58,050 bases of DNA, filler included, from Squatina squatina (GCA_031763465.1; 3 parts of 3 records of this genome joined end to end with filler, not necessarily neighbours in it); one strand, 5' to 3'; numbered from the whole stretch's first letter, positions 1 through 58,050 are shown. Notes: generated from the sequence alone by a model not told the origin. Numbers and translations are program-made.

Positions 1-1312
1 TTTCGATGAAGTGACTCTATAGATAAAGCGAATAAAATAAATGTTGTGTGTATGGATTTTCAGATGGCATTCAGTAAGGTGACCGACAAAAGGTTTGTTA
101 CTGAAACTTAGTTGTAAGATATAAGAGTAAATGTAACACCATCGATAGAATATTAGTTAACAGACAATGAGCAGATAGCGAAAGGCCAATGATTACCTCG
201 TGGAGTTTTGGCTATTAATGCCTATGAGGAACCAGTTGAAAAAAGTCTGAATGAAATGCAACGATACTCATCCCTCACCTGAATTCTCGTAGATTAGACA
301 ATTTTTGAAACAGATATATTCATTGCCTGGTAAGATCAGGTGAGATGCTATGCTGGAGCCCTACAATGATGCTGATAATCAGAACTACTATATTCTATAA
401 TTATTTAAACATTTAACATTTAAACATCTATAAACATTTTGCCAGAGGACCGGAAAGTTAGCCTGCAGCCTTGAAAATTGAAATGTAGCAATAAGAGGGA
501 CGTGAAAAGAAATAAACGCTGCAGTAATCATTGACTGGCAGGTCTTTCACTTGACAGCATGTATACAAAAAACATTTTTATTATGTCAATTGTCCAACTA
601 TGGTCAAACATACTTCGCCATGTTTCCTTGGCCACAGAACACCTTCCTTGTTTACTGCCACGAACTACCGCTGGAGACTGCAACAGTGTTTTTTGCTATT
701 CCAGATTTAGTTGGTGCACATTGACTCTGAGAGTAGGGATCCGTTATGCCCTAACAATATATACGTTCCACTGTTGTACCTCCGGCAGCAACATAGTTTG
801 CGTCTTCTGATCAAAGAGGGCAGTTCTAGCACTTGGCATTTAGCGACATTTCACCTTCTTTCCAGCAATCAGCAGGCACAGTCTATTTTATTGAAAGGAG
901 CAGCAGCCCTTTAATTGCTGATGTACGCTCTATTCTCCAGCCATTTGCTGCTACAGCTCTCCCTGCGTTCGATAAAGTGGATGGTGTATATTAGAATCAT
1001 GTGAGTCAGATGACCTCACCGAATTCTGCCGTGATTTTGGACTGTTTTTTCACTGATTGGCGGATGGATCCTTAAATCCCTTCATTCCAAAGCAGCTGCG
1101 GAAATTAGTCACCTCTAACATATCACGAGAACATTTCACACAAAAACATTTGCAGGAACATTTGTTGCCTTCGCAAAATTCCGCAGTTGCAATGATGGTG
1201 GAAGAAATCTGTCCTGTTAAACTACGTGAATATGCACCTCATGGCTGGTATGCAGATTGCATCCAATTAACTAAATTGCATACTTTCATGAAACAGTGTT
1301 CTTTGTTTCCAG

Positions 1313-2789
1313 ATTCCCAGATGGCGAGCACCCAAAAACTGAACGCTGACTCCCTAAAGGCTCTGAAAGCTTTGTTTTTATCCAAACTCCAGGATGAGAA
1401 ACCAAATGGTAAGAAACATGATTGATAAGTAAGCTGCTTTTGGTACAAGAGTCCATTAGCTTGCTTATGGACTGTGTTAACCGGGCAATGATAACTATTT
1501 CAACAATTAAAGCACAAAGATACAAAATAATAATGAGGAAACATTACAGCTGAGAAAACTGTTGCTCTATTTTGGAACGAATTAATTAATTTTGTATCTT
1601 CAAATATGTCCGGAATAAGGGAGTATGAAATCACATAGTTGAACTGGAGCGAGGTCTAAATATTAACGGGAATTCGTATTTATTTAAATTGACACATAAT
1701 GGTTAACATTTGAAGTGACCTAATCGTGGCTATTATTTAGTGGTCTTTATTCTGAATACATAGTCGGTTTTAAACTGCTTTGATTCTGCAGTCTGAGAAC
1801 AGGGATTTATTCAGAGCTCCATTTCGCCTCAGTGACACCAAGCTTTCTGTTCCTGTGATACCGTGTGTAGGGAGCCATGGTCGCAGTCGTTTTGGTACAC
1901 ATCAGATGTAACTCGAAAGGAACTTTATAATAATATAACAGAGAAGATTGCACAAAGTATTTCCACCAAACCCGTCTCAAGCACACATTAACTACTTAAG
2001 GAAACTTCCATACAGATCATCTATAAATAATTCATAAATTTCTAAATAATATTTTGGATTATATAATACAGTTCTCCTTTGAGAAGCCAACTGATGAGCA
2101 ATAACAAATCAACTAGCAAACTGTTCAATAAGATTTCATGAAATCTGCACAAACTTTTCTACCGGCACATGTGAACTTGAAGGCCAATGTGACAATTATG
2201 GTGCTGCATTGAAAGAATAAAAACTAACCTAACCATTATAGTAATCATCTTCAATTGTCCCTTATGTGAGGCTATGGGCAGAGACAGAAAAATAGCATAT
2301 ATGCTGAACAGACACTGTCAATAATAACATGCATTGTTCTCTATTGCTGCGCTTCGCCTCCTTGACATTAATTTGAACATTATGTACCGTTACACATTTG
2401 CTCAATATCTTTATGTTAACTTATTTAAGGTAATAGTAATGTTACCATATTATCCAAAAGGAAGTAACGTTATCCCAGCTACTTTTCATTCCTGACCATT
2501 TCCACTTGTACCATTTTGTGTAATTTGATGACACCGTTTGTTTAAATGTTGTCTTGGCGACTAGCTTGCTGTAACTTAGGCAGAAAATAAACAGAAAGTT
2601 AGGTGTCAATTATCTTCGGCGAAAGGTAACATCTTTTAAAAGGTACAATTAATACTACGCATGATTTTGACATTTGCCTTATCGAGCATGTGACTAATGT
2701 TTATTTGTATTTAGTTGCAAGGATATCTGACAAAGTTCAAAAGCTGGAAGAATTGCTTTCAACTGTCAGACAAACTTTGCAGAAATATG
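1313..2789 (+). CDS. Two candidate coding exons of an unidentified gene (helical/coiled-coil-like peptide)
   Basis: Exon 1313-1408 (ttgtttccag|...AATG|gtaaga) and exon 2715-2789 (tgtatttag|...TATG|gtaagc) are both phase 1-1 and splice in frame to DSQMASTQKLNADSLKALKALFLSKLQDEKPN-VARISDKVQKLEELLSTVRQTLQKY. No family recognised. Confidence 0.5.
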
Positions 2790-3910
2790 GTAAGCCAACT
2801 GTGGTTAATTACCTGCTCAGATAACCCTGTGATAGCAGAGATGTTAATCCAATTATTCGGGGAGTAAATTCAGCCTGATCTCAACAAAATGCTGACCTGT
2901 TTCCAGGTCCAAGGCTGTGACATTTGTGATGAAATGACTTTGCATTTGTTAGGCTGAAACAATGGACAACAGTGACCATTAAATAATTTATGTTGCTGTA
3001 TTGATAATAAAATGTATTTAAATCCAAAGGCACAATTAATATTTGAAAACATTTCCAATATTTAAATCAGCATGTGTGGGGGCTCAAAGGCGGCCATATC
3101 ACATCAGCTGTCTGTTATACCCACGGTCGGGTATACATTTCTGTTGAGTTCAATAGAACTGAATTTTGGAGGGGGCATATAACTGGCAACAGATACTGCA
3201 CTGCCCGTTTTGTATCCCCGCCCAAGTCACATTTCACACCACTCCTCCTCCCCCAGTATGTTTTAACTCTCCTTTAATAATATATTTCTAAATATTTTTA
3301 CATCCATTCTGCTAGACAATATTTTCCTCAGGGCTCATGGTGTTCCCTTTCTCAATTTTGTTTGTTGCTAAGCAGCAGCGGCATAAAGTCATGTTGTTTG
3401 GGCGGCTCTTGACTTTGGAATTAAAAGCACACAGAATAAAAGCTGAAAGCCAAAGCATGATTCTCTGGTCTGCAGCTACAACATAAAGAGAAAAAACATT
3501 TTCGCAAAAATTCATTTTCACTCCATTCTCAATAATCATGGGTTCACAGAGTTATTGTACTTTGTACCTTATGAGCTGTGCACTTTAGTGAGTGACCCCA
3601 ATACAGCATAAAATGTAACATGAAAAGTCAGAAGCCAAGATCCAGTAACCTTATAACAGAAGTTTTAAATTTAGTTCATCTATTTAACATTGGTTGTCAT
3701 ATATAAAAGTTGAACTATATGTAGATATCGCAGACTCATACCAATTTATGACCAATTTCTATGCAAGATATTCCTTCACTCATTACGGTGTACAGTATAT
3801 ACAGTTTATCATTAAATTAACTCAGTATTAAATTAAATTAGTAGCTTCATGTCCACAAAGGCACTTTAACAGAAAGTTCAAGTATGATTAAGAAATATCA
3901 AGTAGCATAC

Positions 3911-4187
3911 CTTTCTTGACAGCTGTTATTCCCATTGAAGGTTGTCCTAGTGGTGCCTTTTTCTCCCACTTGCCTTCATCCATGTTAAAGATGTCTACTG
4001 ATCCTAAAGGGCTCTGCTCCTCATTCATGCCTCCAATAAGGAGCACTTGTTTGCTCAGAATAACTGCTGCTGCCCCAGCACGAGGAGTGGGCATTGAGGG
4101 TAGTGCTGTCCACTTCTGACTGACAACGTCCAACATTTCAACTTTGTCCAGGGGCAATCCTGTCTCACTGCAACCCCCAAGAACATA
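3911..4187 (-). CDS. KLHDC8B: Kelch domain-containing protein 8B, first coding exon, 5' part missing
   Basis: YVLGGCSETGLPLDKVEMLDVVSQKWTALPSMPTPRAGAAAVILSKQVLLIGGMNEEQSPLGSVDIFNMDEGKWEKKAPLGQPSMGITAVKK matches KLHDC8B kelch repeats; donor AAAG|gtatgc at 3910; 3p21-type neighbours. Confidence 0.88.
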
Positions 4188-4254
4188 GAAACATAGAAAA
4201 TAGGTGCAGGAGTAGGCCATTAGGCCCTTCGAGCCTGCACCGCCATTCAATATG
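4182..4254 (-). mobile_element. CR1-type LINE (or derived SINE) 3' tail with (CTATGTTT)n end
   Basis: acatagaaacatagaaaataggtgcaggagtaggccattaggcccttcgagcctgcaccgccattcaatatg; near-identical tails at 8052-8125 and 17734-17810. Confidence 0.8.
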
Positions 4255-4439
4255 NNNNNNNNNNNNNNNNNNNNNNNNNNNNNNNNNNNNNNNNNNNNNN
4301 NNNNNNNNNNNNNNNNNNNNNNNNNNNNNNNNNNNNNNNNNNNNNNNNNNNNNNATTGGCTGACCTCAAAGTCATGAGGGGGAGGGCGTCATGAGCACCC
4401 CCCCTCCCCATTCTGCCACCACCATGGACTTAAACCATA

Positions 4440-4768
4440 GAAAGTCTTGCATTGATATAGCACCTTTCACGACCAGGCATCCCAAAGTGCTTTACAGACA
4501 ATATTTTTTGAAGTGTAGTCACTGTTGTAATGTGGGAAACGCGGCAGACAATCTGCGCACAGCAAGCTCCCGCAAACAGCAATGTGATAATGACCAGATA
4601 ATCTGTTTTAGTGATGCTGTATGGGAGATAAATATTGGCCAGGACACCGGGGATAACTCCCCTGCTCTTCTCCAAAATAGTGCCATGGGATCTTTTACGT
4701 TCACCTGACAAAGCAGTTTAACGTCTCATCTGTAAGACGACACTTCCGACAGTGCAGCACTCCCTCTG
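4440..4768 (-). mobile_element. Deu-domain SINE (SacSINE1-like), 3' two thirds
   Basis: Reverse complement of gtaaaagatcccatggcactatt...aaagcactttgggatg...tgaaaggtgctatat; same family recurs at 11610, 42100, 47168, 49702, 50040. Confidence 0.8.
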
Positions 4769-4791
4769 TTATGCTCATTATGTTTGACTTT

Positions 4792-5028
4792 TTACACTAG
4801 ATCTTCAGGTTCAGCATCCCAAAGCAAGTCTTCACTCCCAACATACCAGTGTGCCTTACTTGCCCAATACCTAGGTAAATGTTGCAATCACAGGAGTTGA
4901 AGAGAGAATATCGTCACAGTATTAGAGAACATACCACATGCTGCCATGTGATTTTCTTATCTCTAGATAGTGTTTATTCCTCCACCCATTGGGCAGTGGC
5001 TTAACCGCTAAACTACTGGACAGATTTG
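4792..5028 (-). CDS. Candidate last two exons of an unidentified gene
   Basis: Exon 4935-5028 (tttactgttcag|, |gtatgt; only one open frame) joins exon 4792-4870 (tttacctag|) giving NLSSSLAVKPLPNGWRNKHYLEIRKSHGSMW-YWASKAHWYVGSEDLLWDAEPEDLV*. The 64-nt intron is short for a vertebrate. Confidence 0.4.
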
Positions 5029-6319
5029 CTGAACAGTAAACAAATAAATTAACCATATTAAACGTGAATGTTAGATTTACAATATATACAGAATCAACTT
5101 TTTGGATCATTAAACAACAAAAGCAATTTACTGGAAACTTCAATTTAAAGGAAAATGGAGGCGGGTGTAAAATGGGCAGCTGTCGCTCGTTTCTCACCCA
5201 GCGGGAACAGTTAAAATCAACCCCATTGTTTTGGTTGGTCCCCTTGGCAAAAGATGTGTGGCATAGATTATCCCCACTGCTTGTGAACACAAAGAGATAT
5301 GGGAACGACGCCACCAAACCCGAGAAGAGGTCTACAGCAGATACAATTTGCAAGGGTTACCATTTAGCTCTTCGGTCTTTTTGAAATGCTATTGAAATCT
5401 TTATACTAAACCTGCAATAGATGATCAACTTCTAAAACTCACCAGTCAAAATGATCCTGAAAACCTACAATTCCCTCCAATGAAGAGAAATAATGATACA
5501 GAGCTCTAGCGCTTGATTGTGTAGAAATCCGTTCAGATCCCAAAGTCAACACAACATCTTTTTTATTACAACGGATTTTGCCTGGTAATATTCTCAATGG
5601 AAGCTAAAGGGAAAAAATAAGGGCAATATTTGTTAGTTAAGGTTTTCCAAAAATCTTTCCCTTGAGACTGGAAGAATCCAGTGTTCCTTGATAGCTGTTT
5701 TACCTCATACCTATGTCTTCAGTCCTAATCTATTTTTAGCAGACACTTCAGTGGAAGCAGCTCAGAATGACTGTGACATTAACAACATGCTGATGATCAA
5801 AGTGTCCTCCCTGTCAAACCAGGAAAAATACAACATCTTCTCTGTCTTGCATTTTGCAAACTACAGAGATGAGGTACATGAAAGACGCGAGTAGTAAANN
5901 NNNNNNNNNNNNNNNNNNNNNNNNNNNNNNNNNNNNNNNNNNNNNNNNNNNNNNNNNNNNNNNNNNNNNNNNNNNNNNNNNNNNNNNNNNNNNNNNNNAC
6001 GCACGTGGTGACTTGTACGAGTTTGCAATATTCAGCTCATATTAAGCAGTTTTCATTGTTACGATCATGAGTTATTCTGTCCCTATGACTAGATATTTGG
6101 CAGTAAAGGTAAACTCCTGAATATAGGGCATGTGGGTTTTGCTTACGGGAGATACCCAAGAGCATATTCAGTGCAAACCAAAAATTTGCAACAGGGAACT
6201 GATATTTTATCTCCAGTTCTGTTAGCGACTGCATTATTTACCACCAAAGTTATCCATCAAAATATTTACTTTGTCTCTCCAAATTATTTTGTTGTGGCTG
6301 CGTGCTGATGGTTCTTATC

Positions 6320-6541
6320 TTCCTGGTTGATCCGGCCCCAGGTAACAGTGGTTAGAAAGGAACTGAGAGTGCCCCTAGGTCCTTGTCTAGTAACTGTGTC
6401 AGACAGCAAGACTGTGTTATTTAAATCCAAGTGCACGATCAGTTTTGACCTTTTCAAGTTCAATGCAGTGGGAATCTTGGCGATTTGGTTTGAAATAGGT
6501 TCTGCACCCTCAGTGTCTCGATCTGCAGGAAGCAATGCCAT
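6320..6541 (-). CDS. First coding exon of an uncharacterised HAD-like protein (KLIVHLDLNNTVLLSD motif)
   Basis: MALLPADRD...KRSKLIVHLDLNNTVLLSDTVTRQGPRGTLSSFLTTVTWGRINQE; a hydrophobic strand followed by DLNNT resembles HAD motif I (DxDxT). From memory it resembles a fish/invertebrate uncharacterised family. The expected donor reads G|ATAAGA. Confidence 0.65.
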
Positions 6542-7245
6542 TTGTGATTTTAGTATTAGATGCTGTAGACGTCACTTATTTTATCCTAAGTGCATAATTC
6601 TTCGCAGTCATTGCCATTATTTAATTTCTGGCCAAAGGGGATTTCTTCATCAAATTCCTGGTTTCAGCACTGACCCAGAGATGTAGATTATGGAATGGGC
6701 TGGTTGGGCCTCAAAGACCTTGAAAAAAAGATGAAAATTCATTAATCATCAGTATGACTCCAGTTAGATTCTTGGTGTGTTTTAACCCGAATAGAAACAT
6801 AGAATAAAACTAATGGATAACAGTGAGAATTAGGAAATACACAATGGGAATATAAACTATTGTTAATCCAAGTGCAATTACAAACAATGCATAGAAGAAA
6901 CACAGTCGGATTACAGTAGATATTCGAGGGTGGAAGATAATTGGGAATGGCCCATTAGTTCTCTACTGAACTTTGCAGCTTTTTCCTCAGAGTGCAATAA
7001 GCTTTAGATTTTTCTGTTTCCCAATGTGTATTTATATAACGTGCACGGGAGCAGTTTTTCTTTNNNNNNNNNNNNNNNNNNNNNNNNNNNNNNNNNNNNN
7101 NNNNNNNNNNNNNNNNNNNNNNNNNNNNNNNNNNNNNNNNNNNNNNNNNNNNNNNNNNNNNNNTAAAGCTCCTTTGACATAACTAAGTTAAGGGCAAAGA
7201 TATAACTGGCGATTATAAATCATAACTTCTGGTTTGCTTTCTTAG

Positions 7246-7331
7246 TCAGCAAAGTGGACACGGGCTCATTTTCAACAGTAAATATTCTGCGTCAGAGACT
7301 ACACGAGAAAATTCAAGAAAGCCGTGGGCAG
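7246..7331 (+). CDS. SURF6: Surfeit locus protein 6, single internal exon
   Basis: tttcttag|...GGGCAG|gtatga encodes SKVDTGSFSTVNILRQRLHEKIQESRGQ, matching SURF6 LRQRLHEKIQEARGQ. Confidence 0.85.
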
Positions 7332-8051
7332 GTATGATATTTTGAAATGCCTTAAGCTTTACATGTGGGGAATCCTTGGAGTTGCATTTAAGGACAACTG
7401 GGCAGTTCTGGGGAGATTATGTTGCTTTAGGGAAACTTGCTTTGGACAAGAAAAGGAGAAATGAAAACTGCTATTTAGATATAATAATTGGTCTAAATAA
7501 AAGATACTTGATATAAGATTTGAAATAACGTATGATAAATTTGTCTACTTTCAAAGTTTAATGTTTACTGTTCCGTCTAACTGGGGAATTTAATACCCAG
7601 GGCTGTTGAATTTCAAAGTATATGTACAAAAATTTGAACATTCAAAGATCTCTGGACTGGGTTGCAGTTCCAGACTGATTCTACTTGACAGAGCAGGTTT
7701 GAGTGGCATTGTGAAATATCTATTTTTGGCTTGTCGTTAAAAATGGTTTTTTGCCAGTGGTGTTTTACAGTACATAAAGCTTCCACAAAAGGTCCTTACA
7801 GTCACCGATGGTGTCAGAGATTAGATTAGACTGGATTAACTAGAAAATTTAAAGTATAGACTTCTCTCCTTTCCCAAATTTGTACAGTGCAAAACATTAA
7901 AACGCAATGCCAAAATGTTTGACTATAGGGATCTTGGCTGGAAAGGGTCTGNNNNNNNNNNNNNNNNNNNNNNNNNNNNNNNNNNNNNNNNNNNNNNNNN
8001 NNNNNNNNNNNNNNNNNNNNNNNNNNNNNNNNNNNNNNNNNNNNNNNNNNN

Positions 8052-8125
8052 ACAGATCAGCCATGATCGCGTTGAATGGCGGTGCAGGCTCGAAGGGCCG
8101 AATGGCCTACTCCTGCACCTATTTT
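8052..8125 (+). mobile_element. CR1-type 3' tail
   Basis: gatcagccatgatcgcgttgaatggcggtgcaggctcgaagggccgaatggcctactcctgcacctatttt, reverse complement of the tail at 4190-4254. Confidence 0.75.
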
Positions 8126-8200
8126 GTAAGACCTGGGAAGAAAAGAAAGAAAAACAGAGGGATTTCCATCCTTCCCTCCCACACCAAAAACCTTTCTTAC

Positions 8201-9004
8201 CTGGCGCATTTTAGTCCCCGACATAGATCCGCTGTGGTCTATCACAAAGATGACGTTTTTAGGAACTCTGGGTAGATTCGCGGGTGCAAAATGATGTACA
8301 AAATATCCATTTACAATCTGAGAAAATATATAATCAAAACTCATCAGAATAACCAGCAGAGCCATCAGAAGCTTGCATTTTAAGTATAATTTTCAATTAC
8401 CTGAACTCTACCAGCAGACAGATCTCTATTGACATCATAATGTACGATGAAGTCCCCATCCAGAATTGTTTCATGACAATCAGGACACTTGCGCTGTTGC
8501 TCAAGTGTTGGCTTGAAGGTAACGTGTGCCTGAAAGAAGCAGTGACTCAATGTTAATTTACCCGGTTATTATTCCAGTAAAGCTTTTATTTAAACAAAAA
8601 ATATGAACAAAGTCACTTACCCTTGTTGCAGTAAGCATCTTTTTCACAATTGAAGTCAGATTATTTATGAGGAACTTTGCATCAACATCCAAAAAGGCAA
8701 TGCCTTGTGGTTCAAAAACATGTACATCAATCTGGAAACAGCAATTCAAAATGTAATAGAATTTCATCATCATCAATTTGAAAAATCAAACATAGCCTAA
8801 AACTAAAATCTATTAATAATATTGCTACTTTAAAAATGTACCTGGAAATGATTGACAAGCTGCTTGGGTTTTACCCTGATGTTCATCTCATATTTCCCCA
8901 TGTTACGTTTTAATAATTCTTCATAAGTTAGTTCAAATGTGACTTTTTTGGTTGGTCCAATATTTACTGACACTTTAAATTTCTCCATATTTCTTCCAGA
9001 TGCT
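8201..9004 (-). CDS. ITIH3: Inter-alpha-trypsin inhibitor heavy chain (ITIH3-like) paralog A, four consecutive exons (VIT end to VWA start)
   Basis: Exons 8842-9004 (163 nt, [15 protein letters not shown]...[11 protein letters not shown]), 8621-8731 (111, [11 protein letters not shown]), 8401-8529 (129, [18 protein letters not shown]), 8201-8317 (117, [12 protein letters not shown]...[13 protein letters not shown]); all GT-AG. Paralog naming (ITIH3 vs ITIH4) is not certain. Confidence 0.9.
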
Positions 9005-9434
9005 CTTTGGAAATCAGAAAACAAAAAGCAGAAGTTAAAATGTTATTGTTACGTACACACAAGATAATGGGCATCCGAGTGATACACTGAGGCACAGCTC
9101 TCATTGTCTTCCTGTCGTGTGCTGCTGTCCCTCTGTGAGCTTTACATCATAATGACTAAGGCTGTTAATAAAGAATGTCAATATTTAGGGATAGCAAAAG
9201 AAATGCTTGCGTTTATATAGCGTCTTTCAGGATCTCAGGATGTCAGCCACTGAATTACTTTTGAATTGTAGTCATTGTTGTATTGTAGGGAAACGCAGCG
9301 ACCAATATGCACACAAGTTCTTGCAAACAGCACTGAAATAAATAACCAGATAATTTGTTTTAGGTGTTGGTTGAAGGAACTAACACAAACGGATGGAAGA
9401 AAATAATTTCAAGGTATAATTTAATCTGTTCATA

Positions 9435-10256
9435 GGCCGGAATCTTTACCTCGGGTTTGTGTATGCGGGCCGTGTAGCAGGTCAGGATCCTGATGTTGTG
9501 AGCAGCGCGCTCTTCAGTGCAACTTTTACTTAATGGCCCCAATGAAACCAGCCATGTGCATATCCAGGTACAATTAAATGGAGCTGGTCTAATGACATCA
9601 TCGATATCTTGTTTCTAGCAAGCAGCCTGGGAAACATCTCATTTGAAGGTTGCCGAAGGAGTGTTCAAGGTGATTTCCGGTAAGTCTGTTTGGAGGTACA
9701 AAGAACTGAAGGAGGGTGGACTGGTGCAGCACGAAAGAGTCATGACAGTTGCCAGGTAATCTGGTGCACACATGCATGATGATCTTGTTATGGTTGCAGA
9801 CGAGCTCCACATTGAGGGAATAGAAGCCCTTGTGGCTCACAAACAATCCTGGGTGATGTGGGGGTGGCTTGATGGCATATGTGTGCAGTCGATGGTGCCC
9901 TGCACCTGTGGGAAACCAGCCAGAGTTGAGCTACCAAGTGCTGACTTGGTTACACTGACTTCATCAATGGCAGAGTTGACCTAATTGGCTGATTTGTCAA
10001 ACATGGCATCCTTTATCTGGGTGATACCTCTGTGGGCAGCTGTGAGATCCTGCAAATATTTGCTGCAGATCCCTGGTAGGGGCCTGAGGCGAAAAAGTTC
10101 AGGGTGGTGGTGACTTTGAGAGCCGCTGGGAAGAAGTGTCCATTAGGTCCTCTGGGCAGCAGGTCTGCCCGAGACTCCTGAAGCATTGCTGCTCAGTGAG
10201 GTCCAGGAAGCTCATCCTCTGCCTGTATAACCTGTGTTGGGGGTATTGCCTGCGGC
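9435..10256 (-). mobile_element. Degenerate PIF/Harbinger transposon with HARBI1-like DDE transposase remnant
   Basis: Remnants FVSHKGFYSLNVELVCNHNKIIMHVCTRLPGNCHDSFVLHQS and upstream GFPQVQGTIDCTH; frameshifted; ggccggaatctt-type terminus near 9436. Confidence 0.8.
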
Positions 10257-10953
10257 NNNNNNNNNNNNNNNNNNNNNNNNNNNNNNNNNNNNNNNNNNNN
10301 NNNNNNNNNNNNNNNNNNNNNNNNNNNNNNNNNNNNNNNNNNNNNNNNNNNNNNNNCAGTCAATACTTTTGAGATCTTATTTTGAGTTGTTCAAAGCCAT
10401 AATACTGCATTTGGTGACAACCACTATCATGAGCCATTAGTTGGCTCATAACCTCTGCTGTGCGCTAGGTGAAATTACATTTCAAACTCAACACTTAACT
10501 GGTATTTTCTTTAAAATATAATAAACCAGGAAATTCTCATCAAGTGGTTGTTATCAGTCAGATGGAAATTCCTTAATGTTCACTGGGATTTATATCAAGC
10601 ACCTCAAGTGGATGTCAGACTGGATTAAACAGCTGTAGCATTTCTGACATTTTACTGCAAGTCAGCAGCAGACTTACAAGACACGAGTTACCGGCTATTA
10701 TACCATTTAATACCAACCAATGCATAAAATGACTCACGGCAGAGCTGAGTGAAATGCTGGGAATTCCCTCAGAGATGCTCCTGCTCCATCATTATAACTT
10801 TGCTGGAAGTGCACTGGAAATCCAGTTCACAAGCGCCAACAGGGTTTCCTCCGCACTTATGGTGAAGTTACAGCAGCAGTGGTAGCAGCTCTGAGGAAAT
10901 TCTGGGCCATAATAAGAGAGCCAGTATCTGTAAACATCTAATAACCATTGTAC

Positions 10954-13900
10954 CTGGAGCTGTAAGGGAGCGTCTGAATCCTCATAAATTCGCCGCGCTA
11001 CACCGTTATTATCCAGTGCCATTTTCTCCAGAAAATTGAACTTAACATCATAACCAAACCCAAGGCAGTACACATTGTACCTGTCTTTTATGGCATTTTT
11101 AACATTATTCTGGATGATTGTTGGGTTTGATTCTCCTGTATTAAAAATAAACAAACAGAATTTATTTTGCAGTCATTCATTTAATGAACACAGCTCTTAG
11201 ACGGAACATGCTACAAGCCTAAGACAAAATAAATAACTGTTCAGCCATGCCTTTTTTCACAGACTTGATGTGGGGTTCTATCAGGAAGGGCATGAGGCTA
11301 CATTAGCAGTAGTTCAGGTCCCATTTAAAGAATGACTGAAACATATATTAAAGTACTTTGATCACTGATACAAATATTGCACGTGATATATTCTTCAGAA
11401 ATAGTTTAGCTTCTCTTGGACAGCTGAATTTTTTGTAATAGTACGCAAACAGATATTGGAGAAATTGTATCAAACAACTCATCAATCCTATCATTCAGTA
11501 TGCTTTACCTACCATGGTATTAGGCAGCTTGCAATTCTAGACAAACTTTGCTTCATCCAGTGTATTCAGTTTGCCTTTGGAGAAATTGAAGGGGTATACG
11601 TGTGTAAGATGTTAGCCATGGTTCAGTGGTAACTCTCACCTCTGAGTCAGAAGGTTGTTCATTCAAGTTCGACTCCAGAGATTTGCGCACCTAATTTCGG
11701 CTGACAGTGCATTACTGAGGGAGTGCTGCACTGTCGGCAGTGCTGTCTTTTGGGTGAGGCATTAAACCCTCTCCAGTGGTTGTAAAAGATCCCCTAGCAC
11801 TTTTTTTTTGGAGAAGAGCAAGGGAGTTCTCACCAGTGCCCTGGCCAATATTTATCCCTCAATCAACATCAGTAAGAACAGATTTTATGCGATCATTATC
11901 ACACTGCTATTTTTGGAGCCTTTCTGTGCAGAAATTGGCTGCCGTGACAACAGNNNNNNNNNNNNNNNNNNNNNNNNNNNNNNNNNNNNNNNNNNNNNNN
12001 NNNNNNNNNNNNNNNNNNNNNNNNNNNNNNNNNNNNNNNNNNNNNNNNNNNNNAACACGTTCATCTGAAATTCTTCTCTCTACTATTTGAGTAGTGGTGT
12101 TAACCTAAATAGCAGGGAGGGAGATTTTAGTGAAACATGGTAAGATTCCATTTGTTACAATTGCAATGCATAATTTCAGGCCAAAAGTCTTTCTAGTTTG
12201 ATATTAATAGTGGAAAATATAGTGGAGTGAAATTGTTAAGGTAAGAATTTAAATGCATTTAATGAGATTTATGAAAGTTAAGTGATGCCCAGCAAATATA
12301 TTAACACTTTTTGAGTATGCCACCAATTTGACAAAGTTAGTACCATATGCCTTGATATAGGAACAGGAATAGGCCATTTAGTCCCTCGAGCCTGTTCAAT
12401 GAGATCATGTCTGATCTGCGACCTCACTCCATATTACCACCTTTGCCTCATATCCCTTAATACCTATGGTTAACAAATCTATCAATCTCTGATTTAAAAT
12501 TAACAATTAATCTGGCATCAATTGCTGTTTGTGGACGAGAGTTCCAAACTTTTACCACCCATTGTGTGTAGAAATGTTTCCTAACTTCACTTAGGACAAG
12601 CTCAGTCACCTCCACCAATAAGTCTCTTTCCTCCTCTCTACCCATACAGCCACTGGAGCAATATGGTCACAGATGTTGGTAATTAGCTTTCCTTTTTGAA
12701 ATAAAAATCACAAGAAAAGTAGTTTAGAATTAAAATGGCTTTGAAGATTATGGCTAGGAGGAATGTCTTGGAAGAATAAGGAGGCCACATGCTGCTTGGA
12801 TAACAAGAGTCTAAATGGCAGAGGAACAAAGGGATCTAGGGGTAGATACACAAATTACTAAAAGTAGCGACACAGGTTAATAAAGCCATAACAAAAGCAA
12901 GCCAAGCACTGGGGGCCATTTCTAGAGGATAGAATTGAAATGCAAGGAAGTCACGTTAAACTCGTATAGAACATTAGTTAGATCACACTTGGAGCACTGT
13001 GGTCTCCATATTATATTATAAAAAGGATATAGCAGTATTGGAGAAGGTGCAAAAGAAGATTCCCAAAGCTGACACCAGAACTGAGAGGTTATAACTATCA
13101 GGAAAGACTGAAGATGCTGGGGCTCTTTTCTCTTGAAAAGAGAAGGCCAAGGGAGGAAGTGAGATGTTTTTTTTTATTCAGAGGATGAAAGGGTTTAATA
13201 GGGTAGATGTAGAGCAAATGTTGTNNNNNNNNNNNNNNNNNNNNNNNNNNNNNNNNNNNNNNNNNNNNNNNNNNNNNNNNNNNNNNNNNNNNNNNNNNNN
13301 NNNNNNNNNNNNNNNNNNNNNNNNCTAGCTGTAAAAGTGCATCTTTACCTGTTCTTACTTGCAAGTTTACTTGCTGTTGGCTGTAAATACAAAGTATATC
13401 TTTACCTGCTCCTAGCTGTAAGTGGATGATGTATTTTTTTGCTTGCAGTACATTTTCTGGAGTTGCCTGAACCAATGAATCCCTCCACTTTTCAATGGTG
13501 GAATCAAAACTGATTATTGTAAAATGATCCTTTATGTTCATATCTCCTAAGATTCTAAGAAGAGCTAGCTTTGTCTGTAAATGAGAAAATAATATTTATA
13601 TTATTGCCTCAGGTTAAGGCTGTTCTTCTCTCTTTTATGTATCCCCAAATTGGGCAACATTCCACACGTGAAGCTGGAGAGGCAAACCCTGACCAGTGCA
13701 GCTCAGGATGTCTCAGCATCTAAGGTTCCTCCCTCTGCTCTGTTACAAAGAAGCCAGCGATAGGTGAGAAGAATTCGAAAGCCACACCACTGAAGATCAT
13801 ATTTAGGTTGAGACTGGGCAACTTATACTTCAATGTTAGCATCGCTGCAACAGTGAGGTTGCTGTGCAATGCACATTTGTTGCAAGGCGTGTTTTGACAC

Positions 13901-14137
13901 AAATAGCACTATTGAAAACATGGGAGTATCTTTCAAACAAAGAGGGAGGAGGGTTTGGCAAAAGTTTTTCAGCAAAATGTTTGAAATAAATCTCAAAATG
14001 GATTAGGCAGATTGCAATACCTGTTTAAATTTGAGGCCACGCATAGAAAAGCTGCGGTCTATCACGAAGATTAAATTCTTAGGCAATCTTGGTAGATTCG
14101 TTGGTGCAAAATGGTGGACAAAATAGCCATTCACAAT
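10954..14137 (-). CDS. ITIH3: ITIH3-like paralog B, three VWA-domain exons
   Basis: Exons 14021-14137 (117 nt, [39 protein letters not shown]), 13406-13574 (169, [12 protein letters not shown]...LQLGA), 10954-11135 (182, [12 protein letters not shown]...[12 protein letters not shown]). The 117-nt exon duplicates the one at 8201, so this is a second gene. The 182-nt exon is on a different contig, so its assignment to B is by order only. Confidence 0.88.
11610..11953 (+). mobile_element. Deu-domain tRNA-derived SINE (SacSINE1-like)
   Basis: tRNA-like head (gttagccatggttcagtggtaa...ttcaagttcgactccag) then actgagggagtgctgcactgtcgg...gtaaaagatccc... Confidence 0.8.
12360..13224. mobile_element. 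Two CR1 LINE fragments (12360-12590 minus, 3' end; 12780-13224 plus, ORF2 C-terminal region)
   Basis: [18 protein letters not shown]...FKSEIDRF (CR1 ORF2 C-terminus) and degenerate LYRTLVRxHLE/LEKVQ motifs. Confidence 0.75.
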
Positions 14138-14576
14138 CTGAAATAATATATATGAGGCAATTGGTGAAATGTTACACAACGTGAAGAAANNNNNNNNNNN
14201 NNNNNNNNNNNNNNNNNNNNNNNNNNNNNNNNNNNNNNNNNNNNNNNNNNNNNNNNNNNNNNNNNNNNNNNNNNNNNNNNNNNNNNNNNCTCATATTTCT
14301 AGGGAAATCTCAAAATTCTTGGCTAGCTGATCTGATGTGCCATTCTTACTGGCTCATGGGGCAATTTTATAATGGGCTCAGACTTTGACCACCCCTAAGG
14401 GCTATTGCCTCCTCTCAGCCTCTGCCAGAATCCACTGGATTAGCCCTGCCGAAGGCAACATCTCGGTATCCGCAGAGTTAAATCCTCTTTTATTCCAAAT
14501 CGCATTTTGCTTGTCAAAACCTTAGGTGGTGGGGGAGTGGGGAAGAGTCAATCACAATAGCAGATCCCAAACTTGA

Positions 14577-16480
14577 AGTCTTCACCTTCTTAGGCAGTCC
14601 TTCGGGGTTGAGGATGACTCGCTTCCACTCGAGTTGTGGGTTCTGAGGTGACTAAATAGTCCTATACTGGATCAGCAAGTTTGACCACAGGTGGGACAGG
14701 CCGTGTTTGATGGGGCGAATGGGTGGGATACTCGGATTGTCGCATGCTCCTTCTGCTGCTGTGTTTGGCCTCCACATGCTCCCACCGGAGAAGCTCGAAG
14801 TGATTGGCGCCTTTGCGGATGTTTCTCCTCCAGTTTTGGCGATCTTGGGCCAGAAATGAGTCAGTAGGGGTGCTAAATTTTTTCAGGGAAGCTTTGAGGA
14901 CATCCCTGAAGCGTTTCCTCTACCCTCCTGGTAATCGCTTGCTGTGACGAAGCTCGGAGTAGAGTGCTTGTTTTGGGAGTCTTGAGTTGGGCATGTGGAC
15001 ATTGAGGCACACCCATCGCAGCTGGTTGAACGTGACCAGTGCCTCAATGCTGGAAATGTTGGCCTGAGAGAGGACGCTGACATTGGTATGCCTATCCTGC
15101 CAGTGCAGTTGAAGGATTTTGCAGAGGCGGCGTTGGTGGTACTTCTCCAGTGCTTTGAGGTGTCTACTGCATATTGTCCATGTCTCTGACGCATACAGGA
15201 GTGCGGGTATCACTGCTGCCCTGTAGACCATGAGCTTGGTGCCGGGTTTGCGGTCCTTATCTTCAAACACTCTTTTCCTCATGCAGCCGAAGGCTGTGCT
15301 GGCACACTGGAGGTGGTGTTGAGTTTCGTCGTCTTATGTCTGCCCTCACTGAGAGGAGGCTCCTAAGGTATGGAAAGTGATCCACGTTGTCCAGGGGCCC
15401 TTGATAGTTGGGGGGGTCGGCAGTGTTGTGCGGCTGGGGCAGGTTGGTGCAGGACCTTTGTCTTGCGGATGTTTAGTGTGAGGCCCATTCTCTCGTACGC
15501 CTCGGTGAATAAATTGACGATGGATTGGAGTTCAGCCTCCGAGTGTGCACACACACAAGCGTCGTCTGCATACTGCAGTTCGATGATAGAGGTTGGGGTG
15601 GTCTTGTTTCTGGACTGGAGGTGGTGGAGGTTGAACAGTTTTCCACTCGTCCTGTAAATTAACTTCACTCCAGTGGGGAGCTTCATGGAGATGGGATGAA
15701 GAGTTGTGGCAAGGAAGATGGAGAAGAGCGTCGGTGCGATGACACAGACTTGCCTGACCCCACTTTGCACTTGTATTGGGTCTGTGGTTGAACCGTTAGT
15801 GAGGATCACAGCTTGCATGTCATTGTAGAGCAGGCGGAGGATGGTAACGAATTTTTGCGAGTAGCCAAATTTGAGGAGGACCCTCCATAATCCAACCTGG
15901 TTGAACGAGTGGAAGGCCTTTGTGAGGTCAAAAAAGGCCATGTACAGAGGTTGATGCTGCTCTCTGCGCTTTTCTTGGACTTGCGCTGAAGATCATGTCC
16001 ATTGTGGCTCTTGATGGGCGGAATCCGCATTGTGACTCTGGAAGGAGCTCTTCAGCTTTCCCTATGGCAGACAGCAGGGAGATCCCTCTGTATTTTCCGC
16101 AATCAGACTTGTCTCTTTTCTTGAAGATAGTCACGCTTATAGCGTCTCGGAGATTCCCTAGCATGCTCTCCTCCTCCCAGATGAGGGAGATGAGATCATG
16201 GATTCGTGCCATGAGTGCCTCTCCACTGTACTTTAGTATTTCGGTGGGTATTCTGTCTGCGCCAGAGGTCTTGTTTTTCAGCTGCCAGGTGGCCTTTTGA
16301 ACCTCGTGTCGGGCAGGAGTTGTGCTGAGATAGTGGCAAGTAAGATGCTGTGGGATGGAATCGAGGACCGAGTCTTGGTTGAAGAGTTCCTCGAAGTGCT
16401 CCTTCCAGCGGGCGCTGACTGCCCCTTGGTCCTTGATGAGCACCTCTCCGTTTTTAGCTCTCAGGGCACTGGTGACCCAC
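14577..16480 (-). mobile_element. RTE-clade LINE, 5'-truncated, frameshifted reverse transcriptase
   Basis: Overlapping ORFs with RWKEHFEEL, YRGISLLS, LPESQCGFRPSR, FFDLTKAF, LQYADD, TKLMVYRAAVIPALLYASETWT, RLPKQALYSEL, typical of RTE; 3' UTR ends in cttaggcagtccttcggggttgaggatgac. Confidence 0.92.
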
Positions 16481-16719
16481 CCTGATTGGGTAGAGTCTAA
16501 GGCTTTGGATGTGGGCACACGTACAACCTGCTTTGCCACACTTTGGAATTTTATCCCAGTGAAAATCTCTTGATTGTTAAAAACAGGTGGTCAACTGACG
16601 CTTTAAAATCTGAAATTTAGTTGCCCAACTTATATTTTAGTAGCATAGCACAACCAGATGAAATTCTACCCCAGACTGCAAAATATTAAAAGACAAGGTG
16701 ATATTTTCTTTTGTTACAG

Positions 16720-16845
16720 GAACAAATATAAATGATCCTATGCTGCAAGCAGTAAGACATCTGGACAAGGCCCATCAAGAAAAGCAACTACCTGAAAGAA
16801 GCGTCTCCATGATTATTTTATTAACTGATGGTGATCCAAATGCAG
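16720..16845 (+). CDS. ITIH3: ITIH3-like VWA exon on the opposite strand
   Basis: ttgttacag|126 nt|gttagt encodes GTNINDPMLQAVRHLDKAHQEKQLPERSVSMIILLTDGDPNAG, the exon that normally sits between the 169- and 182-nt exons. Confidence 0.88.
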
Positions 16846-17064
16846 GTTAGTAAAAATAAATGTATTATATCTCTGTGTTGTGAAGGTCTGTCTAGCTGAA
16901 CTAAAGCTCAAAACTGGACGGGGACAGGGTAGGCCTGAAATGGGCAACATCGGGGCTTGTGTTCTGATGCTTCCTTTGCTGCTAATGAAAAAAGTCTTTG
17001 AAAACTTGACTAACTTTCAGAGCCAATGCCTTCAGATAATAAAACAGAAAATATGCCTCAAATA

Positions 17065-17600
17065 TTAGCGTCATGCAAAGCGACGAAGCGCCAGCAACTT
17101 TCCGCCGCGTGGGGTTCCGGACAACCAAGAAAAGGCAGGACCGGTCGTCCTGCTCTCCTTCTTCCTTTCACCCCGTTACAAATAACGGTTTGCGGTGCCA
17201 AGTTTTTGATCTCAGCCTCCTGACTCTGCCGTTTCCCGGAGGGATGAGGCTCCGCCGATCACAGCCCAGCCTCGCCTCGACAAACCGCCACCCGCGCCTT
17301 TCCCAACCGCCAACCCGATTTAACGGTCGTGCGGGTGACGTCACAGAGGCGCGTGGCGGCGGCGGAACGTTCTGGAAAGTTCAGAGCGGCTGCCCAGCGC
17401 GCGCGCTCTTCTCACCGCACCGCTTTTGCCAACTCCGAGGCAGCATGTGCACGGGCACGTGCCCCCTTCTTAATCGGGTACCACCAATCAGGACTGAGAC
17501 CTAAACCAATAGTCGCGAGAGCCTTTGGCGCAGTGTCACCATTCTCGTTTCTGGGCCAGAAGCTGCAGCGTTGGAACCCTTCCCCCACCAGACAGTCCCA
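17065..17600. promoter_or_regulatory. CpG-island promoter with CRE, heat-shock element, two CCAAT boxes and a TCGCGAGA motif
   Basis: CpG-dense stretch; TGACGTCA 17336-17343; gGAAcgTTCtgGAAagTTCa 17364-17383; CCAAT 17484-17488 and 17506-17510; TCGCGAGA 17513-17520. Confidence 0.7.
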
Positions 17601-17910
17601 GCTCTGGTTTTGAATTCTGCTTTGACATCCAGAGGGATACTTGTGACCTGGTACCCCCAACCCCACACCATGATGTGGGTTGTGGGAGCGTTAAAAAAAC
17701 TCCCGCCATATTGGTACAGTACAATGACAGTTTCATAGAAAATAGCTGCAGGAGTAGGCCATTCGGCCCTTCAAGCCTGCACTGCCATTCAATATGATAA
17801 AGGCTGATCCNNNNNNNNNNNNNNNNNNNNNNNNNNNNNNNNNNNNNNNNNNNNNNNNNNNNNNNNNNNNNNNNNNNNNNNNNNNNNNNNNNNNNNNNNN
17901 NNNNNNNNNN

Positions 17911-18117
17911 TTTCTTCACCCAGAGAGTGGTGGACCTGTGGAATTCTCTACCACTGAAGGCAGTTGAGGCCAAATCATTAAATATATGCAAGAAAGAGTT
18001 AGATATAGTTCTTATGGCTAAAGAGATCAGGGGATATGGGGAGAAAACAGAAGCAGGCTATTGAATTTGGATGATCAGCCATGATCATGTTGCTATTTTC
18101 TATGTTTCTATGTTTCT
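17911..18117 (+). mobile_element. CR1 LINE 3' end with (CTATGTTT)n tail
   Basis: ttcttcacccagagagtggtggacctgtggaattctctacc (FFTQRVVDLWNSLP) ... ttttctatgtttctatgtttcta. Confidence 0.85.
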
Positions 18118-18660
18118 AATCCACCCCTATCCAAGTGACTGTTAATTTTGTCCCTGATTGCTGTTTCTAAAAGCTTCCCCACTCCTGAGGTTAAACTGAC
18201 TGGCTTGTAGCTGTTGGGTTTATCTTTACTCCCTCTTTTGAACAATGGCGTTATATTTGCAGTTCTCCAGTCCCCTGTCACCACCCCTGTATCTATGGAG
18301 GATTGGAATAGTATGGCCAGTACCTCCGCGATTTCCACCCTCAATTCCCTCAGCATCCCAGGATGCATCCCATCCACTGCTGGTGATTTATCTATTTTAA
18401 GTCCAGCCAGCCTTTCAAATACTTCTTTATCAATTTTTATCCTATCAAGTATCTCCACTACCTCCTCTTTCACTGTGTCAATGGCAGCATCCTCTTTCTT
18501 GGTGAAGACAGATGCAAAGTACTCATGTAGTAACTCAGCTATACCTTCTGTCTCCATGTATAGCTCTCCTGTTTGTCCCTAATTGGCCCCATCCCTCCTC
18601 TTATTACAAATTTACTATTTATATGCTTATAACAGACTTTTGATTTCCCTTTTATGTTAG
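18118..18660 (-). mobile_element. CR1 LINE ORF2 fragment (pre-RT region)
   Basis: LLHEYFASVFT...DKSPAVDGMHPGMLREL...DWRTANITPLFKRGSKDKPNSYKPVSLTS. Confidence 0.9.
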
Positions 18661-19120
18661 CTAGAGTCATAAAACTAAATGTTCAGATCACTCATTTGTG
18701 AAAAGTTAGTGAGAAGAATATTCACCCCTGGTTGAGGGGATTTCACTCCCAGAACTCACATAAATAATGAAGATTATTATTCTGCCACCATGATTAGAAT
18801 ATACCCATTCCAGACTATTTAAAATCAATTTTAATTGAATTACCAAATTAACTATTAAATTACTTTTACATTGAACCAAATTACCACCAAAGTTCTTGCA
18901 CAAGCAAAAGGATTACACAATGGAGAAAAGTAAAATTCTTGTTTTATCACAAAATTTAGCAACAGCATCCTAACTCTTTCACCACAATGAATCATTAGGT
19001 CTTTCTCACTGGGAGAATAAACTAAATGGTCCATTATTCCCCATGGACATCCAGTAGTTACTACACTGTACACTATTTGTGACTTTCCAGTCAAATTAAT
19101 TTACCTTTACTTTGACGCAG

Positions 19121-19481
19121 GCCAGTTTTACCATGAAGTAAATGCTGAGATATATAACATTCGCCCCGGCTTAGATCAAGGCAAACCTGATGCAACAATG
19201 TTTGTAAAAGGTCACAAACTCAGAGTAACGAGGTAATATATCCGAGATGGAGTCATGCTTTTGAGTTGTCCTATTTAATAGTTGTAATTTTTCTGCACAT
19301 TTCTTACATGCATTTTATTGATGACTTTACTTTTAGGGGGTACCAGAAATATTACAGATTCGATCCAAAGCTGGGTACCAATATCCCATGCTGGTTTGTT
19401 CACTACAATGGGAAAGGATTTATTGATGGAACTCCCACTGACTACGTTGTTTCTTCTTTATTTGGCTCACTGCATCAATAG
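19121..19481 (+). CDS. ITIH3: ITIH3-like heavy chain, last two coding exons
   Basis: 19121-19232 (112 nt, [38 protein letters not shown]) and 19337-19481 ([47 protein letters not shown]), the ITI heavy-chain C-terminal domain. Confidence 0.9.
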
Positions 19482-20779
19482 CCTGAGATCAGATGGTGAA
19501 AGTCGATTCCTTTCGAACCCTTTGTATGAATTTATTGTTTAATCACTATAGATAAAAATCTTCACGCACTTCCTGTTTTTTCAATTATAAATTCTTATGT
19601 AAACTGACCAGATTTAGCTTGTGTGTGTCAAGAATGGAACCGGTTGATGTCAGATGAGCTCCAATACTGATCCTTTAAAGTAAAAAGCAGCAAATCTGCT
19701 ATCCATTCTCCCAACAGAAGCAATTGCGTATTCGGCCTATGGCAACATATGGTAGTGTAAGCTGGGTTCCAGTACCAACTGAGTTGGAGGGCATTTAAGC
19801 ACAGTTCCCTGATTTAACTTGAGAGCCACTTTGACACAATACTATTGATTCCGGAGTCAGTGACACTGGTACAGGCACTAATACAACTCCAGCATTGTAA
19901 AAGAACACAGGAGAAAGTGGCCTGGTACTGGATTGGCTTCAGTACTGCTCATTATGATGAAGGAACAATGGGCCAAAAGAACATTGCGCTGACTTTGTTG
20001 GACCCAATCATTATATAAGGTGTCCATTGTGGAACAGTGGTGTTGGGTAGCTCGAATATGAATATGCATTTGGAAAGATGATCCATCTGAAGAGAGTTAT
20101 CCAGTAATTTAGCAATACAAATTTGGTTCCAAAAGTATTCTTGATAGTTGGACAAACTTAATTGTTACTACTCAATTTTTATTTGGTGAGGCCCAATGGC
20201 AACACTGAACAATGTCTCCAGTGCTAGCATCAAGGAAACCTATACATCTACCAGGATAGGGCAGGCTCTGATATAAGGCTTGACATGAGCTCTAATGACT
20301 GTACAAATGAAGTGACAGAATAAAGATTCTGTGAACAATCCTATAAAACATGTTATACACGCAGTTGGTATTCTTACACATGTAGACAAATAAATAAATC
20401 AATTTTAAATTACTTTCAATCCATGTGTACTGTTGTTATTGCAGCTCTTATTCCTGTGGTTTCTGATCTTCCATTAAATCCCCAAATTTCTCGAGACAAA
20501 TAGATTTAAATCTTTATATTAATTTTAGTTATCTAGCTTTTTATTTTAATTGTGATTTGATACACTGGCTTGATGTTCTATTTATGTGAAATCTTGTTTT
20601 GTCTGCTGATTTGATTTCTTCATTTCATCCTTCTCCTTCTTGGCTAAGATAGACTGGCAAATGATACTTAAAGGGTTGANNNNNNNNNNNNNNNNNNNNN
20701 NNNNNNNNNNNNNNNNNNNNNNNNNNNNNNNNNNNNNNNNNNNNNNNNNNNNNNNNNNNNNNNNNNNNNNNNNNNNNNN

Positions 20780-21610
20780 CAAAAACAAACATCATTAAAG
20801 TTGGAGACCTGGGCATAGCCAGAGTGTTGGAGAACCAGCATGATATGGCCAGTACTCTGATTGGAACCCCATATTACATGAGCCCTGAACTCTTCTGTAA
20901 TAAACCTTACAACTATAAGGTAGAGTGCTATAACCTTATTGTGCTTTTGGTTAGATCAGCTTTACATTATAGGTTAAGTATACATTTTTCCTGTTACTAC
21001 ACAGGGTGTGTGCTTTTCATCTCCTTTAATATTCCCTTTGTTTTGGGCAGAAGCTGTTCTACAATACCTCACCAATGTAGCCATTTTCACGTGTGAACCT
21101 AAACAATATCAGGAGGCTCCTCGACTCCCAACTCACAGCGACTCCAACGCAATCCTTCCCTGGCATCCACACACATGCACTTCCAGTTGGATTTGCTGGA
21201 TAGAGATCAGGAATCATCGTCTTTTTTTTTCTATTTTCCATACCCTAGAGCATGCTGAGACTAATTGTAGCTCAACTCCAATCTGTCTATCAGCTATCAT
21301 AGCAGGAAAATTCCAAGTTCAATCCTGCTGTTAAGTGATCTTGCCACATATTAGGTTGATTTTGCTGGCTCCACTCTGGACAGTATGCCATAAAGTGAAG
21401 ATTTAAAGAATTATGGATAACATTAGAACAGATCTTTGCAGTGAAACATGGAAAGAATAAAAATTGTCTGTCTTGCAAACCTTTCTTCATTTTTCTGTAC
21501 AGTCTGACGTTTGGGCCCTCGGTTGTTGTGCATTTGAAATGGCAACGTTGAAACATGCCTTTAATGCCAAGGATATGAACTCCTTGGTTTTCAAGATTAT
21601 TGAAGGGAAG
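20780..21610 (+). CDS. NEK4: NIMA-related kinase 4, two kinase-domain exons
   Basis: 20780-20919 (KTNIIKVGDLGIARVLENQHDMASTLIGTPYYMSPELFCNKPYNYK|gt) and 21503-21610 (SDVWALGCCAFEMATLKHAFNAKDMNSLVFKIIEGK|gt); NEK4-type GDLG motif; adjacent to the ITIH cluster as in human. Confidence 0.95.
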
Positions 21611-22399
21611 GTAATGTACATTCCATGATGTTTTTCCTGTTTTCTATTAACCTTTACTCAGTTTACCAGTATTAAGCAGTTCAAGAAGGTGGCAGCCTTC
21701 TCAAGGGCAGATGCGGATGGGCAATAAATGCTAGCCTTGCTAGCAGCTCCCACATCCTGAGAATTAATAAAAAGAGTAAAAGAAAGAACTTGCTGATATG
21801 TTGGCCACCGATAAAAGTCACTAATGTGGATAAGCTTTGAGGAGCAAATGAAAAATCATGAATTTATGACTTATTTAAGCAATTCAAGATTAGAAAAGGT
21901 TGTTTATAATTCATATCTTTGTCTAATAGAATAGCTGCAGTTCATGTTCATGAGTGATTTATATTCCAATAGCTGCAGTCTAGTTGGCTGTAGATAGAAT
22001 ATACAGGAAAATAATGTTCATGATGCATGTATAGATTTATAAGTTTCTGCTTTGAGAGGCACAGGAATGAGGTTAGAGATGAAAGAGCCTTACTGGTTGA
22101 GTGGAAGAGTGTTTTTAAAAGTATTGTGCAGTATGCCTTTGAAGTATGTTGGCGAGAAATAATGGTGAGTGTTACAGTAAAGAAAAGTAATGTTTTTCTT
22201 TAAATTTTAATGAGAGCTTTCTAGTTTAAAGTATTACAAGCAGTATGGTAAAGCAAAGAATTACATACAGTCTGCCAAACAAAACAACAGAAAGAAATAA
22301 AAACGGAAAATGCTGGAAATACCAGCATCTGTGGAGCGAGAAACAGAGTTAACGGCCCTGAAGATGCAATTGGAGGCCTTCTGCGTGCGGAGGCCTCTG

Positions 22400-22499
22400 N
22401 NNNNNNNNNNNNNNNNNNNNNNNNNNNNNNNNNNNNNNNNNNNTTAATTAATTAANNNNNNNNNNNNNNNNNNNNNNNNNNNNNNNNNNNNNNNNNNNN
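22400..22499. other. Artificial spacer N44-TTAATTAATTAA-N44
   Basis: 12-mer with stops in all frames at 22444-22455 centred in Ns; synteny switches across it. Confidence 0.95.
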
Positions 22500-22678
22500 A
22501 ACGGCGTTACCCAAACAGCGGGCAAAATCGCTGAAGCTCTAGCCTTATCAGCAAGAAGTGACAGGAAAAGCAGAGCGGTCCGTGTACTGACTCGCGCCTC
22601 AGGGATTGTTTTCTCTCGAATGTCCCTCACATCGCACAACCAGCTCTGCTCCGGCTGTGGGGTCAGAGCAAAGGCACC

Positions 22679-22702
22679 GACACACACACACACACACACA
22701 CA
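22679..22702. repeat. (CA)n microsatellite at the start of ARID1B intron 1
   Basis: Direct reading. Confidence 0.9.
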
Positions 22703-22713
22703 GGTCGCTTTAC

Positions 22714-23985
22714 CTGCGCTCTGCCCAGGGGCTGTGCCGTGCTGCCGGGGCTCATAGCCGGGTGGCTGCGGGCTTGTCCTGCCACTGCTGCTGCTGCTCC
22801 ACCTCCTCCTCCCCAGGCCTGGCTGTTCCCTACTCCGTACTGACTGCCCATGTCGCTCCCTTTAAGCGAGACCTGCGAAGCACCGGGGTTGCTGTAGTCC
22901 GGGAAGCCGTATCCCCTCATGGGGCTGGGGGAAGTCAGGAGTTGGTTGAGGGTCGGCGTGGCTCCCGAGTGCTGGTTCTGGCCCGAGTAGCGCTGAAAGG
23001 CCCCGGCCAGAGGAGGANNNNNNNNNNNNNNNNNNNNNNNNNNNNNNNNNNNNNNNNNNNNNNNNNNNNNNNNNNNNNNNNNNNNNNNNNNNNNNNNNNN
23101 NNNNNNNNNNNNNNNNNNNNNNNNNNNNNNNNNNNNNNNNNNNNNNNNNNNNNNNNNNNNNNNNNNNNNNNNNNNNNNNNNNNNNNNNNNNNNNNNNNNN
23201 NNNNNNNNNNNNNNNNNNNNNNNNNNNNNNNNNNNNNNNNNNNNNNNNNNNNNNNNNNNNNNNNNNNNNNNNNNNNNNNNNNNNNNNNNNNNNNNNNNNN
23301 NNNNNNNNNNNNNNNNNNNNNNNNNNNNNNNNNNNNNNNNNNNNNNNNNNNNNNNNNNNNNNNNNNNNNNNNNNNNNNNNNNNNNNNNNNNNNNNNNNNN
23401 NNNNNNNNNNNNNNNNNNNNNNNNNNNNNNNNNNNNNNNNNNNNNNNNNNNNNNNNNNNNNNNNNNNNNNNNNNNNNNNNNNNNNNNNNNNNNNNNNNNN
23501 NNNNNNNNNNNNNNNNNNNNNNNNNNNNNNNNNNNNNNNNNNNNNNNNNNNNNNNNNNNNNNNNNNNNNNNNNNNNNNNNNNNNNNNNNNNNNNNNNNNN
23601 NNNNNNNNNNNNNNNNNNNNNNNNNNNNNNNNNNNNNNNNNNNNNNNNNNNNNNNNNNNNNNNNNNNNNNNNNNNNNNNNNNNNNNNNNNNNNNNNNNNN
23701 NNNNNNNNNNNNNNNNNNNNNNNNNNNNNNNNNNNNNNNNNNNNNNNNNNNNNNNNNNNNNNNNNNNNNNNNNNNNNNNNNNNNNNNNNNNNNNNNNNNN
23801 NNNNNNNNNNNNNNNNNNNNNNNNNNNNNNNNNNNNNNNNNNNNNNNNCCTCCCTGAGCCTGAACCGCCGATTTTCCGTTGTTGATGCTGTCGGGGTCGC
23901 GGCTGCTCAGGCTGCCGCCGCCGGGGCCGGGGCTGCTGCCGCTGTTGTTACTGTTGGCCGGAGCTGCTGCTACTTGAGCGGCCAT
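22714..23985 (-). CDS. ARID1B: AT-rich interaction domain 1B, exon 1 (middle in gap)
   Basis: Start [12 protein letters not shown] at 23985; 3' part [25 protein letters not shown]...[19 protein letters not shown]|gtaaag; NOX3/TFB1M synteny favours ARID1B over ARID1A. Confidence 0.92.
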
Positions 23986-26900
23986 GATCATCTCTCAGAG
24001 AATCAGTCAGAGCGAGAGAGAGCAGGGGAGAAGGGAGAGACAGAGACACGTCTGCTTCTTCTCTTCCTTTTACACCCGATCATTAAATATTATTAAAAAG
24101 GAAAAAAAAACTCGTCCTCCTCCAGTTTGAAAGCAAGAGTAAACAGGCTCACGCTCTCTTTTGTTGCATGGTGATTATTATAATATATTAAATTCTATTT
24201 TTCTCTCCCTCTTTTTGTTAAATAGGTAGAAAACTTTCTCCAGATCTGTTTTAAAAATCAAACTTTCCTTTCCTCTCTAACCCGGATATGGGTAAATACA
24301 TGTCTAGCTGAGCCTCTGGCCCAGCATGGCATGAGGACTCCAACAACTATTATCCATTCCCCTTATTACTGCACATCAACTCGAAAACACGGGCTGGAGC
24401 CTGCCTCTCTCACACATACACTGTGCAAACTAAACATATCAGCCTTTAAAATATATAGTTTTTACTTCCACTTATTTCTTAACTGAATTTGGATTCNNNN
24501 NNNNNNNNNNNNNNNNNNNNNNNNNNNNNNNNNNNNNNNNNNNNNNNNNNNNNNNNNNNNNNNNNNNNNNNNNNNNNNNNNNNNNNNNNNNNNNNNNNNN
24601 NNNNNNNNNNNNNNNNNNNNNNNNNNNNNNNNNNNNNNNNNNNNNNNNNNNNNNNNNNNNNNNNNNNNNNNNNNNNNNNNNNNNNNNNNNNNNNNNNNNN
24701 NNNNNNNNNNNNNNNNNNNNNNNNNNNNNNNNNNNNNNNNNNNNNNNNNNNNNNNNNNNNNNNNNNNNNNNNNNNNNNNNNNNNNNNNNNNNNNNNNNNN
24801 NNNNNNNNNNNNNNNNNNNNNNNNNNNNNNNNNNNNNNNNNNNNNNNNNNNNNNNNNNNNNNNNNNNNNNNNNNNNNNNNNNNNNNNNNNNNNNNNNNNN
24901 NNNNNNNNNNNNNNNNNNNNNNAATATAATTAATAAAATATTCTGTTTCGGATTAAATTCCTTTCGTTATTTTACAAAAGTGACTAATGTTTCCTTTTAC
25001 ATTGCGTGTGCCAGAATGATCCAGTCCAGTTCTTTGCTCTCTCCCTGCCCCGGGTTCAATCTATTTCTCTCTTGCCTCAGAGTTAGACATAATCACAGGA
25101 TCACTGGATCCTTACGCTATTAACTTATACACATCTGCCAGCATCCAAATCAAAACTCTGCCAGCAAAAAATATTCATCCTAAAACCACCTATCCCAGAC
25201 TTGTGTGGCAACTCAGATCTGAGAATGGGGATTAAGAAAAATCAAGCAAAAATAGCAGGGACTATTTTCTCTAATGTGTCCTTTCCTTCAGTGTAATGAA
25301 CAACATTCCTAGGTTGAAGCATTCTCTGCTCTGCTCAGTGCCTATTTGCTGTTCCTATACACTCCCTCTGGAGGTCTTTTTACATTGAAAACAAATTTGA
25401 AAAATCGTTATTTTTAATCTAAAAATGCTGTATGATATTTATTTCCAATTGGTTTATGCCGACACTGAAACCCATTTCAGAAGTTTTCAGTCAGATCCTA
25501 CCAGTTTTTTTCATTTACCTAATGAAAGGGAGTTGCTTGCAATTGCTTCACACGCATCAATAGTTGTCAGTAAAATCAAACTGACGTCAGCCCTGGGTAA
25601 ACGATATGTCCCTTTTGTTCTCCTTTTTCCCAATTTGCAATCAAATAATCCAGACGTTTGCAAAAGAAACCCTTATTGCAAATGAATTTGAAGTTTGCAA
25701 TAGTGACCCAGCGATATTTTGTATGAAATAAAAATGGTTGTAGAAGGCTTTTTGATCTTTATGTTTCCCAGCGTCAGTTAGGTTCAGTTATGCCGGAAGG
25801 TTAGTTGCAAATCCTGGCTGATCTGAAATTCGATCAACAGAGGCAAGGGGCAAATAAAAGACATTTCAATGCAAATCGATGGGCTCATGAAGCCCAGAAT
25901 AGTTTCATATACAATATTTTAAATAAGCTGATAGGCTGCACAGTTATTCCATAGAATTTAAACAGAAAGAAAGAAATGAATAGCAAGACAAGCAGTATTT
26001 TTTCGGAGGGAGGAAACTAATTTCTTCAACCAACCACATTATGGTTTGTTGTGTACTTCAGGCTGCAGCGCGGAAGTAAAATTGATTGCTTTGGCAGCAC
26101 AGTTTTTTTTAAAGTAAAAAGAAAATTAACATGTTTTTATAACAGCCACTTCAGTGCAATTTAAAATTGCACACATTTTTAATCATACATTATTTACAGT
26201 GCTAACCATCAACATCTACTGCCCCTTTCTGATAAGAGACATTTAAAGAGCGGTAGTTTGAGAAAACGTTTGTACTTAAAGGGAAACTGTTTACTTCAAC
26301 AACCTGGAAGTCATCACTCATTTTTATTTTCATAAAAATTTTAAAAAGGCCTTTGGTTACAGAATAGGTTTTCAGAAAGTATGAAACAACAAAGAANNNN
26401 NNNNNNNNNNNNNNNNNNNNNNNNNNNNNNNNNNNNNNNNNNNNNNNNNNNNNNNNNNNNNNNNNNNNNNNNNNNNNNNNNNNNNNNNNNNNNNNNGTGA
26501 TTAAAGAATTGGATTTAATTATGTGAAGGTGCACACTATAGTATGTAAATCTATCTGTTTTCAGTTGTTGCTCCATTGTGTTGGGAAAACAAATACAGCA
26601 ATTTGCCATCCCATGTTGTCTGGCTCAGGCAATTTGACATGATACACCAGCTGAGACCTGCCTTATCAACTACTTCGTTGTTACAAGCAAGGCTGCGCTC
26701 ACCACAGAATCTGTTTCTAATTTAGTCCTCAACTCTTGACAGAGTTGAAGAATTGACAGCCCAAAACTCTAAACCCATTCATTTCCTTCATGTATGTGAT
26801 CCACTGGCGGATTTACCTCTTGCCAAACATTACAAAAATACAATTAGTGTTTTAATGATAAATCTGCAGATTACTGCAAAATAACCTTCAAAAGGTAAAA

Positions 26901-27711
26901 TTTAGCTATTTTAAAATTAAACTGGTAAATTCCATTTTGATAGGACTCACTTTACAGTTTTGAATTCTTTCAAAATGATCATCTTTTAGTGTAAATGCGC
27001 TGAATGCAATTAAGAAATAACGACTATAAATGGAAAAGCATGAAAGATATGATGTATTCTCTATTACACATTACCTCAGAGCCAATCAGATTAGATGATA
27101 TTAGTTAAGATATGGTATAATAAGGAAAGCACTTCATACCAAAATGTGGAGAGTATTAAAATTGTTGATTGCCTGGAGCAATTAGACACTGAAATTGAGA
27201 AGATCTCCACTTCTACTTTAGCTGCCTAATAGACAACTAAAGGTCACATGATTAACACTATAAGGCTCATCTTCACCACTACAACTCAGATAGCAGCTTG
27301 TATGCACTAATATACTTGAAAGAGATTTTTTTTTATTGTTTCAGTGAGAAAAGAATTATAGGACAGCTCAAGGTTATTTTCATCAAGGTACTGCATTTGT
27401 AATTGGTGCAATGGTCTTTTAACGCGAGACCATTTAAATGGCATGAATGATGCGCGTGTAGCATCCTCACAAAGATAATTGAAAAGCTCTGCAAATAATT
27501 CTCCAATGGCAATGGTTCCATTTTAAGTTGTATCCATTTTATAAAATGGTATTTAACATTTCCTTCCAATGCTTTAATTCCTTTTGCTTTAGGTCTTCTG
27601 CACCCTGTAATNNNNNNNNNNNNNNNNNNNNNNNNNNNNNNNNNNNNNNNNNNNNNNNNNNNNNNNNNNNNNNNNNNNNNNNNNNNNNNNNNNNNNNNNN
27701 NNNNNNNNNNN

Positions 27712-27870
27712 TGAAATGGCCTATCAAGCCACTCAGTTGTAAACAACCACTACAAAAAAGTCACCACAAGGACTCATCACCACCTTCTTGAGGGCAACTA
27801 GGGATGGGCAATAAATGCTGGCCTTGCCAGTGACGCCCACAGCCCAGGACTGAATAAATTAAAAAAAAAC
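27712..27870 (+). mobile_element. SINE 3' part (Meta-domain-like family)
   Basis: tgaaatggcctatcaagccactcagttg...caccttcttgagggcaactagggatgggcaataaatgctggccttgccag; related tails at 21678-21775, 41575-41920, 44280-44385. Confidence 0.65.
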
Positions 27871-28633
27871 CTTACGCAACTACAAAGCATTACACTTCCT
27901 GTCCTGCTGCTCCTACGTGGTACAACCCCTGTAGCTCCATGTCAGTGGGATTGGGAAGAGTGGTCATTGCATGTGGTTCTGACATCAGGTGCAACATAAG
28001 TGAACCATTCATTAATAAGGGGTATCCCTGGCTGCACTGCCCTCATCATCTCTCTCCTCCTCCTCCTCAGAATTGACTGCAGCAGGCTGCTCACATCCAT
28101 ACACCGACTGCTGAGATGCTCTCGACTGACAATCTCTGGGTTTTGGAGCCCATGAGAGATCCGCCAAAGACTGCTGTCCCTGTGCAGGGGCAGACTGTGC
28201 TACCAGGCCAAGAGGCAGCATGTCAGGGACTGGCTGAGGGTGGAGGAGGAACAGGTGAGAAATGGAAGCACTTTGAATGGAGTCCCCACTTCCATATCCC
28301 CTTTCGTTATCATCCCTCTCATGGGCCAGCCACACTTCACTGCTACCACTCTGCTGGAGAGCACTTTGATGCAGATCACTGCAGTGCTGTAAGGCCAAGG
28401 CTGAGGTATCTGTCATCCTATTTAAGGCAGCCGACATGTTGCCATCCAGAGTCTGCACAGCCACGGTCAAGGTGACCATGTGATTGCCCTGTTTGATGTT
28501 CCTTGGAGTTGACCACTCTATTCATGGAAGAAGACATCCTCGCAATGCCCTGTGACATCAATACACTCATGCTTGAATCGGTCTCCTCCATTCTCTCTGC
28601 AATTATGGTCAGTGTGATTGGAAGGTCTGTCAG
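27870..28633 (-). mobile_element. Degenerate DNA-transposon remnant, probably from the Harbinger accessory ORF
   Basis: Frameshifted low-complexity ORFs (IIAERMEETDSSMSVLM..., MSAALNRMTD...) without splice structure; resemble shark Harbinger internal sequence from memory. Confidence 0.4.
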
Positions 28634-29722
28634 NNNNNNNNNNNNNNNNNNNNNNNNNNNNNNNNNNNNNNNNNNNNNNNNNNNNNNNNNNNNNNNNNNN
28701 NNNNNNNNNNNNNNNNNNNNNNNNNNNNNNNNNAGTGGAAACAACACCAAACTCATTTGGTCAAATAGTTAATGTTCAGAATGTTAATTGGTAATTTGCA
28801 TGGTTTCTGCTGTATTTCATTGGAAGGCTCAATTACCACTGCTAGTGATGTTACTGCTATATTTTAGCTGAAAAAATGTTATTTAGGATTAAATTAATAA
28901 TTTCACCAGTAAAATTATTTTAACATCTACCTACAGGAGAATCCAGTCCCAATCAACTGTACAATCTCTTCTGAATAGTTGTTTGATTTACATGATGGAG
29001 CAGGGTGTGTTATGACTGATGGCAGAAAAATAAACTGAAAATGATAAGCAAGGGGGTGGGTTTTTTGGATGCACTAAGGGAAAAACATATGGTTCCAGCT
29101 TTAAATCTGTTTCCCTCTGAGTTTCTGATTGTATATTTTACCTTACCTATAGTATGTGAAGTATAACAAAATTAAGAACAATATTTTCTTGTTTGCTAAT
29201 TGTACCAAAAGCCTAAATAATAATGCAAAATTTAAAAACGATATAAAAATTTCTCAACTTTCTTTTGCAGTTGCATGCTCTGATAATCACATTGATGATC
29301 TTTCTGGGAATGCATTACATTATATTTTCATAGACTGGGCAGCAGCCTATCTTTGGAAATGTTTTGCCTTTGGTATAGGATTAGAATTAAACTTTAATTA
29401 TAACGAAGTAGACTCAAGTGAGCTAATTCACTGTTTCAAACAGTAGCTGTATCACTGTGAATATAAAGGTAAGAGCGGCTTTACTCAATTAAACAAGAGC
29501 ATCAGATAAATTAAATTCTGGATCATAGAGCATCTTATAAATGTCTGTTAAAATTACGAAATACAACTGCATGTTTCCCTTTCTCCTCTTCAAATCAGTA
29601 AATTCTCGATTGGATGGACCAATCTCCTGTAAATTAGCAGTTAAAACAATGTGTATTGCTTTAAATCAAGATTAAATACAGTAACAAAGTCCTGGCTGCA
29701 CGTCTGTAGTCATCTAGAGTGA

Positions 29723-29820
29723 TTAATTCTCTTCTGTATGGATTGAATTAATTTGAGTATGTCTGTGGAGCATGCTGTCAGGACACACTTCTCTCCACTC
29801 ATCTGTCCTCGGGTTCTTTT
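29723..29820 (-). CDS. Possible terminal exon of the HCN-like gene
   Basis: ttcaccag| phase-1 reading EKNPRTDEWREVCPDSMLHRHTQINSIHTEEN*, same strand and downstream of the CNBD exon; only weak resemblance to HCN GKKNS. Confidence 0.3.
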
Positions 29821-30146
29821 CTGGTGAATTTAAAATGAAGCNNNNNNNNNNNNNNNNNNNNNNNNNNNNNNNNNNNNNNNNNNNNNNNNNNNNNNNNNNN
29901 NNNNNNNNNNNNNNNNNNNNNNNNNNNNNNNNNNNNNNNNNAATCACAAATACTGTGGAGTAAGTACATGTAGCATGGACTATAAATGATGAAATGATAA
30001 GAGTCTCTCTGTAACAGACAATGGCGGAGTATTTACCAGTTCTAAACAATTAGGTTTACTTTGCTTATAATTCATTCTCAATTGTTACAGATGAGGTCAC
30101 ATGCATCCAGTATAGTGTAAAATGTTTTAGAAGTGTTCTGACCTAC

Positions 30147-32525
30147 CTCCCAAGAATGCTCCATCAGTCAACTTCTTTGAAAAATTAGGTCCCTCCATAC
30201 GCATCGTACCTCTTTCAATAAATAACATATAATTGCCAACTGCACCTTCCTGAAAGAGGACATGGCCTCTTTGAGCAACTTGAAATTTCAGTTTACTGAG
30301 CAATGCAATCATGAAGTTCTGATCACAATCCTTAAAAAAGGGGGCGTTGGCCACTAGACTGCTGCAGTTATGATGGACTACTTCCTAGAAAACACAACAA
30401 GAACAATTATTTTATTGCCTGTACAACATATTATTGTTTGTTCTTAGGATGTATGTGGCATTGGGAAGGCTGCATTTATTGCCCATCCATTGTTGACCTG
30501 AGAAGATGGTGGTGGTCTTGTCTATAAATGAATGGTTTGCTAATCACTCATGGAGCATAAATAATTAACAATAACAACTTGCATTTATATAAATGCCTTT
30601 AATGTAGANNNNNNNNNNNNNNNNNNNNNNNNNNNNNNNNNNNNNNNNNNNNNNNNNNNNNNNNNNNNNNNNNNNNNNNNNNNNNNNNNNNNNNNNNNNN
30701 NNNNNNNNTGTTCTATGGAACATCAGTGGCAGGAAAAATAATGGATTCCATACTAAACGTGAAAATAGAAGAACACCTAGAAACCAAAAATCAAATCATG
30801 TATAGTCAGCGTGGATTTCAAAAGGGAAAGACTTGCTTGACCAAACTCATTGAATTTTTTGAAGAGTTAACAGAGAGTAAACAATGTCATTTATCAAGAT
30901 TTTCAAAAAGTCCTTCACGAAGGTACCACATAATAGACTGATGAACAAGGCCAGAGAATGCAGAGTCAGGGGACAAGGAGCAGAGCGGATAGCTAGCTGG
31001 CTTCAAGACAGAAAGCAGAGAGTAGGGGTAAATGGTAGTTATTCCGAATGGCAAACAGTGGGAATTGGTGTTCCAGAAGGGACCACTGTTGTTCACAATT
31101 AATACTAACGATTTAGACTTAGAATCAAAAACACAATTCCTAAATTTGCAGATGACACCGAATTGGGGGCGATAGTCAATACTGAGGAGTTCTGCAACAA
31201 GTTACAGGAGGACATTAATAAAGTGCAGNNNNNNNNNNNNNNNNNNNNNNNNNNNNNNNNNNNNNNNNNNNNNNNNNNNNNNNNNNNNNNNNNNNNNNNN
31301 NNNNNNNNNNNNNNNNNNNNNNNNNNNNATGTCTCCTGTCGCGCCCTCAAAGGGTCCATTGGCATAAAAATTGAGTGCAATGGTGAACTTCACTGCCACT
31401 GAGAGCTGTCCTCACCCAGGTCTGGGGTTCGAGCTCTGGCTGCAAAAGATGGCAGAGCTCTGTGACCACGTCCTTGCTGAAGCATAGCCTTCGATAACAC
31501 TGTTCCTCGGTGAAATTGATGTAGGAGAACTGCTGCCAGCCTGGGTGGATAAGGTCTCCCTGATGCCAGCCCTGTTGAGCCTTTGCCTGCTGGCCACATT
31601 TTGCTGTCCTTCTCCCTCTCTCTATGCCTGTGCTTCTGCCTTTTACTTTGCCTAAGTAGCCTCCGACGGTGACGTCAGAGCAGGAGATCGGGTGTCAACA
31701 CAGCCCCCATGAAACAAGATAAATCTTGTATTTCAAATCTGCCCTCAAGGATATGGGGGAATAGTTAGGAGGCAGAACAGTCTTGAAGTGAAAATTGCTA
31801 CAATCTGTCCACCAGCCACTCTGTCTATGTGTTAGCAAACTTCAAAGAGTAATGGCTGACTAAATTTTTTTTTCACTCCTCCAGCTGACTCCCAACCCCA
31901 ACTCGACAGCAGAAGCTGTCGTTGTCATCGCCAGGCAGTAAGTCAGGGTACACGTCTGATTTTAACTTCTGGGGCGGTAACGAGGCACTGCGCACGGCGA
32001 TGACGTCATCATCGCCACGTGCAGCCAAGTGGAGTGCTTCCGGCAGGAGCGAGGCACTACCAGCGCCTCTGCAAAGTCCCCGTCCAATTCCACGGAGGGC
32101 GCTGTGTCTTTTGTGCCCCGTTAGCGCCTCCCACACAAGAGGCCAATTTTGGCCTCTTAATTTTCTATCAAGTTTGCTATATTTTTGGAAAATTTTCACT
32201 TTAAAACATGACCTGATATAGATATTGCTTTCTAATAACACTCTTTTGTACTTCCACTAGATTAATAAAAGCTTTTGCACTGTGAAAGTTAAAACCAAAA
32301 AGTCTAAAAGGCAACAAAAGATGTGAAAAATCAAGATGGTTTATAAGAGAACAATGCATATCTCACCACAAGACCTTGAATATACACCCAGCTGTTTTCA
32401 GGAAATTCCTGTATCATCACACTTAGAAACTGTAAACAGGCATTCCAGTGACAGAAGAGCACAGCAACCGCAAACCAGTACGTTAAATGCAAGACTCTTG
32501 TCATACCCACATCCCACTCATGTAT
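30147..32525 (-). CDS. Divergent HCN-like channel gene, two exons (S4-S5 linker/S5/turret and C-linker end/CNBD)
   Basis: Exon 32367-32525 (159 nt, cttccacag|IHEWDVGMTRVLHLTYWFAVAVLFCHWNACLQFLSVMIQEFPENSWVYIQGLV|gtgaga) and exon 30147-30384 (238 nt, ttttctag|EVVHHNCSSLVANAPFFKDCDQNFMIALLSKLKFQVAQRGHVLFQEGAVGNYMLFIERGTMRMEGPNFSKKLTDGAFLG|gtaggt). Boundaries and phases match HCN1-4 exons (IFHMTYD...MV and EIINFNC...SYFG). Confidence 0.88.
30709..31228 (+). mobile_element. CR1 LINE reverse-transcriptase fragment
   Basis: SQRGFQKGKTCLTKLIEFFEE, KVPHNRL, WLQDRKQRVG, KFADDT motifs with frameshifts. Confidence 0.9.
31865..32155. mobile_element. GC-rich MITE-like end
   Basis: CpG-rich patch ending ccaattttggcctc, similar to termini at 35866-35877 and 37831-37843. 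Confidence 0.45.
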
Positions 32526-32679
32526 CTGTGGAAGAAGTAATAAAGTGATTAGCAACAATAAACTTGCAATTATATAATGCATTATTACATCGCTTAGGAT
32601 TTCCCAAAGCATTTCATATCCGATAGGTTAGTTATGTACCAAAGTGACAGCCATTTTGAACACATGGATCATAGTAAAA

Positions 32680-33057
32680 TAAGAACAGGAGTAGGCAATT
32701 CAGCCCGTCAAGCCTGTTCTACCACTCTATTAGATCTCTGGTGTCTTGTACCTCATCTCTATTTACCCTTCTTTGTTTAAAATTACTTGATAGCCTTACC
32801 TAAAAAAAACTCTATCAAACTCAGTCTTGAAAATTTCAAATGACCCAGCATCCATAATCTTTAGGGGAGAGAGTTTCAGATTTCCACTACCCAAGTGTGT
32901 AAAAGTGCTTCCTGATTTCACTGCCAAAGGCCTAGCTACAATTCTAAGATTATGCCTCCTCGTTCTGGATTCTCCACCAGAGCAAATAATTCCTCTGTAT
33001 CTACCCAACTGAATCCCTCGATTTGACCCCTTAACTTCCAAAACTCAAAAGATTACA
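32680..33057 (-). mobile_element. CR1 LINE 3' end
   Basis: GESRTRRHNLRI...FKTEFDRVF and aagaacaggagtaggcaattcagccc tail. Confidence 0.8.
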
Positions 33058-33981
33058 NNNNNNNNNNNNNNNNNNNNNNNNNNNNNNNNNNNNNNNNNNN
33101 NNNNNNNNNNNNNNNNNNNNNNNNNNNNNNNNNNNNNNNNNNNNNNNNNNNNNNNNNCTGTAAACCTGTATAGTTCTATTTCAAATGCCTTGCTAATATA
33201 TCAGTCACATATTATGAAGAGTATCATGAGCATTTATGATGTTAATATCCTCAGTGATTGAAGCAAGGATTGTCAAGTCTCACAGACACATATTAGTGAT
33301 CGATTGCAAGGTAAACACAACTGCTTACTTGATGCATGACCGATTATGGTGAAATAACTGGGCTGCAAAAATGGGAAATTACTAACAAGACTATGGCTAA
33401 AATGTCTTTATCTTCACTCAAAAATTACATATATCTCCATGTAGCCTAATATACATGTAAAAAAACACTAGCTAGACATTGATATGGGTACATAGAAGAA
33501 NNNNNNNNNNAAATAGGACTTACTTCTTTCCAGTATTGCACATATCGCATAAGGCTTGAGAAACGCAATAAACGTTGTAAGGTCATTATTCTAGTTAATT
33601 TAATGAGGCGGACTAATCGAGACGCAGCATATCCTACAGGAGAGACATCAACACCACCTGCATACTTTCAAGACAGAGACATTTTAATACACAAACAGAA
33701 ACTTTGTTTTTAGAAAATGTTAATAAATCTTATGACAATGTCANNNNNNNNNNNNNNNNNNNNNNNNNNNNNNNNNNNNNNNNNNNNNNNNNNNNNNNNN
33801 NNNNNNNNNNNNNNNNNNNNNNNNNNNNNNNNNNNNNNNNNNNCAAAGACAGAACTACGATTCCCAGAGTGCACCATCAACAAAGCTGCACCTCAGCCCC
33901 AGCCTACAGTCCTGGGTAGGTAGAAAACTAGACACCAGTTGTAAAAGAGCAGAGAACAGATTAATACAACCACTACACAGG

Positions 33982-36900
33982 ATGGCAAACGGGTTTGTGA
34001 ATGAAGCGCCAAAGCTCATCATATCAGTAAGTCTTATATTTAAGTTGTTAATTTGTCAAATGTTCTTTTAGTACAAAGTTAATGTTATAAAATTCTGTGT
34101 TTTAAACATGTTATTACAAATAACAAGCACTAATTATATTGCTTATCTTTTAAAGCTAATTATCAACTTTTAATTATTTTTACAAAGTAGTTGCTCAGGC
34201 CTGTTTGGAGAAATACATTTCTGATAGTTCACAAAGAAACAAAACTAACATTGAGAAGTCTAGATAAATTATTGAAAAATAAAAGCTCCATGCTCCATGT
34301 TATACATTATACATACGGTTAGCTTTTAAGTTGCATCAGTTTACTCAGTAATTTGAAGCCGGTTCCTAACTTGCACACATTTAGAACATTTGAAATGTTA
34401 TGCATAATTGATTTTAAAAGTTTTTTTTATTGTAAACATTTGCTAACCTTCACAATAAACCATTTAAAACAAATGAAATGAACTCACATAAAATGAAAAG
34501 TTATTATTTTCTAGTTTGTGAAATAAAAGGTCTTTTTCTCATTACAGTTGTTGTGGTTGGGACTCAATACTTTCCTTTTCGGCCACACTTTCTTCCTATA
34601 TGAACGAGGGGAAGCATATATTTATACTCGTGCACTGCTTGGGGTAAGTGAGATATTATTGCCAATTAAAATACATGTTTCTCATCATTAATCTGCTCTT
34701 GGTAATAAGCTAGATATGTGTCTGATTTTTCCTATCAGTCAGCGCTGGCTTGGTCAAGAGCATCTGCGATGTGCCTCAACTTAAACACTCTCCTGATCCT
34801 GCTGCCCATCAGTCGGAATCTGATTTCATTTTTGAGAGGATCATGCAATGTATGTACTATTTCATCAAGGTACCCTGGGGTTTACACTATTCGGGAAAGT
34901 TATATACCACTTTTCACATGAAAGAAGGGTCACAAAATGTTACGTAATGTTTTTAGATTGAGGTTTGGGTTTATCTGTCACGATATATCAATTTGAGTGT
35001 GGGAATTAGAGAGGTTGGCCCTGAATTTGCAGTCGGAGGCTTCCCGCGGGGATCTGCCTCTGATCCACAAATAAAATGCCCATGTAGCTGGTGGCCTAGG
35101 AAGTACAAAGATTTGAGGTNNNNNNNNNNNNNNNNNNNNNNNNNNNNNNNNNNNNNNNNNNNNNNNNNNNNNNNNNNNNNNNNNNNNNNNNNNNNNNNNN
35201 NNNNNNNNNNNNNNNNNNNTCATTAGTGGCAGCTGACAATAGTAAAAGGTCTTAAGCGTCAGGAATGATGACTGCATTTAGTGTGCATCTATTCTTCTCT
35301 GCTGCAATGAGGTACTTCTCTGTAACAGAGCAAGTGGCGCTCACCCGCACCAGGTGAGTTAACTTGTTGAACTTCTTGCAGCACTGGTTAGGAGCCCACA
35401 CTTCCACATCAGCAGAAGATGGCCTGCCATATTGACCTATGTACTGAGGGGGCAGTTCTTCTTCCGGAGGCAGGGTACAGCTGCCCCTCCTCCTCTCCAC
35501 CGATGAGACCAGCATCTTGATTGCCACATCAGTAAATCTCCTGCAGGATACTTCCGACATGATTGGTAACAGCAACAAATCTTTCCCAGTGCCAAACAAG
35601 CTGCTGAACTGTGAACAGCCAGGCTTTTATGTGAAACAAGGCAATGGGAATGAAATTGCTTAATAAGACGTGTCACATGAAAGTGGTTGGTAAATTCAAG
35701 AGAGCGCCCCTCCAGCACCTCTATGCAGCTGTCAGCACCTGTGACAGTGCCATGCCTGGAAATCACACAAACTTCAATGAATTTTCCAGCACCAGGGCGC
35801 TAGTAACGCCTGGCGCTATTGGGGCGCTATTCCGTGCTGCAGCATTTCCAGCGTGGCGTTCACTGAATTTCTAGCCCTGGGAATCACTTTTTCTGTACGA
35901 GAATTACATATGTTTAATGGATATTGAAATCAAAGTGTTACAGAGTTTAACATATTACACAATTAAAGAAGTAGTAATGATGAAAGGTGCTCTTTAATTA
36001 AAATGTACAGCAATATCTTATTTGCTACTTGTTTCTTCCTTTTTGAATGAATCCAAAGTAAACTATAAGATTTATGAAGTAGATCTCTAGTATGTTCAAT
36101 AATGTCTTATTTCTACATTAGCATCCAGCAATTTACATTTGTGGGATTTAAAATATATATTTGAACATGAGGTATTCAATATAATTTGATTTTGAAAAAG
36201 GTAACTGGTGATTCTGACCTTATTTATGAAATGTTATCTGTATTTCTAGAACCCAACAAAAGAGCTGTTAAGTAGCACAGCAGGAGTGACTGGCATTGTC
36301 ATTACTGTGGCTTTCGTTCTGATGGTGACTTCATCTACACAGGTTATTAGGAAGTCGTTTTATGAGCTGTTTTGGTTTACTCATCATCTCTTCATTATCT
36401 TCTTTATTGGTCTCATCATTCATGGTTCAGGGTAAGCGTATTTTCTGTTTTAGAATATAGCATTAACGCAATATCAAAACGACAAATTAAAACATTCCTC
36501 GTAATAAGCTTTCACTTTGCGTAACAGACAAAACAGATGACATCAGCATTAACATATTTATAAATAATGAGGAAAGCATGAGTCCCATTTACAATTCTAA
36601 AAATGTCATTCACAAAGTATTCTAATTATACAATTAAGCAATTCAGATTATTTATACAAAAGCGAAATACTGCGGATGCTGGAATCTAGAATACAAACAA
36701 AAATTGCTGGAAAAACTCAGCAGGTCNNNNNNNNNNNNNNNNNNNNNNNNNNNNNNNNNNNNNNNNNNNNNNNNNNNNNNNNNNNNNNNNNNNNNNNNNN
36801 NNNNNNNNNNNNNNNNNNNNNNNNNNTGATCCTGTTTTACAGGCGCATTGTTCGAGGACAAACTTCTCAGAGTCTTCGGGACCACAATGTTACATACTGC

Positions 36901-38295
36901 AAGGATCATTATGAAGAATGGGGATACATCCCAGAATGCCCTTTACCACAATTTGCTGGAAATGAACCCGTAGTAAGTCAGTGTCTTTAAGCTATGGGGT
37001 GTCAAACATCTATACATATATATTGAGTTCCTTTTTATGGAGCTCTATAATGACCTGTTGGGTAAAAGCACCATGGATTTGTATGTCACAGGCAAGGCCA
37101 CATTATTTGCCATGATAAACTTTGCTCGGCCACTTCAGAGGGTATTAAAAATCAACCATGTATTGTGGACTAGGGTCCAATGTAGAGGGGGTAGATTCCT
37201 TTTCCCTGAAGGGCATTCGTGAACCAAATGGTTTTTTACAACAATGCAGCAGATTTCACAGTCACCTTTTCCTGGTAGTAGACACAAATTACCAGATTTA
37301 TTATTGAATTCAATTTCACAACATGGTGGTATTTGAACTCACAAAGTTTGCTTNNNNNNNNNNNNNNNNNNNNNNNNNNNNNNNNNNNNNNNNNNNNNNN
37401 NNNNNNNNNNNNNNNNNNNNNNNNNNNNNNNNNNNNNNNNNNNNNNNNNNNNNGCCCTTGGCTGGATCAGGCCACCATCACTACGCCTGGCACACTGAAT
37501 GGCATGCTGGTGGCCCGGTTGCTGGCGTCCCTGGTGGCCCAATGTCGGGCAGTGGGGCGCTGTCAGGATGACCGGCGGCCCTCCCTTTTAAGGGAGGCCT
37601 GGCTGAGCTGCTGACGTCAGCATGCAACGCGCTGACGCAGCGTTTTTGACACCGCTGGCATGGCGCTGAAGCCACACCACCGGCGTACAAGGCCAGCCGC
37701 CCCAGGAGTGACCGGCAGCGCGCTGAGCTTTGCAGCCGTGCCGGATCGCTGAATTCCGGGAGGGGTGGGGCAGGTGCCGGCGCGAGAAATGCCGGCTCCC
37801 TCCCTGCGCGTATCTGCACCGTGGCGCCAATAAACTTCTAGCCCAATATTTGAATAAGGTTAGTCTAAAAGAGAAACTGAGGTTCAGAATTATTCCATAT
37901 TACAATATCAAGTCTGCCTTTAATAAAAACAATTCATTTAATATAATAAGGCATTGCCTGGAGTGCTTAGGGATATTTCATAACATAGCCTATAATCTCC
38001 AGGCTGTTTCGAGTAACTGAAAACTGCAAGTAACTGAAAAGTGAGGCTGTTAGTAATGATGAACAATGGGTGCATTATGTACTTGCGTATCTGTACACTT
38101 CAAGCCACTGTGCATATTTTGCTGTGTTACAGAGTTGCAGTTGATGGTCCTTTTGGAACCGCCAGCATAGATGTGTTCTATTACGAAGTTAGTGTGTTGA
38201 TTGCTGCAGGAATTGGAGTGACCCCCTTTGCTTCTGTATTGAAATCCATTTGGTATAAGTACATTCACGCAACGATGACAATGAAAGTAGAAAGG
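33982..38295 (+). CDS. NOX3: NADPH oxidase 3, six exons recovered
   Basis: 33982-34026 (45 nt, [15 protein letters not shown]), 34548-34643 (96), 34739-34849 (111, [14 protein letters not shown]...[10 protein letters not shown]), 36250-36431 (182, NPTKELL...[11 protein letters not shown]...IHGSG), 36843-36972 (130, RIVRGQT...HNVTYCKD...CPLPQF), 38133-38295 (163, [11 protein letters not shown]...[12 protein letters not shown]). NOX3-type residues and position between ARID1B and TFB1M. Confidence 0.92.
35015..35878 (-). mobile_element. Harbinger transposon remnant with Myb/SANT-like ORF
   Basis: [19 protein letters not shown]...[10 protein letters not shown] is a degenerate Myb/SANT-like domain; termini ggccctgaatttgc (35017) and gaatttctagccc (35866-35877). 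Confidence 0.65.
36655..36726 (+). repeat. Short interspersed repeat end (Penelope-like)
   Basis: aaagcgaaatactgcggatgctggaatc...gctggaaaaactcagcaggtc; related piece at 22295-22355. Confidence 0.45.
37454..37843. mobile_element. GC-rich Harbinger/MITE-like terminal fragment
   Basis: CpG-rich block ending aaacttctagccc, matching the terminus at 35866-35877. Confidence 0.55.
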
Positions 38296-38758
38296 GTAAG
38301 TTACTTAGGTGCTAATGTTATTTTATTTAGAAAGCGTACAGAGGATATTGTACAAGTCCCCGTGATGAGACATTTAAGCAGGGAGTCACCTGACTGAACA
38401 CTGCTCACATGAGTGAACTGGGTAGCAGCCAGTCACAAATTATATGAATATCATATTACATGGGATATATGTTCCAATTAGTATAGCTCGTGTATGAATG
38501 CTCAATGCATTCATACTACATTCCTCTCTGCTATTTTTGATCAGACAGTAATCTATTTGGAATAAATGGGTTAATTCCTGTATTACGAGTGCACTGAATG
38601 GCCTTACGTGAGCTTCACCAATTGTAAAATATGCCACANNNNNNNNNNNNNNNNNNNNNNNNNNNNNNNNNNNNNNNNNNNNNNNNNNNNNNNNNNNNNN
38701 NNNNNNNNNNNNNNNNNNNNNNNNNNNNNNNNNNNNNNGACGACCCTGTAATGTGACA

Positions 38759-39528
38759 TTGGCCTGAATTTTGCGGTAAAAATAATGGTGAGGGTAACAC
38801 TGCTCGACATTATTAAACAGTAAATTGGACAGCAACTTTCGGCAGCCGCACATGCGCATTTAAACTTGGAAATCAGGAAGTTGCTGTCCCAGTTGCCCAT
38901 CTCCGCTAAAAACTGCACGTAACTGGTATCTCGCTGACAGACTCGGCATTGAAACACAGGGAACAGTGTGAAGTTGAGGTACTCGCATGAGATATACCCA
39001 CTAAACTCGCCAGAAAACATTAGGGATGTTCATTACAGTGCAAGTTATTTTTTAATGGCATAAGTCTTAATTACTGCCAAACAACCTCTCTGGCACTGAA
39101 AATTAACTTTTACAAGTGTGGAGTCTCATTCCTCCAGATTTAATTATTGTTGGAGATTTTTTTTTAATTGAAAAACTTAAATAAAATTTTATTTTACTCT
39201 ATCTTTCTGTCTCTTTTATTTCTCTCTCTTAATCCCATCCTTCTTTCCCTTTCTTTATTTTGCTTTCTGTAATTGATTTGGCATTGAATTAAATATTCTT
39301 AATTGATGCTTCCTAGCTCAGACCTTGTGTGCCTGGTATATATTCTTCAATCTAACTTAGTTAAGGAGATATACAGTTGCTTGCCATGTTCACACAGGTC
39401 CCAGATGCCCTGTACAGGGCACTGCGCTGTATGGATGTCCTGCTGACAGCAACTTGCTTACAAAACCCCATACAAAGTCTGTGGGCAAGTGCAAGTCTGA
39501 TGCGCTGCTCACAGCAAAATCTGGCCCC
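38759..39528. mobile_element. Non-autonomous TIR element (MITE-like), about 770 bp
   Basis: Imperfect inverted ends tggcctgaattttgc (38760) and gcaaaatctggcccc (39514-39528); no coding capacity. Confidence 0.55.
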
Positions 39529-39952
39529 ATAAGTTTCTGCCAAATGTTTTTCCTGTTATGATTAAAACATTTTCGTTCAGTTGTGTAGATTGAGTGTCCA
39601 GTAAGCAGTCATTATATCGGCTTTGAATGAATAATGTTCCTATGCCTTGTGATCGCTTCCTCTGCTGCTGGAAGCTATTAGCAAATGCGAAATTTTTGTA
39701 ACTGTGGATGAAATGGGTAGTGACAGAGACAAAATTAATGGCAAGTTTACATTGTTTTAAACTTTTGTAAAAGAGGATATTTGTAAAAGTAGCCAATGGA
39801 ATGCTGTGCAACTACTCGGGATGAAATGCAGCAACAGCACTAAAGTGTGAAGAGTAATAACTAACCATTTTGGATGGCCCAGTGGAGTGACACATTTATA
39901 TGCAGTAATCATTACATCCATAAGGCAGACTGTTTTCTACATCGGACATTGA

Positions 39953-40321
<369 letters not shown>

Positions 40322-40903
40322 TAAATTTCAATCTTAAGATGTTACCCTTTGTTTACATTCTCGGGATCAGCATCTCATCAATGCATCTTCCCATTCTTCC
40401 ATGCCCATGACTGGGAAGTTATAGTTTGACCTAATTAACTTGTTCAAATCAATAAATTCAGATATATAAATGTGCTACTGCTGTGATGCACATCAAATAA
40501 TTAGTAGAGTTAATGGTAAATGTGTGGATAAACATTTAAAAATAAAATTGAGGAAACATTTCTGAACAAAATTTCCACTTAGTAGACAGTGTACATTACA
40601 TTTCACATTAAAATTCAATGTAACTGTATCCTGAAAGAGAATTTCCTCAGAGATCTACAGACTATACTATGGATAGAGTGAAAATTGATGTGCTTTACAT
40701 GTCCTTTACTAGTTGTCTGAGACAAATAATAGCTTAGTACTTGGAGCTATCATCTGGGAGAGCTATATATAGATCAAATTGTAGTAAAGTTTGTGTTTAT
40801 TTTCAATTTAAGTTTTATTACCAAAATTTAATATTTAATTTCGGTATGCACACAAACTTTAAACTTTCTCAATAGCAATAAGTATGAACGAGTCGCTCAG
40901 TTC

Positions 40904-41003
40904 NNNNNNNNNNNNNNNNNNNNNNNNNNNNNNNNNNNNNNNNNNNNTTAATTAATTAANNNNNNNNNNNNNNNNNNNNNNNNNNNNNNNNNNNNNNNNN
41001 NNN
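40904..41003. other. Artificial spacer N44-TTAATTAATTAA-N44
   Basis: 12-mer at 40948-40959 centred in Ns. Confidence 0.95.
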
Positions 41004-41574
41004 GCAACAAAGCTCAACTTATTCAAACCTCTCATAAGGTCAATAAGTCCCTACAGTCCGCCGGAAGAGACAAAGATATTGGAATCAATCAATCCCTCGT
41101 CCGAAAACAAATGGAGCTGAAATCCTACTTCATTCTCGCAGCGTCCCTGGAATTTCATCAAGGCTTCTAACCGACAGACAGGAGCAACTCAAAACCCAGT
41201 GCACCGTCAGGCCCCAGTGCAATAGAACTATAGTATCTACTTACCTCAGGACTGATTAATGGTGTCACACATGTGAACCGCCACTGCTCTCACCAGAACT
41301 ACAGACAACTTTAATGGCAAAGGAATCAGTGCAAATCACTGTATGATAAAAAGATAAATGAATTGCTCAAACACAACTCATTTATTACAAAAAAAACCTG
41401 GAGTTTTTATGCGTCAGCATGAAAACCGGTATAGTGTGACAACATCTGCCATTTGAGCACAAAGAGAAAATGCAAATTAATTTAATAAGTTGCGTTACAA
41501 GTGCATTCAGTTTCTATTAAGGGGGATATCCCGTTTCATGAAAGGAGAACTGACAACACATCTGCCAAGGCTTC

Positions 41575-41920
41575 CCACGGCTAATCACTGGACTAGTAAT
41601 CCAGAAAACGGGAGCTCAAATCCCACCACTTTGAAATTAAACTGAATAAAAATCAGTAAAAGTGACCACAAAGCCATCAGATTGTTGTTAAAAAGCCCAA
41701 TGGGTTCACTGATGTCCTTCAGGGAAGGAAACCTGCAGACCTTACCCGGTCTGGGCCTATGCGTGACTCCAGACCCACACCAACATGGTTAACTGCTGTC
41801 TGAAGTGACCCAGCAGGTCATTTGTTTCCAGCCAATTAAATAAAAGGTGCCCCACCACCACCTTCTTAGGGCAATAAAAACCGACTGTGTGAATGACGCC
41901 CACATCCAGAGCATTTTTTT
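41575..41920 (+). mobile_element. tRNA-derived SINE (Meta-domain-like)
   Basis: ctggactagtaatccag...ctcaaatcccacc head; ggttcactgatgtccttcagggaaggaaacctgc...gtgactccagaccc core; caccaccttcttagggcaataaa tail. Confidence 0.7.
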
Positions 41921-42099
41921 TATAAAAAGGACTATCGAGTGATGCTCTGGACAGAGCATCAGATGGATCTCAGGCAAGGACAGCTTCAGGCTTAGCTGAA
42001 ATAATTCCTCAAAAAACTAATTTCCTCAGCACGTCATGGAGGGAGAGGTGATCACGAACATGCAGATGGACAAAAAAAAGTGGACCCACATGCGGGAGG

Positions 42100-42472
42100 G
42101 AGGTTGCACTTCCGCCTCGGAGTCAGTCAGAGGGTTGTGGGTTCAAGTCCCACTCCAGAGACTTGAGCACAAAATCCAGGCTGACAGTCCCAGTGCACTG
42201 CTGAGGGAGCGCCGCACTGTCGGAGGTGCCGACTTTCAAACGAGACGTTAAACGTCTGCCCGCTCAGGTGGACGTAAAAGATCCCGTGGGACTATTTCGA
42301 AGAAAAGCAGGGGAGTTATCCCCAGTGTCCTGGCCAACATCTCATTGCTGTGTGCAGGATCTTGCTGTGCACAAATTTGCTACATTACAACAATGACGAC
42401 ACTTCAGAAGCACTTCATTGGCTGTAAAGCGCTTTGGGGACGTGAATGGCGTTACATAAATGCAAGTACTTT
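42100..42472 (+). mobile_element. Deu-domain SINE (SacSINE1-like)
   Basis: ggttcaagtcccactccagagacttgagcac...gtaaaagatccc...ctgtaaagcgctttggg...aaatgcaagt. Confidence 0.85.
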
Positions 42473-45400
42473 CATTTTGCTCTTTTCAGCCTTNNNNNNN
42501 NNNNNNNNNNNNNNNNNNNNNNNNNNNNNNNNNNNNNNNNNNNNNNNNNNNNNNNNNNNNNNNNNNNNNNNNNNNNNNNNNNNNNNNNNNNNNNNNNNNN
42601 NNNNNNNNNNNNNNNNNNNNNNNNNNNNNNNNNNNNNNNNNNNNNNNNNNNNNNNNNNNNNNNNNNNNNNNNNNNNNNNNNNNNNNNNNNNNNNNNNNNN
42701 NNNNNNNNNNNNNNNNNNNNNNNNNNNNNNNNNNNNNNNNNNNNNNNNNNNNNNNNNNNNNNNNNNNNNNNNNNNNNNNNNNNNNNNNNNNNNNNNNNNN
42801 NNNNNNNNNNNNNNNNNNNNNNNNNNNNNNNNNNNNNNNNNNNNNNNNNNNNNNNNNNNNNNNNNNNNNNNNNNNNNNNNNNNNNNNNNNNNNNNNNNNN
42901 NNNNNNNNNNNNNNNNNNNNNNNNNNNNNNNNNNNNNNNNNNNNNNNNNNNNNNNNNNNNNNNNNNNNNNNNNNNNNNNNNNNNNNNNNNNNNNNNNNNN
43001 NNNNNNNNNNNNNNNNNNNNNNNNNNNNNNNNNNNNNNNNNNNNNNNNNNNNNNNNNNNNNNNNNNNNNNNNNNNNNNNNNNNNNNNNNNNNNNNNNNNN
43101 NNNNNNNNNNNNNNNNNNNNNNNNNNNNNNNNNNNNNNNNNNNNNNNNNNNNNNNNNNNNNNNNNNNNNNNNNNNNNNNNNNNNNNNNNNNNNNNNNNNN
43201 NNNNNNNNNNNNNNNNNNNNNNNNNNNNNNNNNNNNNNNNNNNNNNNCAAGTACTTTCATTTTGCTCTTTTCAGCCTTGGCAGTGTCCTGCGCTGTGGGT
43301 CTCGTTTGCCATTTGAAAATGAATTATGAGCGATGCCTCAACACACATTATAAGCAGAAGCCATCAGAAGCACGCTTGCATTTCCTCGCAAGAAATACAG
43401 TTGAGCCTCACTTGTGTAGCGAGCACGGTGTCACATTACTGATCGTACATCATCTGCTACCTATTTGCATCGAAAGTACCAGTGAACTCTTGACAGATGC
43501 ATGATTAGTTTGCCATGAGAATGCAGACATGGATCAGAACCCCGGTATAATGGGAGTGAATGGATACTGGGATCAGAATGATGCTTGGATTGGGATTGCA
43601 TTTATCTGCAGCTGACTGTTTCCAAACATGTTCGCAAAGACAGTGGCCAGCAGATGCAGATGTAATAGTTATTTTTTTTTATGCAGAATTGAATGAACTT
43701 CGCTCTGTGAGTGCTTAATGCTGACACTCACATCCCTCAAGTTGACGATGCTAAAAAAGATCGTTTAACTCCTTTTCCAACAAAAGTGGCCTTAAATCAT
43801 ATAATAAAATGCTCTCGTACACTCTTACTACTGAATTATATCCACAAGTAATTGGCACATTGGTGTTCTGCTCAACTAGCTATTGCTAATGCATCTTTTA
43901 TCATCAACAAATTTTAACTCAGGGAGTGAATGTGGCATACAGGGTTTGGAAAGGGTGGGAAATCCCCATGGCATGAGGCCAGGGCCAGCTTAACCCCCAG
44001 GCCTTATTACCCTGTAGGAGGATGGATTCATGCTGGAACTCACTACTTGGGCAGGAGCAGGATTTTGGGTGGCAGAAGTCCATCGCCGGGAACCCATGGG
44101 AACAGTCCCTGGTATAAGATAAACGGTGATGGGCCAGAGGCATTCTCAATCGGGGAGGAGAATTTACCCAGGCCCCGACCCTGCTTGCCTTCCTATTTCA
44201 CTGGCAGGTCCTGCACTCTGGGCAAATTGCATGGTCCTGAGTAAAAATCACATCTGGATCCGAATGACAATCGTAAGGACAGCAGCATTCAAAAGAGAAA
44301 GCCCACCATCACCTTCTCAGGGCAACCACTGATCTGTAATAAAAATGCAACATATCTAGTGCTGCCCGAGATCAATTTTTTTTAAATTACAGTGATATGT
44401 GCAGTATTTTTCAAAAATCTGTAGCAGCACCAATAACTGATAACTACTGATATTTCCTTATATATGCTTGTCAGTTTTAGATATGGGCAACACGGTTTGG
44501 TCTGACTGGGATCGGTTGCTCACATATCTGACTGTATCATTCTTTGAATCATGTCTTTTTCCTGTTATTGCTATTAACGTAAGGCAGACCTAGCATGTGT
44601 CAGCAAGTCCAGCCTTCAATTACACAGCAAATATATCCGCCCTTTAGAGCTTAGCAGACTGAGTTTTGCTTGTGCATGGAATGCATTAATTAAGCACTGC
44701 TATCTTGGGTTAACTTTACAGCAGCTACTGTGTGCCNNNNNNNNNNNNNNNNNNNNNNNNNNNNNNNNNNNNNNNNNNNNNNNNNNNNNNNNNNNNNNNN
44801 NNNNNNNNNNNNNNNNNNNNNNNNNNNNNNNNNNNNCTATCCCAGCATTCATAGTGACTGTGGAAACCCTGTATTAAAACCAGAAGGCCCTTACTCTCTC
44901 CAGTGACAGAACACACTTGATAATTCCAGTCAGGTTTTAGTAGGAAAGAAAGAAAAGAAAGAAAGAAAGCTGCACTGGAAAAGGAAATGTATTGATGCCA
45001 CTGGCCTGCCCCTCTGGACCAGGTGATAGGATACACCGAGGGTAGGGATCATCAGTGAAAATCTTACACATTGGGATATGCCCAATATTGACTATTCTAT
45101 TGTAACCATTAACAAACGGTTGGTAAGTAACAGGGGCTTTCATGAGAAACAGGGGTAATGAGTTACAAGCTTCCCCCGTTATTGAACCACAAAGATTAAA
45201 TTGGTGGGGTCAGGGAGTGGGTAACCCAGCAACAGAATTTGATAAAGGTCTTTGTTCAGGCGGAAGGGCTTAGACCCACTCACGTCTTTTGCGGAGAAGT
45301 TACAGGGAAGGTTTGCTGTAACTTAGCAAAAAAGTTTGTATTCATTACACAAACAGGGTGTTTATCTTTCCAATAATTGAATTAAAAGGTGCTTTAGAAA

Positions 45401-46173
45401 AGCATTAGGCAAAAGTTGATGGAATACCAACTAGGCCCACAGACAATGATTTGCAAGAATCCACTGCTAAAGTAATTATTGTGACACAAGTTATTATGCG
45501 CAAGAAAATTGTCTGAGTTTTTTTAAAAATACTAAGTAAAGGAGATATTTTAAATAATTGGATCAAGACTTTAACCCCTTCAGCAATGAAGTATTTTTTC
45601 TGGTTAACAAGAGAGGTATAATTGGATCTCAGGAATTTCGTGCAGATCAAGGCTACTTGGTCATGGTGATTGTGCCATTGCCCCAACTGCACACTGGAGC
45701 TATCGACTCCAGCCCCAGTTCCCCGCGTCATTGAATATTTCCCTTCAGTGACACTGAAGGCGAGGTGTAAACGGGGCCTCTAGTGGGCTGCAGTGACCTC
45801 AGAAGCTGCCCGTCTAGCCCCCAGAGGTTTCGGAACTCAACTCCAGCCAGGTCTTGGTCCGCAGGTACACTGCCGCCCAAGCTAAAAAAAAAGGCCAGGC
45901 TTTAACAGCACCGAGAAAACACAAACTTGTTAAAATGTCGCAATCATTGGTTGTCATGCCGATGGAAGGAGCTCAAGGTAATTTTAAAGTGGTCAGGAAG
46001 AAAATTTAACTCTGTTGTTCACACGCCTCATGATTTCCCAGTATCCGCACCAAAGAAGATCTCAGCAGCTCAGCCTGGGTTTTGGAGACACCCGTGTGAA
46101 TACAGCAATCCACATAGTGTAAATTCAGTGGCGCGACCAGTTTGGCTTCAGTAGCCTCCCTTACAGTTTAGGC

Positions 46174-46283
46174 ATCAGCCGTGGCTCAGTGGGCAGCACC
46201 CTCGCCTCTGAGTCACCAGGTTGTGGGTTCAAGTCCCACTCCAGAGACTTGAGCACAAATTCTGGGCCGACACTCCCAGAGCA
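46174..46283 (+). mobile_element. Deu-domain SINE tRNA-like head
   Basis: tcagccgtggctcagtgggcagcaccctcgcctctgagtc...ggttcaagtcccact (Pol III A and B boxes). Confidence 0.8.
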
Positions 46284-47167
46284 NNNNNNNNNNNNNNNNN
46301 NNNNNNNNNNNNNNNNNNNNNNNNNNNNNNNNNNNNNNNNNNNNNNNNNNNNNNNNNNNNNNNNNNNNNNNNNNNNNNNNNNNAAGAGTAGGCTCATGTG
46401 GAGCACAGAGCAGTTAGGCCAAATGGCCTGTTTCTGTGCTGTTAATTCCATGGAAGCTTAACCAGCCCTTCATCCACAGACAGGAAGCATCAGCATAGGC
46501 CCTAGTAGGTCAACGGTTAACCCTCTTCACTAACAGGTCAACTGCCTGACCTTTTAGGACAAGGCCTAAAATAGAATGAATTGACTCTCAAAAAAAAAAA
46601 ATCGGTCAAAAAAAAAGTCTGATCTTTTTTCAGGTGGAAAGCAAAAATGCAACAGAGTACAGAATTAAAATTAAGCGCTAGGCAATTCTGCAAACCACAT
46701 TGTCAAGTGTTAAAATTGAAAGGTGTGGTGTCTGTAGGCGAGATTATCAAAAGAATTCTAATGTGAATAAGTCTTTGTTTCTAAACCTGACTGTGGCTAT
46801 AATGAGCAAAACAGGAAACTGCTTATCTGATCAGCCAGCCAAACCTCTCGGTGAAAACCTGTCTGAAAAGTACTAGAGTTGCAGTTTGATAGAAAATAGT
46901 CAACAGATATAACTAAATGAGACCGTACTAAAAAACATCAAAAATTTGTCATAGTACAGCATAAAATTAGAAGTGTCTGTATGTTTCAAGTGCATTTTAT
47001 AAAAGATGTTTAGGAACAGAAATATCATTTGGCTCAATGACCCTTTCCCTACATCAGAGGTTAAACCCACCTACCCACTTTGCGAATGTACGAATATAAC
47101 AGAAACATTAAACTGCACTGTTTTCTCCGTGCCTTCGTAAGAAAATGTACCACGCAATCTGTGCTGG

Positions 47168-48075
47168 TGTCAGCGTGACTCAGTGGGTAGCATTCTCAAC
47201 CTCTGTCAAAAGGTTGTGGGTTCAAGTCCCGCTCCTGGGACTTGAGCGTGAAATCTCGGCAGAAACTCGCAGTGCAGTGTTGAGGGACAGGAGATGAAAC
47301 ATTAAACCGAGGTGAATACCAAAAGATCCCATTGTATTATTTTGAAGAATGGGGGCGTTCTCACCGGTGCCCTGACCAATAGCTATCCCTCAACAAACAT
47401 CACTGAAACCCATATAATAGGAACAGGAGTAGGTCATTCGGCCCCTCGAGCCTGCCCTGCCATTCAATGAAATCATGGCTGATCTGTTACTCGCCTCAAC
47501 CCTATTTTCCTGCCTTTTCCCCCATAGCCCTTGATTCCCTTGCTGATCAAAAGTCTGTCTATCTCAGCCTTGAATATATTCAATGACTCAGCCTCCACAG
47601 CTNNNNNNNNNNNNNNNNNNNNNNNNNNNNNNNNNNNNNNNNNNNNNNNNNNNNNNNNNNNNNNNNNNNNNNNNNNNNNNNNNNNNNNNNNNNNNNNNNN
47701 NNTGGGTTGGGAGGGGGCACAGGGAGGGAGAAACAAAAAACTGGGAAGAGTCCTTGATCGCTGCCCAGGGAGCCCTATGGGAGCAGAAGATTGGATTTGG
47801 GTGCCATGTCCTTTATGTTAGAATTACATCGCGTCTACAGCACAGAAACAGGCCATTCGGCCCAACTGGTCTGCGCCGGTGTTTATGTTCCACAGGAGCC
47901 TCCTCCCACCCTTCTTCACCTCACCCTAACAGCATATCCTCCTATTCCTTTCTCCCTCATGTGTTTATCCAGGTTCCCTCTGAACGTATCCATGCTATTC
48001 GCCTCAACCACTCCCTGTGGTAGCAAGTTCCACAATCTCACCACTCTCTGGGTAAAGGAGTTTCTCCTGAACTTC
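47168..48075. mobile_element. Cluster: Deu-SINE (47168-47410, +) followed by CR1 3' ends (47415-47602 and 47820-48075, -)
   Basis: Same SINE head and body as above; AVEAESLNIFKAEIDRLL and ccactctctgggtaaaggagtttctcctgaa CR1 C-terminal signatures. Confidence 0.75.
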
Positions 48076-49701
48076 CAGGAATAGCAGATCAACACTCACC
48101 ATCAAGGCTGACTTGTGAACAAAGGATGAAGTAAGGGAGGGGGATTGCAAACCCTCGAGGGAGTCAACAGCTCCAAGGAAGGGGAAACAAAAAGTTCCCC
48201 CTTCTTTGGGGCTGTTGGGGCAGGGGGCCTCTCTTTGAACCAGAATTTATACAAGGGCGCAAACCTTCTTTCAAAGGATATTGTTTATTTGAAGTTTAAT
48301 CTTGGCAGCGTTGTACGCAGAAGGCTGGAAAATTCAGGACAATGTTTATCCAAGATTCCTCGAGTTTTTAATTGTATGAAGAAAGAAAACAACTCTGCCT
48401 GAATGGTCTTGTGCAATATTTGTCTTTAATGAGGAAGTACATTCTGTACCATGACACTGTACCAAAAAAAGCATGGGGCGAGTACAGTGAGTACAGACTC
48501 TGCGCACTTCACACTGTGCTCCACTGTTTATTTACAGTATCTCTTATCAGACCTGAAACTTCGCTCAGTGTGCCAATTTCCAAAGGCCAGAACTGAGTGT
48601 TCTCTTTCTCGAGTGTCAGCAGTGAAATTTTTTTTAAATCTCGGGCAAAATAAAAACATGGGACAGAATGCCAACATTCCTGAAAAAGTGCAGAGGTCGA
48701 CTATGCAATTGTTTTCCCAAGGTGACCATTACTCTGTGGCTTATAAGTTGAAATACCAGATGCAAAACTCAAAAGTAAATGTGTGACTGAAGAGAGCCTG
48801 TTTCAAAGTTGAGATTATAATCCTTTTGCTCAGCTCTTCCCCAGAGTCAAAAGGTTCTTGTTCATTTCCGTGAGAAATCCTTTTATTTTATAAGCCATAG
48901 TTTTATCGCTCGGCAGATCGACTTCTACAAAAATACATCATATATACATTTTTTAAAAAATGTATTCCTTTCTTCCGTCATCTTTTCAAAAGTATTCTCC
49001 AGCACCTCCCATATCCTCCTGGNNNNNNNNNNNNNNNNNNNNNNNNNNNNNNNNNNNNNNNNNNNNNNNNNNNNNNNNNNNNNNNNNNNNNNNNNNNNNN
49101 NNNNNNNNNNNNNNNNNNNNNNNNNNNNNNNNNNNNNNNNNNNNNNNNNNNNNNNNNNNNNNNNNNNNNNNNNNNNNNNNNNNNNNNNNNNNNNNNNNNN
49201 NNNNNNNNNNNNNNNNNNNNNNNNNNNNNNNNNNNNNNNNNNNNNNNNNNNNNNNNNNNNNNNNNNNNNNNNNNNNNNNNNNNNNNNNNNNNNNNNNNNN
49301 NNNNNNNNNNNNNNNNNNNNNNNNNNNNNNNNNNNNNNNNNNNNNNNNNNNNNNNNNNNNNNNNNNNNNNNNNNNNNNNNNNNNNNNNNNNNNNNNNNNN
49401 NNNNNNNNNNNNNNNNNNNNNNNNNNNNNNNNNNNNNNNNNNNNNNNNNNNNNNNNNNNNNNNNNNNNNNNNNNNNNNNNNNNNNNNNNNNNNNNNNNNN
49501 NNNNNNNNNNNNNNNNNNNNNNNNNNNNNNNNNNNNNNNNNNNNNNNNNNNNNNNNNNNNNNNNNNNNNNNNNNNNNNNNNNNNNNNNNNNNNNNNNNNN
49601 NNNNNNNNNNNNNNNNNNNNNNNNNNNNNNNNNNNNNNNNNNNNNNNNNNNNNNNNNNNNNNNNNNNNNNNNNNNNNNNNNNNNNNNNNNNNNNNNNNNN
49701 N

Positions 49702-50300
49702 ACATGCGACACCAGGGTGTTCTGCCCTGCTCCTCTTCCCAATAATGCAGTGGGATATTTTTAAGTCTACCCAAGAAGTCAGACTGAGTCTCAGTTTATC
49801 TTCTCATCCGAAAGATGGCACCTCCGACAGTGCGGCGCTCCCTCTGTATTGCACTGGGAGTGTCAATCTGGATTATGTGTTGAAGTTTCTGGGCTGGTGA
49901 GAAACAAAACCTTCTGACTCGGGAGGAGAGACAGTGTTAACCACTGAGACACACCTGACACTGCTTAAAAATACAAATTTCTTTAGACAGTCCCATCAAT
50001 AGAAATGTTTTTTTTTGAATTGAAAATGCATCATAAAGAATGTCCCATCTGTCTCTAGTGGCTCGTATCAGACAGGAAGATGCAAAAGACCCGATGACAC
50101 TGTTCAAAGAAGAGCAGGGTAGTTCTCCCGTGTGTCCTGACCAAAGTTATCCCTATATCAACATCACTAAAAGGCAGATTAACTGGTCTTCACCATTTTG
50201 CAGTTTGTGGGACCTTGCTGTGAGCCAATTGGCTATCACATTCCTACATTTCCAAAGTACTTCAGTGGCTGCAAAGCCAAAAGGTGCTATATAAATGCAC
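49702..50300. mobile_element. Two Deu-SINE halves in opposite orientation (49702-49960 minus; 50040-50300 plus)
   Basis: tctcatccgaaagatggcacctccgacagtgc on the left; aaaagacccgatgacactgttcaaagaagagcagg...aaggtgctatataaatgc on the right. Confidence 0.7.
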
Positions 50301-51169
50301 GTTATTTCTTTCCTTGAAGCACCAAGAGCACTTAAATAGCAGTTTCCAAATTCTAAAACTAAATATGCAGCTTCATGAATCAACAGATGAACTGACTGCA
50401 GCACCATGCCCCCTCCTCCATATACAAAAGTGGCAAAGTCGCTTGCAGGGTACTTCGCGGTGGTGACAATGTCTCTTTTTTTTAAAAAAAATGCCACAGC
50501 CAACAGCCACATGTCTGTACACAGAGCTGAGCAAACACAGCTTCCTATTGGAAACTATCTAATTCATGAGGTCATTTCTGTTGATCGAATTTCTGCAATT
50601 CATCCAGCACTAAAGTCACCTCGATAAACTTCTTTACAAACAAAAGAGGACACAGTATGCCTCATTAACTTCACGGCAAACAGATTTTGCAATGTTCTGA
50701 AAAAAGTCCACAACAGCAGTTCTATTATTCTGGATTAAGGCCCAATAAACCCTTAGTCAAGTGGGCCAACGGTAAATGCGAGAAAACAATTTTTTTTTTC
50801 CAAACTAATAAAACACTTGCATTTAAATGGAAACCTAGTCAAAAGGCCAAAGCCACCTAGTTGGAAGGAGACCATCAGGGTTGAGAAGTGAAATGTATTA
50901 AGTCGAGGATAGCTTGACACCAAGTTTGAATTTTCAACCCAGTCAACTGTAGGAGGAAGGGAAGACTTAGAGAAGTAAGAAGTTGCACAATTTTGAGGTC
51001 TTGGAACAGAAATGAGTTGAGAGTCGGAGACTCCAAGCTGACTGGTGATTCAACGTAGCAAAAGGAGGCTTGAATTTGGAATATTATCCTTGGTACATGA
51101 GAAAAGAAAGTTGCCCACAAGGAGACTTGTATTTCAATGCAATAGATTCAATTCAATAAATGGTATTAA

Positions 51170-51620
51170 TGCTGCACACAACCCTCCTCCTACCCTTCTC
51201 CATCTCACCCCATCAATATATCCTTCTATTCCTTTCTCCCTCCTGTGTTTATCCAGCTTCCCCTTAAATATATCTGCACTATTCACCTCAACCACTCCAT
51301 GTAGTAGTGAATTCCACATTCTCACCAGTCTCTGGGTAAAGGAGTTTTTCCTAAATTCCTTATTGGATTTATTAGTGATTATCTTATACTTATATCCGCT
51401 AGATCTGGTCTCCCCCACAAGTGGAAACATCTTCTCCTATTGAACCCTTTCATGATCTTAAAGCCCTCTATCAAGTCACCCCTTTTACAGCCTGTTCAAT
51501 CTTTCCTGATAGCAGAGTTCTGGTATCATTTCACTAAATATTTTTGCACCTTCTCCAGTGCTGTTATATCCTTTTTTACCTAGACCAGAACAGTTCACAG
51601 TACTCCAAGCAAAGTCTTAA
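51170..51620 (-). mobile_element. CR1 LINE 3' region
   Basis: MFPLVGETRSSGYKYKIITNKSNKEFRKNSFTQRLVRMWNSL...FKGKLDKH. Confidence 0.85.
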
Positions 51621-51631
51621 AGGAGGGGGGG

Positions 51632-51634
<3 letters not shown>

Positions 51635-51670
<36 letters not shown>
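51635..51670. repeat. (AG)n microsatellite inside an L2-like tail
   Basis: Direct reading; flanked by gaattccagagcttcgggcctagg. Confidence 0.9.
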
Positions 51671-51676
<6 letters not shown>

Positions 51677-53724
51677 TTCCAGAGCTTCGGGCCTAGGCAC
51701 CTGAAGGCACGGCTGCCAATAGTGGAAATAAAGTGANNNNNNNNNNNNNNNNNNNNNNNNNNNNNNNNNNNNNNNNNNNNNNNNNNNNNNNNNNNNNNNN
51801 NNNNNNNNNNNNNNNNNNNNNNNNNNNNNNNNNNNNAAAGCAAGGGCAGCACCGAATGTTGGAACCCACCGTTCCACAGGTAAGCAGGATTGACGGTACA
51901 GCTGACCCTGTTGGGTATCATTAGGAGGAGGTTGGGTTATTAAGGAGAGCTCATTTCTTCTCCACTAGAAGTTGATGAGTGTCACAGTAAGCACCACATA
52001 CTCAAGGAGGTAATAGTATATAATGCATAATTGGGTATGCACATTGTAGGTCGCTTAAGGCAACTGTAAGATTGGAATAGCATACTGGCAATGTTTATTC
52101 CCAGTAGAGCGCCTTTTCGTCCACAAATGTTCCGGGCTGTAACCCTTCTATGAATTTCAGAGCCTTGACCTGAGTGTTCAGTAATCCCATTAACAATTGT
52201 TAACAGCCCGGCTCTGGTGACAGACAGGAAAGACCCTTGCAGTAACAAAATCTTGCAGATTGGAATCAGAGAGCTTAACTCTTGGAGGCTCAACAGGGAA
52301 ATTTACCTCCTGTATGTAATTTGTTGTATATTAGAAAGGATATCGATGCAAAAATTGTTTCATGGAGCAGAACTAATGACTTCTAGCAGTATGTCTTGTT
52401 TAGGCCAAATGTCACATGATCCTATGTGAATTGTATCATATTTCTCAGTGGACCTAAAGTAAATCTGCATTTGTGTCATTTTTGCATTAAAATTAAATCT
52501 TAGATTTTTTGTACTTGGAGAATACGATAATTTACGGATTGCTTTGCAGTTCTGCACATTCTCCAATTCTAACCAAAATGTTCAACAATAGTAAAAAGCT
52601 GAAAAGGTCTTAGTATTCAAGGCATTAATGTGAAGACCCAAGTTCAGATTGGTTCAATGCTACGTTTAAAATTGTAAATATACCAGGTTTCGTTTTTCTT
52701 CTCACATGCACCATTTAATTCAATTTAATAATTAATGCAGCTTTTTAAAAAAATGCAGATTCCCGACATGCCAGTTTTTGCCTTCCTACAAGCAGACCAA
52801 TGCTGATAAAGGAGTCAGTAAACAGCTGATTCTCACTTTTGTTGGTAAGGCTCACTGTGACAAGGAACAATATTTTTCACCTTTATACGAGACACCCAGC
52901 CTAGCACATTGTTGTGCGGTATGACTATACCAGAACATCTGAAGCCTTGGGTCGCACATCTAAAGTGAGACCAAGCAGCTCTCCGAGGAGTTTTAATAAC
53001 AGTGGTAGCCTCCCGAGACACTTGCTGCCCACTACCTACATTGCTCAACTCTGGCAGAGGATCAGAGTGACACACATCTTAAGAAGCATGAAGTGTTTAC
53101 TGCACACAATTCTCACGCTTTACATGCACAAAGAATTTTCTAGCTGTACTTGCTGTCAAAACTGTCAAGCCAGCTCCTGCTTTTATCTGCCAGATCCAGT
53201 TTGTAGCTGACATTTTTANNNNNNNNNNNNNNNNNNNNNNNNNNNNNNNNNNNNNNNNNNNNNNNNNNNNNNNNNNNNNNNNNNNNNNNNNNNNNNNNNN
53301 NNNNNNNNNNNNNNNNNNAAACTTCACACAACCATTACTACACCTTACTAACTCACTTAATTTGGGAAGAAGAAAATATTGCCAGTGAAAGAGAGCTGAA
53401 AACACAGAACAATGGGTTACTGCACTTCAACCATCCTTGGAAATAGCAAAATCAATAGCATATTGACAGGGCTATCTCATTTTAATTGATTAGACAACCA
53501 CTAGGGATCGATGTAGGTCATGATACGGAATTCGGCTATAGCTGTAATTACAGTTGTTAACATGGTTAATTGTGTCGTGTGGTCAGTTTCTTGCTCTCGC
53601 ACCTCAAATGCACGTTTCACATTTGGCCTCTCGCTCTTCCACTGCAAAAACTCACCAATGTAGGACCTCTTGTATCCAAACATGCTTGGCTTACAAATTT
53701 CCTCAGGAAACCACATCAAATATT

Positions 53725-54055
53725 ATATAGAATTTACAACACAGAAACAGGCCATTCGGTCAAACATATCCAAGCTGGTGTTTATTTTCCACACGAGCCT
53801 CCTCCCACCCCTCTTCATCTCACCATCAACATATCCTTCTATTCCTTTCCTCTCATTTATCTCGCTTTCCCTTGAACGCATCTATGCTATTTGCCTCAAC
53901 CACTCCCTGTGGGAGCGAGTTCCACATTCTCACCACTTTCTGGGTAAAGAAGTTTCTCCTGAATTCCCTATTGGATTTATTAGTGACTGTTTTACATTTA
54001 TGACTTCTAGTTCTGGTCTCCCCCACAAGTGGAAATACCTTCTCTACGCCTAATC
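53725..54055 (-). mobile_element. CR1 LINE 3' end
   Basis: VFPLVGETRTRSHKCKTVTNKSNREFRRNFFTQKVVRMWNSLPQGVVEA. Confidence 0.85.
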
Positions 54056-54289
54056 GATCAATTTTCTCTGGCAATGTCTTCTGAGGTTTTAAGTTTTACA
54101 TGAGTCGGAATCAAACGTGGAATCTGAATTTCGCAACAATCAGCTGGTCTTTGTAACCACGGACAAGGAACAGAAAGAAACTGCTCTGANNNNNNNNNNN
54201 NNNNNNNNNNNNNNNNNNNNNNNNNNNNNNNNNNNNNNNNNNNNNNNNNNNNNNNNNNNNNNNNNNNNNNNNNNNNNNNNNNNNNNNNN

Positions 54290-54490
54290 TGTCCCCAAGC
54301 TCTGGAAGTCCCTCCCTGAGTGTCTCAGCCTCTCTCTCCTCCCTCGAGAACTACCTCTTTGACCAAGCTTTTGGTCACCTGCCCTAATATCTCATGTGGC
54401 TGGGTGTCAAATTTTGTTTGACAACGCTCCTGTGAAGCGCCTTGGAGCATTACTATGGTAAAGGCCCTATATAAATACAAGTTGTTGTTG
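54290..54490 (+). mobile_element. L2-type LINE 3' tail
   Basis: aagctctggaagtccctccct...ctctttgaccaagcttttggtcac...gtgaagcgccttgg...ctatataaatacaagttgttgttg. Confidence 0.7.
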
Positions 54491-55037
54491 TAGTCTGCAA
54501 GGCTCAATAAGATGCCAAAATAAACTCACTGGAGTAATCGGGAGGGCCTCAATTAAACTATTGAGAGACTTACAAAAATCGCACATTCGCTAAAACATCA
54601 AGTCAGCTGAGCTCTGGAGAAAGATGTATAAATGGGTCACATTTGTACACAAGCTAAACTTATGTGCTAGCAAAAAGTTATTTTTCAGTTCCTATTTTGC
54701 TTTGCCATTGTAACACCCACCTTCAGATCTCATCAAAACAAAGTACAAAGGATGTTTACTTTAGACTTAAGAGTTCCAGGCTGTAAAACATTTCTCAAGG
54801 GAACCAATTTTCCCTCAGCACAGCCAAATACCGTCTACAAACCATCTGTTCCCACCAGGACTACAAAACACCAAAAAAAACTTAAGAATATATTAATTTT
54901 GCAATTTGCAGCTTCTCTCCCTCCTTACCTAAACCACCCACTTGCGAGGAGCACAAGTGTTTTCAGCAAAGGCTTACATCCGACCATCTGCACTCTCCTG
55001 CTCATCAGAAGCAGGTTGAATGAATCCACAAAAAAAA

Positions 55038-55086
55038 ATGAATGAATGGAGTGAATGAATGAATGAATGAATGAATGAATGAATGA
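55038..55086. repeat. (GAAT)n microsatellite
   Basis: Direct reading. Confidence 0.9.
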
Positions 55087-58050
55087 AATGATTAAGCAAT
55101 ATTCTCTCAATCAACTGCTCCCCCANNNNNNNNNNNNNNNNNNNNNNNNNNNNNNNNNNNNNNNNNNNNNNNNNNNNNNNNNNNNNNNNNNNNNNNNNNN
55201 NNNNNNNNNNNNNNNNNNNNNNNNNATAACCACTCGACACAGGGTTAGAAACTTCTGCTGTAAATAATTTTTAAAAGATACTGGAAGCATACTCCGGTTT
55301 ATCAGCGCTCGAAAAAGAGAAAAAGGCAAGTTAATTTGTTGTGTGAGGATTCTGCCTCAGATCTGCAACATCCCCCAGCTTCCTTTGCCACTTATGCAAA
55401 TACCTTGATGTCCTTCTGCACACTGGGCTGAATAATGGCTCACATTTTTATTAACTTTTTTAAAAATAGTTTGCGGTTCAATCGAAATGCAATACTGCCC
55501 CTTTTAACCAAAAAAAACAATTATTTTACAAAAAAAGTGATTACCATTCCAATTGCCCTTTTAAAAATTAAGTAAAAAAACTAGTTAAGAGTTTGCAGAA
55601 GGATATAATTAAACCTTGCGACGCCTTAATTTTCTGACAGGACAATGACAGCATTCTGGTCTGGAAGCTGTACAAATTTGACAAAAAAGGTGGTAGATAT
55701 ATTTGAGGGAATTTGACCTTTGCTGCTGCACAGATACATGATGCTCCCCCCCCCTCCCCTCACCATCCTGTTCCAAATGGAGCCCCACGGCCTAGTCAGG
55801 GCTGACTGAGCTTCTTCGGTCCACTTTGGAGCTCCCCGCCCACCCCCCGCCTCCCCTCCACCTCTGTGCACTGTGCTCCCAAATCCCATAAAGGCCTGAC
55901 TGAACAAACACAGTGCCCTTTCCACATGGCCTCCCAGGCTCCCATTTCAGCCCGGCAATGAAAAGGACTACTGTAAATAAAGNNNNNNNNNNNNNNNNNN
56001 NNNNNNNNNNNNNNNNNNNNNNNNNNNNNNNNNNNNNNNNNNNNNNNNNNNNNNNNNNNNNNNNNNNNNNNNNNNNNNNNNNAAGTGCTTTGGGACATCC
56101 GGTGGTTGTGAAAGGTGCTATAGAAATGCAAGTCTGTCTTTCATTCCAACCGAGGTGCTGTCCTGAACTGTGGGACATCCCAAGACATGAGGCGGCATTT
56201 CATTGATGCAAGTTCTTTACTCTCCCCACCACAGTGGCCCATTTCTTATTTTAAAATAAAAAAAAAGCACTGGGAGAGACAACAAAAATCCAAGGCAACT
56301 CCCACCCAGTCTCTTTCCCTGTGGATGAGAGCACCTCTCTCTGACAATCCGGCCAGGTTCAGGCGTCTACCCGCTGGAGGGCGTCCCGAGCACAACCCGT
56401 CATTCGACAACTTGCACCAAGGAGCGCGCCGACCTGCATTCGCATACCACAACAGTCCAGCACCTCTTCAGAACAAAAAAAAACAGGAGCAGTGCAGCCT
56501 CCACTGCTATTCTGCGTGGCTAGTCAGGAGCTCTTACTGGGATTACAAGCTGCTGATAATTGCTGGCTTTCAGATCTGAGAAACGGTGCGCACACACACG
56601 CACACGCTTTCTATCCCCTCATGTAAGAGAGGAATGTAAATATTGGGCGCATGCCAGGAAAACTAAAATTCAGCCAGAAAAGCTATAAAAGCAGTACTCT
56701 GACATACAAACACTACAAGTGGCAATGATTTCACAGCCATTCAGGCAGGGTGTTGTAAGTGGGGCAAAGCACTCTGCGGAGCTTAGGATAATAGGAAATG
56801 AGGAGACGTTGCTAAAATCTTNNNNNNNNNNNNNNNNNNNNNNNNNNNNNNNNNNNNNNNNNNNNNNNNNNNNNNNNNNNNNNNNNNNNNNNNNNNNNNN
56901 NNNNNNNNNNNNNNNNNNNNNNNNNNNNNNNNNNNNNNNNNNNNNNNNNNNNNNNNNNNNNNNNNNNNNNNNNNNNNNNNNNNNNNNNNNNNNNNNNNNN
57001 NNNNNNNNNNNNNNNNNNNNNNNNNNNNNNNNNNNNNNNNNNNNNNNNNNNNNNNNNNNNNNNNNNNNNNNNNNNNNNNNNNNNNNNNNNNNNNNNNNNN
57101 NNNNNNNNNNNNNNNNNNNNNNNNNNNNNNNNNNNNNNNNNNNNNNNNNNNNNNNNNNNNNNNNNNNNNNNNNNNNNNNNNNNNNNNNNNNNNNNNNNNN
57201 NNNNNNNNNNNNNNNNNNNNNNNNNNNNNNNNNNNNNNNNNNNNNNNNNNNNNNNNNNNNNNNNNNNNNNNNNNNNNNNNNNNNNNNNNNNNNNNNNNNN
57301 NNNNNNNNNNNNNNNNNNNNNNNNNNNNNNNNNNNNNNNNNNNNNNNNNNNNNNNNNNNNNNNNNNNNNNNNNNNNNNNNNNNNNNNNNNNNNNNNNNNN
57401 NNNNNNNNNNNNNNNNNNNNNNNNNNNNNNNNNNNNNNNNNNNNNNNNNNNNNNNNNNNNNNNNNNNNNNNNNNNNNNNNNNNNNNNNNNNNNNNNNNNN
57501 GGCGGTGAGGCCACGGAGCGATTGGAAAACAAGGAGGAAAAGGTTACCCGTCTGCACTCTTCCAACACAACATAGTGCATTGCGGGGGAGAGCATGGAAA
57601 TACAGACCGTGAAAGGGAATAAAAGCCAACATTCTTGACTTTTCAAAATACATATACTCGGTAACCATTAAAGACGCCACTTGAAGTTAGTCCTGCTATA
57701 ACTTCCGATAAGATTGCAGGAGATAATATACAGGAGATAATATACTTTAACTGCAAGATGCCATCGCAGTAGAGGCAGCAAAACAGGAAAGCTAAAAAAA
57801 AAGTTTGATTCACAAGAAATTAAAACATAGTAACTTCTTAGTTGGAGGCAACCAAAAAAGTTAGGATGCAGAAAAAGTTAAGATATGTCTCGTGAGCTCT
57901 TTAGTTATTCCTTACAGGCATAGCACAGGAACTCTGGCCACGTTATTACATGATTAACTCAGTCTGAATTAATTTGCGTTCTAGCACTAACTTGGAAAAT
58001 AGTTTTGAAAAGAATGACACAGTCCAGGACTGCCCAGAATGAATAGAATA

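Follow-up and report, generated by a model that had tools for sequence, protein, structure and literature searches.

Exons of an HCN-like channel gene beside an ARID1-like exon in Squatina squatina point to a sister subfamily of HCNL/hcn5 that apparently has no name yet

The stretch of DNA analyzed here, referred to as the window, covers 58,050 nucleotides of Squatina squatina (GCA_031763465.1), filler included, and consists of three records joined by spacers. The artificial spacers, at 22400-22499 and 40904-41003, are each made up of 44 N, TTAATTAATTAA and a further 44 N, and neighbors across them are meaningless. All of the channel exons described below are found in the middle record, record 2 (22500-40903), an 18-kb series of short contigs, mostly with 100-N gaps between them, whose inner order depends on these scaffold gaps; no Rfam family was detected in this record. 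Record 1 (1-22399) harbors a Kelch-repeat exon (3891-4253, minus strand), VWA-domain exons resembling two ITIH-type genes (8060-14188, minus), a LINE reverse-transcriptase relic (14923-16590, minus) and, from 20782 on the plus strand, a protein-kinase exon that we take to be NEK4-like.

Three exons of an HCN-like ion channel gene lie on the minus strand of record 2. The first of them encodes the S3-S4 linker and the S4 voltage sensor (33524..33664; 141 nt, 47 aa, phase 0/0), its acceptor being set both by the isoform boundary in the database models P0002 and P0003 and by a contig from sequencing run X2. It is followed by a GT..AG intron of 998 nt as assembled, two N gaps included (32526..33523), and then by the exon for the S4-S5 linker, S5 and the start of the turret (32367..32525; 159 nt, 53 aa, phase 0/0, AG..GT). 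The third exon encodes the end of the C-linker and the first part of the CNBD (30147..30384; 238 nt, 79 aa plus 1 nt, phase 0/1, AG..GT), and is one residue shorter than in HCN1/2, in the beta4-5 region. In searches of the PDB, HCN channels account for 15 of the 16 matches to the S4 exon (best E 3e-5), the top 15 of 23 for the S5 exon (best E 3e-8) and the top 31 of 33 for the CNBD exon (best E 7e-16), with HCN ranking far above CNG for all three. The junctions after S4, after S5 and inside the CNBD are common to the window gene and HCN1-4. When four full-length relatives were used as tblastn queries, these three exons were matched, and nothing in the window rose above noise for S1-S3, the pore and S6, most of the C-linker, the phosphate-binding cassette or the last exons. 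All three exons are open with canonical splice sites, and chance open reading frames are ruled out by matches to orthologues with E down to 1e-42. A preliminary description of this DNA had reported two open, GT-AG flanked, HCN-like exons here, and these are confirmed in their peptides and coordinates and by their top PDB matches; its view that the pore exon is missing is likewise borne out, and the disabling stops that would speak against a working gene were looked for and not found in the three visible exons. The S4 exon, however, which it had placed in a gap, is present.

Upstream of the channel, and divergent from it, are exons of a NOX1/2/3-family NADPH oxidase on the plus strand (approximately 36250..38394), with Pfam Ferric_reduct and NAD_binding_6 domains; the open stretches fall at 36250-36432, 36829-36987 and 38038-38394 and have NOX2 as their best PDB match (E 7e-19). 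Downstream, on the minus strand, is a low-complexity first exon in two pieces (approximately 22666..23994, with pieces at 22666-23016 and 23851-23994), presumably ARID1B (ARID1 exon 1), to which searches of the PDB and the ESM Atlas gave no name. The order of channel upstream of ARID1 is independently supported by a sturgeon model, P0199, in which a channel of the same clade, termed clade B below, runs straight into the same low-complexity exon (45% over 110 aa, E 7e-15), since this fusion is not tied to the scaffold gaps of the window. The earlier placement of the gene between ARID1B and NOX3 thus stands as far as a NOX1/2/3-family gene and a P0199-supported ARID1-like exon are concerned; the NOX gene is placed to the level of its family, and the ARID1 name is our assumption.

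Relatives of the gene were collected from protein databases. A search with the CNBD exon gave four proteins, among 33 candidates, that are 77-91% identical to it, and the clusters so reached, together with a search using P0007, provided the full-length models P0007 (633 aa), P0008 (XP_055495961) and P0127 (XP_038664312). P0004, also among the relatives, is an Amblyraja protein, and from closeness to it we presume the three full-length models to be shark or skate. The window is identical to P0007 at 161 of 179 residues (42/47 in the S4 exon, 47/53 in the S5 exon and 72/79 in the CNBD exon). Among the best 120 of 363 matches to P0007, proteins of gar (Lepisosteus, Atractosteus) and Electrophorus stand above all canonical HCNs. 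A search of 50% representatives, of which the best 150 of 23,251 were considered, added divergent relatives, and the ten examined include Latimeria, Acipenser and Callorhinchus as well as four that we presume to be amphibian. The orthologues have only automatic RefSeq/UniRef names, which are HCN1-, 2- or 4-like, and Pfam gives them a six-helix channel, C-linker and CNBD layout, as in HCN1-4. The AlphaFold monomer of P0127, built on 26 sequences, is poor (pLDDT 57, pTM 0.38, below 50 in the filter region) and uninformative on the filter; Foldseek on this low-confidence model nevertheless gives HCN4/HCN1 as best matches, at TM ~0.45, with HCN above CNG and EAG.

A further query, with the sturgeon voltage-sensor region, returned 101 matches, many of them named hcn5, that carry xSYG filters and a Met in S4, which are HCNL2 features (PMC7306766). 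HCNL1 and HCNL2 (hcn5) are the hyperpolarization-activated proton channels of fish described by Wobig et al. 2020 (PMC7306766).

About 400 stored proteins were reduced to 59 rows, analyzed with FastTree and with IQ-TREE without supports, and then to 35 rows of 494 columns, analyzed with IQ-TREE under LG+C20 PMSF, in which the window row is 36% filled; the IQ-TREE topology of the 59 rows is the same as that of the 35. In the 35-row tree the window groups with three elasmobranch proteins (100/100), within a clade of 12 rows, here called clade B (100/100), that also holds sturgeon-like and gar proteins, two teleosts, coelacanth and three probable amphibians. Clade A (100/98, nine rows) comprises chimaera, sturgeon, gar-like, teleost hcn5 and HCNL1-like teleost proteins and two further rows. 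Zebrafish HCNL1 itself is absent from the trees, where it is represented by P0298, the S4 of which matches that of HCNL1 as printed in the supplement of PMC7306766. Clades A and B join each other at 100/100, and HCN1-4 form a clade of their own, also at 100/100; how A+B branch at depth with respect to HCN1-4 and to two outgroup rows is not fixed by this tree. Clades A and B also have in common two further introns flanking S3, deduced from the isoform skips P0003 and P0391, the motif GKWF, one additional residue after the filter and one fewer in the CNBD.

Two other readings have to be weighed here, one taking the window gene as the orthologue of HCNL1/HCNL2 in sharks, the other as a fast-evolving HCN1-4 gene. 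The union of A and B apart from HCN1-4 and the automatic names speak for such readings. Forcing elasmobranch clade B together with ray-finned HCNL, however, costs 120 log units (AU p 2.4e-5), and forcing it into HCN1-4 costs 138 (AU p 3e-12), where the alternatives are those of the preliminary description, run after the free trees had been seen. Clade A moreover has its own chimaera gene (P0171) and other neighbors in sturgeon, and the S4 Met of HCNL is absent from the window. Both forms of plain orthology are accordingly rejected and, taken together, are extremely improbable. We conclude instead, at a probability of about 0.9 for this part of our reading, that the window gene is an intact-looking member of clade B, the sister of HCNL/hcn5.

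With this result the alternatives offered by the preliminary description can be separated. That the gene might be a chondrichthyan HCNL-type channel fails as orthology, for the reasons just given. The other alternative, a new member of the HCN family whose gating or selectivity is altered, finds support, as the window falls outside HCN1-4 in a clade of its own and its orthologues carry changes in filter, S2 and nucleotide pocket. It is not, however, specific to sharks or to cartilaginous fish, clade B being found also in gar, sturgeon, coelacanth, some teleosts and probably amphibians, and a shark-specific gene is rejected on these grounds.

Judged from its sequence, clade B is a member of neither HCN1-4 nor HCNL1/2, and it is apparently an unnamed HCN subfamily. 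A search that covered few subscription papers brought up no paper that describes HCN-like paralogues of this kind for sharks, gar or coelacanth, and the available parts of PMC11700363 and bioRxiv 2026.04.08.717291 make no mention of one; a clade-B gene may already be listed among the 49 HCNL accessions in Table S1 of PMC7306766.

Since A and B each hold cartilaginous, ray-finned and, probably, lobe-finned members, we infer that the duplication that separated them predates the gnathostome split. What appear to be cartilaginous genes of the HCNL/hcn5 clade, P0171 (Callorhinchus) and P0217, have a Tyr at S4 position 3, the filter GNSYG, Tyr in place of the S2 Phe and a neutral S4 position 8; as HCNL were described from fish of the teleost type, such a chondrichthyan clade-A gene either dates the S4 gap back to the ancestor of gnathostomes or is a sign that it arose twice. 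The coelacanth and probable amphibian proteins (P0164, P0162, P0186, P0197, P0297, P0193 and P0223) fall into both HCN-like clades; most have GYG, whether regained or never lost, and some of them lack outer S4 charges (D, E, H). The two clades also occupy different loci. Sturgeon clade-A models are fused to CFAP91 and to a C4 nuclear receptor, and human 6q25 (ARID1B, NOX3) and 3q13/21q (CFAP91, NR1I2) are paralogous regions; on this basis A and B could be whole-genome-duplication twins. In Electrophorus, the clade-B model (P0131/P0132) is fused to TERF1 through a Ty3 gag relic, and this TERF1 neighbor indicates that the clade-B locus is not fixed in teleosts.

Splicing of the S4-S5 intron is observed in a relative, in one contig only, from which level and tissue are not readable. 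Run X2, which is from another organism and is guessed to be RNA, contains a 489-nt contig of depth 10.6 that skips the 998 nt between 32526 and 33525, with a one-letter ambiguity, in exact agreement with the predicted intron and with the frame kept; the same contig continues into the post-S5 intron. Of the four runs compared, X1 and X2 also contain unspliced pieces, and X3 and X4 span all three exons unbroken, as DNA would. Among the database isoforms, P0001, P0002, P0003, P0006 and P0012 skip S3 or S4-S5, or use internal S5 or CNBD acceptors, giving sensor-less forms. A decaying or lineage-relaxed copy, on its way to becoming a pseudogene and without a role as a channel, would be in keeping with the fast evolution of the gene, the many short isoform models, the S4 Gln unique to the window and the five or more exons unseen in it, as well as with the 16 of 25 codons changed among the differences listed against relatives, lists that are partial and allow no valid dN/dS. 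It is nonetheless very improbable given the intact state of the three exons, the precise in-frame splice in X2, the full-length open orthologues in several lineages and the 68-100% identity, per region, of the transmembrane regions among elasmobranchs.

As to function, the reading we prefer, tentatively and at a probability of roughly 0.4, is that the sequence encodes a hyperpolarization-sensing channel with a remodeled, non-potassium-selective cation pore and weak cyclic-nucleotide control. With residues numbered as in HCN1, consistent with PMC13095418, positions 1-9 of S4, which correspond to HCN1 R252..R276, are R R K R T R R S R in the window, with a basic residue at every third position, a Ser break and the ending YWKE. 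The S4 charges, which the preliminary description had singled out for inspection, are thus kept as seven basic residues, and the equivalents of S272 and W281 are retained, the Ser break and Trp being shared with HCN1-4; an S4 of this kind would still move inward on hyperpolarization. At the equivalent of HCN1 L266 the window alone has Gln: position 33576 (S4 codon 30) gives Gln here, where every relative, like runs X2 and X3, has Leu, and the change is either a species-specific allele or an assembly error. In the S5 exon, R297 is replaced by His and N300 by Tyr, both unlike HCN1-4. A looser or biphasic closing is predicted from these replacements because R297/N300 contacts hold spHCN shut, the N370W mutant keeping 25% of its conductance at positive voltage (PMC7078272).

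The sensor departs from that of HCNL at S4 position 3, where the window has Lys, 11 of 13 clade-B rows have a basic residue and none has Met, as against 64 Met and two Leu in the 66 clade-A matches. PMC13095418 equates this Met, M169 of HCNL1, with HCN1 R248; by the present alignment, as by the "third position" named in PMC7306766, it falls at R258. In elasmobranchs the seal is altered. The equivalent of S2 F186, read from orthologues, is A, T and A in the three elasmobranch rows, and F in all nine other clade-B rows and F/Y in all 22 outgroup rows; S4 position 8 (HCN1 R273), neutral here, is S in the window and two orthologues, or N. The chondrichthyan clade-A genes show parallel changes, with S2 Phe to Tyr and T/N at position 8.

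These substitutions raise the possibility of a channel with a dead pore that leaks protons or small cations via its voltage sensor, a condition reached independently of HCNL1. The replaced Phe seal and the neutral position 8 both sit at the constriction, R273 being just under it in the depolarized state (PMC13095418); the sequences repeat the HCNL1-like pattern of a changed filter, sensor seal and nucleotide site (PMC7306766), and the parallel changes in clade A point the same way. The only tested cause of the HCNL1 proton path, however, is the gap at S4 position 3, which is filled by Lys in the window, and M169R abolishes the HCNL1 current (PMC7306766). Bony-fish members of clade B, moreover, have a full seal. 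The PDB lists closed as well as open channels among its HCN1 F186C constructs, so loss of the Phe need not open a leak, and the S2 residue lies outside the window. We consider such a leak possible, if on the unlikely side, and return to the hyperpolarization-sensing cation channel that we favor.

The residues of the pore, S6 and phosphate pocket are likewise read from orthologues and not from the window. Two shark-like rows have the filter CLDYG and skates have CLDYA, so that the CIGYG motif, the state of which the preliminary description had left to be checked, is lost in all four elasmobranch orthologues. At the position of the first filter Gly, the 14 clade-B rows have D (3), N (5), S (2) or G (4); this Gly is kept in all nine HCN1-4 rows and all 22 outgroup rows, and the filter Tyr is invariant in all 113 rows. 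Asp in elasmobranchs, or Asn in gar and teleosts, would leave no CIGYG carbonyl filter and would instead place a ring of side chains at position 3. It is at this position that BacNav and CavAb (TLESW, TLDDW) carry an acidic ring after T/C-L (PMC8677417), and on this basis Na+/Ca2+ entry is predicted. The likeness is one of motif only: BacNav and CavAb belong to an unrelated channel family, and clade B retains the Tyr and the pore helix of K channels. An acidic residue in the filter, moreover, is not always enough for Ca2+ selectivity (PMC8677417). Among three elasmobranch orthologues, 31 of the 32 columns of S6 show no variation, compared with 326 of 451 over the whole core, and S6 is the best 32-column stretch (shuffle p 0.0026, for three related sequences); it is 47% identical between shark and gar and is not kept across clade B. 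The near-invariance suggests that the gate may still be used, and could also reflect tetramer packing.

One argument for a remodeled rather than a dead pore comes from gar, which combines a TLNYG filter with the S2 Phe, all S4 charges and an RTA pocket. With its sensor sealed in this way, a dead pore would leave the gar protein no path for ions, and the intact sensor and pocket, the kept S6 and the position-3 acid of BacNav/CavAb together argue for remodeling. What argues for a dead pore is that HCN4 is killed by Gly to Ser at the same filter position, the mutant being non-conducting and dominant negative (PMC7306766) and used as a dominant-negative construct (10.1101/2021.04.24.441237). Skates, in lacking both filter glycines (CLDYA), speak against the cation-pore reading, and the variation at the first filter Gly across the clade-B sequences is as compatible with relaxed constraint as with a new filter.

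A further possibility is that the protein is a modulatory subunit with no current of its own, which would co-assemble with either HCN1-4 or the clade-A channel and tune or suppress their current. The dominant-negative effect of substituting the first Gly in HCN4 would be the precedent; S6, the segment that lines subunit contacts, is the best kept, both chondrichthyan paralogues share sensor changes, and HCNL2 could not be expressed alone (PMC7306766). Set against this, identity to HCN1 is only 34-50% in S5, pore, S6 and C-linker, and in most fish rows the filter is changed to D/N and not in scattered residues. A silent subunit appears somewhat unlikely to us, and the remodeled cation pore remains the reading that we follow here.

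The phosphate-binding cassette keeps its G, E, R and A, with T replaced by E (REA), in all three orthologues that have the exon, as against RTA in gar and HCN1-4. The phosphate-binding Arg, which the preliminary description had suggested inspecting, shows no change in elasmobranch and gar clade B, in contrast to HCNL1, in which the nucleotide-binding Arg is not conserved (PMC7306766, Fig. S1 legend). Glu in the pocket would reduce the affinity for cAMP and especially for cGMP: in HCN2, T592A alone lowers that for cAMP about 7-8-fold and that for cGMP about 500-fold (PMC6785730, Table 1), and Glu would presumably add charge repulsion, so that weak cyclic-nucleotide control is predicted. By analogy with HCNL1 in zebrafish sperm and HCNL2 in herring sperm (PMC7533707), sperm would be the likeliest site of action. 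In its boldest form, which we regard as improbable, the paralogue beside ARID1B, inherited by jawed vertebrates, would in sharks and rays have gained an aspartate-ring filter (CLDYG) and become the first hyperpolarization-activated Ca2+/Na+ entry channel on an HCN scaffold, a candidate for the voltage-gated Ca2+ entry step of fish sperm.

The relationship to known channels can be drawn from these features. With HCNL1/HCNL2 clade B has in common, besides sisterhood and the shared indels, GKWF and S3 introns, an altered filter, a short C-terminus and, in many members, an altered nucleotide pocket; it differs as a separate paralogue at another locus, with the filter C/T-L-D/N-Y-G/A where HCNL have xSYG or a degenerate form, with Lys for Met in S4, with the Arg of the pocket kept and, in elasmobranchs, with the S2 Phe lost. 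From HCN1-4, with which it shares layout and exon junctions, it is set apart by 32-50% identity by region, by the loss of CIGYG and the change of RTA to REA in orthologues, and by the S5 replacements, extra introns and separate clade described above. The invertebrate Ih/HCN channels (spIh, of sea-urchin sperm) are of the same fold family, and CHWNAC also occurs in many outgroup HCN sequences; unlike clade B, which groups with vertebrate HCNL, the outgroup rows all keep the first filter Gly.

These observations change the inventory of vertebrate HCN channels, in that HCNL would not be a lone freshwater invention of teleosts but one of two sister paralogues that both predate the shark/bony-fish split, each with surviving members among cartilaginous fish, ray-fins and, probably, lobe-fins. 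Within clade B a single scaffold carries a natural series of filters, from GYG through SYG, NYG and DYG to DYA, together with one of sensor seals in which the Phe is kept or lost. With existing cDNAs from database models, both the loss of K+ selection in a pacemaker pore and the origin of a gating pore become testable. Whether the protein forms a cation pore, a proton leak or a silent subunit, any of these would be a new mode for the HCN-like family.
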